Source: Alphaproteobacteria bacterium (GTDB lineage: Bacteria > Pseudomonadota > Alphaproteobacteria > SP197). Taken from it: a DNA stretch of 64,000 nucleotides. The stretch's first letter is position 1. Each line of letters opens with the position of its first letter. The translations under genes were made by a program, and so were the position numbers. Location: contig OZ219747.1 in NCBI GenBank assembly GCA_964291265.2, positions 4,352,001 through 4,416,000 on the forward strand. Reading direction: 5' to 3'. The notes below the pieces were generated by a model. The model searched no databases and was not told the DNA's origin. It worked only from the letters and a program-made list of their open reading frames with translations. Shown here one piece after another: positions 1 to 64,000 of this stretch.

Positions 1-45
1 GATGGATACAGGGAATCTCGCGATGTCGCCGCGGAGCCTTCGCGC
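1..45 (-). ncRNA. ssrS: Possible 5' part of 6S RNA (runs off the window edge)
   Basis: Lies just downstream of zapA, the usual position of ssrS in proteobacteria. Minus strand reads ...gcgagattccctgtatccatc, reminiscent of alphaproteobacterial 6S. Truncated, boundaries approximate. Confidence 0.35.
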
Positions 46-77
46 GCGGTGCGCTGCGGGGCTGGCCGGACCGGGCG

Positions 78-392
78 TCACGTGCCGCTTTCGATACGCC
101 GGGCAGCGCACTCGATCCGCTCCGCCAGCGCATCGATGGCAACGGCCCGGCGCGAATCGAGGGCCTTCGTTGTCCCGCTGCCTCCAGCCTCCTGGTAATC
201 CCAGAGTTCATCGACAAGGTGAAGCGATGCCAGAAGCAGCAAGCGCTGATCGCCGAGATTGCCGAGCTGGCCGACGAGTTCCTTCACCTTGCTGTCAACA
301 TAGTCGGCAAGTTCGCAGGTCCGTCTTTCCTGTCCCTCGCCACAGGCCACCTCGTACTCATGGCCGTTGATCAGCACCGTCACCTGGGGCAT
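78..392 (-). CDS. zapA: Cell division protein ZapA
   Basis: MPQVTVLINGHEYEVACGEGQE...RLLLLASLHLVDEL matches the ZapA pattern; divergent from tkt as in other alphaproteobacteria. Confidence 0.9.
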   Translation of the reverse strand: MPQVTVLINGHEYEVACGEGQERRTCELADYVDSKVKELVGQLGNLGDQRLLLLASLHLVDELWDYQEAGGSGTTKALDSRRAVAIDALAERIECAARRIESGT

Positions 393-621
393 CACCGCGC
401 TCCAACATCGTTTTCAGTTCCGAGATCACGGACCCCAGGCGGAAATCGGCCGTCTTCAGCTTCTCTTCCAGTTTCCGGATCTTGTCCCCGGCATCGCCGG
501 GCTCCCCCTGAAACCGGCCCTGCGCGACTCCTTCACGTGCATCCTGCGACAGGTCGAGGGCATGTTCCAGTCGCGTGACGGCCTTGTCCAGCCTCATCAA
601 CGTCTTGTCCCGTGAAGCCAT
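358..621 (-). CDS. Small coiled-coil protein upstream of zapA (DUF4164-like)
   Basis: MASRDKTLMRLDKAVTRLEHAL... from ATG at 621; heptad-like pattern; typical position between tkt and zapA. Confidence 0.6.
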   Translation of the reverse strand: MASRDKTLMRLDKAVTRLEHALDLSQDAREGVAQGRFQGEPGDAGDKIRKLEEKLKTADFRLGSVISELKTMLERGDAPGDGADQRP

Positions 622-793
622 GATCGCCCCTGGTCCGAAGTCGGGGCGACAATAGCGCCATGGAGCATGCCGATAAAGATGGGTATCGCAGAATGCCAGG
701 ACATGGCGGACCTTGTTCCGGTTCCCTCCACTCCTTATGTAGGGTCGCGATGCCACCAGGCATGGAGAAGGCAGTGAGGGGGTCACGATCCTG

Positions 794-2785
794 ATGGACG
801 GGCAGTCGGTGGAGCGGATGACACAACGCAGGATGGCAAACGCCATAAGGGCCCTTGCCATGGACGCTGTCGAGGCGGCATCCAGTGGCCATCCCGGTAT
901 GCCCATGGGCATGGCGGACGTTGCCACCGTGCTCTTCACGAGATTTCTGAAGTTCGACCCCAGGTATCCGCAATGGCCTGACCGGGACCGCTTCGTTCTC
1001 TCGGCCGGCCACGGATCCATGCTGCTCTACGCGTTGCTCCATCTTTCGGGCTACGCCGACATGACCCTGGACGAGATTCGCAGGTTCAGGCAGCTGGGGA
1101 GCCGCACGGCAGGCCACCCCGAGTACGGTGCCAGTCCCGGCATAGAGACCACCACCGGGCCGCTCGGCCAGGGTTTCGCCAACGCCGTCGGCATGGCCCT
1201 GGGTGAAAGGATCATGGCGGACCGCTTCGGCGATGTGGTCGACCACCGGACCTGGGTGATCGCCGGTGATGGCTGCCTCATGGAGGGAATCAGCCACGAA
1301 GCCGCCTCTCTGGCCGGCCACCTCGCGCTCAACCGCCTGATCGTGCTGTTCGACGACAACGGCATCTCGATCGACGGGCCGACCTCGCTGGCCGTCTCCG
1401 ATGACACCCTGGCGCGTTTCACGGCCCTGAACTGGGCGGTGGAACGCGTGGACGGTCATGACGGCGAGGCGATCGCCGGTGCCCTGGGAAGGGCCCTCGT
1501 CAGTGATCGTCCAAGTCTCGTTGCCTGCCGCACCGTCATCGGTTTCGGTTCTCCGGGCAAGGCGGGAACGGCGGCGTCCCACGGCTCTCCCCTGGGCGCG
1601 GACGAGATTTCCGCCGCACGCCGCGAACTCGCCTGGGAAGCGGACCCCTTTGTCATTCCCGATGACATTCTCGATTCCTGGAGAGAGGCGGGGCGACGCA
1701 ACGCTCCTCTCCACGAGGAGTGGCAACGAAAGTTCGATTTACTCGATGTCACCATGCGCCGGGAGTTCGAGCGGCGCATGGCCGGCGACGTCGTGGACCG
1801 GGTCCGCGACGTCACGGCCGAGCATGTCTCCCGCCTGCTCGCCGAACCGGTCCGTGTCGCCACCCGCAAGGCAAGTGAACTGGCGCTTGACTGCCTGACC
1901 GGAGCGCTGCCCGAGATGATTGGCGGATCGGCAGACCTCACCGGCTCCAACAACACGCGCACGGGCGCGATGGCCGACATCACCGCCGGGAACTATTCCG
2001 GAACCTATGTCCGTTATGGAGTCCGCGAACACGCGATGGCCGCCGCCATGACCGGCATGGCCCTCCATGGCGGGCTCATCCCCTACGGAGGGACCTTTCT
2101 CGCCTTCACCGACTACTGTCGTCCGTCCATCCGCCTCGCCGCCCTCATGCGGCAGCGTGTCATCTTCGTGATGACACACGACTCGATCGGACTTGGCGAG
2201 GACGGGCCGACACATCAGCCGGTGGAGCACCTCGCCAGCCTGAGGGCCATTCCCAACCTCCATGTCTACCGTCCGGCGGATGCCGTCGAGACCGCCGAGT
2301 GCTGGCAACTGGCCCTGACGTCACAGACGACGCCGTCGGTGATCGCGCTCTCCCGACAGGGTCTTCCCCAGGCGAGGCATGAATCCCTTGCCGGCAATCC
2401 CTGCAGCGCGGGCGCCTACGTGATTCGCGAGGCCGTGGCGGCGCATCGGGCCACCATCGTGGCCAGTGGATCGGAGGTCGCGATCGCCATCGAGGCAGGC
2501 CGCGTTCTCGAGGATGACGGGGTCGGTGTGCGCATCGTGTCGATGCCGTGCCAGGAACTCTTCAGGAACCAGACTCCGGCCGACCGCGCCGCCCTGATCC
2601 CGCGCGATCGCGCGACCGTTGCCGTCGAGGCGTCCCTGCCCTTCGGATGGACGGACATCATTGGCGAGGAAGGCGGGTTTGTCGGCGTCAGCGGTTTTGG
2701 AGAATCGGCGCCTGCCGGAGCGCTCTACGAACACTTCGGCATCACGCCTCATGCCGTCGTCGAGACGGTCAGACAGCGCCTCTGA
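794..2785 (+). CDS. tkt: Transketolase
   Basis: SGHPGMPMG, DRDRFVLSAGHGS, GDGCLMEG (TPP motif), THDSIGLGEDGPTHQP. Confidence 0.98.
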   Translation: MDGQSVERMTQRRMANAIRALAMDAVEAASSGHPGMPMGMADVATVLFTRFLKFDPRYPQWPDRDRFVLSAGHGSMLLYALLHLSGYADMTLDEIRRFRQLGSRTAGHPEYGASPGIETTTGPLGQGFANAVGMALGERIMADRFGDVVDHRTWVIAGDGCLMEGISHEAASLAGHLALNRLIVLFDDNGISIDGPTSLAVSDDTLARFTALNWAVERVDGHDGEAIAGALGRALVSDRPSLVACRTVIGFGSPGKAGTAASHGSPLGADEISAARRELAWEADPFVIPDDILDSWREAGRRNAPLHEEWQRKFDLLDVTMRREFERRMAGDVVDRVRDVTAEHVSRLLAEPVRVATRKASELALDCLTGALPEMIGGSADLTGSNNTRTGAMADITAGNYSGTYVRYGVREHAMAAAMTGMALHGGLIPYGGTFLAFTDYCRPSIRLAALMRQRVIFVMTHDSIGLGEDGPTHQPVEHLASLRAIPNLHVYRPADAVETAECWQLALTSQTTPSVIALSRQGLPQARHESLAGNPCSAGAYVIREAVAAHRATIVASGSEVAIAIEAGRVLEDDGVGVRIVSMPCQELFRNQTPADRAALIPRDRATVAVEASLPFGWTDIIGEEGGFVGVSGFGESAPAGALYEHFGITPHAVVETVRQRL

Positions 2786-2856
2786 CGCGGGATGCGTTGA
2801 CCGGCCGCCCTTGAAGCAGGTAGGACAGGGGGACCCGTTGGTCCTGGAGGTGAGGT

Positions 2857-3864
2857 ATGGCGGTTCGCGTTGCCATCAACGGATTCGGCCGTATCGGCCG
2901 CCTCGTGTTTCGCGCCGCGATGGAATCGGGACGCGACGACGTCGAGTTCGTGGCCATCAACGATCTGGGCACGGCCGAGGCCAACGCCCACCTCCTCAAG
3001 TACGACACCGTTCATGGCATCTATCCGGGTGAGGTCTCGGCACGCGGCACGACACTCGAGGTGGATGGAAGGCGTGTTGCCGTGCTCCAGGAACGACACC
3101 CCTCCCAGCTTCCCTGGCGCGACCTCGAGATCGATGTCGTCATGGAATGCACGGGCGCCTTTGCCTCCCGCGAGCAGGCCTCCCGGCACCTCGAGGCCGG
3201 CGCCCGCAAGGTCCTGATCTCCGCACCGGCGCAGGGTGCGGATCTCACCGTGGTCTACGGGGTCAATCACGGCAAGCTTCGCAAGGGGCACGATGTCGTC
3301 TCCAACGCCTCGTGCACCACGAACTGCCTGGCGCCGGTCGCCGCCGTGCTTCACAGAGCGGTCGGCATCCGTCACGGGTTCATGACAACCATTCATGCCT
3401 TCACCGGGGACCAGAGAACCGTCGATACCCTGCATGCTGACCCGCGTCGGGCACGCGCCGCATCGGCGTCCATGATTCCCACCTCGACCGGTGCTGCCCG
3501 TGCCGTGGGCCTGGTGCTGCCGGAACTCGAAGGCAAGCTCGACGGCACGTCGATCCGGGTTCCCACGCCCAATGTCAGTCTCGTCGACTTCAAGTTCGAG
3601 GCACAGGAGGAGACCACCGTGAAGGCCGTCAACCGTGCCGTGAGCAAGGCGGCCCGCGGCCGTCTCAAGGGTGTTCTTGCGGTGAATGACGAGCCACTCG
3701 TTTCCAGTGATTTCAACCACAACCCTGCGAGTTCCATCTTCGATCTAGACGAGACCAAGGTCATCGACGGACGCCTTGTCAGGGTGCTCTCCTGGTATGA
3801 CAACGAATGGGGGTTCTCGAACCGGATGAGCGACACGGCGGCGGCGCTCGCCCGGTTCCTCTAG
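2857..3864 (+). CDS. gap: Type I glyceraldehyde-3-phosphate dehydrogenase
   Basis: INGFGRIGR, SNASCTTNCLAP, WYDNEWGFS; RBS ggaggtgagg upstream. Confidence 0.98.
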   Translation: MAVRVAINGFGRIGRLVFRAAMESGRDDVEFVAINDLGTAEANAHLLKYDTVHGIYPGEVSARGTTLEVDGRRVAVLQERHPSQLPWRDLEIDVVMECTGAFASREQASRHLEAGARKVLISAPAQGADLTVVYGVNHGKLRKGHDVVSNASCTTNCLAPVAAVLHRAVGIRHGFMTTIHAFTGDQRTVDTLHADPRRARAASASMIPTSTGAARAVGLVLPELEGKLDGTSIRVPTPNVSLVDFKFEAQEETTVKAVNRAVSKAARGRLKGVLAVNDEPLVSSDFNHNPASSIFDLDETKVIDGRLVRVLSWYDNEWGFSNRMSDTAAALARFL

Positions 3865-3883
3865 GAGAACACCCTGCCCGGTC

Positions 3884-5068
3884 GTGGGCACCATCCGCAC
3901 ACTCGATGACATCAGTCCTGCCGACAGGCGGGTTCTGCTGCGCCTCGACCTCAATGTGCCCATCGACGGTGGACGTGTCACGGGAAGCGAACGCATCGCA
4001 AGGAGCCTTGCCACCGTGCGAGAACTGGCACATACCGGGGCCCGCACGATCATTCTGGCCCACCTCGGCAGGCCGGGGGGAAGGTCCGACCCTTCCCTGT
4101 CGCTCGCTCCCGTCGCCGCGTCCGTCGAGGAGGCCCTTGGCCGTCCGGTAGCCTTCGCCACCGACACGATCGGCGACAGCGCCGCGGACACCATCGCTTC
4201 GACCGGTCCGGGCGATGTCGCCGTGCTCGAGAATCTCCGCTTCCATCCGGGAGAGGAGTGCGATGACCGCGACTTCGCCCGCGCCCTCGGCGCCCTTGGC
4301 GACATCTACGTCAACGATGCCTTTTCGGTCAGTCACCGCGCCCATGCCTCGGTCACGTCGCTGGCACGTCTGCTGCCGTCCTGCGCCGGGCGTCTCATGG
4401 AGGAGGAGGTGAGCGCCCTTGCCCGGGCGCTCGGTCATCCGGTGCGCCCCCTTGCAGCCGTCGTCGGCGGTGCCAAGGTATCGACCAAGCTTGCCATCCT
4501 GGATCATCTGTCGCGCTGGGCGGATCATCTCGTCGTCGGCGGCGCCATGGCCAACACCTTCCTCGCCGCCCAGGGCACCGGGATCGGCGCCTCGCTTCAC
4601 GAGATCGACATGACCGGCACCGCCGATCGCATCATGAGATCGGCCCGCGATCGTGGTCATGCCATTCACCTGCCTGTCGATGCCGTTGTCGAGGAAGACG
4701 GCCGGCCGGTGTCCTGCGACCTTGATGCCATCGGTCGCGAGGCGCGGATTCTCGATGTCGGACCACTGACCGTGGCGGCAGTCTCGCGCCTCGTCGAAGG
4801 GTGCAGGACCGTGGTTTGGAACGGGCCCATGGGGATGTTCGAACGCGACGGCTTCGACCGGGGGACCGTCGATCTCGCCCGCGCGATCGCCGAACTGTCG
4901 CGGAGCGGATCGGTCTTCTCCGTGGCGGGCGGCGGCGACACGGCAGCGGCTCTCAACCGTGCCGGCGTCACGGACGGTTTCTCCTACGTCTCCACGGCGG
5001 GCGGCGCCTTCCTGCAATGGCTCGAAGGGACACCGCTGCCCGGACTCGTGGCGCTGGAGGCGGCCTGA
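3884..5068 (+). CDS. pgk: Phosphoglycerate kinase
   Basis: RLDLNVP, LENLRF, GGAKVSTK, WNGPMGMFE, STAGGAFL. Confidence 0.97.
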   Translation: MGTIRTLDDISPADRRVLLRLDLNVPIDGGRVTGSERIARSLATVRELAHTGARTIILAHLGRPGGRSDPSLSLAPVAASVEEALGRPVAFATDTIGDSAADTIASTGPGDVAVLENLRFHPGEECDDRDFARALGALGDIYVNDAFSVSHRAHASVTSLARLLPSCAGRLMEEEVSALARALGHPVRPLAAVVGGAKVSTKLAILDHLSRWADHLVVGGAMANTFLAAQGTGIGASLHEIDMTGTADRIMRSARDRGHAIHLPVDAVVEEDGRPVSCDLDAIGREARILDVGPLTVAAVSRLVEGCRTVVWNGPMGMFERDGFDRGTVDLARAIAELSRSGSVFSVAGGGDTAAALNRAGVTDGFSYVSTAGGAFLQWLEGTPLPGLVALEAA

Positions 5069-5442
5069 CACCCCGCGTCGTCGAAACCCTGGAGGAAGCC
5101 CGCACGGCCGTGGCGCAAGCCCGACGGCACGACCGGGAGATCCTGCTTGTTACCGCACCGGGGGCCTGTGCGCGGCTGGGACCGGCCCATCTTCTGGAAA
5201 TGATGCGCCAGGCGGGCGCCGGCACCCTTTCCGTGCGTGCGCTGATCGACTGCGGTCCGGATGCCGGATACGCCATGCTCGCCCTGCGCCTGGGCTGGCG
5301 CGACATTCACCTCAAGGGAGAGTCTTCCATCGTCGCCCGCATCGCCGACATGACCAGAGCGTGCGGCGGCACGTTCCACCACGAACTCCCACCCCTTCAC
5401 GACAGGGGTGAAGCGCCCCTCGCCACCCCTGGCCCGTGCTGA
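5065..5442 (+). CDS. Conserved hypothetical protein following pgk
   Basis: Frame of ORF 4801..5442 from the pgk stop: ...LLVTAPGACARLGP...LIDCGPDAGYAMLALRLG. Resembles the small protein often found after pgk in Rhodospirillales; start codon uncertain. Confidence 0.6.
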   Translation: MTPRVVETLEEARTAVAQARRHDREILLVTAPGACARLGPAHLLEMMRQAGAGTLSVRALIDCGPDAGYAMLALRLGWRDIHLKGESSIVARIADMTRACGGTFHHELPPLHDRGEAPLATPGPC

Positions 5443-5461
5443 CATGAAGTCGGCGGCCCTC

Positions 5462-5817
5462 AACCCGGCCACCGAGTTCACTGCGTACGCGACTTCACCG
5501 GCGACGAGGACCGCTGCAGGATCCATGCCATCTGCCGCGCCGCCTTTCCTGTCCGAGGAACGCCGCCATCGTGCGCTCACGGCGGACACTTTGACTGATC
5601 GGCCAACCGGCATGACGCCGCACGCGCCCGGGACGCACTCGACGCTATCCTCATCCCACCCGGCGAATGAGCCGTTGCTCCTGACCCCGCGCGGAACACC
5701 CGGAACGCGCCTCCGACACAGCGCGACAGGACAGTCGTGCCCGACATCGCGCACAGCAGTGACCACTGAAACCGGCACGCAGAGAACCCGGGTCGCCTTG
5801 AGCATGCCCCGTCCCTG
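5462..5817 (+). mobile_element. ISAs1-family remnant (transposase C-terminus plus element end)
   Basis: Degenerate HCVRDFTGDEDRCR...ANRHDAARARDALDAILIPPGE* (stop 5668-5670); ends in ...gtccctg (5817). Homologous to 15652-16050 in inverted orientation. Confidence 0.75.
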
Positions 5818-5945
5818 CCGCATCAGCGCTCCAGGTCCTGCAATGCAGTGGTCCTGTGCTTGCCGGATTTGACGATATGTGTCTTGCCCTGCATAATTCT
5901 GCTTGGGGCGATAGAGCCTTCCAGTCAATCGATGTCGGTGGAACC

Positions 5946-6160
5946 ATGGTCCCCGAGGAACCTTGGGTCGGGCTCACTGAAGTAGCCGCTCACCAGGGAG
6001 TAGCCAAAGACACGGTTTACCACTGGGTCGAACGCAGGGTATGCCTGCCCACAGCATCGGTCGGTTGTTCCGCTTCGGGCTTTCGCAGGTAGACGGGTGG
6101 GTCGAGAACAACACGGACCATTTGGCGACAAGCCGAAGTCGGGAAGGGCGGACGCCATAG
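5946..6160 (+). pseudogene. Frameshifted excisionase-type HTH (HTH_17/MerR-like) DNA-binding protein
   Basis: MVPEEPWVGLTEVAAHQGVAKDTVYHWVER, then in another frame MPAHSIGRLFRFGLSQVDGWVE; frameshift near 6040. Confidence 0.75.
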
Positions 6161-6178
6161 GACGAAACAATCCACACA

Positions 6179-9100
6179 ATGGTTGAGCATACCCTTGCGG
6201 CGCGAATCGGGAACCGCGTGTCTCTCCCCGGGCACTTCGACGCACCGGTTATCCTGGAGGATGTGCGGCCCTTGGGTGCCAACGGATCCGCCGGCTGCGA
6301 GTGCCGCGTCCGTCTGCCGAACGGCGAACTTGAGGAGGCGGTCATCACGCCTGACGAGGCCGTTGAGCTTCTCGGTACGGAAGCTGCACGAGAGAAGCCG
6401 GCTTCTCAACCCGTGGATGCGAACCGCCTGCGCCTCCTTGTCGAATCTGTCCGCATTCGTCTCGCCTACGCCTACGACCGTCAGTTCGCAGTGAGCCTTT
6501 CCGGCATCAGGACGCTGCCGCACCAGCTTGAAGCGGTCTACATGAAGATGCTGCCGCAGCCACGTCTGCGATTTCTTCTTGCTGACGATCCCGGCGCCGG
6601 GAAGACGATCATGGCCGGTTTGCTGATCAAGGAACTCAAGCTGCGCAAGGCCATCGAGCGTTGTCTCATCCTCGTCCCCGCGCCCCTCACCATTCAGTGG
6701 CAGGATGAGCTGCTGCGCTTTTTCAACGAGCCGTTTCAGATCATCCATTCGGCGAACGACCAGCGGCAACTCCTGAACCTCTGGGAGCGGGAGCACCAGG
6801 TCATCGCATCCATCGATTACGCCAAGCAGGATGATGTCCGCGAGCGCGTATGGCGGCAGCGGTGGGACATCATCATCATCGACGAAGCCCACAAGTGCAG
6901 CGCCTACACCAAGCGCGCGTCGGGACGCGAGGACGAAATCGTACGCACGAAGCGATATCAGCTTGCCGAGCGTCTCTCCGAGCAGTGCGACAGCCTGCTG
7001 CTGCTGACGGCCACCCCACATCACGGCGACGACGACCGGTTCGCGCATTTCATCCGCCTGCTTGACGGCGACCTGTTCCCAGAACCGCACCGTTTCGGCG
7101 AGGCAGCCGGCGACATACGCCGAGACATCCTCAAGCTCGGCGAGGACTGCCCGTGGTCACTTCGTCGGCTGAAGGAAGATCTGAAGGACATGCGCGGGCG
7201 CCGTCTGTTTCCGGACCGCCACGTACAGACTGTCAGCTTCGCCCTCGGACCGGAGGAGTACACCATCTACAAGGCGGTGACGGCCTACATCAACGAGTTC
7301 CTGCCGCAGACGACGGGCCGCCGCAAGAACAGCGTCGCACTGGCGCGCACTGTCTTCCAGCGCCGCCTTGCGAGCTCGACGCACGCGATCCACGAATCAC
7401 TGCGACGCCGCAGGAAGAAGCAGAATGACCTGCTCCGCGAAGTCGAGGCGTTGCCTCCCACCCAGCGCGCCCGCCGTCTTGCCCAACTGCAAGGCCGGCT
7501 TTCGGACACCGAACAGGACGAAGACGACCTCGATGATGCCACCCGTGACGTGCTCATTGACGAAGCGACCGCCGCGGCCGAGCTGGACCAGCTCCGCGCC
7601 GAGCTTGCGGAGCTCGGCGATCTCGTGGCTCGCGTCGGGCGGGTGCGGGAGAGCGGACGCGATTCGAAGCTGGTGGCTCTGCGCGAATGTGTGCAGCGAT
7701 CGGAATTCGAGGAGCTGAAGGACGGACGCGGCAAGCTCCTTCTCTTCACCGAACACCGGGACACGCTCGATTATCTGCGCGAACACCTTGAAGCGTGGGG
7801 CTACTCGACTTGCCAGATTCACGGCGGGATGAATCCGCGCGAGCGCAAGCAGGCCCAGGAGGATTTCCGAACGAGCCGTCAAATCTGCGTGGCCACCGAA
7901 GCGGCCGGAGAAGGCATCAACCTCCAGTTCTGCCACCTGATGATCAACTACGACCTACCCTGGAACCCGACCCGTCTCGAGCAGCGCCTGGGCCGCATCC
8001 ACCGCATAGGGCAGACGCGCGACGTGTATGCGTTCAACTTCGTGGCGACATCCTCCGAAGACGGCCAGCCGGTCATCGAAGGGCGCATCCTGGAACGGCT
8101 CCTCGGCAAGCTGGACCGCATGCGCGAGGCACTCGGAGACCGCGTGTTCGATGTTGTCGGCGAAGTGCTCTCGCTGAACAAGGTGAACCTTCCGGACATG
8201 CTGCGCGAGGTGGCCTACGAGCCGAGACGCCTGGACGACTATCTCGACGTCATCGATCGCATCGACCCCGACCTGCTCGGCAAATATGAGGAGGCGACTG
8301 GCATCGCATTGGCGCGCGGGCATGTGGATTTCTCGGCCTTCGCCCAAGCCAATCTGGAGGTCGAGGAACGCCGGCTCATGCCGCGCTACGTGGAGTCCCA
8401 TTTCCTGAGCGCAGCAAAGGTCGTAGGACTCCGCACGGAAGCGAGGGCGGACGGACTCTGGCGGATCGAGCACATGCGCGCTGATCTCCGCTCCGAACGG
8501 CTCGCCGCGGTGCGGCGCCTGGGTACGCCGGACGCGAGTTACCGCAAGCTGACCTTCTACAAGGAGCATCTCGAACAGGATCAACACCTCGATGCCGTAC
8601 TGCTCGGCCCCGGCCATGCCGTCTACGCTGCGGTCGATGAGAAACTGAACGAACTGCTTCACGATGTGATGGGCGGCACTGCAGTCTATATGGATTCGAT
8701 GGCTGCGGTGCCGTATCGACTGCACTTCTACGAGATCACGATTCGGGGTCAGACAACGCAGGGAGATGCGATGACCATTCATGCCGAGCTCGCAGCCGTG
8801 CGCGAAGAGGCTGCGGAGACCATGGCCGGCACCGAGCGGTTCCAGGTGGTACCAGCCGACATCCTGATCGACCTCGCGGAACACCCCCACCCCCCGGAGG
8901 CGCTTCCCGGAATCGACTTCGGAACCGTCAGCGACTACGTCAAGACTACGGTCCAGATGGAACGCCGCAGCGTTGCTCGAGACGAACGCAGCCGATACGC
9001 TGAGGTCACGCACGACTATCTCAAGAAGTCCTTCGACGCGCGCGTGAGGGCCGCGCAGGATCGCGTGATGCGGTTGAAGGCCCGCGAGCCTGCCGAGCCG

Positions 9101-9733
9101 GAAGTGGCCCTTGCCCGACAGCAGGCAGAACAGGGCCTGACCGACCTCGAACGCGCCCGGCAGGAACGCATCACCGGCGTGGACCGCCTCCGCGTAGCCC
9201 GTCACGGCCCGGTACGCCACCTGGCCAGTTGTCTGGTGCTTCCTCCCGACACGGCAATCGACAGCTTCCCTGAACTGGCGGAAGATCAGGATGCACGACT
9301 GAAGCGCCGAATCGAGCTTGCTGCCGAGGACATCGTCGTGGCGCACGAAGAGGCTCATAACCGCGATTGCGAGCGGGTGGGGCATCTCAAGATCGGTTTC
9401 GACATCCGCAGCCTCGCGGCTCCTGACCCACAGACCGGATACCGCGATCCGGTTGACGGCGTCAGGCGCATCGAGGTCAAGGGACGCAGAGCGGGCCACC
9501 CGATCCGGCTTACCACGAACGAGTGGTACAAGGCCCAGCAACTCGGCGACACATACTGGCTCTACGTGGTATGGGACCCGCTCGATAACCCGGACGCCGT
9601 CCCGATAATCATCCGCAACCCCGCCAAGCATCTGGACTACGCAAAGAGGGAGGTCGTTGCCGCGCGCCATTACGACATTCCGGCGAATGCCGTCGAGCAA
9701 GCGGCGCAAGATCTCCAGGAGAGCGCCGCATGA
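6179..9733 (+). CDS. SNF2-family helicase with C-terminal DUF3883 (PD-(D/E)XK-like nuclease) domain
   Basis: LLADDPGAGKT, DEAH, LTATP, ATEAAGEGINLQ, YDLPWNP..LEQRLGRIHRIGQ; C-terminal GFDIRS...IEVKGR...LTTNEW. Confidence 0.92.
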   Translation: MVEHTLAARIGNRVSLPGHFDAPVILEDVRPLGANGSAGCECRVRLPNGELEEAVITPDEAVELLGTEAAREKPASQPVDANRLRLLVESVRIRLAYAYDRQFAVSLSGIRTLPHQLEAVYMKMLPQPRLRFLLADDPGAGKTIMAGLLIKELKLRKAIERCLILVPAPLTIQWQDELLRFFNEPFQIIHSANDQRQLLNLWEREHQVIASIDYAKQDDVRERVWRQRWDIIIIDEAHKCSAYTKRASGREDEIVRTKRYQLAERLSEQCDSLLLLTATPHHGDDDRFAHFIRLLDGDLFPEPHRFGEAAGDIRRDILKLGEDCPWSLRRLKEDLKDMRGRRLFPDRHVQTVSFALGPEEYTIYKAVTAYINEFLPQTTGRRKNSVALARTVFQRRLASSTHAIHESLRRRRKKQNDLLREVEALPPTQRARRLAQLQGRLSDTEQDEDDLDDATRDVLIDEATAAAELDQLRAELAELGDLVARVGRVRESGRDSKLVALRECVQRSEFEELKDGRGKLLLFTEHRDTLDYLREHLEAWGYSTCQIHGGMNPRERKQAQEDFRTSRQICVATEAAGEGINLQFCHLMINYDLPWNPTRLEQRLGRIHRIGQTRDVYAFNFVATSSEDGQPVIEGRILERLLGKLDRMREALGDRVFDVVGEVLSLNKVNLPDMLREVAYEPRRLDDYLDVIDRIDPDLLGKYEEATGIALARGHVDFSAFAQANLEVEERRLMPRYVESHFLSAAKVVGLRTEARADGLWRIEHMRADLRSERLAAVRRLGTPDASYRKLTFYKEHLEQDQHLDAVLLGPGHAVYAAVDEKLNELLHDVMGGTAVYMDSMAAVPYRLHFYEITIRGQTTQGDAMTIHAELAAVREEAAETMAGTERFQVVPADILIDLAEHPHPPEALPGIDFGTVSDYVKTTVQMERRSVARDERSRYAEVTHDYLKKSFDARVRAAQDRVMRLKAREPAEPEVALARQQAEQGLTDLERARQERITGVDRLRVARHGPVRHLASCLVLPPDTAIDSFPELAEDQDARLKRRIELAAEDIVVAHEEAHNRDCERVGHLKIGFDIRSLAAPDPQTGYRDPVDGVRRIEVKGRRAGHPIRLTTNEWYKAQQLGDTYWLYVVWDPLDNPDAVPIIIRNPAKHLDYAKREVVAARHYDIPANAVEQAAQDLQESAA

Positions 9734-12543
9734 CGCCCGATGACCTTCGCCTGATCGAGGACTACCTGCCGCTGGATGTGCTCAATGCCCTCGCGTTGAA
9801 GGAGAAGAAGCATCCCCAGCGCTATGCGGCCCTGATTCACTACTGGCCAGCGCGTCGTCCCACCACGGCATGCCGAGCCTCCATCTACGCCGCATTGGCA
9901 CCGGCACCGCTCACCGATGCCGAACGAGACGAAGCCGCATCCTTCGTAGCGAAGCTCGCCGCCTACAATCCCGATTCCGACACGGTTTCCAAGGCGCGCA
10001 AGAAGATCAGGGAATTGAACGGCGGGCAATCACCCAAGGTCCTCGACATGTTCGCCGGCGGTGGGGCCATTCCACTCGAGGCAGCGCGGTTGGGCTGCGA
10101 GAGTCATGCCGTGGACTACAACCCTGTCGCCCATCTGATCGAGCTCTGTACGCTCGTCTATCCGCAATCCTTCGGCACAAAGCTGGCCGATGACTTCCAG
10201 CGTTGGAGTGTCGTGATCCTGGACCGAATGCGCAATGAGGTCGGCGATCTCTACCAGCCGATCGAGTTGCCGCAGACCGCAGAGACCACTAAGCAGGAAC
10301 CTCAGCCGGGTCAACTTTTCGACAACACCGAGCCCGTATCCGGCACACGCGTCGATCCTGTCGCATACATCTGGGCGCGCACCGTGCCCTGCCGTCACCC
10401 CGGATGTTCTGCTCCCGTCCCGCTGGTCAGGCAGTCGTGGCTGCGGAAGAAGGGCCGCGCTATCGCCGCCGTGCCGCGAATCGAAGACGGCAACCGGCTG
10501 TGCTGGGACATCGTGACCGGCGCCACCGCCCGCGAAGTATCGCAGCACACTGACCAGACCGGCGCCGGCCAGGCGGCCTGCGCGGCCTGCAACACGCCGG
10601 CGCCCGCCGATTACGTCAAGGAAATGGCGGCTGCCGGGCGCATGGGCGAATCGCTCGCCGCCGTCGTGGCCGCGCTGCCGCCGAAGAAGCCGAAGAGCAA
10701 GAGACGCTCCAAGGTCTACCTGCCACCGTATGCCGGGATCTCACTCGCGGTCGGTGATGTCGAGCACCGTCTGAACACTCTTGAGACGGAACTTGGTTTC
10801 ACCCGTCCCGAAGAGGAACTCCAGGGGAAACTGCGTGACCAGTTGCCTGCCTACGGCTTCGAGACTTACCGAAAATTGTTCACGACCCGACAACTGCTTG
10901 TCCTGTTTACCCTCATCAAGCACATTCGACGAGCCCATGCGGAGATGCTCGCAGATGGAATGATAGAGGATCGAGCAAAGGCCTTGGCGACCTTCTTCGC
11001 AATGGCCTTCGGAAGGTTCGTGATCGCGTTCAACAAGTTTTCGCGATGGTATCCGAAATATCAGAGTACAATGGGAGCAATCGGCGATCGCCAGGCCCTC
11101 AAGATGGTGTATGATTTTTCCGAGATCAACGCTCTCGCCAGCACGCAAGGCTGTCTGTCACATGCGTTTGAACGCGAAATCTTCTGCATACGGGAACTGG
11201 CCAAGATCAAGAATTCTTGTGTTGTCACTAGGGGAAACGCCGAGAAGCTCTTCTACGATGACGAGACATTCGACGCGGTGGTCACGGATCCCCCCTATTA
11301 CAGCAGCATCTACTATGCCGACCTGTCGGCCTTCTTCTACGTCTGGCTGAAGCGAATTGTCGGCGACCTCTATCCAGAGCACTTCACGCTTCCAACGCCT
11401 CCCAAGCGTCGCGAGGCCGTGGCACAACCGAGCGAGCACGACGGCGATGCGGAGAAGGCCAAGGCGCACTATGAAAGCACGATGCGCAACTCGCTCGCGG
11501 AAGCCCGGCGGGTGCTGAAGCCGGGAGCGCCCCTGGTGTGCGTTTACGCGCACCGCACGACCGAGGGCTGGGCGACACTGATCCGCGCACTTGTTGGCGC
11601 GGGCATGACCGTCACCGAAGCCTGGCCATTGCAAACCGAAGCACGTGGCCGCGCCAACGCGCTTGATGCCGCCGTACTCTCCGACAGTATTTTCTTCGTC
11701 GCCCGGCGGCGTGAACAGGCCGTCGCTGGACAGTACGAAACGGAAGTCAAGCCACAGCTTGGCCAGATCGCGCGCGAGCGTGTGCGGACCCTGTGGAACG
11801 GCGGCAAGGGCATCGGCGGAGCCGACCTCCTGATGGCAGCCGTCGGTGCCGGTCTGCGCGCCTATACACAGTTTGCCGGGGTTGACTACGCCAACGGCGA
11901 GCCGGTCTCCGCCGAGCAGTATCTGCGCGATGTCGAAGGGGTCGTGCTCGATGTGATCCTCGATGAGATATTCGGCCTTCGGGGCGCGGCGGTCACGGCC
12001 GTCGATTCCATCACCCGGTTCTACATCTTGTGGCGGTTCACCTACCGCGAATCGGCCATCGAGGCGGGTGACGCCTACGTCTTCTGCTACCCGCAAGGAA
12101 TCGAAATAGACGGCCCCGAGGGACTGACAGGCACCGCTCCAAAGCTTGTCGAGAAATCCGGTGGCAAGTTCCGCGTGCGAGACTACATCGAGCGCGGGGA
12201 TGACGAAGCACTTGGCCTCCCTGCGAATGGCAGGGCCGCGCCGCTGGTCGACGTTCTGCACCGACTGCTTTACGTGCTCGAGAAGCGGCCGGCCGCGGTT
12301 CAGGAATATCTTGAAGCAGTCCGCCCGAATGGAGAACAGCTTCGACTTGTTGCGCAAGCGTTATCGGCCCCGGTTCTCGGGCGACCGAACACACCGGACG
12401 CGTCGCCAACTGCCGAACTCGGGGCACTCACTCGGCTCAATGCCAACTGGCGAAGCGTCGTCGAGGGAGCCGCGTATGCGCGTGAAATGGAGTCGTTGGC
12501 AACCGGGCGGCAGGATCTGTTCAGCGGAGACGAATCTCGATGA
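9730..12543 (+). CDS. DUF1156-domain adenine-specific DNA methyltransferase
   Basis: HYWPARRP N-terminal motif, DMFAGGGAIPLEA (SAM motif I), TDPPY (motif IV), two Cys pairs; ATGA overlap with the helicase. Confidence 0.92.
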   Translation: MTPDDLRLIEDYLPLDVLNALALKEKKHPQRYAALIHYWPARRPTTACRASIYAALAPAPLTDAERDEAASFVAKLAAYNPDSDTVSKARKKIRELNGGQSPKVLDMFAGGGAIPLEAARLGCESHAVDYNPVAHLIELCTLVYPQSFGTKLADDFQRWSVVILDRMRNEVGDLYQPIELPQTAETTKQEPQPGQLFDNTEPVSGTRVDPVAYIWARTVPCRHPGCSAPVPLVRQSWLRKKGRAIAAVPRIEDGNRLCWDIVTGATAREVSQHTDQTGAGQAACAACNTPAPADYVKEMAAAGRMGESLAAVVAALPPKKPKSKRRSKVYLPPYAGISLAVGDVEHRLNTLETELGFTRPEEELQGKLRDQLPAYGFETYRKLFTTRQLLVLFTLIKHIRRAHAEMLADGMIEDRAKALATFFAMAFGRFVIAFNKFSRWYPKYQSTMGAIGDRQALKMVYDFSEINALASTQGCLSHAFEREIFCIRELAKIKNSCVVTRGNAEKLFYDDETFDAVVTDPPYYSSIYYADLSAFFYVWLKRIVGDLYPEHFTLPTPPKRREAVAQPSEHDGDAEKAKAHYESTMRNSLAEARRVLKPGAPLVCVYAHRTTEGWATLIRALVGAGMTVTEAWPLQTEARGRANALDAAVLSDSIFFVARRREQAVAGQYETEVKPQLGQIARERVRTLWNGGKGIGGADLLMAAVGAGLRAYTQFAGVDYANGEPVSAEQYLRDVEGVVLDVILDEIFGLRGAAVTAVDSITRFYILWRFTYRESAIEAGDAYVFCYPQGIEIDGPEGLTGTAPKLVEKSGGKFRVRDYIERGDDEALGLPANGRAAPLVDVLHRLLYVLEKRPAAVQEYLEAVRPNGEQLRLVAQALSAPVLGRPNTPDASPTAELGALTRLNANWRSVVEGAAYAREMESLATGRQDLFSGDESR

Positions 12544-15443
12544 GCGCCCATCCCCGCCCCTGGCTGCAGTGCGTTGAGCTTCATCCCGATGTGCTTTCCG
12601 ACGATTTCTCCGAGGATATCTTTGCGCTCGATCTTGGCACCCTGGCTGACTACCTGATCGGCAAGGAGCAGGAGCGGCCCGACCCGGAGCTGAGGCGCGT
12701 CCCGGCGGTGTATCGCGATGCCCGCAGCTTCTTCGACGCTTCGTATCTGACGAGCGGCCTCAAGTCCCTCCTCGAAGATGTGCTCGGACGCCTTTCCGGC
12801 GCCGGAGGCAACCGGGTGCTCAGATTGCAAACGCCCTTCGGTGGCGGCAAGTCTCATACCCTGGCTGCCCTGCTGCACGCAGCCCGAACCCGCGCGGCGC
12901 TCGATGCGCTGCCGGAAGCGGCCGAACTTCCGAGACCGGAGGGTGTGCGCGTCGCGGTCGTCGATGGACAGTTCTTCGACCCGACCAACGGGAAACGAGC
13001 TTCCGGTACAGACATCAACGCGAGGACTCTCTGGGGCTGGGTCGGCTGGGCGCTCGGCGGCCGGCAAGGCTATGACCTGGTGCGCGCACAGGACGAGGCC
13101 CGGGTCGCGCCGGGCGCCGACGCGCTAGTCGAACTGCTCAAGGGCGGGCCGAGCCTGATCCTCCTCGACGAGCTGCTGCAGTATCTCATAAGTGCCGGCG
13201 GAATACGCGTCGAGCAGACCACACTCCGCGACGAGACGTTGTCGTTCCTTCAGCGGTTGACCGCAGCGGTCGGGAGTGTGGACAACGCAGTACTGGTTTA
13301 CTCGCTGCAGTCAAGCAAGCGCGAGTCCCTCGAATACACCAGCCTGCTCCAGACCGTTGAGCATCTGGCGGACCGCAAGGACCAGCGCCGCGAACCGGTG
13401 GAAGGCAATGAGGTCCTCAACGTCATTCAGCGCCGGCTGCTCGCCGGGGTGCCTGATGCGAGGGTGACGAGCACCGTAGCAGACGCCTATGGTGAAAGGT
13501 TCACGCAGATGCACCGCGCCCACGCGCAGGGTGAACCGGAGCGTCTGCAGGCAGAAGACGAAGGTGCCGCGCTGCGTGAACGGATCAAGGCGTCGTATCC
13601 GTTCCACCCCGCCCTGATCGACCTGATGCGTGAGCGCTGGGCAGCCCTTCCGGACTTCCAGCGCACCCGCGGCTCACTGCGTTTCCTGGCCTCCTGCCTC
13701 CGCGCAGCCCACCGCACGGGCGCCTCCGGCTTGCTACTCGGGCCCGGCGACGTTCCCATTCAGGAAAACGATGTGCGCCTTGCCTTCTTCAAGGAGGTCG
13801 GCCAGCGCGAGGACTTCCAGGCGTGCCTGGAGCACGACTTCGTCGGCGCCAACGCGCGCGCCCGCCGCATCGACGACCGGCGCGCCTGGGAAGTCACGGC
13901 CGAGGCAGGAAAGCAACCAGCCTCCCGTCTTGCCACCACCATGCTGCTCTACTCCTTCGGCGGGCTGCGTCGGGGAGAGGGGGAGCACGGCGACCTGCTG
14001 CCACCCGGCATCGGCGAGCCAGAACTGCTCGGCGCGAGCATCGGGCCCGACCTCGACACAACCACCGTCCAGGCTTGCCTCAAGGAGCTCAAGGAGCAAT
14101 GCCTGTACCTGCATTTCGATGGCGTACGCTACTGCTTCAAGAGGGATCCCAACGTCACGTTGCTTGTCGAACAGGAAGCCGATGCCGTCGGCAGGGACGA
14201 AAGTCGAGTTCACGCACGCATCCGCTACATGCTCGAAGAGCGACTTGCCGGACAGCGCGCTATCGTCTGGCCGGGCAAACCGAGCGATGTGCCGGATCGG
14301 GAGCCGCACTTCCAGATCGTCTACCTGCCGCTCGAGTTCGCAGCGCGACCGGACGCCGAGCAGCGCCGCGAGGCGCTCGTGCTGTGCGAGCAGTTCGGCA
14401 ACCGGCAACGCGAATTCCGCAACGGCCTCGGGCTTGCTGTTCCAGCCGCCAATCAGGTTGAAATTTTGCGGCGCAGCGTGCGCTATTTGCTCGCGGTCGA
14501 GCGAGTTCAAGGGAAATGGCGCGAGCACAACCTCACCAACACGCAACGAAGCCAGCTCAAGGAGCGCGGCGCTACGGAGACTGCGGCGACCGAATCCGCG
14601 TTGCTTCGGCTCTATGACGAAGTCTGGTTGCCCGCGGCCGGCGAAAGAAAGCTGACCATCGACTCGGTCAGCCTGGGGGGGCGCCCCCTACAGATCACGC
14701 TCGACGACAAGAAGCGCGCGCTCATTCACCAGCGCCTGATGGAACTGCTGACGAATGTTCAGCGGCGGGTGTTCACAACGGTGGCGCCCGGAAAGCTCGT
14801 CGAGCTCTTCAAGCTAGGTGAGCCAGGCAACCACGCTTCTGGCATTGCCACCGACAAGGTGCTGGCCGGCTTTTTTGAATTCCTCGGATTCCCGCGCATA
14901 CTCTCCGTCGAAGCGGTGCGCAGGGCCGTCGCTCGAGGGGTGGAGACCGGCCTCTTCGGCTTTGTCACCGGGCGCCCTCCACTTGGCGATGATGGCCGTT
15001 ATCGGATCGACCGGAGCCGCGTCGCATTCGAGCGTAGCGTCGCCGACGACGAAATCGATCTCGATTCAGGCTTTCTCATCGTTCCGGAGGCGCTACCGGA
15101 AAAGCCCGCTGCTTCGGGGACAGCGACAGGTGACGGCAACCGTTCTGGCGAAACCGCAGGTAAATCAGGGGTCAGTGGCGGGACCGAAACGAACGGTGTT
15201 GCGGAAAACGATACGACCTCCACCGAGGCTTCCGACGCACGGGGAGTCACCCTGCACTTCACTGCGCGCCAGAGCGATCTGTATGGGGCATGGAACGCCC
15301 TCGGCAACCTCACCGAGGTTGCGGGCGAAGTCACCATTGAAGCCAGAGCCAAGCTGCCAGAAGGCTACGACAGAGCCAAGCTGGAGAACGGGGTGATCGA
15401 GCCACTCCGTGAACTCGGTCTGATTGCGGATGAGAACGGATGA
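12540..15443 (+). CDS. DUF499-family AAA+ ATPase
   Basis: LQTPFGGGKSH Walker A, LILLDE Walker B, SYPFHP, FQRTRGSLR; ATGA overlap with the methylase. Confidence 0.9.
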   Translation: MSAHPRPWLQCVELHPDVLSDDFSEDIFALDLGTLADYLIGKEQERPDPELRRVPAVYRDARSFFDASYLTSGLKSLLEDVLGRLSGAGGNRVLRLQTPFGGGKSHTLAALLHAARTRAALDALPEAAELPRPEGVRVAVVDGQFFDPTNGKRASGTDINARTLWGWVGWALGGRQGYDLVRAQDEARVAPGADALVELLKGGPSLILLDELLQYLISAGGIRVEQTTLRDETLSFLQRLTAAVGSVDNAVLVYSLQSSKRESLEYTSLLQTVEHLADRKDQRREPVEGNEVLNVIQRRLLAGVPDARVTSTVADAYGERFTQMHRAHAQGEPERLQAEDEGAALRERIKASYPFHPALIDLMRERWAALPDFQRTRGSLRFLASCLRAAHRTGASGLLLGPGDVPIQENDVRLAFFKEVGQREDFQACLEHDFVGANARARRIDDRRAWEVTAEAGKQPASRLATTMLLYSFGGLRRGEGEHGDLLPPGIGEPELLGASIGPDLDTTTVQACLKELKEQCLYLHFDGVRYCFKRDPNVTLLVEQEADAVGRDESRVHARIRYMLEERLAGQRAIVWPGKPSDVPDREPHFQIVYLPLEFAARPDAEQRREALVLCEQFGNRQREFRNGLGLAVPAANQVEILRRSVRYLLAVERVQGKWREHNLTNTQRSQLKERGATETAATESALLRLYDEVWLPAAGERKLTIDSVSLGGRPLQITLDDKKRALIHQRLMELLTNVQRRVFTTVAPGKLVELFKLGEPGNHASGIATDKVLAGFFEFLGFPRILSVEAVRRAVARGVETGLFGFVTGRPPLGDDGRYRIDRSRVAFERSVADDEIDLDSGFLIVPEALPEKPAASGTATGDGNRSGETAGKSGVSGGTETNGVAENDTTSTEASDARGVTLHFTARQSDLYGAWNALGNLTEVAGEVTIEARAKLPEGYDRAKLENGVIEPLRELGLIADENG

Positions 15444-15495
15444 TCCTGCCTGCCAGCCGCTACCGCCGATCGAGATCTTCTGGAATGACCGAACC

Positions 15496-15651
15496 ATGAT
15501 ACTCAAGCGACTGCGAAACACGGAGTTTCAAAGCATCCGGGATTCGATGGACTTCAAGACCGGCGAGGTTGCCTGTGTTGTCGGGAAGAATGACGCAGAC
15601 AAGGTCGCGCTGCAGGAACACTTTGTTAACGGGCCTGAAGTTCTGACTTGA
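15496..15651 (+). pseudogene. Truncated N-terminus of an ABC/OLD-family (AAA_15-like) ATPase
   Basis: MILKRLRNTEFQSIRDSMDFKTGEVACVVGKNDADKVAL is a decayed 'vGkNeaGKt' Walker A region; the ORF ends at the IS terminus (15652). Confidence 0.65.
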
Positions 15652-16692
15652 CAGGGACCGAGCATGCTTGAGGCGACCCTTGCTCTCTGTGCACCGGTTT
15701 CAGTGGCCGTTACTGGTGCACCAGAGCTTACACGGCACGCTTATCGGAGCGTTCAAACACAGCTGTCCTGCCACGCTGTTCGGCAGCGCGTTCCCGGTAC
15801 ATCGCGCCGGGCCAGGAGCGACGGTTCATCCGCCGAACGGGATGAGGATGGCGTCGAGTGCGTCCTCGGCGCAGGCGGCGTCATGCCCGTTGGCCTCAGG
15901 CATGTCGTTGACGCGTCCACCGCAGCTCGCGATGGCAACGGTGGCGGTCGTCAGGCAGGAAAGGTGGCGCGACAGATGGCGCACATGGCCCCTGCAACGA
16001 TCCTCGTCACAGGTGAAGTCGCGTACGTAGTGAAGTCGATTTCCATGACCCAACGTTCGCGCACGAGCGCCAGAAGCATCTCGGGTCCGGCGTGTTCAGG
16101 ACAGAACGAGCGCCAGTTCGCCGTGCGCCAGCAGGTTCCAGCGAAGCACGAGACGTTGACGAACGTCCGCCGAGGAAAACCGGATATCCATGTGCGGCTT
16201 CGATGTCGGCGGACAGACGCCGAAGGCTCAGGCCGAGCACACTCAGACGCCGGGTTCGGCGCCCCTCTCAATCCAGGAATGACGAACCGGGAGTTGTTCG
16301 CGATCAGATGCAGTCACCGGAACTGCTGCTCCGTAATCCAGCCGATCCAGCGGTTGCGTGCAGCAAGCTTGAACGCGCCCGGCTGCCAGCCGACCAGCGC
16401 CACCCAGGTCTCGCCGTGCAGGGCGACATGACGCAGGTCCCTTGCGATGATGCCGTGACACCGCGGGTCGTGATGCTCCTTCGCCAGACGGTCCCGAAGC
16501 CAGTGCTCACGTGCGCCACAGCTCGGGCGCACCGTCACCTTGCGAAGGTCGATGGAGAAATTCGGGGTCGCAAGAGTCATCATGACCGGCACACTGCCAC
16601 AGAAAAGATGGTGATTTTGGTTACTTCGAGTCGGTCTTCCGAGCACCCAACGGACTCCCGCATGGGAACTCTGTGCTTGAACAAACATCCTG
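15652..16692 (-). mobile_element. Decayed ISAs1-family element whose transposase has an N-terminal DUF4338 (DruA-like) domain; DDE core deleted
   Basis: WVALVGWQPGAFKLAARNRWIGW, LGLSLRRLSADIEAAHGYPV, FAGTCWRTANWRS joined directly to NRLHYVRDFTCDEDRCR; internal stop at 16314 and frameshifts; terminus cagggacc at 15652; far end approximate. Confidence 0.8.
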
Positions 16693-16714
16693 AAAGGATG
16701 CTTGTTATGGAGAT

Positions 16715-18115
16715 GTGTCCTTGATAGGCGAAGACGTCAAGGCGTTGGCCTCGACGGGCGAGTCCGAGGTGCTGGAGTTCAAGAGCACCACCGGAGCGCG
16801 CCGCGAGGCGGCGGCGACCGTATGTGCCATGCTGAACCAGCGCGGTGGATATGTGCTGTTCGGAGTTGCGCCGGACAGCCGTGTCGTGGGTCAGCGGGTT
16901 GGCGAACGGACAATCGAACAGGTGAGTGCTGAAATTCAGCGGATCGAGCCGCCCGCGTTTCCGGAAATCGAGCGGGTCCGCCTATGGGAGGATTTGGAAG
17001 TCATCGCCGTTCGAGTGAGCCCCGGGTCATCGCCACCGTATCAGTACCGGGGAACCTCCTATCTGCGTGTCGGCAATACCACGCAGACCATGTCCGCCGA
17101 GGAATACAATCGCACGCTTTTCGAACGCATGCACAGCGAACGACGTTGGGAGAACCAGCCCGCCGACGGGTGGACAATAAATGACCTGGACCTCGCAGAG
17201 ATCCGCAATACGGTCGCGGAGGCTGTGCGGATCGGCCGTCTTGACGAGCCCGGTGGCCGGAATGCAGAGGAATTGTTGCGCGGGTTGGGCCTGCTCCGCG
17301 GCGGGAAGCTGTTCCGGGCCGCCGCAGTGTTGTTCGGAAACACGGAGCTCCTCGAGAGTGAAATGCCGCAGTGCCTGCTCCGCGTAGCTCGTTTCCGGGG
17401 TGTTGACCGTTCGGAGTTTCTTGACAACCGTCAGTTCATTGGGAACGTCTTCACCCTGCTCAGGAGTGCCTCGCGCTTTCTGCGTGATACGCTCCCAATC
17501 GCAAGCCGCTTCGAGTCCGGTCACATGGCGCGCATCGACGAACCGCTATACCCTCCTCTTGCTACGCGGGAGGCACTGGCGAACGCCTTGTGTCATCGAG
17601 ATTATGCTATGGGCGGTGGCTCAATTGGGCTGGCAGTCTACGACGACCGACTGGAGGTGACTTCGACCGGTCCACTGCACTTCGGACTGACTCCGGAGGA
17701 TCTCTTCGGGCCGCATGAGTCGCGCCCTTGGAACCCGCTCATCGCCCGCACATTCTATCGGCGCGGCATCATCGAGGAATGGGGTCGGGGCACGATCAAG
17801 ATGGCGAACCTAGCGACCTCGGCCGGGCTACCACGCCCGGAGATCGAGGAACGGGGCAATTGCGTAACTGTGCGCTTCAGGCGCGCCGACTACGTGCCGC
17901 CTCGACACGACGACGGCGAGCTGACGGAACAGCAGAGGACAGTTTTGACGCTTCTACATAGGTCCGATGGCGCTCTGGCGCTCCGGGACATCCGTGCTGT
18001 TCTGGGGTCCCAGGCAAACGAACGGCGACTACGGGAAGATCTAGCCACTCTGAAGACCAAGGAGTTGGTGGAGTCCACCGGGGTGGGCCGGGGAGCACGC
18101 TGGAAACCCCTGTAG
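16715..18115 (+). CDS. AlbA_2/Schlafen-domain protein with HATPase_c_4 ('RecG C-terminal') domain and C-terminal wHTH
   Basis: GESEVLEFKS...CAMLNQRGGYVLFGV, REALANALCHRDY, PWNPLIAR, IEEWGRG, C-terminal GVGRGARW wing. Confidence 0.88.
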   Translation: MSLIGEDVKALASTGESEVLEFKSTTGARREAAATVCAMLNQRGGYVLFGVAPDSRVVGQRVGERTIEQVSAEIQRIEPPAFPEIERVRLWEDLEVIAVRVSPGSSPPYQYRGTSYLRVGNTTQTMSAEEYNRTLFERMHSERRWENQPADGWTINDLDLAEIRNTVAEAVRIGRLDEPGGRNAEELLRGLGLLRGGKLFRAAAVLFGNTELLESEMPQCLLRVARFRGVDRSEFLDNRQFIGNVFTLLRSASRFLRDTLPIASRFESGHMARIDEPLYPPLATREALANALCHRDYAMGGGSIGLAVYDDRLEVTSTGPLHFGLTPEDLFGPHESRPWNPLIARTFYRRGIIEEWGRGTIKMANLATSAGLPRPEIEERGNCVTVRFRRADYVPPRHDDGELTEQQRTVLTLLHRSDGALALRDIRAVLGSQANERRLREDLATLKTKELVESTGVGRGARWKPL

Positions 18116-18139
18116 AACACAGATAAGCGGATCATGTCC

Positions 18140-18169
18140 GGCCTTTCGCGCTGAATGCGGCGAAAGGCC
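18140..18169 (+). terminator. Stem-loop after the AlbA_2 gene (possible terminator)
   Basis: ggcctttcgc-N10-gcgaaaggcc, a perfect 10-bp stem; no U-tract. Confidence 0.4.
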
Positions 18170-18485
18170 CGGGCGCAGCTACGTTACGGTAGCCGAGACA
18201 GCCAAGGAGCAAGTCGCAGAACCGGGTACCCGCCTGACACCGACGCCAGCCACCAGACAAGCCCCTAGCTTCCGGCAAGTACCCGAAGCGCGGGACTTTT
18301 GATTCGAACGCTGAAAACCCTTCGAATGCCATGGTGCCGCTACCAGCTGAGGAGCATGAGTTACCGATGCGTGAGCGTGGTCACGGCAAAGACGTGGATC
18401 TCTGATTGTGAGTGCAGCTGACGATGGCTTGCTCTTCGCATGCGCGGGTAATCGCCGTGGCACAACGCTGGCCGCGGGTTTCTTT

Positions 18486-18515
18486 AATGAGCCAGAATGA
18501 GCCAGAATAAGCCAA
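18486..18515. repeat. Three tandem 10-bp repeats
   Basis: aatgagccag aatgagccag aataagccaa. Confidence 0.8.
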
Positions 18516-18572
18516 CGCCACATCCTGCAGGGGTTTCCAGCGTGCTACCGCATCCGTGTGGACAACGCTTCC

Positions 18573-18770
18573 ATGTTGGTACGCGAGAAGAACGCCCGAG
18601 GCACCGGTGTCTCTGCCTTGTGAAGAGCGGGCGCAAGGGCGGGCGGGAGCGTCAGCGGACGATCCGCGCTCTCGACCGCAAGGACATACTTCAGGCGAGT
18701 AGAGGCTGAGCCGCCTGATCGCCTCGTTTGCGCGCCATTCGGAGCGGTGGTGGTGCTGAAGGACATGGAG
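18573..18770 (+). pseudogene. IS1634-family transposase N-terminal remnant
   Basis: Across frameshifts: MLVREKNARG / HRCLCLVKSGRKGGRERQRTIRALDRKDILQAS / RLIASFARHSER. Matches the IS1634 N-terminal pattern (YLyLVEs.R.GG+vRQr.i..LGR.D). Confidence 0.65.
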
Positions 18771-18791
18771 CCGGGCGGGAATGCAGCAGAC

Positions 18792-18839
18792 TTGACAACA
18801 GTATCGTTGCCAACTATATTGTTGCCAGCAACTGGGTTG
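18792..18839 (+). promoter_or_regulatory. Sigma70 promoter overlaid by three CAAC-N6-GTTG palindromes
   Basis: TTGACA (18792-18797), 17 bp spacer, TATATT (18815-18820); palindromes start at 18796, 18811 and 18826 (15-bp period). Confidence 0.75.
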
Positions 18840-18848
18840 GGTGGAAAC

Positions 18849-20105
18849 ATGATGCGAAAAGGTGGCAGCAACTGGGTCGACGGAGAGAACTTCTTCGACC
18901 GCGAGACTGAGCTCAAAGTACTGGAAGAGCGGGTGCGGGAGAGAACCCACACCCTGGTGACCGCGCAGCGGCGAATGGGCAAGACGAGTCTCGTCCGGGA
19001 GCTACAGCGCCGTTTGGTCGAAGCAGGAGAGTTCGAGGTCGTCTTCGTCGATCTCGAGGCTGCCTTCGATCCGGCCGATGCAATAGCCGAAATCGCGGTT
19101 CAGGCGAGACCGGTACGCACGGCGTGGGATCGGATCAAGGCCGACTCCGCCAATCTCGTGAGGAATGTCGGCGATCTGGTCGAGGAACTGTCGGTTGCAG
19201 ATCGGAAGGTGAAGCTGCGGGCCGGGATCGATGCCGGCAACTGGCAGCAGAGAGGTGACGCGATCTTCGCCGCCCTGGCGGAAAGCGGCCGGCCGGTCGT
19301 GCTCGCGATCGACGAGTTGCCGATACTCGTCAACCGGCTGCTGAAAGACAAGACGGGACGCATGACGCCTGAGGGGAAGCGGACAGCGGAGGCGTTTCTG
19401 AGCTGGCTGCGCAAGGCGGGGCAAGTCCATCAGGACCGGCTCACGCTGATCCTGTCGGGGAGCGTGAGCCTGGAGCCGCTGCTGGAACAGGCCGGACTGA
19501 GCGCCCAGGCCAACATCCTTTCTCCCTATGACCTGAAGCCGTGGAACGAGGAAACGGCCGTTTCCTGCCTGGACGCGCTTGCCAGGTCGTATGAAATCGG
19601 TCTCGCTTTGGAAATCCAGCGGGAGATGTGCCGTAGACTGCGTTGCTGCATCCCGCATCATGTCCAGATGTTCTTCGACAGGATGCACGATCATCTGCGG
19701 CGCGCCGGGCGCAAGGACGCGTCGCTGGAAGATGTGGAACAAGTCTATGTGCGGGAGATGCTGGGCGTTCGGGGACAGGTGGACCTGCAGCATTACGAGA
19801 GCCGGCTGGAGTTGGTCCTCGGGAGGGCCGGCTACACGGTGGCGCTGGAGATTCTGACGGCAACGGCGGTCGACGGCACTATCGCCACTGAAACGGTCGA
19901 CCGGTATCGCAACTGGTTCGCAGTGCGTGAGGTGCAGGATGGAGATGGCACTCTTGCGGTCGACCACGTGCTGCACGTGCTGCAGCACGACGGCTACCTG
20001 GAATCCGGGCACGGCGGTTACAGGTTCGTGTCCGGATTCGTCAAGGACTGGTGGCGCGGGCGCTACGGGCAGGGGTTCGTGCCCGCCTTCGACCGGCAGC
20101 GCTGA
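18849..20105 (+). CDS. P-loop ATPase (archaeal-ATPase/STAND-like) with helical C-terminus
   Basis: FFDRETE, Walker A TAQRRMGKTS, Walker B VLAIDELP, LSGS sensor, IPHHVQ; ATG at 18849 lies just after the promoter. Confidence 0.85.
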   Translation: MMRKGGSNWVDGENFFDRETELKVLEERVRERTHTLVTAQRRMGKTSLVRELQRRLVEAGEFEVVFVDLEAAFDPADAIAEIAVQARPVRTAWDRIKADSANLVRNVGDLVEELSVADRKVKLRAGIDAGNWQQRGDAIFAALAESGRPVVLAIDELPILVNRLLKDKTGRMTPEGKRTAEAFLSWLRKAGQVHQDRLTLILSGSVSLEPLLEQAGLSAQANILSPYDLKPWNEETAVSCLDALARSYEIGLALEIQREMCRRLRCCIPHHVQMFFDRMHDHLRRAGRKDASLEDVEQVYVREMLGVRGQVDLQHYESRLELVLGRAGYTVALEILTATAVDGTIATETVDRYRNWFAVREVQDGDGTLAVDHVLHVLQHDGYLESGHGGYRFVSGFVKDWWRGRYGQGFVPAFDRQR

Positions 20106-20120
20106 GAGGGAATCGGATCG

Positions 20121-23100
20121 GTGGCGGCGGGCCCCAGAAAATACAACCCGGGCTTTCTCTCGATCGACGAACGGGTCGCGACCTTCTGCGTCCGGACGGC
20201 CGAATACGATTCCCTGATCGAGGCGCTGCGCGAGTGCACTGGCAGCGCGAACACCCATCAGATCGTGATCGGACCGCGTGGCTGCGGAAAGACGAGCCTC
20301 CTGCTGCGGGTGGACGCGGAGGTCCTGCGCGATGCCGATCTCTCGATGCGCTTCTTTCCGATCGTCTTCGCGGAGGAAAGCTACGAGGTCTCGACCGCCG
20401 GCGAGTTCTGGCTCGAATGCCTGTCCCGGCTGGCTGACCAGGCGCCGCGCCGGGATGGTGATGTCAACCTGCACCGCACCTTCGAGGAGATGCGCACCAT
20501 CCAGGACGACCGGGCGTTGGAGGGCCGGTGCCTCGGCGTGCTACAGGATTTTGCCGACCGGGAAAACAAGCGCCTCGTGCTGATCGTCGAGAACCTGAAC
20601 ATGATGTTCAGGGACATGGGCGACGACGACGCGGGCTGGCGGATGCGGAAGGTGCTGCAGACCGAACCGCGGATCGTTCTGCTGGCAAGCGCGACAAGCC
20701 GGTTCGAGCAGATGGACGATCCGAAAGAAGCGCTCTACGAGCTCTTCCGGGTGATCCCGTTGCATCCGCTCGACACGGAAGACTGCGCGACCCTGTGGCA
20801 AACCATATCGGGGCAGGCGCGGGCGCCACAGACGATCCAGGCTTTGCGGATTCTCACGGGCGGCAACCCTAGGCTGCTGACGATCGTGGCCCGGTTCGGC
20901 GCGTATCTGTCGTTCCGCGAGCTGATGGCCGATCTTCTCGATCTGGTCGATGACCATACCGAGTATTTCAAGAGCCACCTCGATGCGCTCCCCGCGCAGG
21001 AGCGGAAGGTGTATCTCGCCCTCGCTGCCCTGTGGAAACCGGCAAATGCGCGCGAGATCGCGGAGCGGGCCAGGCTCGGCACCAGCAAGTGCAGTGCCCA
21101 GTTGGCCCGTCTCATCGACAGGGGCGCGGTCGAGGTGAGCGGCGGCAGCGCGCGACGCAAGCTCTATTATCTGACCGAACGGCTCTACAACATCTACTAC
21201 CTGATGCGCCGGGCGCACGGACCGGAGCCGCTGATCGACGCGCTGATCCGTTTCATGGAGGCATATTATTCCACCGATCAGTTGCGGGACTTCGGGGCCC
21301 GCGTGGCGCGTGAAGCGCCGGGGTTCGACGGGAATGCGTTGGCGATCTACCGGATCGCATTCGAGCGTCTTGTCAGACTTCCGTCCCTGGAGGCACACCG
21401 CGAAGAACTGCTTTCTCTTGCGCCGCCTGACTTGGCGCATGCGCCCGGTGAGTCTTCTCCGGAGTCCCCCATTGCACCGTCGGCCGCGAGGGAACTCTTC
21501 GAGAATGCACTGGCGCTCGCGGAAAACGATAGGTTGGAGGAGGCCGTGGCGGCTTGGGACGAGGTCGTCCGGACGTTCTGGGAGAGTGATGCAGCGACGG
21601 ATCTCGAGCACGTGTCGATGGCGCTCGTCAACAAGGGAAAGGCGTTGAGCAGGCTCGGGAGGGCAGAAGAAGCGCTGGCAGCCTGGAACGAGACCGCTCG
21701 ACGTTTCGACAAGAGTCGGGTGCCGGCGCTTGAGGTAGCCGTGGTGAACGCGCTGCATGGGAAGGCGATCGCGCTCAACACATTGAACCGGCACCGGGAA
21801 GCTATGGAGACTTGCGACGAAGTGCTGGAACGCGTCGGTAACAGCAGTTCGCCGGCACTTCAGGGAGAATTGGCGGCAGCGATGGTCGAACGGGGTCACG
21901 CGCTGATCTTGCTGAACCACGCCGACGAGGCCATGGATGCCTGGGGCGCCGTGGTGGAACGTTTCGGAAGGAGCGACTCTCCCAGAATCGTCGAACCGGT
22001 AGCCGCGACCTTCGCCAACATCGGCACGGGCCTCCTTCAGTCGGGCCGATTGAAGGAGGCGCTCGCCGCGTTCGAAAGGGCCATGCAGAGCTGCAAGGCA
22101 AGCGATACGCCGATCCTTCGACAAGTGACAGCGCACTGTTTCGCCAACAGAGGCCACGTGCTGGCTGCGTTGGAGAGGGAAACGGAAGCACTCTCGTCCT
22201 GGGAAGAAGTGATCAGGGGCTTCGAGGCGGGCGGTTTCCCGGATGGAGCAGAACCGTATTGCGACGCGCTGACCAACAGTGCGGCTGTGCTGCACAACGC
22301 CGGCAGGTACGAGGAAGCCCTGCAGCTGTGGGGCAAGGTGGCGGAACGCTTCGAGGACAACAACGAGCCCGTCATCCTTGCCATGGTTGCGAATGCCGAG
22401 AGGAACAGGGGCATCTTGTTGGAACGGTTGGACCGTTACGAAGAGGCGCTCGCGGTCTGGCAGCAGGTCGAAGACCGCTTCGGAAACAGTGACATGCCGG
22501 AGTGGGTCACGCTGGCCGCAATCTCCTTTCAGCACAAATGCACCATCCTGTTCGAACTGAACCGGAAGGAAGAGGCGCTCGAAACCTGTGACCGGGCGAT
22601 CGATCTCTTGGGAAAGAGTATCGTGCCGGGAGTTGTCGATACGGTCGCACAGATTCTCCTCGGCAAGGGTATCGTACTCGATACTGCGCAGAGGAACCAA
22701 GAGGCGCTGGCGGTCTGGGACGAGGTTATCCAGCGCTTCGAAGCGAGCGATGTGCTTGCGCTTCGCGACGCGGCGGAAGCCGCACTGTGCAGCCGGGCGC
22801 AGCACGAATTGACAGAAGGCCGCACAAGGGCTGCTCTTGGATTTCTCGACCGAGCGCTGCAGCAGGGGCGAGCGGGAACTCCGGACAGCAGAGTGCGGGG
22901 TCATTTGATCCGGGCCCGTGGGCACCTGGCGGAAGGCGATGGCGAATCGGGTGCCCGTGATGTCGAGACGGCACTGTCGATCCTCCCTGAACTGGAAGTG
23001 CTGCCGAGGGACTTGGTGGTGGATCTGGCCGATCTTTCCAGGTGCGTTGGACCGGAGAGGATGTGCGATCTGATCAAGTCGTCGCCCGTCGGCGATCTCC

Positions 23101-23213
23101 TGCTTCCGTTGAGGACGGCGCTTGAACGGGAACTCGGGTTGGAGCCGAGGGTGGCTAGGGAAGTCGAAGAGATTGCCGAAGACATACGTCGGGAATTGCT
23201 CACCCCTCCGTAA
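20121..23213 (+). CDS. STAND-like ATPase - winged HTH - TPR repeat protein
   Basis: Walker A GPRGCGKTS, variant Walker B LIVENL, GGNPRLL, wHTH AREIAERARL...SAQLARLIDRGAV, then about 11 repeats of 43 aa (EEAlaaWdev..rF..sd.p.l...va.al.nkg..L..lgR). Confidence 0.88.
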   Translation: MAAGPRKYNPGFLSIDERVATFCVRTAEYDSLIEALRECTGSANTHQIVIGPRGCGKTSLLLRVDAEVLRDADLSMRFFPIVFAEESYEVSTAGEFWLECLSRLADQAPRRDGDVNLHRTFEEMRTIQDDRALEGRCLGVLQDFADRENKRLVLIVENLNMMFRDMGDDDAGWRMRKVLQTEPRIVLLASATSRFEQMDDPKEALYELFRVIPLHPLDTEDCATLWQTISGQARAPQTIQALRILTGGNPRLLTIVARFGAYLSFRELMADLLDLVDDHTEYFKSHLDALPAQERKVYLALAALWKPANAREIAERARLGTSKCSAQLARLIDRGAVEVSGGSARRKLYYLTERLYNIYYLMRRAHGPEPLIDALIRFMEAYYSTDQLRDFGARVAREAPGFDGNALAIYRIAFERLVRLPSLEAHREELLSLAPPDLAHAPGESSPESPIAPSAARELFENALALAENDRLEEAVAAWDEVVRTFWESDAATDLEHVSMALVNKGKALSRLGRAEEALAAWNETARRFDKSRVPALEVAVVNALHGKAIALNTLNRHREAMETCDEVLERVGNSSSPALQGELAAAMVERGHALILLNHADEAMDAWGAVVERFGRSDSPRIVEPVAATFANIGTGLLQSGRLKEALAAFERAMQSCKASDTPILRQVTAHCFANRGHVLAALERETEALSSWEEVIRGFEAGGFPDGAEPYCDALTNSAAVLHNAGRYEEALQLWGKVAERFEDNNEPVILAMVANAERNRGILLERLDRYEEALAVWQQVEDRFGNSDMPEWVTLAAISFQHKCTILFELNRKEEALETCDRAIDLLGKSIVPGVVDTVAQILLGKGIVLDTAQRNQEALAVWDEVIQRFEASDVLALRDAAEAALCSRAQHELTEGRTRAALGFLDRALQQGRAGTPDSRVRGHLIRARGHLAEGDGESGARDVETALSILPELEVLPRDLVVDLADLSRCVGPERMCDLIKSSPVGDLLLPLRTALERELGLEPRVAREVEEIAEDIRRELLTPP

Positions 23214-23592
23214 CCGTTCGGTCAAGCCGTGGAACCCTCGGACCCGTACAGGAGATCAGGAAAAACGGCCTGGGTTTCCGGTAAGGGTGATCGTTCGCGA
23301 CCGCCACTCGGCCAAACCGTCACGGCTTCACCGAAAGGAGTCCGATTTCCCGGCAAGCGCAGCGAGAACGCGAGCGTGCCAATCGGATCACAAGCACCCG
23401 AGTTCTTGTCTCGATGGATGATTGCGGATTCCATGGCCCCAATCCGGGGGACTTCAATAGTGGCGTCATACATCCAGTTATGTCACACATACCTCGAATG
23501 GAAGAACCTGGCAGGGATGCCGAAACGGGCGCGCCGTGGTGAGTCGCTTGCTTGCCACGGAAATCATCATCGGATCATGGGCTCATGTGATC

Positions 23593-23621
23593 TTGCCCCG
23601 GGCAGGGGGTGGTGCTAGCGT
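23593..23621 (+). promoter_or_regulatory. Putative efp promoter
   Basis: cTTGCCC, 17 bp, TAGCGT (gcTAG), the alphaproteobacterial sigma70 style. Confidence 0.4.
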
Positions 23622-23660
23622 CGGCGCCGCTCTGCACTCCCAACATCAGGCAGCGATGTC

Positions 23661-24221
23661 ATGAAGATCGACGGCAACGCGATCCGTCCCGGCATGGTGA
23701 TCCACCACAAGGACCGGCTCCTGGTCGCCACCAGGATCCAGCACACCCAGCCCGGCAAGGGCGGCGCCTATCTCCAGGTGGAACTCAAGGACATCCGCGA
23801 CGGCACGAAGCTCAACGAACGGTTCCGATCGTCGGAGTCCGTGGAACGGGTCAGGCTCTGGGACACGCCGCACCAGTTCCTCTTTGGCGACGCGGATTCC
23901 TTCACGTTCATGAACTCCGAGACCTTCGAGCAGACGGTCATCCACCGTGACATGCTGGGTTCCGACGCAGCCTTCCTCCAGGACGGCATGGAAGTCATGA
24001 TCCAGTCTCACGAAGACGAGGTTGTCGGCGTCTCCCTGCCGGAGACGGTCGTTCTCGCCATCGTCGAAACCGAAGCGGTGGTCAAGGGGCAGACAGCCGC
24101 GTCGTCCTACAAGCCCGCCATTCTCGAGAACGGACTGCGCATCATGGTTCCACCCCACGTCGAGACCGGCGTCAGGGTGGTGGTCAATACCGTGGATGCG
24201 ACCTATCGGGAACGCGCGTAA
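23661..24221 (+). CDS. efp: Elongation factor P
   Basis: HTQPGKGGA, VKGQTAASSYKPA.LENG, VP.HV..G. Confidence 0.97.
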   Translation: MKIDGNAIRPGMVIHHKDRLLVATRIQHTQPGKGGAYLQVELKDIRDGTKLNERFRSSESVERVRLWDTPHQFLFGDADSFTFMNSETFEQTVIHRDMLGSDAAFLQDGMEVMIQSHEDEVVGVSLPETVVLAIVETEAVVKGQTAASSYKPAILENGLRIMVPPHVETGVRVVVNTVDATYRERA

Positions 24222-24237
24222 GGAATGATCGGCGGTC

Positions 24238-24978
24238 TTGGCCTATCAATCACCCCTCATCACCGTCATGGCGAAGGCAGCATCGAAGGCCGCTGTCGCC
24301 CTGATTCGGGATTACAACGAGGCCGACAACCTGGTGTCGTCGATGGCGGGCGCGGCACGGTTCATCGAGGCGTCGAGACGTCGTGCGAACGAGACCATCA
24401 GACGGGAACTCGCTCGTGCTCGTCCGGATTTCTCCTTCGATGACCAGGCACCGGGCAGCCGCTGGATTCTCACTGCCCTTGATGGTGTGAGCAACCTCGT
24501 CCATGCCATTCCCCATGCCTCCATAGCCGTCGCCGTCGAGATGACCGGCGAGACCGTCGCCGGTGTCGTCCTCGACCCGCTGAGGGATGAACTCTTCTGG
24601 GCCGAAAAAGGACACGGCGCCTTCATGCGATCACGACGACTGCGGGTGTCCCGGACCAGATCACTCTCCGGAAGCGTCCTTGCCCACGGCGACGGCGTAC
24701 CGAGCGCACTCGGCATCGCCCGGCTGCTGAAACAGGGTCCCCGGCTGCGTTGCCTCGGCGCTCCCTCACTCGATCTCGCCTGGCTGGCGGCGGGCAGGCT
24801 TGACGGATACTGGGCGGACGCCGCCGACCCGGACAATCTGGCGGCCGGCACCATCCTGATCCAGGAAGCGGGGGGTATCGTCACCCGAATCGATGGCAGC
24901 CCGCCCGGCGGCGCGCCACCTTCCGTCCTTGCCGGGAATTCAGGCGTCCACGGGCACATGCTCCGGTCGCTTGCCTGA
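24238..24978 (+). CDS. suhB: Inositol monophosphatase family protein (divergent SuhB)
   Basis: W-I-x-x-x-L-D-G, ELFWAEKGHGAF, LDLAWLAAGRLDGYW, IQEAGG; the DP(L/I)DGT motif has degenerated to TALDGVS. Confidence 0.8.
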   Translation: MAYQSPLITVMAKAASKAAVALIRDYNEADNLVSSMAGAARFIEASRRRANETIRRELARARPDFSFDDQAPGSRWILTALDGVSNLVHAIPHASIAVAVEMTGETVAGVVLDPLRDELFWAEKGHGAFMRSRRLRVSRTRSLSGSVLAHGDGVPSALGIARLLKQGPRLRCLGAPSLDLAWLAAGRLDGYWADAADPDNLAAGTILIQEAGGIVTRIDGSPPGGAPPSVLAGNSGVHGHMLRSLA

Positions 24979-25118
24979 CACAATGCCGCCACCGTGCGGT
25001 GATCGATGGACGACACACTCAAGTCCATGGTAACCACGCCCAACGAGGGTTGCCGACAAGCAGTCTCGGTGGGACGAACCGGTGAGCCGGAGCATGTCGG
25101 GTTGATGTGGAGCATCGC

Positions 25119-26270
25119 ATGACGCGCCCGAACCGCTACATCATCAGGATGGCTGCGTTCCTCCTCGTTGTGCTGGTCATCGCCGCCTTCCTGTCAGCGA
25201 CGCTGCTCGTCGCCTTCCAGGCGAACCCCCTGCTCAACGGGCTGATTCTCGGCGTCCTTCTGTTCGGCATCCTCTATGTCTTCCGGCAACCCCAGATGCT
25301 CTACCGGGAGGTCGCCTGGATCGACAGTTTCCGCACGTCGCATGCTGGCATCCAGACAACCCCCCGGCTGCTCGTGCCGATGGCCGCCATGCTCGGCAAG
25401 CGCCGGTCTTCCGGTGCAGGGTTCAGCCTCACCCCGACGTCGACGCGCTCGATCCTCGACAGCATCGGCGCCAGACTCGACGAGTCCCGCGAGATTTCGC
25501 GGTACCTCATCGGTCTCCTCATCTTTCTCGGACTGCTGGGAACCTTCTGGGGTCTCATCAAGACCATCGGCGGAGTCAGCGCGACGCTCACCACGCTCAA
25601 TCTCGACCCCGGACAGGACATTGTCGGTCTCTTCGAAAGCCTCAAGGAAGGCATGGCGTCGCCCCTGTCAGGCATGGGGACGGCCTTCAGCTCGTCACTC
25701 TTCGGACTTGCCGGATCCCTGATCCTCGGCTTTCTCGACCTGCAGTCCGGTCAGGCCCTCAACCGGTTCTACAACGAACTGGAGGAGTGGCTGTCATCCG
25801 TGACACGACTCCATTCCGAACGTGGCGACGGTGACACCCCGGATGGGGGTGACGCACCGGCCTACGTCAGCGCCCTCCTCGAGAAGACCGCCGAGAGCCT
25901 CGACCGCCTCAGCATCACCCTCGACAAGAACTTCGCGAACCACAGGCAGATCGACGAGAAGATCTCCACGCTCACGGACAGACTCGTCTCCATGGTCGAC
26001 CGCATCGGCGCCGAGCAGAGACAGCTCGGCACGCTGATCGAGAGCCTGGCGGATCTCAGGGTGGTCATCCACAACCTGATCGAGACACAGAGGAGCACTG
26101 CCTTCGACGAAGCCAGCCGGATGCATCTTCGCAATCTCGACGATGCCATGGGCCGCCTCGTCGAGGAGACCGCTTCGGGACGGAGTGCCATCGCCAACGA
26201 CGTGCGCTCGGAAATCAGGTTGCTGGCACGCACCATCGCGGCGGTACGCTCCGACGACGGAGGCACCTAG
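25119..26270 (+). CDS. MotA/TolQ/ExbB-like proton channel protein with C-terminal tail
   Basis: Four hydrophobic segments, GLLGTFWGL, GMGTAFSSSLFGL. Confidence 0.85.
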   Translation: MTRPNRYIIRMAAFLLVVLVIAAFLSATLLVAFQANPLLNGLILGVLLFGILYVFRQPQMLYREVAWIDSFRTSHAGIQTTPRLLVPMAAMLGKRRSSGAGFSLTPTSTRSILDSIGARLDESREISRYLIGLLIFLGLLGTFWGLIKTIGGVSATLTTLNLDPGQDIVGLFESLKEGMASPLSGMGTAFSSSLFGLAGSLILGFLDLQSGQALNRFYNELEEWLSSVTRLHSERGDGDTPDGGDAPAYVSALLEKTAESLDRLSITLDKNFANHRQIDEKISTLTDRLVSMVDRIGAEQRQLGTLIESLADLRVVIHNLIETQRSTAFDEASRMHLRNLDDAMGRLVEETASGRSAIANDVRSEIRLLARTIAAVRSDDGGT

Positions 26271-26274
26271 GTTC

Positions 26275-27951
26275 ATGGCCTCCCGCGGCCGCCGTACGCA
26301 GTCGGGTGGTGAGACCTGGGCCGGATTTGTCGATGCGCTGTCAGCCTTGCTGATGGTGCTGATCTTCGCCCTGTCGGTCTTCATGATGGCACAGCTCTTC
26401 CAGGGAGCCGCCCTGACCGGCCAGAACCAGGTGATGAGTCGGCTGCAGGCCCGGATCAATGACCTCACCGACATGCTGTCCCTGGAACGCGACAACAACG
26501 CGACGGTCCGCGAACAGCTGACACGGCTCTCGGCAGAACTTCAGCAGTCGGCGGCAGCCCGGGATCACGCGAACCGGTCGCTCGCCCTCCTGTCGAGTGA
26601 GCACGACGCACTGCAAGCGGAACGTTCGGCTCTTGAGGCGAGAGTGCTCGCCAGCGAACGGGAGCTTGACGATGCGCGGGCACACCTCCAACTGTTGGCA
26701 GAAGATCTCGACGGCACTCGGGACGATGCGGCGGCCAGCAAGGACGCTCTGGCGCGCAGGTCGGTTCAACTCGCCAGCCTGCAGCGCGACATCGATGCCC
26801 TCGAGCAGGTACGGCGCAATCTCGAAGGTGAAGTCGGACGCTTGTTGCTGGTTCTTGAGGAGGCCCAGGTCCTTGAAGCGGACCTCGAGCGCCGCTTGGC
26901 AGATCTGGACGCCGAACTCTCGCAGACACGAACCGCGCTCGCTCAACGCGAGACGGAGCTGAGCCTCACCGAGGCCGGTCTCCAGGAGTCACGGGGCAGA
27001 GAGGAAGAACTCGCACAGACCCTCAAGACAGAGCGCAGCGAACTCGAACGCCTTGCTCTCCTGCTCCGGCAGTCCCGCGAGGCGGAGGAGCGGACGGCCG
27101 AGGCGCTCGCAGCGAGAGAACTGCAACTCGAGGATGCAGGGACAAGAATTGACCAACTCATCGCGTCACTCTCCTCCGTGCGCGACCGTACGCTGGAACT
27201 GGAAGCCGAGCTTTCCACCGAAGAGGAACGCAACCTTCTCGCCCAACGGGAAGTGGCCGACAGCAACCAGCAAATCACCGAACTCACACGGCGGCTCGGC
27301 ATCGTCGAGGGCGAACGGGATCGGGCTGTGGAACTGGGTGGTTCGCAGGCACAGCAGATCGCCGACCTGCGAGACCGCCTGGCCTCGCTCAACAGTGTCC
27401 TCGAGGCAGCCGAGATCAAGGCTGCCCAGGATCTGGTGCAGATCACGTCGCTGGGCGAGAGGCTCAATGCCGCGCTGGCTGCCCGGGTTCAGGATCTCAG
27501 CCGTTATCAGAGCGACTTCCTGGCCCGCCTGCACGACCATCTCGGCAACCGGGAGGGCGTGAAGGTCGAGGGTGACCGATTCATCATCCAGTCGGGTGTG
27601 CTTTTCTCCAGCGGCAGCGCGGACATTTCCGAAGCGGGCCGGGAGAACCTGCGTCAGATTGCGGACCTCATCCGTGGACTTGTCTCCGACATCCCCGACG
27701 ATGTGGACTGGATCCTCAGGGTGGACGGCCACACCGACTCGAAGCCGATCCAGACGACCCGGTTCCCGAGCAACTGGGAGCTGTCGACGGCCCGCGCCAC
27801 CTCCGTCGTCCGCTTCCTGATCTCCCTGGGTGTGCCCGAACATCGCCTGATGGCCGCCGGTCTCAGCGAATTCCGGCCCCTTGCCGCCGGAGAGGATACC
27901 GACACCATGCAGCGCAATCGCCGAATCGAATTCAAGCTGACCGACCCTTGA
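26275..27951 (+). CDS. MotB-like protein: TM helix, long coiled coil, OmpA peptidoglycan-binding domain
   Basis: WAGFVDALSALL TM with Asp, long heptad region, VDGHTD, NWELSTARA, RNRRIE. Confidence 0.88.
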   Translation: MASRGRRTQSGGETWAGFVDALSALLMVLIFALSVFMMAQLFQGAALTGQNQVMSRLQARINDLTDMLSLERDNNATVREQLTRLSAELQQSAAARDHANRSLALLSSEHDALQAERSALEARVLASERELDDARAHLQLLAEDLDGTRDDAAASKDALARRSVQLASLQRDIDALEQVRRNLEGEVGRLLLVLEEAQVLEADLERRLADLDAELSQTRTALAQRETELSLTEAGLQESRGREEELAQTLKTERSELERLALLLRQSREAEERTAEALAARELQLEDAGTRIDQLIASLSSVRDRTLELEAELSTEEERNLLAQREVADSNQQITELTRRLGIVEGERDRAVELGGSQAQQIADLRDRLASLNSVLEAAEIKAAQDLVQITSLGERLNAALAARVQDLSRYQSDFLARLHDHLGNREGVKVEGDRFIIQSGVLFSSGSADISEAGRENLRQIADLIRGLVSDIPDDVDWILRVDGHTDSKPIQTTRFPSNWELSTARATSVVRFLISLGVPEHRLMAAGLSEFRPLAAGEDTDTMQRNRRIEFKLTDP

Positions 27952-28696
27952 CGGAACAGCCGGCGCGAGCCAGTCTGCGAGGCGCCTCGTCACTCTCCCA
28001 GCTGCTGCAGAAGGCTTCGACGCCGGCCTCGATGGCGTCATCAACATGCATGCGCGCCCAGGTGCGCATCAGTCTCTTCTGGGCACGGATAGCGCGCGGT
28101 CCCGCATCAAGAATGGCGTCTGACCATGTCGCCACGACATCGGCCGGTTCCTCAGCCACGGCCTCCACCAAACCGGCGGCGCGGGCTTCGCTGGCGGTCA
28201 GCGTGCGGCCGGTGAACAGCAGTTCCGCAGCCCGACCCCAACCCATCAGCCGCGGCAGCAGGGCGGCCTCGATCACCGAGGGAATGCCGAGCCGCACCTC
28301 CGGCATGGCGAAGGTCGAGCGCCCGGAGGCGGCACGCATGTCGCAACTCGCGGCAAGTTCAAGGGCTCCGCCCAGACAGGGACCGTCGATTCTCGCGATG
28401 ACCGGAACCGGACAGTCGCGCACCGCCTGGCAGGCATCGTGCAAACAGCGGATGAACCGTTCCGCACTTGACCGTTCCAGTCGACGGAGATCCGCCAGAT
28501 CGGCGCCAGCGGAGAACGCACGGCCGGCGCCGGAGAGCACCACGCACCGGATATCGTCGTCGTCACGCAGACGGTTCAGGATGTCGATCAGTCCCCCGAG
28601 AAGGGAGAGGGAGAGAGCGTTCAGCTTGTCCGGCCGATCGAGGACAACCTCGACACGACCGCGTGCCTGACGCTGAAGATCGATGAAGCGGCTCAC
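27932..28696 (-). CDS. Enoyl-CoA hydratase/isomerase family protein
   Basis: AFSAGADL, CLGGALELAASCD, FAMPEVRLGI; GTG start with RBS gggaga. Confidence 0.9.
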   Translation of the reverse strand: MSRFIDLQRQARGRVEVVLDRPDKLNALSLSLLGGLIDILNRLRDDDDIRCVVLSGAGRAFSAGADLADLRRLERSSAERFIRCLHDACQAVRDCPVPVIARIDGPCLGGALELAASCDMRAASGRSTFAMPEVRLGIPSVIEAALLPRLMGWGRAAELLFTGRTLTASEARAAGLVEAVAEEPADVVATWSDAILDAGPRAIRAQKRLMRTWARMHVDDAIEAGVEAFCSSWESDEAPRRLARAGCSVKGRSA

Positions 28697-28771
28697 GTGT
28701 TTCTCCCTCAAGACGATTCGGCGACAATGATGACCCGGTGGTTGTGACACACAAACAGGGAATGGAACGCG

Positions 28772-29497
28772 ATGACAAGACTGGCGCTTGTGACCGGAGC
28801 ATCACGGGGTATCGGCAGGGGTATCGCGCACGCACTCGCTGCAGCAGGCTACCGGGTGGCGGCCAACTATCGGTCCAGTGACGATGCCGCCCGCAGCCTG
28901 ACGGAAGTACACGCCATCCCCGCCTACAAGTGGGATGTCGCTGACTACCAGGCCTCCAGGGAAGGAGTCGAGCGGGTGGTGGCCGATCACGGCGCCATCG
29001 ATATCCTGGTCAACAATGCGGGCATCTCTCCAGACCGCTTCATGCACAAGATGGGCGACGATGTCTGGCGACAGGTCATCGACACCAATCTCAACGGCTG
29101 CTTCAATGTCACCCGCCAGGTCATCGCACCCATGCGCAAGGCCGGTTTCGGACGTATCGTCAACATCGCATCACTGTCGGCCTTCGCCCCGAACCATGGC
29201 GAAACCGCCTACGGAGCCGCCAAGGGCGCCATCATCTCCTTCACCAAGGCGCTGGCGAAGGAGAGCATTGCCCGGGGAGTCACCGTCAACGCCGTGGCGC
29301 CTGGATACATCGACACGGACATGGTGCGTGTCGCTCCGCAGGACTGGCTCGACGATCTCGTCCGCCACCACATTCCGGCAGGGCGCCTCGGGCGGGTTGA
29401 GGATGTGGCGCGCTGCGTTCTCTTCCTCGTGGCCGACCAGGCCGATTTCATCACCGGCGCGACCTTGGACGTCAACGGCGGCCAGCTCATGCGGTGA
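28772..29497 (+). CDS. SDR, acetoacetyl-CoA reductase (PhbB/FabG-like)
   Basis: TGASRGIG, NNAGI, YGAAK, PGYIDTDMV. Confidence 0.88.
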   Translation: MTRLALVTGASRGIGRGIAHALAAAGYRVAANYRSSDDAARSLTEVHAIPAYKWDVADYQASREGVERVVADHGAIDILVNNAGISPDRFMHKMGDDVWRQVIDTNLNGCFNVTRQVIAPMRKAGFGRIVNIASLSAFAPNHGETAYGAAKGAIISFTKALAKESIARGVTVNAVAPGYIDTDMVRVAPQDWLDDLVRHHIPAGRLGRVEDVARCVLFLVADQADFITGATLDVNGGQLMR

Positions 29498-30497
29498 CGT
29501 GCATCGATGCCAGACGCTGGTTCATGATGGCCGCGGCATCAACCATGATCCGTTCGACGAGGTCCTCCACGTGAGGGACATCATGGATCAGACCAAGGAC
29601 CTGACCGGCGGACCAGATGCCGGACTCGAGTTCGCCTTCGTCGAACAGCCTGCGTCCTTCCGCGCCGGCGACAAGCGGCGCCAATTCCTCGATGGTCACA
29701 CCGCCTGGTCTCGCTTCGAGTTCCGCCACCTTTTGCGTGACGGAGTTGCGGAAGAAGCGGGCCGTGTTGCGGAAGCTGCGCAAGATGAGCTGGGTGTCGC
29801 GTTCCGTTGCCTGAACCGCGGCCTCCTTGACCCGATCGTGAATGGCGGCTTCCCGGGTGACCATGAAACGGGTGCCCATGTTGATGCCATCCGCACCCAG
29901 GGCCAGTGCCGCCACCAGCCCGCGGCCATCGGCGAATCCACCGGATGCGATGACCGGGATGGTGATCCGGTCGACAACCACCGGGATCAGCACGAGTCCC
30001 GGCACGTCATCCTCCCCGGGATGTCCGGCGCACTCGAAACCGTCGATGGCGATGGCATCGCAGCCGATTTTCTGGGCCTTGATGGCGTGGCGCAATGACG
30101 TGCACTTATGGATGAGAAGCGCCCCGGCAGTCCTGATCCTTGGCACAAAGCGCTCCGGGTTGTTGCCCGCGGTCTCGATGATCGTGACACCGGCCTCAAG
30201 GGCCGCATCGAGGTACTCCTCGTACGGCACCGGCTTCAGCGTCGGCAGGATCGTGAGGTTGACACCGAAGGGCTGGTCGGTGGAATCGCGCAGGCGGCCT
30301 ATCTCCCGCTGCAGTTCTTCCGGGTCGGGCTGGGTGAGCGCGGTCAGGAACCCGAGAACCCCGGCTTCGCAGACGGCCGCGACAAAGGGTGCACGGCCAA
30401 CATGAGTCATGCCCCCACAACACAGGGGGTGTCTGGAACCAAAGAGCTCGGTGAAGCGTGTCTTCAGCAACGAAGCCTCCTCCACATGGTGCCTCAT
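29487..30497 (-). CDS. Nitronate monooxygenase/FabK-like flavoprotein
   Basis: GFECAGHPG, IASGGFADGRGL, GADGINMGTRF. Confidence 0.9.
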   Translation of the reverse strand: MRHHVEEASLLKTRFTELFGSRHPLCCGGMTHVGRAPFVAAVCEAGVLGFLTALTQPDPEELQREIGRLRDSTDQPFGVNLTILPTLKPVPYEEYLDAALEAGVTIIETAGNNPERFVPRIRTAGALLIHKCTSLRHAIKAQKIGCDAIAIDGFECAGHPGEDDVPGLVLIPVVVDRITIPVIASGGFADGRGLVAALALGADGINMGTRFMVTREAAIHDRVKEAAVQATERDTQLILRSFRNTARFFRNSVTQKVAELEARPGGVTIEELAPLVAGAEGRRLFDEGELESGIWSAGQVLGLIHDVPHVEDLVERIMVDAAAIMNQRLASMHVTA

Positions 30498-32317
30498 GCC
30501 CGATCGGGCAGGGTTTCATCGAACTGCAACCGGGCAAGCCGCGCATAGCGGCCGTCGGCCGTCACGAGTTCTTCATGGCGACCGCTTTCGACGATCTGTC
30601 CCTCGTGCAGAACGATGATCCGGTCGGCCTTGAGGACGGTCGCCAGCCTGTGGGCAATGACCAGGGTTGTCCTCCCCGACATCAAGGTCTTCAGAGCTTT
30701 CTGAACTTGCCGTTCGCTTTCAGCATCAAGGGCGCTGGTCGCCTCGTCGAGAAGCAGCAGGGGCGCATCCTTCAGGATCGCCCGGGCAATGGCGATCCGT
30801 TGACGTTCGCCGACCGAAAGACGCGTTCCGCGTTCTCCGACAAAGGTGTCGTAGCCTTCCGCGAGGCGTTCGATGAACCCGGCAGCAAAGGCACTTCGGG
30901 CGGCGGCACGGACTTCACTCAAGGTCGCCCCGGGCCTGCCATAGCGGATGTTGTCGGCAATCGAGGCGCCGAAGATCACCGGCTCCTGGGGAACGAGGGC
31001 CATGCGCTGCCTCAGGCTGGCGACGGGGGCCTTTCGGACATCGACGCCATCCACGGAAACGGTGCCCTCCTGTGGGTCGTGGAATCGCAGGAGGAGACGA
31101 AACAGCGTGCTTTTTCCGGAGCCTGATTGCCCGACCAGGGCCACGGTCTCGTCACATTCGACTTCGAACGAGACACCGTTGAGGGCCGGTTCGTCGGGAC
31201 GTGCGTCGTAGCGGAAGACGACATCGCGAACATTGACGATACCCTGCGGCGGCTCAGGCAATGCCACTGGATTCGCCGACTCGCGTATGTCCGACCGCAC
31301 TTCGATCAATTCACTCAGGCGTTCCGCTGCGCCAGCGGCCCTCTGGAGTTCGCCCCAGATTTCACTCAGCACGCCGGCAGCGGCCGCCACGATCACCGCG
31401 TAGAAGACGAACGACGCCAGGTGTCCGCCACTGATGCGACCGGCAACGACGTCATGGCCTCCCATCCACAGGACGCCGGCAATCCCGCCGAACAGCAACA
31501 GGATGACACTGGAGAACAGGAAACTGCGGGCCGTGATGCGCCGCACCGCCGTGTGAAACGCCATCTCGACCGTATCGCCGAAACGCTGTCGCTCGAACGT
31601 CTCGCGGACGAAAGCCTGCACGGTGGGAACGGCATGCAGTGTTTCATCAACCCGGTGGCCGACATCGGCAAGGCGATCCTGTGACAGCCGTGACAGGCGG
31701 CGCACCCGGCGGCCAAACACCAGGACCGGCATCAGCACAACCGGCACCATGAGAACCACGATGGCTGTCAGCCGGGCGCTCGTCACTGCCAGCATGGTCG
31801 TGCCGCCGGCCAGCAGCAGGACATTGCGCAAGGCCATGGACACCGATGATCCGACCACCGTCTGCAGGATGGATGTATCCGTCACAAGCCTGGAATGCAC
31901 CTCGCCGATGCGGGTCACTTCGAAGAAGGTCGGCGACATGGCGATCATCCTGTCGAAGACGTCCCGGCGCAGATCCGCCACCACGCGTTCACCGATCCAG
32001 GAGACCAGCCACGATCGGGCAAAACTCGCGATGGCGAGGACGACGACAATGACCATGAGAACGACAAGGGCCTGGTCAAGGATTCCAGCATCGGTTTCGG
32101 CCAATCCCCGGTCGATCAGGACTCTCAACCCGACGCCAAGGCCCAGCACGGCCACCGCGGCGACGATCAGCGCCAGGACGGCGCCTGCCACCTGTACCCT
32201 GTAGGGTGCGAGGTAGGGCAGAAGGCGTCGCAGTTCGCCCAGATCACGACTGCCCTCGCGTTCCGATGACTCCGTCCTGCTGCCAGGGCGCCTGGTCTTT
32301 GGGCCTGATCTCGACAC
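30494..32317 (-). CDS. ABC exporter, fused permease/ATPase (MsbA-like)
   Basis: TM domain, GQSGSGKST, LSVGERQR, LLLDEATSALD. The GTG at 32317 follows a TTGTTG-17-TATAGC promoter-like motif; the ORF extends to 32353. Confidence 0.92.
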   Translation of the reverse strand: MSRSGPKTRRPGSRTESSEREGSRDLGELRRLLPYLAPYRVQVAGAVLALIVAAVAVLGLGVGLRVLIDRGLAETDAGILDQALVVLMVIVVVLAIASFARSWLVSWIGERVVADLRRDVFDRMIAMSPTFFEVTRIGEVHSRLVTDTSILQTVVGSSVSMALRNVLLLAGGTTMLAVTSARLTAIVVLMVPVVLMPVLVFGRRVRRLSRLSQDRLADVGHRVDETLHAVPTVQAFVRETFERQRFGDTVEMAFHTAVRRITARSFLFSSVILLLFGGIAGVLWMGGHDVVAGRISGGHLASFVFYAVIVAAAAGVLSEIWGELQRAAGAAERLSELIEVRSDIRESANPVALPEPPQGIVNVRDVVFRYDARPDEPALNGVSFEVECDETVALVGQSGSGKSTLFRLLLRFHDPQEGTVSVDGVDVRKAPVASLRQRMALVPQEPVIFGASIADNIRYGRPGATLSEVRAAARSAFAAGFIERLAEGYDTFVGERGTRLSVGERQRIAIARAILKDAPLLLLDEATSALDAESERQVQKALKTLMSGRTTLVIAHRLATVLKADRIIVLHEGQIVESGRHEELVTADGRYARLARLQFDETLPDRA

Positions 32318-32654
32318 AAGCGCTGCTATATCAGCGGTCAGCCGGGCCAACAAGTGACCAGGTCAGGGGCGCAGTGTCGTTTCCCGGTCCTTCTTGACGG
32401 GGATGTCGGCGGAAGCCGGGGGTTCGCTCGCCCCCCGAATCATGTCGGACACTTGTTCGCCGATCACGATGGTGCGGAGTCGCTGTGCGGCGGTGACGGG
32501 GACAAGCCCGTGGGGGGAACCGAAGGGGCTCGTTGGCGGAACCGGCATCGGGCACCATGGTGGCAGGCCAGCACTCACGACACATGAAACCTCACCGACA
32601 ACGATGCCTCCGACAGTGGCGAGATCATGGTCGGACCGCCAATCACCACTGACC

Positions 32655-32683
32655 TTGCATGCAGGGAGGTGGTTGCCTATAAA
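32655..32683 (+). promoter_or_regulatory. Putative rpmE promoter
   Basis: TTGCAT, 17 bp, TATAAA. Confidence 0.5.
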
Positions 32684-32709
32684 TCGATGCCGCACCACGG
32701 GGGGTTGCC

Positions 32710-32934
32710 ATGAAGGACGGAATTCATCCTGACTATCACGACATCAGGATCGTCATGACCGACGGCACGGAATTCGTGACTCGCTCCACGTGGGGTAGCG
32801 AAGGCGCCACCATGACGCTGGAAATCGACCCGCTCTCCCATCCCGCCTGGACCGGGGGAAGCCAGCGACTCGTCGATACCGGCGGACAGGTGGCGCGGTT
32901 TTCCAAACGATTCGGACATCTCAAACTGGGCTGA
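32710..32934 (+). CDS. rpmE: 50S ribosomal protein L31
   Basis: [10 protein letters not shown]...TRSTWG...[12 protein letters not shown]...GGQVARF. Confidence 0.97.
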
Positions 32935-32967
32935 GCCAAGGAGGAGGGTCCGGCCGAGAGGCTCTTC

Positions 32968-33849
32968 ATGTCACGGCCCGTCATCATCACGTGCGCGGTC
33001 ACCGGTGGCGGTGACACCGTTTCGAGAAGCGACAAGGTCCCGGTCACGCCGGAACAGATCGCCAAGGCCGCCATTGATGCCGGCAAGGCCGGTGCGGCGA
33101 TCTGCCATATCCACGTTCGCGATCCCGAAACCGGCGCGCCATCGATGAGGCAGGACCTCTACTCCGAAGTCGCCGGCCGCATCCGTGATTCCGACAGTAC
33201 GATTGTCATCAACCTGACGACCGGACCGGGAGCCGGGTTCATTCCGTCGGCTGACGCCCCCTCACGCACCGCGGTGCCGGGATCGTTCCGCACTCCCGGA
33301 GAACGGGTCCGCCATGTGGAAAAACTGTTGCCCGAGGTGTGCAGCCTCGACGTGGCAACGATGAACTTCGGCGAGCGCGCCTTCGTCAATGTCCCGGCAC
33401 ACTTGCAGGAAATGGCCGGGCGCATCCGCTCTGTCGGCGTCAAACCCGAACTCGAGGTGTTCGATGCCGGCCACCTCAGGCTCGCCAGGCGCATGGTCGA
33501 CGACGGCCTCATCGATTCCCCGCCGATGTTCCAGTTGTGCATGGGCATCCCCTGGGGAGCGCCGGCCGCCGCCGAAACCGTGACCTATCTTCGTTCGATG
33601 CTGCCCGACGGCGCCCTGTGGGCCGGATTCGGCATTTCACGGCTGCAGATGCCCATGGTCGCGGAAGTGGTGAACCAGGGCGGTCATGTCCGGGTCGGCC
33701 TGGAGGACAACCTCTACCTGGAACGGGGTGTTCTGGCGACCAATGCCGAACTCGTCGAGAAGGCAGGCGGCATCATCTCCATGCTCGGCTGCCGCGTCGC
33801 AACATCCGACGAGGCACGATCCATGCTCGGCCTCAGGGGCACCCAGTGA
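32968..33849 (+). CDS. 3-keto-5-aminohexanoate cleavage enzyme family (BKACE, DUF849)
   Basis: IITCAVTG, HIHVRDP, KPELEVFD, HVRVGLEDN. Confidence 0.93.
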   Translation: MSRPVIITCAVTGGGDTVSRSDKVPVTPEQIAKAAIDAGKAGAAICHIHVRDPETGAPSMRQDLYSEVAGRIRDSDSTIVINLTTGPGAGFIPSADAPSRTAVPGSFRTPGERVRHVEKLLPEVCSLDVATMNFGERAFVNVPAHLQEMAGRIRSVGVKPELEVFDAGHLRLARRMVDDGLIDSPPMFQLCMGIPWGAPAAAETVTYLRSMLPDGALWAGFGISRLQMPMVAEVVNQGGHVRVGLEDNLYLERGVLATNAELVEKAGGIISMLGCRVATSDEARSMLGLRGTQ

Positions 33850-34604
33850 TCAATTGCGATCTTGCCGGTACGCGCAGTCTCGTCACAGGTGCCGCCTCCG
33901 GTATCGGTCTGGCGACAGCGACGCTCCTTGCCCGTTGCGGTTCCCGCGTGGCACTCAACGACCTTCCCGGCAACCCGCATCTCGCCAGGGAGGTGACGCG
34001 CCTGCGGGACGCAGGACTGGATGTCATGGCGGCGCCCGGTGATGTCGGGGACGCGCGTGGCTGCGAGGCCATGGTTTCGGGCACCATCGATGCACTCGGC
34101 GGACTCGACCATCTTGTGAACAATGCCGGTACGCCGGCGACATCAAGCCCGGTGCCGCCCCGGGATCTTGACGCCATCGACGAGGACATGTGGCTGAAGG
34201 TGCTGTCAGTCAATCTCGTCGGTCCCTATCGGTGCGCCCGCGCCGCTGCCGCGGCCCTGCGACAGGGTGGCGGGGCGATCGTCAACACCTGTTCGGTGGC
34301 CGGTCTTACGGGAGTCGGCTCATCGACGGCCTATGCAGCATCGAAGGCCGGCCTCATCAACCTGACGCAGGCCCTGGCCAAGGCTCTGGCGCCGGAGGTG
34401 CGGGTCAATGCCGTCGCCCCTGGCGTGGTGGACAGTCCCTGGGAATGCCGCTGGTCCGAGGAAGGCAACCAGGAGCGCCTCACACGTGTCCCTCTGAACC
34501 GGGCCGGTCAACCCGATGACTTCGCCGAGAGCATTCTCTTCCTCGCCCACGCTTCGTACATCACCGGCCACACGCTCGTGGTCGACGGCGGCATGACTGC
34601 CTGA
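33846..34604 (+). CDS. SDR family oxidoreductase
   Basis: TGAASGIG, NNAG, YAASK; GTGA overlap with the upstream gene. Confidence 0.9.
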   Translation: MINCDLAGTRSLVTGAASGIGLATATLLARCGSRVALNDLPGNPHLAREVTRLRDAGLDVMAAPGDVGDARGCEAMVSGTIDALGGLDHLVNNAGTPATSSPVPPRDLDAIDEDMWLKVLSVNLVGPYRCARAAAAALRQGGGAIVNTCSVAGLTGVGSSTAYAASKAGLINLTQALAKALAPEVRVNAVAPGVVDSPWECRWSEEGNQERLTRVPLNRAGQPDDFAESILFLAHASYITGHTLVVDGGMTA

Positions 34605-34640
34605 ACCGTTTCATCGGCGCACAGTTGCGCCTGAACGGGT

Positions 34641-35603
34641 TCAGATGTCGAGGGTCAGCATCGGCGAACGGGCGCGGCTGCAGCAAACCATGATGAACTC
34701 GCCACGCGCCTTTTCCTCGTCGTCAAGCACGAAGTCCCGGTGATCGGGCTCTCCGTCGAGCAGCACCGTGGCACAGGTACCACAGATTCCTTCCTCGCAC
34801 ATGGTTTCGACATCAAGGCCGTTGGCGCGCAGCACCTCGACGATTGTGCGGTCCGCCGGCACGTCGAGCACTGTGCCGGTGCTGGCGATCTTCACCTGGA
34901 AGGCCGCGTTCTCGTCGTGTTCGACGGATTCGTCGACAGAAAAGTACTCGAAGTGAACGGTGTGCCGAGGCCAGTGGGCGAGGGCCGCCTCACAGGCGTG
35001 CATGAACCCCGCAGGACCGCAATAGTAGACATGCGTTCCCGGGCGCACCTCCTTGAGGAGACCGGTGATGTCAAGGCCGTCGGCGGGATTGCCATTGTCA
35101 TGGTGGAAGATCACGCGATCGGCAAAATCCGATTGCGCGATATCGGTCCGGAAGGCCGTGCGTTCCGGTGAACGCGTGCAGTAGTGCATATCGAAGGAGG
35201 CTCCGCGCCCTGCAAGATCACGAGCCATGGCCATCATCGGTGTCACACCGATACCGCCGGCCAGCAGGATGTGATGGCGTGCATCGGCCGCCAGGGGAAA
35301 GTTGTTGCGTGGACCGTGGATCGTCAGGTGATCCCCCGGGCGAACTCGATCGTGCATGCACGTGGACCCGCCCCGGCTCTCCGGCTCACGCAGAACTCCG
35401 ACGACATAGCGGTCCACGTCCCGCGGATCACTCGAGATCGAGTACTGCCGGACGAGACCGTTGGGCAACTCGATGTCGACATGGGCCCCGGCCGCAAACA
35501 TCGGCAGCAGGCGGCCTTCAGGATCCACCAGCTCGTAGGAGCGGATGTCTATCGCCTCGTCGATGACCCTGTTCACCTTCAGGGTCAATGCCACACCACT
35601 CAT
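34641..35603 (-). CDS. PDR/VanB family oxidoreductase (FMN, NADH, 2Fe-2S)
   Basis: RQYSI, SRGGS, AGGIGVTP, YYCGPAGFM, CEEGICGTC...CC. Confidence 0.95.
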   Translation of the reverse strand: MSGVALTLKVNRVIDEAIDIRSYELVDPEGRLLPMFAAGAHVDIELPNGLVRQYSISSDPRDVDRYVVGVLREPESRGGSTCMHDRVRPGDHLTIHGPRNNFPLAADARHHILLAGGIGVTPMMAMARDLAGRGASFDMHYCTRSPERTAFRTDIAQSDFADRVIFHHDNGNPADGLDITGLLKEVRPGTHVYYCGPAGFMHACEAALAHWPRHTVHFEYFSVDESVEHDENAAFQVKIASTGTVLDVPADRTIVEVLRANGLDVETMCEEGICGTCATVLLDGEPDHRDFVLDDEEKARGEFIMVCCSRARSPMLTLDI

Positions 35604-35705
35604 CGGGATTGTCTCCGTTTCCTCAAGCGGGCTGCACCACTATCACGGTGCCGGCCTCTCGTGCCATGACAACGTGCGGCCTGTTTGCCTCCGGCAGGGA
35701 GATCG

Positions 35706-37214
35706 TCAGGCGGCAGCCAGACGACTGGCGTACTGGGGATAGAACCTCTTCGGTTTCACCGGCGCCGTGACGGAACACTGCTTGACTGCCGCCACCGCGT
35801 GGACCCAGTTCAGCGGTTTCCGGCAGAACCGGTATTCCTCCAGGGCAGCCTGCTGGATCTTGTAGCCATGCATTTCGGAGGCGTCCTCGCGGCACGCCAG
35901 GCGCGTCGCAAGGGTGAAGAGATCATCGGTATCGTAACCCGCCTGGACGTAGGTGCGAGCGAGATCCACGATGTCCCGGACCGCATCCGGGGCCACCAGT
36001 TCATTGATCGGAACCTCGAGTCTTGTGACATCATGGCCATCGAGAGTGACGATCGCTTCCTCGATCCGCTCGAGCAGGACGTTCGCCGGTTCCATGACAG
36101 CGGGCTTCCTGCCCTGCCAGTCCCATGTCAGGGTGGCGTCGAGATAGCGAATCTCGTAACTCCATGCCCAACCGAGCAGCGCCAGGCACTTCGAGCGGAA
36201 AGAGACCTCCGGAAAACCGATCACGTAGCGCCGGGCGGAGATTCCGGTGTGAATGTGTACGTCGAAAGGATTGGCGGTGTGGGAACGCAGGAAGATCCTG
36301 GCTCCACCGATGGAGAGTGCTTCGCAGGTTCCCTCCAGTGACAGGCCGCCTCCCATGGTTTCGGCGACCATGCCTGGCAGTTCCGCAATCGACGCAACAG
36401 AGCCCACCCTGTCGGCAAACTCTCCGATCGCCGCCGTCTCGGACGGACCGGTCTTCAGGGGTACGGTGTCCGGTGTGAGCCGGAAGGTGTCCATCAATGC
36501 ATCGAGTTCACCGAGCCTGTGGTGAAAGGCAATGCCGTCGTCAATAGCCTGCTGGTCGAACTCGCCGAAGGAGGAGAACGGAGCATGCCGTGCCAGGTAT
36601 CTCACCACCGGGCGCAGCAGCACCGGTCCCCATTGCCAGCCGATCCGGTCAAGGGCGCGCATGGCGTAGACAAGGTAGAGGAAATAGTGATCGTCCAGCA
36701 CATTGCGCTCGAGCGCCACCGGCAGCAGGCAATCGAGGATCCGGCCAGGTGACACGGTCTCGCAAGCCAGGGTCAGCGCCCTTTCGGCAAGACGCTGTTC
36801 ATGGGCCCGGACGGAGCTCGCGAGCCGTTCGAGTGTTCTTTCCGGGCTGAGGTCGCGATTGAGGTCGTCGAAACGCACCATGACTGTCGGCCCCATGGAC
36901 GGCAGGTGAATGTGCTTGCAGGCCAGTGCCACGCTCTGGACGGCGGGCAGTTGTCTGTTCTCGCCATCGAGCCGGTCCATCATCGACAGCACGGCGTGAA
37001 TGCCCGCCACGGGATGAATCGGTCCGCCATGGTGTCCGGATGGAAGTTCGCTCGCCCGTGAGACCGCCAGGGCCGCAGCAACCACGAGATCGTGCTCATC
37101 CTCACCCTCCTCCAGGCGGTCGAGTGTCCTGTCCACGATGTCGGCAGGACGGGTCTCCTCGATGAAGCGTACCCGCTCCTCGACATCGGGGCCAAAGCTG
37201 ACGAGATGTACCAT
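35706..37214 (-). CDS. Hypothetical 502-aa helical protein with repeated His motifs
   Basis: Long ORF with coding-like composition and RBS ggagg; motifs GHHGGPIH, DDHYF, DVHIHTG, EMHGYK; no family recognised with certainty. Confidence 0.8.
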   Translation of the reverse strand: MVHLVSFGPDVEERVRFIEETRPADIVDRTLDRLEEGEDEHDLVVAAALAVSRASELPSGHHGGPIHPVAGIHAVLSMMDRLDGENRQLPAVQSVALACKHIHLPSMGPTVMVRFDDLNRDLSPERTLERLASSVRAHEQRLAERALTLACETVSPGRILDCLLPVALERNVLDDHYFLYLVYAMRALDRIGWQWGPVLLRPVVRYLARHAPFSSFGEFDQQAIDDGIAFHHRLGELDALMDTFRLTPDTVPLKTGPSETAAIGEFADRVGSVASIAELPGMVAETMGGGLSLEGTCEALSIGGARIFLRSHTANPFDVHIHTGISARRYVIGFPEVSFRSKCLALLGWAWSYEIRYLDATLTWDWQGRKPAVMEPANVLLERIEEAIVTLDGHDVTRLEVPINELVAPDAVRDIVDLARTYVQAGYDTDDLFTLATRLACREDASEMHGYKIQQAALEEYRFCRKPLNWVHAVAAVKQCSVTAPVKPKRFYPQYASRLAAA

Positions 37215-37363
37215 GGGGCATCCTCCCGACTGCTGGATGAAGCGTCAGTGCACTATGGACCGGAATGCCAGAGATGTTGATCTTTTTTTGTGGGCCGCCA
37301 GGCGTTGACGCCGGGCCGCGACCGGTGCCATGACACACTCGGCGGACGTGACGCGAAAGGAGT

Positions 37364-37840
37364 GTGGCCAAGGTGACTCACCCCATGACACGAGAGGGCT
37401 TTGAACGCCTGTCCCTTGAGTTGAAACGCCTCAAGAACAGCGAGCGCCACGAGATTTCCCGGGCTATCGAGGCGGCGCGTGAGCACGGTGACCTCAAGGA
37501 AAATGCCGAGTATCATGCGGCCAAGGACCGTCAGGGATTCGTGGAGGCGCGCATCAGGCAGCTTGAAGGCGTCCTCGGCGAGGCGCAGGTCATCAACCCG
37601 GACCGGCAGCCCCGGGACAGGGTCGCCTTCGGAGCCCGTGTGACGGTGGTCGACCTCGATACGGGAGGCGAGGCGTCATACCGCATCGTCGGTGAACACG
37701 AGGCCGACACCGACGAGGGGCTGATCTCCATCAGGAGTCCGATCGCGCGGGCCCTCATGGGGCGGGAATCGGGGGATGACGTCTCCTTCGCGACACCCAA
37801 GGGACAACGGGAAATCGAGATCACGGCCATCGACTACTGA
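37364..37840 (+). CDS. greA: Transcription elongation factor GreA
   Basis: AREHGDLKENAEYHAAK, ISIRSPIARALMG. Confidence 0.97.
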   Translation: MAKVTHPMTREGFERLSLELKRLKNSERHEISRAIEAAREHGDLKENAEYHAAKDRQGFVEARIRQLEGVLGEAQVINPDRQPRDRVAFGARVTVVDLDTGGEASYRIVGEHEADTDEGLISIRSPIARALMGRESGDDVSFATPKGQREIEITAIDY

Positions 37841-37858
37841 CCGCGTCGAGGCAACTGT

Positions 37859-38242
37859 TCAGGATGCGCGGTCGCGGGAGCCCGACTTGGCGACGTAGGC
37901 AATGTCGCTGTGTTCCTGACAGTAGGGTTTTCCCGGGACCACGGCCTTGCCGCAAAAGTAGAAGTCTTCCTCGTCGGGATTGCCAAACGGCCAGCGGCAC
38001 AGGTGGGCCGTCAACTCGATGATGTCGGTGATGCGCTGCCTTTTCATCCGGGGAGACCCGGTCACCGACTTCTTTTCGCCTGCCCTGACGATCGGCGATG
38101 GTCGCGCCGGAAGCTTGAGGCGGCGCGACTTGCCGATCACCGCGTTCTTGGAAACGCCGAGTTCCTTGCCAATGACCGATGCGCTGGTGCCCTTGGCCCA
38201 CAACTCCTCCAGCCGGCGGATCATATCGTCACTCCAGACCAT
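37859..38242 (-). CDS. gcrA: GcrA cell-cycle regulator
   Basis: MVWSDDMIRRLEELWAKG.SAS.I...LGVSKNAVIGK, CRWPFGNP, FYFCG, PYCQEH. Confidence 0.93.
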   Translation of the reverse strand: MVWSDDMIRRLEELWAKGTSASVIGKELGVSKNAVIGKSRRLKLPARPSPIVRAGEKKSVTGSPRMKRQRITDIIELTAHLCRWPFGNPDEEDFYFCGKAVVPGKPYCQEHSDIAYVAKSGSRDRAS

Positions 38243-38550
38243 CGCCTCGCTCCACCATATCCTGACACGTGAAGCAGCCATCAATAGGTCAGGTCGCCCC
38301 CGCGGTCCATACCGTAGTGCCGAACCGCAGGCGCGCCGGTGACCGCAATGCCACCGGACCTGACAGGTTCGACGCGATACCCAGGCCGAAGTGAGAGCGA
38401 CAGTGCATGAGGACCACGCTCAACAGACATGCCAGCGATGCGACTCGGCATAGAGGTTCCGGAGAACGTGACGTGGGCTGCAGGACCATCCCACGCTTGA
38501 TTCCTCTTGGGCGTCGGGCATCCAGGCGTTTCACGCGCGCAGATGTCGGC

Positions 38551-38715
38551 AGTCTCGCGCTCGGGTTGAGTCCCTGCCGATGATCGGCAGGCTGCTCCAG
38601 CACAGCCAGGTCGAAAGCAGTGCCCGGTACGCCCACCTGGCACACGATTCCTTGCAAGAGGCGGCTGCACGGGTGTTTGCCAACATCGCCGAGGATGTGG
38701 TGCAGGAAGTACCCG
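38551..38715 (+). pseudogene. Tyrosine integrase C-terminal remnant
   Basis: LALG / ESLPMIGRLLQHSQVESSARYAHLAHDS is box II with the catalytic Tyr; frameshifted and the upstream part is missing. Confidence 0.8.
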
Positions 38716-38882
38716 CAAGCACTGTGTCGGACCGGCCCGGCCGGCCTGCGGGGAAAGTCGCCAAGAGGAGCGTGGCAGGCGTTGGAGTGATGCTCTCCTC
38801 GGTGGCGATGCCCGTTGCCGCGCACAGCGTGGTGAAACCGTGGCGCACGGATCCGCCACATCGGCCGGGAGTGGTTCGGTGC

Positions 38883-39158
38883 TTACACCGATTCGGCGCG
38901 GATATCGAGAAGGCTGCGCGCCTCGCGCCCGCAGGCCACGCCGACGAGGTGGACCGCATTGCCATGGTCGCGGTAGGTCTCGGCATTGCCCCGCTCGCGC
39001 ATCTGCGCCAGCGCCGCGGCGCCGCCCCCCTCGCCCTCGGCCATCGTGAACTCCGGCACGAAGACCTGATCGCCGAGGCGCACCACCATGTCCGCACGAA
39101 CGCGGTGCGAGGCCTCGTCGCGCGCCAGGTCGCCCTTGAGGGGATGCAGCCGGAACAT
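38883..39158 (-). pseudogene. Remnant of the PD-(D/E)XK (PDDEXK_9-like) C-terminal domain of an AAA-ATPase-like protein, preceded by a HigB-like peptide
   Basis: RADMVVRLGDQVFVPEFTMAE...ALAQMRERGNAETYRD...VHLVGV (decayed EFK and GYA.KY motifs); starts with FRLHPLKGDL. Confidence 0.65.
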
Positions 39159-39282
39159 GATGCCTCGAGAACTGTGGCACGAGACCGGCAGGAAGCCGTG
39201 CAACTGCACGACCTGCACAACATTGCGTCACGGGGGAAATACGGGTCATATGAGCCCCCTCCAGTGCATCGGGCGGCAACGC

Positions 39283-40296
39283 ATGGAATCGATCTACTTT
39301 GTGCTGACGTGGCTGTGCCACCGGCGCTGCCGTCATTGCTATGATGACCGCTTCCGCCCCTATGTCCGGGACGAACTCAGGCAGGTGGTGAAACAGTCGC
39401 AGACCAACGTTCCCCGGATCATCGATCATCTTCCGGAAAGCATGATGGTCACCGACTCCACCGGTGCAAGGTTGAAGGGACGCATCATCGTTTCGGGGGG
39501 CGAGGTGCTCCTGGAGCCGGTGCGCAAGTCCGTGCTCTATCCGGCCATCGAGCAGATCGGTTCACGCTATCGTGGCGAGGTGCATCTCGTCGTGCAGACG
39601 ACAGGAGATCGGCTCAGCGCACGCATTCTCGACGAACTCCTCGCCAGGAACGTGAGCACGGTCTCGATCTCGGGCTTCGACAGCTACCATGTCGGCATCA
39701 ACCGAGCCGATCGCGCCAAGGTCCTGCGCGAACAGCTGCTCGCCATGTTCGATGCCGCAGGTGTGCGCGAAGCCGGGAACGAGCTCCCCAGCGACGACGG
39801 CCCGCCTCTCTTCAACATCTTCGGAGCCAACGAGGACACCTGGATCGGCAAGTTGTGGCCTCGCGGACGCGCCTGGAGGAATGGACTGTCGCGTGCCGGC
39901 ATGGAGGACAACTTCTGCCATGCCTGGTCCGGCGGACTGAATTTTCTCGAGAAGGGCCGGACGGGCTCGGAGGTGTCCATCGAACCCACCGGAGATGTCT
40001 ATCCCTGCTGCCTCAAGACGCGCCTTCCCATCGGCAACCTGATTCATGAACACCTCGATGACATCATCGACAGCCTGCGCAATCATCCGGTCTACGAGGC
40101 CATCAACCAGGGAACGCCGGAGACCATGGGACATGCATTTGGCTGGACTACGGAGCGCTTCCTGGCCGAGTCGCAGATCGACACCCCGCAAGGCCGTTCC
40201 TACCGGAATCTCTGCATCGGCTGCGACAGGTTTCACGACAAGGTTCTTGGTCCGATGATCGAATCGGCCCGCCAGAAACGACACGGGCAAGCATGA
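39283..40296 (+). CDS. Radical SAM protein with SPASM/twitch-like C-terminus
   Basis: CHRRCRHC (CxxxCxxC), SGGE, C-terminal FC...GDVYPCC...IGN...CIGC. Confidence 0.9.
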   Translation: MESIYFVLTWLCHRRCRHCYDDRFRPYVRDELRQVVKQSQTNVPRIIDHLPESMMVTDSTGARLKGRIIVSGGEVLLEPVRKSVLYPAIEQIGSRYRGEVHLVVQTTGDRLSARILDELLARNVSTVSISGFDSYHVGINRADRAKVLREQLLAMFDAAGVREAGNELPSDDGPPLFNIFGANEDTWIGKLWPRGRAWRNGLSRAGMEDNFCHAWSGGLNFLEKGRTGSEVSIEPTGDVYPCCLKTRLPIGNLIHEHLDDIIDSLRNHPVYEAINQGTPETMGHAFGWTTERFLAESQIDTPQGRSYRNLCIGCDRFHDKVLGPMIESARQKRHGQA

Positions 40297-41792
40297 TGGT
40301 GGATCTCGCGGGTGCGGCCGATGCTCCGGCCATCGGCGCCCCCGGGCGTCATGCGATGAGCTATGGCGACCTTGCCGCACTGATCTCCGAGACCCGGGGC
40401 ATTCTCGGTCATGCCGGTCTTGTCGACGGCGACCGCGTCGCCCTGGTCCTTCCCAATGGCCCCGAGATGGCCTCGGCCTTTCTCGGCGTTGCCTCGGGTC
40501 TCACCGCCGCACCGCTCAATCCAGCCTATCGGAGTGACGAATTCAGGTTCTATCTCGAGGATCTCGATGCGCGGTTGCTGATTGTCGAAGAGGGATCCGG
40601 GTCCGACGCCATCGCCGTGGCACGCAATCTGGGCATGGGACTGGCAGAGACTTGCGTCGGGGAGAACGCAAGCGCCGGTGCGTTCACCTTGCGTCTGCGC
40701 GAGAAACCGGGCCGTCGCACGCTGACCCATGATGCCGGAACGGCGCTCGTCCTGCACACCTCGGGAACCACGTCGCGACCCAAGATCGTGCCCCTGTCAC
40801 GGGACAATCTCGCCGCCTCGGCCACGAACATCGCGCGGAGCCTCGCCCTTTCACCCGATGACCGGGCTCTCAACATCATGCCCCTCTTCCACATTCACGG
40901 ACTTGTCGGGGCCGTGCTCTCGACCATGCGGGCTGGGGCCAGTGTTCACTGTGCTCCGGGATTCAATCCCTTGAGGTTCTTCTCCTGGTGCGAGGATGTC
41001 CGGCCCACCTGGTACACGGCCGTTCCTACCATGCACCAGGCTATTCTCGCCCGTGCGCCACGCAATGCCACGACGCTGGCCTCGATGGATCTGCGGCTGA
41101 TCCGGTCGTCCTCGGCATCGCTGCCTTCGCGAGTCATGGAAGAACTCGAGACAACCTTCGGCTGTCCGGTGATCGAATCCTACGGCATGACCGAGGCGTC
41201 CCATCAGATGACCTCCAATCCTCTTCCCCCGGCGCCACGGCATGCCGGTTCGGTAGGTATCGCTGCTGGGCCGGAGGTGGCAATCATGGATGAGGACGGC
41301 GGGCATTTCCTTTCGGCCGGGGAGACGGGTGAGGTCGTCATCCGCGGCGTCGGTGTGACCCGTGGCTATGAGAACAACGATGCCGCCAACGAAGCGGCCT
41401 TCGTCGATGGCTGGTTCCGCACGGGCGATCAGGGCCTGCTCGATGACGAGGGCTACCTGTGGCTCACCGGGCGCCTCAAGGAAATCATCAATCGGGGAGG
41501 AGAGAAGATCAGCCCCCTCGAGGTGGACGAGGTCATGATGGCACACCCCGATGTCGATCAGGCGGTCACATTTGCCGTTCCCCATGACACGCTCGGCGAA
41601 GAGGTCGCCGTTGCCATCGTGCCCAAGGACGGAAAGGCTCCGTCAGAAGCATCGCTGCGGTCCTTTGCAGGCGCACGCCTTGCCGCCTTCAAGGTTCCCC
41701 GCCAGGTGGTCGTCCTCGACGAGATCCCCAAGGGAGCAACCGGCAAGCTGCAACGCATAGGACTCGCCGCAAGACTCGGACTCGCGCCATGA
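40293..41792 (+). CDS. Acyl-CoA synthetase (oxalate-CoA ligase-like)
   Basis: LHTSGTTSRPK, MPLFHIHG, WYTAVPTMHQ, YGMTEASHQM, TGKLQR. Confidence 0.88.
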   Translation: MMVDLAGAADAPAIGAPGRHAMSYGDLAALISETRGILGHAGLVDGDRVALVLPNGPEMASAFLGVASGLTAAPLNPAYRSDEFRFYLEDLDARLLIVEEGSGSDAIAVARNLGMGLAETCVGENASAGAFTLRLREKPGRRTLTHDAGTALVLHTSGTTSRPKIVPLSRDNLAASATNIARSLALSPDDRALNIMPLFHIHGLVGAVLSTMRAGASVHCAPGFNPLRFFSWCEDVRPTWYTAVPTMHQAILARAPRNATTLASMDLRLIRSSSASLPSRVMEELETTFGCPVIESYGMTEASHQMTSNPLPPAPRHAGSVGIAAGPEVAIMDEDGGHFLSAGETGEVVIRGVGVTRGYENNDAANEAAFVDGWFRTGDQGLLDDEGYLWLTGRLKEIINRGGEKISPLEVDEVMMAHPDVDQAVTFAVPHDTLGEEVAVAIVPKDGKAPSEASLRSFAGARLAAFKVPRQVVVLDEIPKGATGKLQRIGLAARLGLAP

Positions 41793-42775
41793 GGATCGCG
41801 ATTTACGGCGCCGGTGCCATCGGCGGCTACCTTGGGTACATGCTCGCAGGGAGTGATGCCGAGATCACGCTCATCGCCCGCGGACCACATCTCGCGGCCG
41901 TCCAGAAGAACGGGTTGACCTTGGAGTCGGCGGGCGGGCGGCAGACTCGTCGTATCAGGGCCACCGACGATCCGCGGGAAGCCGGACTGCAGGACTATGT
42001 CATCATCACCCTCAAGGCTCATTCGGTGCCTGCTGTTGTCGGGGCCATGCAGGCCATGCTGGCACCCGAGACGGCTGTCGTGACGGCCGTCAACGGGGTT
42101 CCATGGTGGTACTTCTACGGCCTTGAGGGTGCATGGCGCGACCATCGCCTCCGGAGTGTCGATCCCGGTGACGTTCAGTGGGACGGCATTGGCCCCGAAC
42201 GCGCCATCGGGTGTGTCGTCTTTCCCGCATGCGAGATCACCGCTCCCGGCGTGGTGCGTCATCTCGCCGGTGATCGCCTTTTTCTCGGAGAGCCCTCGGG
42301 CGAAGCCAGGCAACGCACGCGCACCCTGGCACTGATGATGCGCGAGAGTGGACTGAAGGCGCCGGTGCGAACACGGATTCGTGACGACATCTGGGTGAAG
42401 CTGTGGGGCAATCTCTGCTTCAATCCGGTCTCGGCACTGACCGGCGCCACTCTGGAAGAAATGGCCGGTGACCGGGATGTCCGACAGTTGTGCCGCACGA
42501 TGATGACGGAAGCCCGCACGGTGGCGGAAACCCTTGGGGTTCGGTTCGCCATCGACATCGACCGGCGGATCGATGGGGCCGGGGCTGTCGGCGCACATCG
42601 CACGAGCATGCTCCAGGACCTGGACCAGGGCCGGGCCATGGAGATCGATGCGCTGGTTTCCTCGGTTCAGGAACTGGGGCGGATCACCGGACATCCCACG
42701 CCGACGCTCGACGTCATTCTGACGCTGGTGCGTCAGAAGGCCGAACTGCTCGGTCTCTACAGGCGCTCATCGTGA
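41789..42775 (+). CDS. 2-dehydropantoate 2-reductase family (PanE2/oxalyl-CoA reductase-like)
   Basis: GAGAIGG, NGVPWWYF, WVKLWGN, HRTSMLQDL. Confidence 0.9.
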   Translation: MRIAIYGAGAIGGYLGYMLAGSDAEITLIARGPHLAAVQKNGLTLESAGGRQTRRIRATDDPREAGLQDYVIITLKAHSVPAVVGAMQAMLAPETAVVTAVNGVPWWYFYGLEGAWRDHRLRSVDPGDVQWDGIGPERAIGCVVFPACEITAPGVVRHLAGDRLFLGEPSGEARQRTRTLALMMRESGLKAPVRTRIRDDIWVKLWGNLCFNPVSALTGATLEEMAGDRDVRQLCRTMMTEARTVAETLGVRFAIDIDRRIDGAGAVGAHRTSMLQDLDQGRAMEIDALVSSVQELGRITGHPTPTLDVILTLVRQKAELLGLYRRSS

Positions 42776-42776
42776 G

Positions 42777-42850
42777 TGGAGCGGGTGAAGGGAATCGAAC
42801 CCTTGTCTAAAGCTTGGGACGCTTTCGTTCTGCCATTGAACTACACCCGC
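42777..42850 (-). tRNA. tRNA-Gly(CCC)
   Basis: GCGGGTGTAGTTCAATGGCAGAACG AAAGC-GTCCCAA-GCTTT AGAC AAGGGTTCGATTCCCTT CACCCGCTCCA; cloverleaf with encoded CCA. Confidence 0.95.
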
Positions 42851-42965
42851 TTGCGGCAAGTCTACTCCGAACTCCCGGGACGCCGCAACCGGCACACGGC
42901 ATGGGTTGACCCGACTTGCCGGCCGCTGCACCGTTGTCCCTGTCGCCTGTCCGGAGAGATGGACC

Positions 42966-43358
42966 ATGTATGAAGAAGTGACCCGTGGTGTGCGCATCTC
43001 GGTCAACCCGGTCTACCTCGAGAGCCAGTCCGAGCCGGACAGCAGCCACTTCGTGTGGGCCTACCAGGTCAGGATAGTCAATGAAGGCGCGGAGACCGTG
43101 CAGCTTCTGACCCGTCACTGGAAGATCACCGATGGACGGGGCCGACTCCAGGAAGTCCAGGGCCCCGGTGTCGTCGGGGAGCAACCTGTCCTCCAACCTG
43201 GAGAGTCCTTCGAATACACGTCCGGGACACCGCTTTCGACCCCATCGGGCATCATGGCCGGAACCTACCAGATGCAGGCCGAATCAGGCGAGATGTTCGA
43301 CGCCGTGGTCCCTGCGTTTTCCCTGGACAGTCCCTGGCAGGCCCGGCGCATCAATTGA
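42966..43358 (+). CDS. apaG: ApaG
   Basis: [30 protein letters not shown]. Confidence 0.96.
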
Positions 43359-43417
43359 ACCCTCATTCGCCAGGGGATATGAGGGGCCGGCCTGCCGATG
43401 GTCGGGGGAGTCGAGAC

Positions 43418-44023
43418 GTGAGTGAATCCTGCAAGGACGGTCCCTCCCGAGAGGAGGCCGAGGAAGCGGTCAGGACACTGATACGCTGGGCCGGAGACGA
43501 TCCTGGACGCAGCGGGCTGCTGGACACGCCATCACGGGTTGTGAACGCCTATGGCGAGTGGTTTGCCGGCTACGGCATGGACCCGACCGCTTTCCTCGCA
43601 AGGACCTTCGACGAGACCGAAGGCTACGACGAGATGATCGCCCTCAGGAATGTCCGCTTCGAATCCCACTGCGAACACCACATCGCCCCGGTCATCGGCC
43701 AGTGCCATATCGCCTACCTGCCTCGCTCGCGTGTCGTCGGCATATCCAAACTGGCCCGCATGGTGGAGATCTATTCTCGACGTCTGCAGATTCAGGAGCG
43801 CCTGACGGCACAGATCGCCGATACCATCAACGACATCCTCGAGCCACGAGGCGTGGGCGTCGTCGTCGAGGCCACCCACCACTGCATGACGACACGTGGC
43901 GTCCACAAGCCGGGCGTCAGCATGGTGACCAGCCGCATGCTTGGCGACTTCCGCGTCAAGTCGGCGACGCGCCGCGAGTTTCTGGCCTATATCGGCAATC
44001 CCGTGCCGGGGATATCGACATAG
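43418..44023 (+). CDS. folE: GTP cyclohydrolase I
   Basis: [39 protein letters not shown]; start uncertain. Confidence 0.96.
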
Positions 44024-44057
44024 AAAACGCCGGACCCTCGAAGAGCGGGACACGTCC

Positions 44058-45509
44058 GTGATCGATATCAGGCCCATTCTCCAGGTTGCCGGCATCCTCC
44101 TTGCCATGCTCGCCGTGGCCATGTTTCTGCCGATGACGGCGGATCTTGTCGAAGGGCATGACGACTGGCTGGTGTTCCTCGGCGCCGGATCACTGACGCT
44201 TTTTGTCGGCATGGCGCTCTTTCTCACCAACCTCACGAGCGCCTCGGGACTGAGCGTGCGCCAGGCCTTCCTCCTGACGGCCGTCTCATGGATCGTTCTG
44301 TGCGCCTTTGCCGCACTGCCCTTTGCCTTTGCCGATCTCGGACTCGACTACTCCGATGCCCTGTTCGAAGCGACAGCGGGACTGACGACGACCGGCGCCA
44401 CGGTCGTCACCGACCTGCAGTCGAGGCAAACAGGCATCCTGCTGTGGCGGGCTCTGCTCCAGTGGCTGGGCGGCATCGGCATCATTGTCACGGCCGTTGC
44501 CGTGCTGCCCATGCTGCGCATTGCCGGCATGCAGCTCTTCAGCACGGAGTCGTCTGACCAGGAGAAGATGCTGCCGCGCACCGTGCGCATCGCCGCCATC
44601 ATCGCAATCATCTATGCGGCGTTCTCGGTGCTGTGCTTCCTTGCCTACTGGAGCGCCGGCATGTCGACATTCGATGCTCTGACTCATGCCATGACAACTG
44701 TCTCCACCGCCGGGTTCTCCACCCATGACGACTCCATCGGTCACTTCGACAGTCAGGCAGTCGAACTTGTCGCCATGGTGTTCATGATCCTCGGTGCCCT
44801 GCCCTTCGTCATCTACATGCAGATGACACGCGGCCACTTCGTCCCGCTGTGGCGCGATGTCCAGCTCCGTCTTTTCATGAGCATCACCATCGCCATCATC
44901 GCCCTCCTGACCGTCTACCGCTCCATCCAGACCGGCGACGTGACGTTCTCCTGGGATGTGCTGCGGGAGGTGTCGTTCAATGTCGTCGCCATCGCCACGA
45001 GCACCGGCTACACGACAGAGGATTTCGGCGCCTGGGGCGGCTTTGCCGTCGCCATCTTCTTCATCCTCCTGTTCCTGGGGGGGTGCACCGGTTCGACGGC
45101 CGGTGGCATCAAGATGTTCCGCGTCCACGTGCTCGCCGCTCTGCTCTACATCCAGCTCCGGCGACTCATCCAGCCGCACGGGGTGTTCATTGCACACTAC
45201 AACGACGTGCGCATCAGCGATGGTGTGGCACAGTCCGTAGCCACCTTCCTGGTCATCTTTGTCGCCGGCTTCTTCCTGCTGACCGCCGGTCTGGCGGCGC
45301 ACAACCTCGATTTCATAACCAGTGCTTCGGGTGCGGTGGCCGCACTCGCCAACATCGGACCGGGGCTTGGCCCCGTGATCGGACCGCACGGCAACTATTC
45401 GCAGCTTCCCGACACTGCGAAACTCCTTCTGTGCATCGGCATGCTCCTGGGCAGACTCGAGTTTCTAACCCTCCTCGTCCTCGTGACACCTGATTTCTGG
45501 AGAGAGTAA
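44058..45509 (+). CDS. trkH: Trk potassium uptake membrane protein
   Basis: GLTTTGAT, LQWLGGIG, STAGFS, GGCTGSTAGGIK, NIGPG, GRLE. Confidence 0.95.
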   Translation: MIDIRPILQVAGILLAMLAVAMFLPMTADLVEGHDDWLVFLGAGSLTLFVGMALFLTNLTSASGLSVRQAFLLTAVSWIVLCAFAALPFAFADLGLDYSDALFEATAGLTTTGATVVTDLQSRQTGILLWRALLQWLGGIGIIVTAVAVLPMLRIAGMQLFSTESSDQEKMLPRTVRIAAIIAIIYAAFSVLCFLAYWSAGMSTFDALTHAMTTVSTAGFSTHDDSIGHFDSQAVELVAMVFMILGALPFVIYMQMTRGHFVPLWRDVQLRLFMSITIAIIALLTVYRSIQTGDVTFSWDVLREVSFNVVAIATSTGYTTEDFGAWGGFAVAIFFILLFLGGCTGSTAGGIKMFRVHVLAALLYIQLRRLIQPHGVFIAHYNDVRISDGVAQSVATFLVIFVAGFFLLTAGLAAHNLDFITSASGAVAALANIGPGLGPVIGPHGNYSQLPDTAKLLLCIGMLLGRLEFLTLLVLVTPDFWRE

Positions 45510-45511
45510 CC

Positions 45512-46654
45512 ATGACACCGGTCGACATGATCCGCCGCCTGATTGCCTTCGACACCACGAGCCACCGCTCGAACCTGGAGATGATCCACTGGATCGCCGA
45601 CTACCTGGACTCACACGGTATCGAGAGCACCCTCGTTCACGACGAAGAACGCCGCAAGGCGAATCTGTTCGCAACCCTGGGACCCGACCGGGAGGGCGGC
45701 GTGGTGCTCTCCGGACATACGGACGTGGTGCCGGTGGATGGCCAGCCGTGGGACACCGATCCCTTCGAGGTCCACGACAAAGGCGGCAGACTCTTCGGCC
45801 GCGGCACCAGTGACATGAAGAGCTTCGTTGCCGTCGCCCTGGCATGTGTGCCGGAGTTTCTCGCCTGCGGACTCAAACACCCCGTTCACCTTGCCTTTTC
45901 CTATGACGAGGAGGTCGGCTGCCTCGGTGTCCATGGGCTCATTGGCGAACTCAAACGCCGTGACCTTCGCCCCTCGGCCGTCATCATCGGCGAGCCGACC
46001 TTGATGGAGGTGGTGGATGCCCACAAGGGGATCGCCGTGTTCCACACGCACGTCAGAGGGGTGCCGGCCCATTCCAGCGCCACCCACATCGGGGTGAGTG
46101 CGACCCATGCCGCCAGCCGATTCGTCACCTTTCTCGACGACCTCTTCGAGGAATACCAGACCCGGTCCCGCCCCGACCTCGGTTTTGTGCCGCCCTACAC
46201 CACCATACAGGTGGGCATTCTCGACGGTGGAACCGCCAGCAACATCATCGCCCGGGACTGTCACATTGACTGGCACTTCCGCACCATTCCGACGGACGAT
46301 CCGGCAGAGATCGAAGACCGGGCGCTTTCGCGCCTCGATCAGCTGCGCGAAGACATGAAAGCACGCCACCCGGACTGTGACATCACCACGACAACTGGGG
46401 CCAGGGTGCCGCCGCTCAGGCCGGACAGCGCTTCCGCGGCAACCGAACTCGCCCTTCAGCTGACCGGCGCCAACAGCACGTCCCAGGCATCATTCGGTAC
46501 CGAGGCCGGCATCTTCCAGGAAAACAGCTACGCTGCCGTGGTGTGCGGTCCCGGCGACATCGCCCAGGCACATCAGCCGAACGAGTTCATCACCCTGGAA
46601 CAGGTGGAGGCGTGCCGCACCTTCCTGCGCCGTCTCATGGCACGCCTCTCATGA
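45512..46654 (+). CDS. argE: Acetylornithine deacetylase
   Basis: LSGHTDVVP, GRGTSDMK, YDEEVGC, GEPT, AHQPNE. Confidence 0.93.
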   Translation: MTPVDMIRRLIAFDTTSHRSNLEMIHWIADYLDSHGIESTLVHDEERRKANLFATLGPDREGGVVLSGHTDVVPVDGQPWDTDPFEVHDKGGRLFGRGTSDMKSFVAVALACVPEFLACGLKHPVHLAFSYDEEVGCLGVHGLIGELKRRDLRPSAVIIGEPTLMEVVDAHKGIAVFHTHVRGVPAHSSATHIGVSATHAASRFVTFLDDLFEEYQTRSRPDLGFVPPYTTIQVGILDGGTASNIIARDCHIDWHFRTIPTDDPAEIEDRALSRLDQLREDMKARHPDCDITTTTGARVPPLRPDSASAATELALQLTGANSTSQASFGTEAGIFQENSYAAVVCGPGDIAQAHQPNEFITLEQVEACRTFLRRLMARLS

Positions 46655-48024
46655 CCGATCTCTGCCATCTGACGGCTCTGGAACACAAGCGGCTGCTTGA
46701 TGAAGGCGCGTTGTCCTCGCTCGAACTCGTCGATGCCCAGATCGCCCGAATCACCAGGAGCAATCGGCAGATCAATGCCTTCGTCACCCTGGATGCCGAT
46801 CAGGCCCGCGACGAGGCGAGGAGAAAGGACGACGAAAGGGCAAGGGGGAGCGCTGAAGGCGTCCTCCACGGTCTCACGGTCGGCGTGAAGGACTGCTTCG
46901 CAACACGGGGGATCCGCACCACCTGGGGGTCACGTGCCTTCGCCGACCACGTGCCGGATCATGATCACCTCGTCGTCGAGCGCGAACGGCGCGCCGGCGC
47001 CATCATCCTCGGCAAGCTCAACACGCCCGAGTTCACGATGGCGCGCAACACCTGCGACAACCCGGTGTTCGGAGCGACACGCAACCCCTGGGACGCCCGG
47101 CTGTGCCCCGGTTCTTCCAGTGGCGGCAGCGCCGCGGCACTGGCGGCCGGCATGGTATCGCTGGCCGACGGCTCCGACATCGGAGGGTCCCTGCGCAACC
47201 CGGCCGCCTGGTGCCATGTCGTCGGCCATCGCCCGACATCCTGGATGGTGCCGGATGTCCCCAATCCCCTTTACTGGCACAACATGAACTCACCGGGCCC
47301 CATGGCCAGATCGGTAGCGGATGCGGCTCTCTTCCTTTCTGCCCTGGCCGGTCCAGACCCGCGCTCTCCGGTGGTCGTGGCTCCGCCCTTTCCGGCTGGT
47401 CCGGTCGATCTGGCCATCGATCTCTCCGGGGTTCGCATCGGCTGGAGCTGCGATCACGGATCGCTCGATATCGATCCTTCCATCCGCAGCACCTTCATGA
47501 CGGGACTCGAGGTCTTCAGGGAGATCGGGGCGCGTCTGGCACGGTGCGATATCGATGTCGATGGCGTTTCCGACTTGAGCCGCCGCCTCTGCGAACTGCG
47601 CCTGGCCCGCGATGTCAGTGCTGTCCGCAATCCGGGCGTTGATCCGGCCCTGATGCGGCGCGCCGCATCGGCTGAAGCCATGACCGCCAGGGACCTGCTC
47701 GAAGCCGAGGCCTGTCGTCACCGCGTCTGGGCCGATCTTGTCCGTGCCTTCCAGGACCACGACGTCCTGCTCTGGCCCGACGACCCGTGCGACGCCATCG
47801 GATTCGATGACGATGTGGCCGGTGACCTGATCGACTGGACCCTGCTCTACGTGTCTCCCATGGTGGGCCTGCCGACAACCACTGTCCCCTGCGGCTTCTC
47901 CGATTCCGGCATCCCCCGGGGATGGCAGGTGATTGCCCCTCCCGGGCGCGACCTTCTCGCCCTGCAGGTCGCCTTCGCCTACGAAAAGGCTACCGAATTC
48001 ACCCGCCATCACCCGCCGCTCTGA
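46651..48024 (+). CDS. Amidase signature family protein
   Basis: GVKD, GSSSGGS, GSDIGGSLRNPA. Confidence 0.92.
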   Translation: MTDLCHLTALEHKRLLDEGALSSLELVDAQIARITRSNRQINAFVTLDADQARDEARRKDDERARGSAEGVLHGLTVGVKDCFATRGIRTTWGSRAFADHVPDHDHLVVERERRAGAIILGKLNTPEFTMARNTCDNPVFGATRNPWDARLCPGSSSGGSAAALAAGMVSLADGSDIGGSLRNPAAWCHVVGHRPTSWMVPDVPNPLYWHNMNSPGPMARSVADAALFLSALAGPDPRSPVVVAPPFPAGPVDLAIDLSGVRIGWSCDHGSLDIDPSIRSTFMTGLEVFREIGARLARCDIDVDGVSDLSRRLCELRLARDVSAVRNPGVDPALMRRAASAEAMTARDLLEAEACRHRVWADLVRAFQDHDVLLWPDDPCDAIGFDDDVAGDLIDWTLLYVSPMVGLPTTTVPCGFSDSGIPRGWQVIAPPGRDLLALQVAFAYEKATEFTRHHPPL

Positions 48025-48757
48025 ATGAACTCCTCCTTTCTGCAGCCTGGCGGAGAGGCCTGCGGTGATCTCCACTCGGAATACGCGAGGACAGCTCAGT
48101 TGGCAGCGTCGAATGTGGATCGCTCCATGCGCCATCGATGGCAGGAGGTCTGAACGAAGGACGCCGCCGTCGCTGTCCTCGTGCGACAGGTGGCCCGCCG
48201 ATGTGCCGACAACAATCCTTGCCGATCTGAAACTGCCCCTGAAGGCCCTGAGCCCGCATCGATACCCTTGGCGTTCGCGATCACGGGTGAACCGGGGCCA
48301 TGTGCGAGCAAGAACGAGAAGTTCGTGATCCCTGGCGACCGCATCAAGACCGTTCTTCGCCACAGGCGTCAGGAGTTTCACACGATGCGCCACGCGAGCG
48401 CTTCTCGCCACACGCACACTGGCTTGCCGAGCCTGTCGTCAGGTCGCAACAAGGTGCGAACACCGCCTGGCTCGCATGCCCGCGCAGACGGGTGGCATGG
48501 ACATTCTCCGGCGTCAACAGCACATCTGGTCGAACTTCGCGCATGGTCAGATTCGACATCAGGATCGTCTCGTGCGCGGCCGCGCGAGCTTCACTCCTGC
48601 ATTGCCAGATCATCGCACTGCACCTCGACAATGGGTCCGGCGGCCCGTGCGCACGCAGTCCCCTTCGATTGACTCCAAATCGACCTCTGCCTTCCCCGCA
48701 TCCTTCGCATGGCGGTTCACACGACACGGTGAGGCGTTGTCGTCGGCGAGAAGCGGA

Positions 48758-49360
48758 TCAGAACCTCATGATCCAGCGCCACAGGTGATCCGCCATCTCC
48801 TCCTCGAGCCGTTCGTCAAGGGCCTTGACAACGTCCTGGAACAGGGCATGGAGCGTCTCCTCGCGCTCTGCGACCGACAGACTTTCGGGAACTGTCTGTC
48901 GGCGATGGCTCCGGGCCTCGGCGAAGCCGTCTCCCGCAGGGTGATCGACAATCTCGACCCTCACCGCCAGCGACCCTTCGTAGGCAACCGACTGTTCGTC
49001 AGTGAAGAGACCCTCCAGCGTCTCGGCCGTGTCGAGAGGGACGGCAACAAACCGACCTTCCAGGAGGATGACACGCGCCTCGCCCCGGTCTCCGACCGCC
49101 CGGAGTCGTTCTTCCGACCAGCGCCTCACCACATCGTCAGGCCATTCGGAGAGATCAAATCTCACATCCCGCGCCGGCGCGGCGACGGCACCATCTACCG
49201 TCCCGTTTGCGAAGGTGATGGCCGCCACGTCCAGGGCCAGCGTTGTCGGCGAGGCAAAACCGATCGCCGGCAGTGCGCGAGCGGCCGGTCGAGGTGCGCA
49301 GCCGGCAAGGACGGCGCCGGCGGAGAGCGCGAGGAAGGTTCTGCGGTTGAGCACCGTCAT
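48758..49360 (-). CDS. Conserved hypothetical lipoprotein
   Basis: NRRTFL twin-arginine-like signal and LAGC lipobox; directly follows hslO. Confidence 0.75.
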   Translation of the reverse strand: MTVLNRRTFLALSAGAVLAGCAPRPAARALPAIGFASPTTLALDVAAITFANGTVDGAVAAPARDVRFDLSEWPDDVVRRWSEERLRAVGDRGEARVILLEGRFVAVPLDTAETLEGLFTDEQSVAYEGSLAVRVEIVDHPAGDGFAEARSHRRQTVPESLSVAEREETLHALFQDVVKALDERLEEEMADHLWRWIMRF

Positions 49361-50280
49361 CAGTTCGGATTCGCGGCCGGCAGCTGCACCACGTCATCGG
49401 GGGTGAAGATCTGGCGCCGGTTGCAGAACTTGCACACCACCTCGATTTCGCCGTCCACCACGTACTCGTCGATACTGTCGGCCGGAAGGCGGCGCAACAT
49501 CGTCAACGCCCTTGTGTGCGAACAGCTGCATGCAAAACGGACATCCCTCGGTTCATGGACCCTCACGCCGATGTCGTGAAAGAGACGGTACAGCAGATCC
49601 CCGGAGGTGAGGAATGGATCGGTCAGTTCTCCGGCGGTCACCGAACTCAGCAGGATCATCGTGGTGTTCCAGGCGTTCTCCCGCTCGGCCAGGGTCACCG
49701 GCTCGTCTCCGGGACCGAGTTCGGCGATTCGCTGGAGGGCGAGGGCGCCGCTGCGCCAGCACCCTGCCTGGCGTTTCACGGCCACCTCCAGCGCCGTGTC
49801 GATCTGGTCCGACTGCCGGAAGAATCCGCGCATGCAATCGACAAGGTCCGATCCGTCGAGTTCGACAACGCTCTGGTAGGTGTCACTCTTCGACCCCTGA
49901 TCGACCGTCATCACGAGGACGCCCTTGCCGACCAGACCGGAAAGATGGGAAACGCCTGAGTCCAGGCGCTGCCGGTCGAATCCCGCGTAGGCACGCACGT
50001 CTCCGTCACTCGTGTAGTCGGCGACAAGCAGATGAACGGGCCCGTCTCCCCGGGATTCGGCGGTCATCCGTCCCTCGAACCTGAGACCGGCGCCAAGGAC
50101 CAGGGTCATCGTGATCAGTTCTCCCAGCACCCTGGAGATCGCTTCCGGATAATCATGCTGGCCGAGAATCCTGTCGAGCGCCGGACCGAGGCGCACCAAG
50201 CGTCCGCCGATCTGGAGTCGACCCAGGTTGAAAGGCTGGATCGCGTCATCCCTGCCGCTGATGTTCAGGTCATGCACCAT
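49360..50280 (-). CDS. hslO: Hsp33 chaperone
   Basis: GRLVRLG, HDYP, F.QSDQI, CSCS...CKFC zinc motif. Confidence 0.93.
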   Translation of the reverse strand: MVHDLNISGRDDAIQPFNLGRLQIGGRLVRLGPALDRILGQHDYPEAISRVLGELITMTLVLGAGLRFEGRMTAESRGDGPVHLLVADYTSDGDVRAYAGFDRQRLDSGVSHLSGLVGKGVLVMTVDQGSKSDTYQSVVELDGSDLVDCMRGFFRQSDQIDTALEVAVKRQAGCWRSGALALQRIAELGPGDEPVTLAERENAWNTTMILLSSVTAGELTDPFLTSGDLLYRLFHDIGVRVHEPRDVRFACSCSHTRALTMLRRLPADSIDEYVVDGEIEVVCKFCNRRQIFTPDDVVQLPAANPN

Positions 50281-51185
50281 CCCAGGATCGCCTTCTGGGC
50301 ATGCAGCCTGTTCTCCGCCTCGTCGAACACCACTGACTGTGGTCCGTCAGCCACGTCCACGGAAACCTCCCTGCCCCGGTACATGGGCATGCAATGCATG
50401 AAGATGGCATTGTCGCGAGCAAGCGACATGGCCCTGGCATCGATGCGAAACGCCTCCAGCGCTGTCGAGTCAATGTCCCCGGTCCGCCCGCGTTCATCAC
50501 TCATGGACACCCAGGTGTCGGTCACCACGCAATCCGCATCCCGGACGGCCTCATCGACGGTATCGACGATGTGCATACGCGCATCATGTGCAAGGGCCCA
50601 GTCGACAACCTCCTGCGGAGGCCGGTAGAGGGGTGGGCAGGCGATGCGCAGTTCGAAACCGAAACGGGCGGCCGCATGGATCCACGAACAGGCCATGTTG
50701 TTGCCGTCGCCAGCCCAGGCGACGGTCCTCTCCGAGATCGGCCCGAGGTGTTCCTCCACTGTCATGACGTCGGCCATCAACTGCGAGGGATGAGTACGGT
50801 CCGTCAGGCCGTTGATCACGGGCACCGTCGCGTGGCGCGCCAGGTCGAGCATCTTGGCGTGATCAGTCGTGCGAATCATGATGGCATCGACGTAGCGGGA
50901 GAGCACCCGCGCCGTGTCGGCGACCGACTCGCCGCGGCCAAGCTGCATGTCGCCTGGCGCCAGATTGATGACATGACCGCCAAGCTGGCGCATGGCGACA
51001 TCGAACGACACCCGCGTGCGAGTGGACGGCTTCTCGAAGATGGTCGCGAGGACCATGTCGAGGAGAGGCCGCGGCCGGTCGTTCTCACGCCAGCGCCGCT
51101 TGAGGTCATGGGCACTCTCAAGCATGGCCTGCAGATCGCGTTCCCCGAGCTCCGAAATATCGAGGAAATGGCGTACCGGGTTCAT
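50265..51185 (-). CDS. argF: Ornithine carbamoyltransferase
   Basis: FEKPSTRTR, HPSQ, DTWVSM, FMHCMP, EAENR. Confidence 0.97.
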   Translation of the reverse strand: MNPVRHFLDISELGERDLQAMLESAHDLKRRWRENDRPRPLLDMVLATIFEKPSTRTRVSFDVAMRQLGGHVINLAPGDMQLGRGESVADTARVLSRYVDAIMIRTTDHAKMLDLARHATVPVINGLTDRTHPSQLMADVMTVEEHLGPISERTVAWAGDGNNMACSWIHAAARFGFELRIACPPLYRPPQEVVDWALAHDARMHIVDTVDEAVRDADCVVTDTWVSMSDERGRTGDIDSTALEAFRIDARAMSLARDNAIFMHCMPMYRGREVSVDVADGPQSVVFDEAENRLHAQKAILGWCMT

Positions 51186-52354
51186 GGCGCGAGCTCGTCC
51201 GCCGTCCGGTCAAGCGCCTCGAGGGCCACGTCGACTTCCTCGTCGCTCACCACGAGTGGAGGCAGAAAGCGAACCATGTTGTCGCCTGCCGGCACCGTGA
51301 GCACATGCCGGCGGTTCATGGCGGCCACGATGTCGCCCGCCGGCACATGACTTCTTATGCCCAGCATGAAACCCAGCCCGCGCACGTGATCGAGGACTGC
51401 GGGGTGGCGCTCAATGGTCTCCTCTACACCACGCCGGAGCCGATCGGCCCTCGTGCGGACTGACTCGAAGAAACCCTCTTCCAGCATGACGTCGAGCACG
51501 GCATTGGCGACGGCCGTGGCGAGCGGGTTGCCGCCGAAGGTGGATCCATGGCTTCCCGGCACCAGCACCTCGCCCGCTTCGCCCGTCGCCAGGCATGCGC
51601 CAATCGGAAATCCGCCACCCAGAGCCTTTGCCGCAGCCATGATGTCGGGCGTGACACCACTCCATTCATGGGCAAACAGCCTGCCCGTACGGCCCATGCC
51701 GCACTGGACCTCGTCGTAGATCACCAGCAGGCCGAATTCGTCAGCCGCGCTGCGCACCATCTCGAGGAACGCGTGGTTGACCGGGGTGATGCCGCCTTCA
51801 CCCTGGACCGGTTCAAGAAGGATGGCCGCCGTCTCGGGCCCGATGGCCTCGCGCAACGCGTTCGAATCATGGAGCGGGACCTGATCGAAACCTTCGGCAG
51901 GAGGGCCGAATCCCTCCAAGTGCTTGGCTGTGCCTCCCGCCGCAATGGCCGTCAGCGTGCGCCCGTGGAAGGCGCCGTCGAAGGTAATGGTGCGGTATCG
52001 TTCCGGGTGCCCCTTGGTGAACTGGTATCGCCGTGCCGTCTTCAGCGCACACTCGATGGCTTCGGCACCCGAGTTGGCGAAGAACACGCTTGACGCAAAC
52101 GTCGCATCGACGAGGCGCCGGGCCAGCCGTTCCTGGTTGGGGATCCTGTAGAGATTGGATGTGTGCCACAGTTCGCCGGCCTGCTGCGTGATGGCGTCGA
52201 CGAGCCTGGGATGGGAATGTCCCAGACTGGCGACAGCGATACCACTGCCAAAGTCGAGGTAGCGTTCGCCGTCCTTGGTGAAGAGCCAGCAGCCCGCCCC
52301 CCGCACGAACTCGAGATCGAAGCGGGCATAGGTCTGCATGAGAGGTTCGGTCAT
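51182..52354 (-). CDS. argD: Acetylornithine aminotransferase
   Basis: NSGAEA, FHGRT, EPVQGEGG, DEVQCGMGRTG, AKALGGG, HGSTFGGNP. Confidence 0.96.
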   Translation of the reverse strand: MTEPLMQTYARFDLEFVRGAGCWLFTKDGERYLDFGSGIAVASLGHSHPRLVDAITQQAGELWHTSNLYRIPNQERLARRLVDATFASSVFFANSGAEAIECALKTARRYQFTKGHPERYRTITFDGAFHGRTLTAIAAGGTAKHLEGFGPPAEGFDQVPLHDSNALREAIGPETAAILLEPVQGEGGITPVNHAFLEMVRSAADEFGLLVIYDEVQCGMGRTGRLFAHEWSGVTPDIMAAAKALGGGFPIGACLATGEAGEVLVPGSHGSTFGGNPLATAVANAVLDVMLEEGFFESVRTRADRLRRGVEETIERHPAVLDHVRGLGFMLGIRSHVPAGDIVAAMNRRHVLTVPAGDNMVRFLPPLVVSDEEVDVALEALDRTADELAP

Positions 52355-52570
52355 GACACTCTGCCGTATCCAGAAAAATGATGTGGGGAAGGATCCTTCC
52401 CCCGACTATCCTTTCCCGCAGTGATGCTGTCAATTCGCCCGGTTGCCGGAACGTCAATGCAGAGATCGGTTCGATATCCGATGTAGCTGTTGTCGCATCA
52501 TGGAGCGCTGACCTATTGTGCAGCGACGATTCGGGGTGAACCCGGCATTGATGGTGAGTGGGATGAGTGC

Positions 52571-53320
52571 ATGTCGATGTCTCGCATGATGAGGGTGCCG
52601 ACCGTTGCCGCTGTCGTCATGCTTGCCGCTGCCTGCGCCGAAGTCCCGGATGACCCTGTCGAGCACGATGTCTTCCTGCAAACGAACGATCCTCTCGAGC
52701 CCGCCAACCGCATCGTGTTCGATTTTGACGTTGCCATCCTTGATCATGCGCTGAGCCCGGTTGCCCTCGCCTACCGGGATCACGTTCCCGAGCCGATACG
52801 CGGCGGCCTCAGCAATGTGCTCGACAACCTGCAGATGCCGGTCACCATCCTCAACAGCGGCCTGCAGGGCGATTTCGACAACATGGCCGAGGCGACGATG
52901 TCCTTCTTCATCAATTCGACCGCCGGCATCGGCGGACTGTTCGACATCCCCGCCAATGCGGGACGGGAACCTCGAAGGGAGGATTTCGGTCAGACACTTG
53001 CAGTCTGGGGATTGGCTGAAGGCTCCTATCTCGTCCTGCCTTTTGCCGGACCATCGACCGCCAGGGACGCAGTCGGCCTGGGAGTCGACATTCTGACCGA
53101 CCCCCTCACCTGGCTGCTGACTCCGGGGTGGAGTTATCTGCGGTCCGGTGCCGATGTCATCGACAGCACGGCACGCCAGCACGACAGGATCGAGGCGGCG
53201 CGACAGGGCAGCATCGACTTCTACGCCACAACGCGCACACTCTATCGCCAGGTCCGGGCGCGCGAGATTGCCAATGGAATGGCGGACCCCTTCGAACCAG
53301 ACGATCCTTTCGAGGAGTGA
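52571..53320 (+). CDS. mlaA: MlaA/VacJ lipoprotein
   Basis: AAAC lipobox, NDPLEPANR, NSTAGIGGLFD, EDFGQTL, GPSTARD. Confidence 0.93.
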   Translation: MSMSRMMRVPTVAAVVMLAAACAEVPDDPVEHDVFLQTNDPLEPANRIVFDFDVAILDHALSPVALAYRDHVPEPIRGGLSNVLDNLQMPVTILNSGLQGDFDNMAEATMSFFINSTAGIGGLFDIPANAGREPRREDFGQTLAVWGLAEGSYLVLPFAGPSTARDAVGLGVDILTDPLTWLLTPGWSYLRSGADVIDSTARQHDRIEAARQGSIDFYATTRTLYRQVRAREIANGMADPFEPDDPFEE

Positions 53321-53322
53321 CC

Positions 53323-53928
53323 ATGGGACGACTCACCTGGCATCGCATCGCGCCGGTGCTCCTTGTTTCGACTTTCCTCTGGACACCGGTCAGCGCCGGC
53401 TCACTGGAAGAGGCAACCGATTTCGTGGCCCAGGGGGCGGAACGCCTCCTGGCCATCATGACACTTCCACCCGGCCCCGAGCGAAGGGACAGCTTCGCGC
53501 GGTGGATCGCCTCGACAGTCGATCATGACGTCATGGCCAACCGGGCGCTCGGGCGCTATCTCGACGTGGCGACGGACGCCGAGTTGCAGGCCTACACGGT
53601 CGCTTTCCACAACTACATCATCGTCACATATGAAAGGCGGCTGGAGACCTTTTCCGGCTACTCGCTGAAGGTGGAGCGGTCCCGCGCCCTGAATGACAAC
53701 GATGTCGTCGTGCGCACCACCATCAGGGCGCCGGATGGCGGCAGGACGATTGTCGACTTCCGTCTCGGCAACGACAACGGCGACCAATGGCGGCTTACGG
53801 ACTTCGCCATTGAAGGCCTCTCCATGGTGAAGACACTGCGTGACGAGTTTGCCGGAGTGATCCGGCGCGATGGCATCGAGGGGCTGACCGCGCTCATCGA
53901 GAGCAATGTCGCCGAATCGGCCCTGTGA
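53323..53928 (+). CDS. mlaC: MlaC/Ttg2D phospholipid-binding protein
   Basis: Signal peptide, ALGRY, VDFRL, D.AIEGLSM...RDEF. Confidence 0.85.
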   Translation: MGRLTWHRIAPVLLVSTFLWTPVSAGSLEEATDFVAQGAERLLAIMTLPPGPERRDSFARWIASTVDHDVMANRALGRYLDVATDAELQAYTVAFHNYIIVTYERRLETFSGYSLKVERSRALNDNDVVVRTTIRAPDGGRTIVDFRLGNDNGDQWRLTDFAIEGLSMVKTLRDEFAGVIRRDGIEGLTALIESNVAESAL

Positions 53929-54719
53929 TGCAGCACACGATCAACAGTGGCGGCGTCCCTCTCCGCGTGCGCGAGGACGGCGAGGGAACCGATCTCGTGC
54001 TCGTCCATGGCGTCGGCGCATCCCTGGAAGCCTGGAACGAGGTCGTATCCTGTCTGGGCAGGGGGTTCCGCACCATCCGCCTGGACCTGAGGGGGCATGG
54101 CGCGTCCGGCAAGCCGTCCGGCCCCTACCACATCGACGACCTTGTCGACGACGTCATGGCCGTGTTGGACCGTTTCGGGATTGTGTCATGCCACCTTGCA
54201 GGCCACTCCCTGGGGGCTCTCATTGCCCAGGGTGTGGCTTTGGCCCATCCCCGGCGTCTGGATCGGCTTGTTCTTCTCTCCGGCATCGCGGGACGCACGG
54301 CCGAGGAACGCCGCCGGGTGGAAAGGCGGCTGACCATGGTCGCCAACGGTATCCCGGGCGCCCATTTCGAGGCCTCCGTCAGCCGCTGGTTCACCGATGA
54401 CTTCATCCGACGCCATCCCGACATCATCGCCCGTCAGGCCGAAGCCAACCGGCGCAATGATCCGGCGGCCTATGCCGCCTCCTACCGCGTCCTCACCGAG
54501 ACCGACTTTGCCGAACGCCTGTGCGACATCACGGCGCAGACGCTGATCGTGACAGGGGAACATGATCTCGGATCGAATGCCCGCATGGCCCGCTATATGC
54601 ACACGACCATCCCCCATTCATCGCTCCACATCCTCCCCGGTCTCAAGCACGCCATCCTGACCGAAGCCCCTGACGAGGTGGCCCGGCTCATCAGGGAATT
54701 CATCGGGCAACACGCCTGA
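53928..54719 (+). CDS. Alpha/beta hydrolase (3-oxoadipate enol-lactonase-like)
   Basis: LVHGVG, DLRGHG, GHSLG nucleophile, GEHD, H. Confidence 0.9.
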   Translation: MQHTINSGGVPLRVREDGEGTDLVLVHGVGASLEAWNEVVSCLGRGFRTIRLDLRGHGASGKPSGPYHIDDLVDDVMAVLDRFGIVSCHLAGHSLGALIAQGVALAHPRRLDRLVLLSGIAGRTAEERRRVERRLTMVANGIPGAHFEASVSRWFTDDFIRRHPDIIARQAEANRRNDPAAYAASYRVLTETDFAERLCDITAQTLIVTGEHDLGSNARMARYMHTTIPHSSLHILPGLKHAILTEAPDEVARLIREFIGQHA

Positions 54720-55159
54720 ATTCGGTCTGCGGCATCTCGATCACCGGCGGGTCCGCAGCGGCCCATTGGCAGGTGTGTCGTGCAGCGCACCGTCCGTGAC
54801 GGCCAGGGTCCCGCCTCGCCGCTGCACGCGAGAGGCGCAGATGTCGTCGATCGTTCCGGCCGGATATCGATCGCCGGACATCGCCCGGGCTCGAGGGCCT
54901 TGATCGTGGCCTGATTGCGGGTCGCCGTCCGTTGCGGAGATCCGGGCGGGCCGGCTCCGCGCGGCGCCCACAACGCGTCGGTCGGCATGCAGCGGCCTGC
55001 CGAGGCCGTTGAGAAAACTGCTTGCAGACCGCGCTGTCAAAGCTGGCTCGATCGGCACCGCCGACAACAGCCGGAACTTGAGGTGGTCACCCAGCGTCCC
55101 GACCACTTGCCGCAGCGACGCCCGATCAGAGAGTGACCGGGATCTGGTCAAGAAGCACC

Positions 55160-55450
55160 GACCGTTCCTCGTTGAGCTCGGTGCCCTTCATCGGGCCCTC
55201 ATCGGATTGATGGCGCCACGACCATGGATGTCGTCGAGCCTGGCGAGCATCCCGGCCGAGGCCGAAGCATGCATCGCCAGACGACGGAACGCACTGTCCG
55301 AGAAGAGGCCCTCGAGAGTCCATGGACAGGTCTTCATGCAACGCCCGCACACTCCCGCCCGCCGCATTGGTGATCCGGCAGCGCCTGCAGTATTCCGGAC
55401 CGGAGCGCTGGATCTCGTAGCCGTTGGACATCGACCTCGTTCCGTGCACC
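55160..55450 (-). pseudogene. Reductive dehalogenase (catabolic RdhA-like) C-terminal remnant
   Basis: Across frames: NGYEIQRSGPEYCRRCRITNAAG / VCGRCMKTCPWTLEGLFSDSAFRRLAM...LARLDDIHGRGAINP, containing the second Fe-S motif CxxCxxxCP. Confidence 0.7.
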
Positions 55451-55456
55451 CGGCAT

Positions 55457-56335
55457 TCACTGATCCCGGTTCACGCGTGAAACCGGAATGCTCTGCGTCT
55501 CGAACAGCGCCCGCGGACTTCCCATTTCGTAGTAGCCCAGGAAGCCGGATTTCTCGCGGCCGGAGCCGTCATAGATCTCGTAGCCCAGAAGTTCGCGGGC
55601 GCGGACGGGCAGGCGCGCCACGACTTCGAGCGGCAGGTTGAGATAGCTGTTTTCGACCGGCCGCAGCCAACCCAGACAATAGGAGAACGAGATGGCGCGG
55701 CGTCTCGCGCCGTCCGTGTTGGCGCCGCCGGCATGCGTGCAGTCGCCCCGGATGACGGCGATCGAGCCGGTCGGCATCACGGCCTGCGCGACCTCCCCGG
55801 CGGCAGGCTCGCGCCTGTCCTCCCACAGATGACTGCCGGGCACGACGAGCGTTGCGCCGTTCGTTGCCGTGAAGTCCGTGCCGGCGAGCATGATGTTCAT
55901 CTGCAGCAGCCTTGCGCCGACCCGCGGCCAGACGGGCCAGGAGCCGTCATCGATGTGGAAGCGCTGCGCGGTCTCCCCGCCCCTGATCTCGATCAGCTCG
56001 CCGGCGCTGAAGAGATAACTGGAGCAGTGCGGCAGAAGGTAGTGGTCCATCAGCGTCAGCAGTCGCGCGTCGATCATCAGTTCGGCAAAACTCGGGGCCT
56101 TGGCAAGCAGTCCGTGCAGGCGAACCGTCCGGTCGCCCAGAAACTCGTCGATCGCCTGGTTGCCGAAGACGTATCGCCTCGCCCTGTCGACGGCGGGTTG
56201 GATCTCGGCATTGAAGCGTTCGAGCCAATTCGCCGCCACGAAGTCCCTCACGATTGCGACGCCGTCTGCGTCAACGGCCTCGATGATGTCCTCAACACTG
56301 GCATCACCCGGCAGAAGCCTGACTTCCGCAGCCAT
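55457..56335 (-). CDS. Phytanoyl-CoA dioxygenase family (PhyH) Fe(II)/2OG dioxygenase
   Basis: QRFHIDD (HxD), DFTATNGATLVVPGSH, HAGGAN, R; RBS aggaag. Confidence 0.92.
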   Translation of the reverse strand: MAAEVRLLPGDASVEDIIEAVDADGVAIVRDFVAANWLERFNAEIQPAVDRARRYVFGNQAIDEFLGDRTVRLHGLLAKAPSFAELMIDARLLTLMDHYLLPHCSSYLFSAGELIEIRGGETAQRFHIDDGSWPVWPRVGARLLQMNIMLAGTDFTATNGATLVVPGSHLWEDRREPAAGEVAQAVMPTGSIAVIRGDCTHAGGANTDGARRRAISFSYCLGWLRPVENSYLNLPLEVVARLPVRARELLGYEIYDGSGREKSGFLGYYEMGSPRALFETQSIPVSRVNRDQ

Positions 56336-56526
56336 TGATTTCTTCCTGTCGTCCGATCCGGATGCTAGTGCAATGGACATTTCTGCGCCAACCGGGCGGG
56401 CCGCCCGGCATGACGGGTGCAGGACGCGGATGGCCGGTGGCAGGGACCGAAACGCTCGTCAACCCGCGTTTCCAGAACGAGCCGGCTCCGCGACGACGCG
56501 GCCTCAGCTCGAGATCGGGCGACCTG

Positions 56527-57522
56527 CTACATCTCGGTCACCGGCAGGCGCGGTGTGGCTGCCGGCAGCGGACTGATTCCGGCATCGAGGTAGTCCCAGC
56601 CCGCCAGGGCGATCATGGCGCCATTGTCAGTCGACCACTTCAACGGCGGCAGACAGATTTCGACTCCGGCGTTGGCCGCGAGTTCACCCATGCTGTGGCG
56701 CAGTTGCTGGCTTGCGGCAACACCTCCGACGACCACCAGAGAACGGCTTGGAGCAGCGTCGAGGGCGCGTCGGCACTTGGTAACGAGAACGTCCATGACG
56801 ACATCGACAAAGGACGCGGCAAGATCAGCGTGATCGGTTGCCGGTGAACGTTCGAGCGTGCGTGCAACTGCCGACTTCAACCCCGAGAAGGAGAACTCCA
56901 AGCCCTCGCGGATCATCGGCCGCGGCAGCTCGAGCAGGGGCTGGCCCTGCTTCGCCAGGCGGTCTATGAGCGGCCCTCCCGGAAATCCCATGCCCATGAG
57001 GCGGGCGACCTTGTCGTAGGCTTCACCGACTGAATCGTCGCGCGTCGCCCCGAGAACACGCACATTCCGGCGGTCCGCCATGTGGGCGAGAAAGGTGTGT
57101 CCCCCCGACACAAGGAGAATGGTCGCCGGAAACGTCACTCTGGCCTCCTCGAGATCGGCACTGCGCAGGTGGCCCCGCAGGTGGTTGACCCCGATCACCG
57201 GAACATCCCAAGCGATGGCGAGGGCCGCCGCCGCATTGAGCCCCACCAGGAGAGAACCGATCAGACCCGGTCCGCGTGTCACCGCGATGGCGGCAAGCCG
57301 ATCCGGCGATGCCCCTGCATCCCGCATCACCTGGTCGATCGCCGGAATGATGGCCCGCACATGGGCGCGCGACGCCAGTTCCGGCCACACACCGCCCCAG
57401 CAGGCGTGGATGGCATCCTGGCGCGCCACTCCGGACGCCAGCACGCGGCCTCCCCTGTCGACGACGGCAACAGCCGTGTCGTCGCAGGAGGACTCGATCC
57501 CCAGGACGAGGTCCGGGCTCAC
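56527..57522 (-). CDS. tsaD: t6A37 threonylcarbamoyltransferase TsaD
   Basis: LGIESSCDDT, GGVWPELASRAH, NHLRGH, LLVSGGHT, DDSVGEAYDK, FSFSGLK, TDNGAMIA. Confidence 0.93.
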   Translation of the reverse strand: MSPDLVLGIESSCDDTAVAVVDRGGRVLASGVARQDAIHACWGGVWPELASRAHVRAIIPAIDQVMRDAGASPDRLAAIAVTRGPGLIGSLLVGLNAAAALAIAWDVPVIGVNHLRGHLRSADLEEARVTFPATILLVSGGHTFLAHMADRRNVRVLGATRDDSVGEAYDKVARLMGMGFPGGPLIDRLAKQGQPLLELPRPMIREGLEFSFSGLKSAVARTLERSPATDHADLAASFVDVVMDVLVTKCRRALDAAPSRSLVVVGGVAASQQLRHSMGELAANAGVEICLPPLKWSTDNGAMIALAGWDYLDAGISPLPAATPRLPVTEM

Positions 57523-58145
57523 CCCAGAATCTCCATGATCCTGGACTGGCTGACGAAACCTTCGCGCTCGATGACGGGTGGTTCGACGGCACAGTTGACG
57601 AGAGAGGAAGGCACGCCCTCGCGCCGTCCTCCGTCAACCGCCATGGCCGGCTCGTGTGCGAGTTGAAGAAGAATGTCCTCTACCGTCTGCATCGTCGGCA
57701 GGCCATGAAGATTGGCGCTGGTGACAAGAAGCGGACCAGCGGCATGGAGGAGGTTCAGCATGAACGGATCCGCAGGAATACGGACCGCTACTTCGTGGCG
57801 TCCTTCCAGCCATGAACAGGGACCCTCGCGACCGAATCCGAAAACCACCGTCAACGGTCCCGGCACCAGGTCCGATTCAAGCAGGCGACGGGCTCCCTCG
57901 CCGACTCCGACGCCCAGCGTAGCGAGGCGGTCCGGCGAATTCACCATGACCGGAAGGTTCCTCCGCCGGGGACGCTGCTTGAGAACGAACAGGTGATCGA
58001 TGGCGTTGTCGTCATCGGGACTGACGGCGAGACCGTAGACCGTATCCGTCGGCAGGAGGACAACGCCACCTGCCTCGAGGACGCGATGCGCCTTGCCGAC
58101 GGTGTCACGCCCGCACGCGGCAAGGATGTCAACCACGATCGTCAT
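57519..58145 (-). CDS. tsaC: Threonylcarbamoyl-AMP synthase, single-domain TsaC/YrdC
   Basis: PTDTVYGL, KQRP, PGPLT, VAVRIP, TSANLHG; no Sua5 C-terminal domain. Confidence 0.9.
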   Translation of the reverse strand: MTIVVDILAACGRDTVGKAHRVLEAGGVVLLPTDTVYGLAVSPDDDNAIDHLFVLKQRPRRRNLPVMVNSPDRLATLGVGVGEGARRLLESDLVPGPLTVVFGFGREGPCSWLEGRHEVAVRIPADPFMLNLLHAAGPLLVTSANLHGLPTMQTVEDILLQLAHEPAMAVDGGRREGVPSSLVNCAVEPPVIEREGFVSQSRIMEILG

Positions 58146-58770
58146 TCCCGGTCGCCAGAGAGGCCGCCGTGAGCGGCTCGAGAGGTTCACGCGTGGTGTG
58201 TCCGCTGGCGAAGGCCTTGTCCGCACAGCGCACCAGGGTGGCGGTGCTTGCCGCGGCAGCACCGATCCTGCTGCCTGGAAAGAGCGCCGTCACGTCAGGT
58301 GTGACAATGCCGGCCAGGACAATGTCAGGCATTCGGGCACGGCAATGCCGGGCCAGTGTGGCGAGATCATCGACCATGAGCGGCCCCTCCCCTTCCCTGA
58401 AGAACCCCTGACCTGCGGTGGTCGGCCTGATGCAGACGACCGCGGAGCAGGCCCCTGTCTCGGCCGTGACGAGATCGAAGTAGTCGAGTGGAACGAGGGG
58501 GACTCCCAGCCCCCAGGCCAGCGCGTTGGCGAAGGTCACGCCACCGCGTGTCGCAGTGAGACCGCCAGGACCTAGATCGACGGCGATGGCATCAACATCG
58601 CACTTCCGCAGACCGGTCCCGTCCAGGCCCCGGCGCACGGCATCACCAAGGTACACGGGCCCGTCCACCATTCCGTCTTCGGGGCTGTCCTCGAAGAGCA
58701 CCCGGCCGGATTCCCCGAACGCCACCATGATCGACGGCGCGGCGGTCTCGATGCAGAGGATCGTGGTCAC
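58129..58770 (-). CDS. tsaB: TsaB (divergent)
   Basis: ILCIETA, DAIAVDLGPGGLTATRGG (canonical GPGSFTGLRIG); operon context. Confidence 0.82.
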   Translation of the reverse strand: MTTILCIETAAPSIMVAFGESGRVLFEDSPEDGMVDGPVYLGDAVRRGLDGTGLRKCDVDAIAVDLGPGGLTATRGGVTFANALAWGLGVPLVPLDYFDLVTAETGACSAVVCIRPTTAGQGFFREGEGPLMVDDLATLARHCRARMPDIVLAGIVTPDVTALFPGSRIGAAAASTATLVRCADKAFASGHTTREPLEPLTAASLATGNDDRG

Positions 58771-59234
58771 GGGGCGAGGGCGCCGGACAGCGGCCAGGAC
58801 CGGCCGCGTCGTCTGATGGTGCAGCGACGCGAGGCGTCGCCCGATCGACCGAATTCGAGAACGAGTCCGAGGTGCACGGGGTGGGCGTCGGCAACCCTGT
58901 CACCCCATTCCACCATGGTGATGGCACCGTGAGCGAAGTCCTCCGCGCCGAGGTCCACGTACTCCTCCACACCCGACAGGCGATAGGCATCGAGATGCAA
59001 CACCGGCAGGCGAGGCGTTTCGTAGACATGCATCAGCGTGTAGGTCGGACTTGTCACCTGGTCAGTCGAGCCAAGGGCTGCCACGAAGGCGCTCACGAGG
59101 CGAGTCTTGCCGACACCGATGGGGCCTTCGAGCAGCACGACATCCCCCGCCCCCAGGAGGGCCCCAAGATCTGCTGCCAGGCCTTCGAGCGCGGCAACGT
59201 CGGCAAGTTCACGGACCTCGTCGGCGGGCATCAT
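58767..59234 (-). CDS. tsaE: TsaE ATPase
   Basis: LEGPIGVGKT, VTSPTYTL, HLDAYRL, VEWG. Confidence 0.92.
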   Translation of the reverse strand: MMPADEVRELADVAALEGLAADLGALLGAGDVVLLEGPIGVGKTRLVSAFVAALGSTDQVTSPTYTLMHVYETPRLPVLHLDAYRLSGVEEYVDLGAEDFAHGAITMVEWGDRVADAHPVHLGLVLEFGRSGDASRRCTIRRRGRSWPLSGALAP

Positions 59235-59268
59235 GGCGCTCAGGGAATCTCCAGAGGAACGGGTGAAC

Positions 59269-59287
59269 TGGCGGGCCCGTCAGGACT
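59269..59287 (-). repeat. Degenerate copy of the tRNA-Ile2 3' end (att-like)
   Basis: tggcgggcccgtcaggact versus tggtgggcccggcaggact at 60669-60687; 17/19 identical, direct orientation. Confidence 0.75.
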
Positions 59288-59589
59288 ACCGAAAACGGCC
59301 TGAAGAACCTCACGATTTCAATGGTCTACGACAGTGTCAAGCGTGACAGATGTACCATTCGTGTGCTCCACCTGACAAGGGCCGGTGACCTTGCCGGGAC
59401 AGAACTGTCGTCAAGCCGCGTTTGCAATCGAAGCACCGGGTTCGCCTCGTGAGCAAGGACCGGCGAAGTGTGCCATAGTGACTGCATTGAAGCAGTCTGA
59501 TTTTCCGCCGACGGACATTCGTCGATTCTCCGACGAGCCTCGAATGGGCCCGTGTTGCTGAAGCGCGACGCATACTGGGATTACTTGAC

Positions 59590-60549
59590 ATGACAGAACC
59601 ACATTCCAGGGAACCGCGAGATGTTGCGATGATCAGCGAGGCCGCCAGGGCGCTTGCAGATCAGGCCGCGGCGGCGCCTGGTCGCGACATGAGCAGGCCT
59701 GTGTCGGAAATCCGCGAGTCGGCACGTGCGGCCTGCGCATCTCGTTGCAATGCTGCGGTCAAGGCAACCGGCGTGGCCTTGTCCGAACGTGTGATATCGG
59801 GTGTCACGTGCATGGTGATTGACCCGCCCGGGCCGCATTCAAGCCGCCAGATCGTGTATCTGTTCGGCGGTGGATTCACGCTCGGCAGCCCGTTTGAGGA
59901 TTTGCCGATCTCGGCAAGCTTGTCTGCGAAAACGGGAGCACGGGTGATCGCGCCCGAGTATCCCCTGGCCCCGGAACATCCGTACCCGGCCGCCCTTGAC
60001 GCCTGCGCCCGCGTCATCGCATCGATCCTCGCCGATGCGCCCGGTACCTGCCTTTGCGGCGAATCCGCCGGTGGCAACCTGGCCCTCGCGGCTGTTCATC
60101 GGCTACGGGCGGAAAATAACCCTCAACCCCGGGCGCTGGCCCTTCTTTCTCCGGCGGTGGACATGGTTGACTCCGGGGATAGCGGCCTTGCCAACCGGGA
60201 TCCCTTTGCACGGGCCTCTGATGCCGGGTTTTTTCGATCCTGTTTCATTCCTGACGACGTTGACCTGGCTGACCCGGGACTCTCGCCGATCTACGGGCCC
60301 TTCGATGCGGCCTTTCCGCCCGTCATGCTTACCACGGGCACGCGCGATATCATGTTGAGCGGATGTGTGCGCCTGGATCGCGTGCTGCGGGAGTCCGGTG
60401 TCAAGTCCACCTTGCGGGTATGGGAAGGAATGTGGCACGTGTTCGAATACTACCCAGGCATTCCAGAAGCCGAAGCGTCCCTGACCGAGATCGCCGAATT
60501 CCTCAATCAACAGTTCGATGAGAACTCCCGCGACCCGTTGTTCTGCTGA
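59590..60549 (+). CDS. HSL-family esterase (Abhydrolase_3)
   Basis: FGGGF oxyanion motif, YPLAPEHPYPAA, GESAGG, GMWHVF. Confidence 0.92.
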   Translation: MTEPHSREPRDVAMISEAARALADQAAAAPGRDMSRPVSEIRESARAACASRCNAAVKATGVALSERVISGVTCMVIDPPGPHSSRQIVYLFGGGFTLGSPFEDLPISASLSAKTGARVIAPEYPLAPEHPYPAALDACARVIASILADAPGTCLCGESAGGNLALAAVHRLRAENNPQPRALALLSPAVDMVDSGDSGLANRDPFARASDAGFFRSCFIPDDVDLADPGLSPIYGPFDAAFPPVMLTTGTRDIMLSGCVRLDRVLRESGVKSTLRVWEGMWHVFEYYPGIPEAEASLTEIAEFLNQQFDENSRDPLFC

Positions 60550-60668
60550 CCTTTCCCCCAACCAGGGGCGTATCGCCGCATCCTTCATGCCGCATTGGCG
60601 GCTCGGCGCACGATTCAGGACATCGCGATCGATGGGTGTTCCCGGGTGCCGCCAGGATGCGGGGAAGA

Positions 60669-60745
60669 TGGTGGGCCCGGCAGGACTCGAACCTGCAACC
60701 AGACCGTTATGAGCGGCCGGCTCTGACCAATTGAGCTACAGGCCC
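60669..60745 (-). tRNA. tRNA with CAT anticodon, Ile2 (lysidine) type
   Basis: GGGCCTGTAGCTCAATTGGTCAGAGCCGGCCG-CTCATAA-CGGTCTGGTTGCAGGTTCGAGTCCTGCCGGGCCCACCA; acceptor stem and position after rpoD fit Ile2. Confidence 0.93.
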
Positions 60746-60746
60746 C

Positions 60747-62654
60747 TCAGTCCGTTCTGGCGTAGCTCCTGAGCTTGCGGCTGCGGCTTGGATGCTTGAG
60801 CTTCCTCAGGGCCTTGGCCTCGATCTGCCGTATGCGCTCGCGGGTCACGGAGAACTGCTTGCCGACTTCCTCGAGGGTATGGTCGGTTTCCATGCCGATA
60901 CCGAAGCGCATGCGCAACACCCGCTCCTCGCGCGGGGTCAGGGTCGAGAGAACCTCCGCACAGGAAACGCGCAGGCTGGCGGCGATGGCCGCATCGATCG
61001 GCAGGACGGCATTCTTGTCCTCGATGAAATCACCGATGTGACTGTCCTCGTCGTCGCCGACCGGATTCTCCAGGCTGATGGGTTCACGGGCGATCTTCAT
61101 CACCTTGCGCACCTTTTCCAGGGGCATGCCAAGCTTCTCCGCCAACTCCTCGGGAGAAGGCTCCCGGCCGACTTCATGCAACATCTGCCGACTCGTCCGG
61201 GTGAGCTTGTTGATCGTCTCGATCATGTGGACCGGGATGCGGATCGTCCTCGCCTGGTCGGCGATCGATCGCGTGATGGCCTGACGAATCCACCAGGTGG
61301 CATAGGTCGAGAACTTGTAGCCCCGCCGGTACTCGAACTTGTCGACCGCCTTCATCAGACCAATGTTGCCTTCCTGGATCAGGTCGAGGAACTGGAGGCC
61401 GCGATTGGTGTACTTCTTGGCAATCGAAATGACCAGGCGCAGGTTGGCTTCCACCATCTCCTTCTTGGCCTGGCTTGCCTCCTTCTCTCCCTTCTGGACG
61501 ACCTGCACGATGCGCTTGAACTCGCTGATGTCGAGCCCCGAATCGACGGCCACCTCGGCGATCTGCTGTCGGGCTTCGTCGATGATCCGCGCGTCGGCAC
61601 TGGCAAACTTTCGCCACCTGGGATCATCGAGCGCGGCCATGCGATCCGGCCAGGAAAAATCAAGCTCGCGGCCCACATACTCCTCGAGAAACTCCTCACG
61701 CTTGATACCACGCCGCCGGGCAGCGCGGACAAGCGCGCTCTCCTGCCTGGTGAGCTTGCGGATGGTCCCCTGATGCATGTCGACGAGGGTATCGACGCAA
61801 TTGTTGTGGAGCTTGATCGTGCGCACGACCCTGGCAACCTCGTCGCGCAGCTTCGTGTACCGCCCTTTCACGGAAGGAGAAGGTTCCCGTCCGCTGAACC
61901 GCGCATCCAGATACTTCTCCTGGGCGATTTCGAGGCGCTGATAAAGCTTGGCAACCTTGTCGAACGTCGCCGTGACCTCCGGCAAGACGGCCTGTTCCAT
62001 CGCCGCCAGAGTCATGGTGTTGCCGTCATCGTCGTCATCGGAATCGCTGTCGGACTGCCCGGATCCATTGGTCGGCGAGCCTGTCTTGTCGGCTGCCTCC
62101 ACGAGGCTGGCATAGGTGGCATCGAGATCGATGATCTCGCGCAGCAGACTGCTTCTCTCGGCCAGATCGTCACGCCAGTCGACGATTTGCCCCAGTGTCA
62201 TCGGGCTTTCGAAGATGCCGCGGATCATGCGCCCGCGACCGGCCTCGATGCGCTTGGAGATGGCGATTTCCCCTTCCCGGGAGAGTAGGTCGACCCGGCC
62301 CATTTCACGCAGGTACATGCGCACCGGGTCGTCCGTGTAACCAAATTCCGCCGTTGTCGATGCCTGGGCAGGAGCCTTGTTCTGAACAACCACCTTCGCC
62401 TTGTCCTCGACCGATTCTTCGGATTCCTCGCTCTCGACGACAATGATGCCCATCTGCGAGAGCTTGGTCATCGAATCCTCGATCTGCTCGGACGAGAGTT
62501 CCTCGGAAGGAAGCGTCTCGTTGATCTCGTCAACGGTCACGTAGCCTCGTTCCTTGCTGCGCATCAGCATTTTCTTGATGGCGACGTTCACGGTGTCGAG
62601 GAGAGGATCCTCGACACTGTCACCGGATTCGACTTCGGCCGTATAGGTCACCAT
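60747..62654 (-). CDS. rpoD: RNA polymerase sigma factor RpoD
   Basis: [57 protein letters not shown]; ATG at 62654 with RBS gggagag. Confidence 0.98.
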
Positions 62655-62748
62655 GTCTGAACTCTCCCTAGCCGCCAACCTGACGCGAGCCGGTATACCA
62701 CGAATCGGCACCGTACCGGATGACGCCGATGCACAACCCATCATGGAC

Positions 62749-64000
62749 TCATCCGGATTCCTGCACGCCGCCATCGCCGAGCATCCGACCCTGCCAACCC
62801 TCTCTTTCCTCGATCTTGGCCACCAGGCGCTGCCAAGCCTGTGCCGTGGGGTCGTTCTCCCAAGCATCGGCCTCGGCTCGAATCTCCTGACCCAGGACAT
62901 TGCGGCACCGGTGAAGATCGTGGACGTGGTGCCACAGGTCTTCCGCGTCGCCAACCGTCTCCATGACAAGGCAGGAGAAGCCTCCCGCCCGGACCACATC
63001 CTTCATGAGGTCATCAAGACCTGCCGCTGTCAGGTGGTCCGATATCGTCCTGTTGTCAAGGTCTCCTTCTGCCTCCGAGACTTCGATAAGGCACTGTTGC
63101 AACCGTTCGTGGCGCGAATCGAGAAAGGTCACTTGGGAGAGGGGCTCGGCGATCCTGCCAAGAAGTCCCGGATAGAGGAAGGGGATGGCGATGAGCGCCC
63201 GTTCGGCGAGGTGGGCGTCACCCGCCGGACCGCCGCCCGGAACGCTGCCTGGCACCGGGTCCACACCGCGGTGGTAGGTCCACGATTCCCTCCTGCGGCG
63301 ATCGAGTCGGCGGTGTTCTCCAGGTCGCAGGCGGTCACCCCTGTAGCGTGGCGGGCCGAAAGCGGCCTTCAGCCGCTGACTGATCTCGCTGCGGTAGTAG
63401 TGGCCAACGGCCCGGTCGGCGATGGTTCCGACCAGGGTCATCAGTTCCCTTTCCAGTCCGGCGCGGCGTTCGGGAGTCTCCAACGCCCGTCCCCGGGTGC
63501 GGCTCTGCCAGAGCATGTCCATGAGCGGAATCGCCCGGTCGACCATGTCCTGCATGGTCGCGGCTCCACGGACCCTGACGATGTCGTCGGGATCCATGCC
63601 GTCGGCCAGCAGCACGAAGCGCAGGGACTTGCCCGCTTTCAAAACGGACAACGCCCTCTCCATGGCGCGGCAGGCAGCGGAGTATCCCGCCGTGTCGCCG
63701 TCGAAACACAGCACGGGTTCATCCGCCAGCTTCCACAGCAGGGCGAGGTGGCCCTCGGTCAGCGCGGTGCCGAGGGGGGCAACGACGTGCCGAATGCCCG
63801 CCTGGACGAGGGCAATGGCATCCATGTAACCCTCGACGACAACCACTGTCCCGGCATCGTGCGCCGGCTTGCGCGCTTCGCTGAAGCCATACAGGAGGTG
63901 GCCCTTGTGGAAGACAGGCGTCTCGGGAGAATTGAGGTACTTGGCCCTCTGCTTGCCCATCGCCCGGCCGCCGAATCCGGCGACGCGGCCATTGCGATCG
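62749..64000 (-). CDS. dnaG: DNA primase (5' part outside the window)
   Basis: [32 protein letters not shown] (TOPRIM), DPDD. Confidence 0.97.

Follow-up and report, generated by a model that had tools for sequence, protein, structure and literature searches.

The locus lies in a window of 64,000 nt, that is, the whole stretch of DNA analysed (contig OZ219747.1 of assembly GCA_964291265.2, Alphaproteobacteria bacterium, SP197; positions 4,352,001-4,416,000 of the forward strand), and all coordinates are those of the window. Two genes, A and B, encode proteins of 418 aa and, from a GTG start, 1030 aa, respectively. Their features and surroundings are listed in Table 1. The accessory island that holds them is considered real, because the distance between pgk and efp is 18.6 kb here and 1.1-3.7 kb in 5/5 relatives. 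These data agree with an earlier note on this DNA, which had described co-oriented genes 15 nt apart inside an accessory island.

Table 1. Features of the A-B locus and its surroundings in the window.
Feature	Position	Strand	Remarks
Accessory insert	5440-23565	none	pgk region to efp, about 18 kb; holds Hma, the AlbA_2 gene and the A-B cassette
HmaA-HmaB-HmaC defence system	6179-15443	+	PADLOC E 2e-184, 6e-103 and 7e-95; neighbour, outside the cassette
Schlafen/AlbA_2 + HATPase_c_4 gene	16715-18115	+	Pfam; neighbour, not conserved as a partner
Sigma-70-type promoter	18792-18820	+	-35 TTGACA 18792-18797; 17 bp; -10 TATATT 18815-18820
Operator array (putative)	18795-18840	none	three palindromic CAAC-N6-GTTG with a 15-bp period: 18795-18810, 18810-18825, 18825-18840
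Gene A	18849-20105	+	bare STAND/Orc1-like ATPase: NBD, helical domain, WHD; no added domain
Gene B	20121-23213	+	15 nt after A
B ATPase and helical domain	20121-20960	+	aa 1-280; includes the A-linked residues R176, F195, Y206 and R210
B winged helix	20961-21215	+	aa 281-365; highest conservation within the cassette; presumed to bind the operator; TrmB E 5.5e-7
B TPR-like repeats	21483-22862	+	aa 455-914; 11 repeats of about 43 aa; candidate sensor; number and sequence vary
B C-terminal cap	22863-23213	+	all-helical, conserved, common to solo-B relatives

Protein A carries the motifs AQRRMGKTS and AIDE, and was assigned to ATPase_2 and AAA_22 by Pfam. The residues G44, K45, T46, D155 and E156 were invariant in an alignment of 40 rows, and the GxP position of the helical domain reads IPHH. 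The closest folds to the structure model of A (pLDDT 86) were two archaeal ATPases of the MJ/MNS type, PAB2304 (2QEN) and Sso1545 (2FNA), with TM values of 0.60-0.61 at only 16-17% identity, followed by Orc1/Cdc6. The latter shows that an AAA+ winged helix can bind DNA repeats, also as a heterodimer (2QBY). We know of no TPR partner or defence link for any of these proteins. No known toxic domain was found in A by Pfam, NCBIfam, PADLOC or the fold search. Pfam, the alignment and the model all agree with the view that A is a stand-alone ATPase, as had been proposed.

Protein B carries the motifs GPRGCGKT, IVEN and GGNP, and Pfam recognized AAA_16, a TrmB-type winged helix at residues 293-350 and TPR families. 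The AlphaFold2 model (mean pLDDT 85) resolved residues 455-914 into 11 helix pairs, each about 43 aa long, followed by the all-helical cap, and the repeats are visible in the DNA with a spacing of 129 nt. The architecture described in the earlier note, namely an ATPase, GGNP and about 11 TPR-like repeats of 43 aa, is thus supported by both Pfam and the model. The winged HTH of that description is present, but it is the ordinary WHD subdomain of a STAND protein and not an extra domain: in both A and B the order is P-loop NBD, helical domain with GxP (GGNP in B), winged helix. The Walker B motif of B, which had been called a variant, does read IVEN, but it is not damaged, because E157 and N158 are invariant in 36/36 aligned relatives, as are G56 and K57. 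Judged from their sequences, the Walker A and B motifs of both proteins are intact.

Neither A nor B showed an enzyme domain in Pfam, NCBIfam, PADLOC or the structure models, so that the supposed lack of an effector held. Both ATPase domains begin about 15-25 residues from the N-terminus. An enzyme concealed in the C-terminus of B was considered and rejected, since this region is all-helical in the model and the atlas matches score below 0.9. In 25 close pairs, identity was 93.5% in the winged helix, 87% in the B ATPase, 81% in A and 67% in the TPR array. Conservation is thus lowest in the TPR array, as expected if this region is highly variable, and the differences in the length of B among relatives fall near multiples of 43 aa.

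The promoter ahead of A-B reads TTGACA-17-TATATT and matches at 11/12 bases, in line with the strong promoter reported earlier; the looser threshold of the promoter scan corresponded to 1.1 matches per shuffle. TTGAC recurs at the -35 position in most relatives. Over this promoter lie three palindromes that the earlier note had missed, and these are likely to be operators bound by a protein, judging from their arrangement and conservation. The second unit has the -10 box as its spacer, and the third unit extends to the ribosome-binding site, so that the array overlaps the -35, the -10 and the start region. In 78/80 loci it was kept, with no more than 3 of 22 positions mismatched, and each of 1921 control windows had at least 6 mismatches of 22. 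In a distant clade (L114 and L115), CAAA-N6-TTTG was read by eye; both half-sites are altered and the 15-bp period is retained. No site of at least 13 bits was found at the second-clade A-B locus L319 or the distant A-B locus L318.

The array is unique in the 4.8-Mb genome, scoring 46 bits here versus 11 at the next-best site, and a wider regulon in the same genome was therefore rejected. The operator scan of viral contigs gave 23 matches, none of them near A or B and many in coding sequence. In metagenomes, 7/120 matches precede A, and the remainder are mainly coding repeats, pentapeptide-type or other. A few intergenic matches in the metagenomes had no explanation.

Some relatives of B occur without A. 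In a quick tree, these solo Bs form a clade (support 100) nested in a clade of 36 rows (support 100) whose other members are linked to A, and they retain both the operator and the winged helix. The solo clade comprises roughly 600 proteins, and the genomic context covers six of its loci, which represent three independent arrangements of one lineage. In 6/6 of them, solo B stands head-to-head with an anti-phage operon, either a Pycsar operon (E1-E2, with or without JAB and TIR) or a 6A-MBL operon scoring above the NCBIfam cut-offs, and operator sites of at least 13 bits lie only in the gap to this divergent operon. A was found in none of the three solo-B genomes that are 99-100% complete, and the control genome was matched. 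In the same three genomes the operator pattern matched only beside B, with a pattern that was composed after viewing the solo sites and that failed to detect the A-B operators in G004 and G013 (1 and 7 unrelated matches). Searches for the solo clade gave none in 350 and 200 genomes of two families, and a few in two further families (2 in 351 genomes, 1 in 201). Cultured strains of Sphingobium and of the Brevundimonas type carry solo versions next to systems that are well studied.

B is likely an operator-binding repressor, because solo B keeps the operator and the winged helix in a head-to-head position with Pycsar or 6A-MBL operons. The earlier note had suggested that the TPR region controls DNA binding by the winged helix, and the conserved operator together with the solo-B relatives backs this branch of its proposal. 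An entirely different function of the DNA repeats, in which A and B would be an initiator pair like Orc1/Cdc6 and the array a replication origin of a mobile element, is suggested by the rank of Orc1/Cdc6 directly after the archaeal Walker ATPases in the fold search with A. We regard this as very improbable, since the array covers a promoter, the solo form adjoins defence operons, no replication or transfer gene is conserved among the called neighbours of A-B, and A had no match among 50,697 phage records. In viral contigs, one B-like match was seen, which was weak and partial.

Cap-type repressors (CapW/BrxR, CapH with CapP, CapK with CapS) regulate CBASS, Pycsar, BREX and similar operons, according to the available part of PMC13373217. 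They are adjacent winged-helix or HTH repressors of an immune operon, and solo B fills the same genomic slot: as read from the DNA, an HTH regulator stands beside an immune operon with a putative operator in the shared promoter. In the window, the predicted controlled operon is A-B itself. The Cap sensors, in contrast, are triggered by single-stranded DNA and consist of WYL, peptidase or kinase modules, as far as the same part of PMC13373217 describes them, whereas B has a STAND ATPase with a variable TPR array and would usually control a second ATPase. Pfam matched no WYL, CapP peptidase or CapK kinase sensor in A or B. By analogy, the role of B is likely CapW-like, with an NLR-like sensor. 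MalT and AfsR are STAND activators with a separate DNA-binding domain of the LuxR or OmpR type; they resemble B in that a nucleotide switch and a TPR-like sensor govern transcription, but B appears to repress by its own WHD. The Cap repressors are already known; what is new is a subclade of B without A, with an operator, beside anti-phage operons.

The linkage of A and B that had been predicted is fully conserved: B follows A in 80/80 best loci. The cassette is patchy, being present in 10/22 genomes of the same genus versus 0/10 in other genera of the family, and identities above 80% occur across phyla. In contigs of four runs we noticed many divergent copies and a few joints within the repeat array, a signal too weak to count.

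Most of the 80 best loci belong to uncultured marine-type MAGs, one of them titled 'Spongia', and the cassette is most abundant in marine-invertebrate-type symbionts. Genomes of such symbionts are rich in eukaryote-like repeat proteins, and ankyrin, WD40 and LDL-repeat genes are among the neighbours of A-B. The known Cap repressors, moreover, respond to DNA damage (PMC13373217, in the part available). These observations could mean that the cassette senses a signal of the host animal or of stress and not a phage. We consider this distinctly unlikely. MAGs from groundwater and other non-symbiont MAGs also carry relatives, as do plasmids of Moraxella, Clostridium and Methylomonas; no obvious signal peptide was seen, and the solo relatives adjoin anti-phage operons.

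PADLOC genes were near 8/20 A-B loci versus 6/19 control windows (p 0.74), so that the suggested defence-island enrichment was not significant; mobile-element or TA genes were near 12/20 versus 5/18 (p 0.058), also not significant. The other expectation, that no named system would match, was borne out, since the best PADLOC matches were weak (mad8, E 2e-5 and 2e-4) and NCBIfam gave nothing near a cut-off. The lack of significant enrichment, together with the missing effector domains, the missing regulon, the lack of a conserved third gene among 975 called neighbours, and several copies that are frameshifted or interrupted, would suit a mobile module that regulates itself and produces no output. 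In such a module B would repress and A would be only a co-repressor or nucleotide switch; the module would sometimes lose A and be captured by real defence operons as their regulator. We judge this rather unlikely: both Walker A motifs and the Walker B of A are invariant or nearly so, A persists in many phyla even where identity has fallen to about 25%, and it is difficult to see why the sensor would change so fast if no output were under selection.

On the predicted arginine-finger face of B lie R176, F195, Y206 and R210. Of 33 A-linked Bs, 88-100% retain each of these residues, versus 0-7% of 40 solo-clade Bs, a loss that counts as a single evolutionary event. A carries S225 where B has R210. 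Because these residues were lost together with A, an A-B heteromer is suggested, and the heteromeric two-ATPase switch of the earlier note is supported to this extent. The complex prediction of A with B(1-430) scored 0.23 versus a mark of 0.32 and was counted neither for nor against binding.

The contact indicated by this co-loss, and the STAND-TPR architecture shared with Avs (PMC13581612, in the part accessible), could also mean that A-B is a direct receptor complex, in which B senses a phage protein and nucleates a cell-killing A-B ring while autorepression only sets the dose and is not itself the switch. The accessible part of PMC13581612 gives Avs/AVAST an NTPase-WHD core, a C-terminal TPR-like sensor and horizontal spread, all as in A-B; A-B, however, has no N-terminal or fused effector and possesses a second bare ATPase, the WHD of B appears to bind an operator, and PADLOC found no Avs match for A or B. 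A precedent for a mobile operon of two STAND modules is nSTAND2, whose modules are expected to assemble as a hetero-oligomer; of its two NTPases, one is inactive and carries a fused GT4 or HEPN effector (PMC8195603, in the part available), whereas in A-B both P-loops are intact, the effector is absent and a TPR array and an operator are present. We think that the direct receptor complex is improbable, since the effector is absent, solo B seems to work without A, and the most conserved part is the winged helix and not a ring surface.

Taking these results together, the best explanation as a whole, to which we give roughly an even chance, is that the NLR-like B represses the shared promoter through the operators until a ligand releases it and A-B is turned on. 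B would sit on the three palindromes and act as a repressor, which has good support, and a ligand caught by the variable repeats would free B and turn on the genes under its control, which at this locus are A and B. With moderate support, B would dock on A and insert an arginine finger into its ATP site. We speculate, on weaker grounds, that the ligand may be a phage protein and that defence may be exerted by the induced A-B oligomer, in the simplest case by arresting growth through ATP consumption. We suggest tentatively, at somewhat under an even chance, that B represents a class of immune regulator that has not been described before, in which NLR-like receptor and repressor are one and the same protein. 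It would read a phage protein and free whatever defence cargo stands under its operator (Pycsar, 6A-MBL, or the effector-less executioner A, activated in trans by the arginine finger of B). The literature searched, mostly without subscription papers, described neither the A-B pair nor a STAND-TPR repressor beside Pycsar or 6A-MBL; PMC13581612 distinguishes 589 STAND clades, and its clade tables, which lay outside the part compared, may list these clades.

Known NLR-like receptors of bacteria act by turning on a fused enzyme. The described regulators of anti-phage operons that we found respond to DNA damage, according to the available part of PMC13373217. If the proposed mechanism is true, pattern recognition would be wired straight to the transcription of defence genes, joining NLR-like sensing with operon repression, and B would be a new type of sensor-controlled switch for bacterial immunity. 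The idea is readily testable, because each base of the operator is known and some cultured strains carry a solo version. It would also offer a handle on effector-less STAND proteins, and A-B may be a bacterial counterpart of sensor-helper NLR pairs.

Genes A and B lie in the same orientation, 15 nt apart, exactly where the earlier note had placed them. In the Pfam search, A was an ATPase_2/AAA_22 protein, and B consisted of an AAA_16 ATPase, a TrmB-type winged helix (residues 293-350) and TPRs. For the predicted model of A (pLDDT 86), the nearest structures were PAB2304 and Sso1545, two archaeal ATPases, followed by Orc1/Cdc6. In that of B (pLDDT 85), an NBD, a helical domain and the winged helix are followed by 11 helix pairs, each of about 43 aa, and a helical cap. 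The model of B contained no enzyme-like domain, in agreement with the earlier note, which had recognised no effector in B. The same note knew of no named system that fits the pair, and PADLOC gave only weak matches to mad8 (E 2e-5 and 2e-4), while no score in the NCBIfam scan was close to a cut-off. By profile comparison (E 1.8e-5), A and B are distant paralogues.

Features of the window around the A-B pair
Feature	Position	Remark
Degenerate long inverted repeats	5473-5856 / 15613-16038	flank the Hma genes; resemble a composite element's pair of insertion-sequence remnants
DruA-like fragment	16314-16688	
25-nt inverted repeat (92%)	18091-18115 / 18525-18549	end of the AlbA_2 gene and spacer ahead of A-B
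Operator array	18795-18840	CAAC-N6-GTTG palindromes, 15-bp period, immediately 5' of A
Gene A	18849-20105	418 aa
Gene B	20121-23213	1030 aa

The Walker A and Walker B residues were invariant in the aligned sequences (40 of A and 36 of B), and the IVEN Walker B of B is thus a family trait. When 25 close pairs were compared with the window, the winged helix was the most similar part (93.5% identity), ahead of the B ATPase (87%), A (81%), the cap (79%) and the repeats (67%). In addition, the lengths of the repeat region of 62 full-length Bs grouped near whole multiples of 43 aa. The TPR region is the most variable of the parts compared, as the earlier note had considered. A Mycobacterium plasmid (locus L183, 4854-6023) encodes a protein like the ATPase and winged helix of B, with no repeats (24% identity).

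In the operator array, the -35 box overlaps unit 1, unit 2 has the -10 box as its spacer, and unit 3 reaches the ribosome-binding site. The 22-base consensus was matched with at most three mismatches in 78 of 80 loci, and the best of 1921 control windows had 6 mismatches; in the two other loci the array was displaced upstream (L017) or degenerate (L072). A genome scan found the array only once in 4.8 Mb, and there is therefore no regulon. Inspection by eye showed the CAAC-N6-GTTG unit in 5/5 inspected loci of a second A-B clade (about 40% identity), and CAAA-N6-TTTG with the same 15-bp period in the two loci of a third. No operator site rose above the threshold in a further locus of the second clade or in one distant locus. 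Distant A-B pairs (L177, L179, L182, L174-L176) have other palindromic repeats 5' of A, such as AACTATA..TATAGTT in Moraxella, which suggests co-evolution of the operator with the winged helix throughout the family. CAAC-N6-GTTG arrays with neither gene nearby were also seen in viral contigs (L081, L088, L089, L096, L102) and metagenomes (L192, L204, L225, L246, L250, L256), several of them intergenic or close to gene starts; they may have arisen by chance, may serve a different regulator or may mimic the operator.

A was present in 10 of 22 genomes of the same genus, in 0/10 others of the family, 0/28 of the class and 3/400 sampled from the phylum. A protein search gave 2020 relatives among 8000 scored. 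The best 80 of 171 genomic loci came from Alphaproteobacteria, Gammaproteobacteria, Acidobacteriota, Chloroflexota, Latescibacterota and others, often with identity above 80% across these groups, and B directly followed A in all 80, which confirms the conserved linkage. The order was the same in 15/15 genus loci, some repeating loci already counted, and in more distant pairs, including those of about 25% identity on Moraxella, Clostridium and Methylomonas plasmids. The neighbours included no conserved third gene. One distant Moraxella plasmid pair adjoins Qat, a second-clade cassette (L319, 2456-5038) adjoins a partial EruA-like NACHT anti-phage gene, and L063 (8436-17415) has two tandem cassettes that belong to different clades and have separate operators.

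A search of plasmids with B gave 10 records, of which three, at 38-42% identity, had no match to A. Such a solo B stood head-to-head with a cyclase operon on two Agrobacterium plasmids and one Sphingobium plasmid; according to PADLOC, this divergent operon encodes Pycsar cyclases and E1-E2, to which the Sphingobium operon adds JAB and PycTIR. The solo clade had 606 matches, many from cultured Alphaproteobacteria. Among 1,103 genomes of four families we found three further solo-B loci; two share the Sphingobium layout and one faces a 6A-MBL operon, which exceeded the NCBIfam cut-offs (402 vs 220 and 572 vs 320). In all six loci, which represent three independent arrangements of one lineage, operator sites of at least 13 bits, the threshold used, were confined to the stretch separating B from the divergent operon. 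A was not found in the three whole solo-B genomes (99-100% complete), while the control genome matched. A pattern built from the solo-B sites matched only beside B in these three genomes; in two other genomes it failed to match the A-B operators and gave 1 and 7 stray matches. A quick 44-row tree placed the solo clade (support 100) inside a 36-row clade (support 100), the rest of which was A-linked. The operator thus goes with B rather than with A. The earlier proposal that the TPRs control DNA binding by the winged helix gains from the operator accompanying B even without A; the DNA binding itself we infer. In the Sphingomonad-type loci L180 (895-5413), L316 and L317, two Pycsar-type systems surround solo B, with an E1-E2/JAB/TIR operon upstream and divergent, and a cyclase and 2TM pair downstream and convergent.

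The 33 A-linked Bs compared share 126 conserved positions. In 40 solo-clade Bs, 102 of these were still conserved, including both basic and signature positions in the winged helix, and 19 were lost, including R176, F195, Y206 and R210. In AAA+ proteins, the segment ahead of strand 5 bears an arginine finger facing the neighbouring subunit. A carries serine at the position aligned with R210. The comparison suggests that B completes the ATP site of A in an A-B heteromer, of the kind proposed in the earlier note. The loss is a single evolutionary event, with the context known for a minority of the 40 solo-clade proteins.

In the window, HmaABC and an AlbA_2 gene lie upstream of the single-copy A-B pair, and efp lies downstream. 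The distance between the bordering genes pgk and efp is 18.6 kb, vs 1.1-3.7 kb in 5/5 relatives, to which similarity stops near 5440 and 23565. Around 18485-18549, near the 25-nt inverted repeat, the contigs of related strains diverge. The same genome has a second Hma-type system (L158, G000:C2:250001-260000) with an embedded PDC-M07A/HEC-01-like gene, and about ten 101-nt 'tRNA-Arg(acg)' calls by aragorn, dispersed along chromosome G000 C2, probably represent a mobile or structured element present in several copies.

The enrichment sample came from a pool of 40 control windows and 50 dereplicated loci whose flanks were complete. In the Pfam scan, 12 of 20 loci vs 5 of 18 controls had mobile-element or toxin-antitoxin genes within 5 kb (p 0.058). 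PADLOC, run on a different 20 loci and 19 controls, with ABC-type and partial cross-matches to mad3 and MzaA set aside, gave 8/20 vs 6/19 (p 0.74). The defence-island enrichment considered in the earlier note did not reach significance in this small sample, from hosts that are defence-rich throughout. The defence case rests on the neighbours of solo B, the variable sensor, the patchy spread and the location beside Hma.

We propose that, in the resting state, the promoter is very probably covered by B, probably dimeric or together with A. By analogy with Avs sensors, we slightly favour a next step in which a ligand on the repeats would flip the STAND switch and free the operator. The output would be Pycsar or 6A-MBL at solo-B loci and more A and B in the window, where the effector might conceivably be an A-B oligomer, in the simplest case through ATP consumption. 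We give the whole chain, from promoter-covering B through ligand release to output, an even chance; its main rival is an A-B module that regulates itself, has no output and is sometimes captured by defence operons.

CapW/BrxR, CapH+CapP and CapK+CapS control adjacent immune operons on DNA damage (PMC13373217); B would work as they do, but without their sensors. The build of B is like that of an Avs receptor (PMC13581612), but B has no effector and is therefore not an Avs member. The nSTAND2 operon is a precedent for two STAND proteins, with a partner that is inactive and effector-fused (PMC8195603). E1/E2-linked Pycsar-like loci with WYL regulators are described in a preprint (10.64898/2026.08.12.744502), the accessible sections of which make no mention of a STAND repressor there. 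In mostly non-subscription literature, the clade tables of PMC13581612 aside, we found no published description of the A-B pair or solo B. In conclusion, the system is real and, in the literature covered, undescribed; it would join two known kinds of protein, the Cap-type regulator and the Avs-type receptor.
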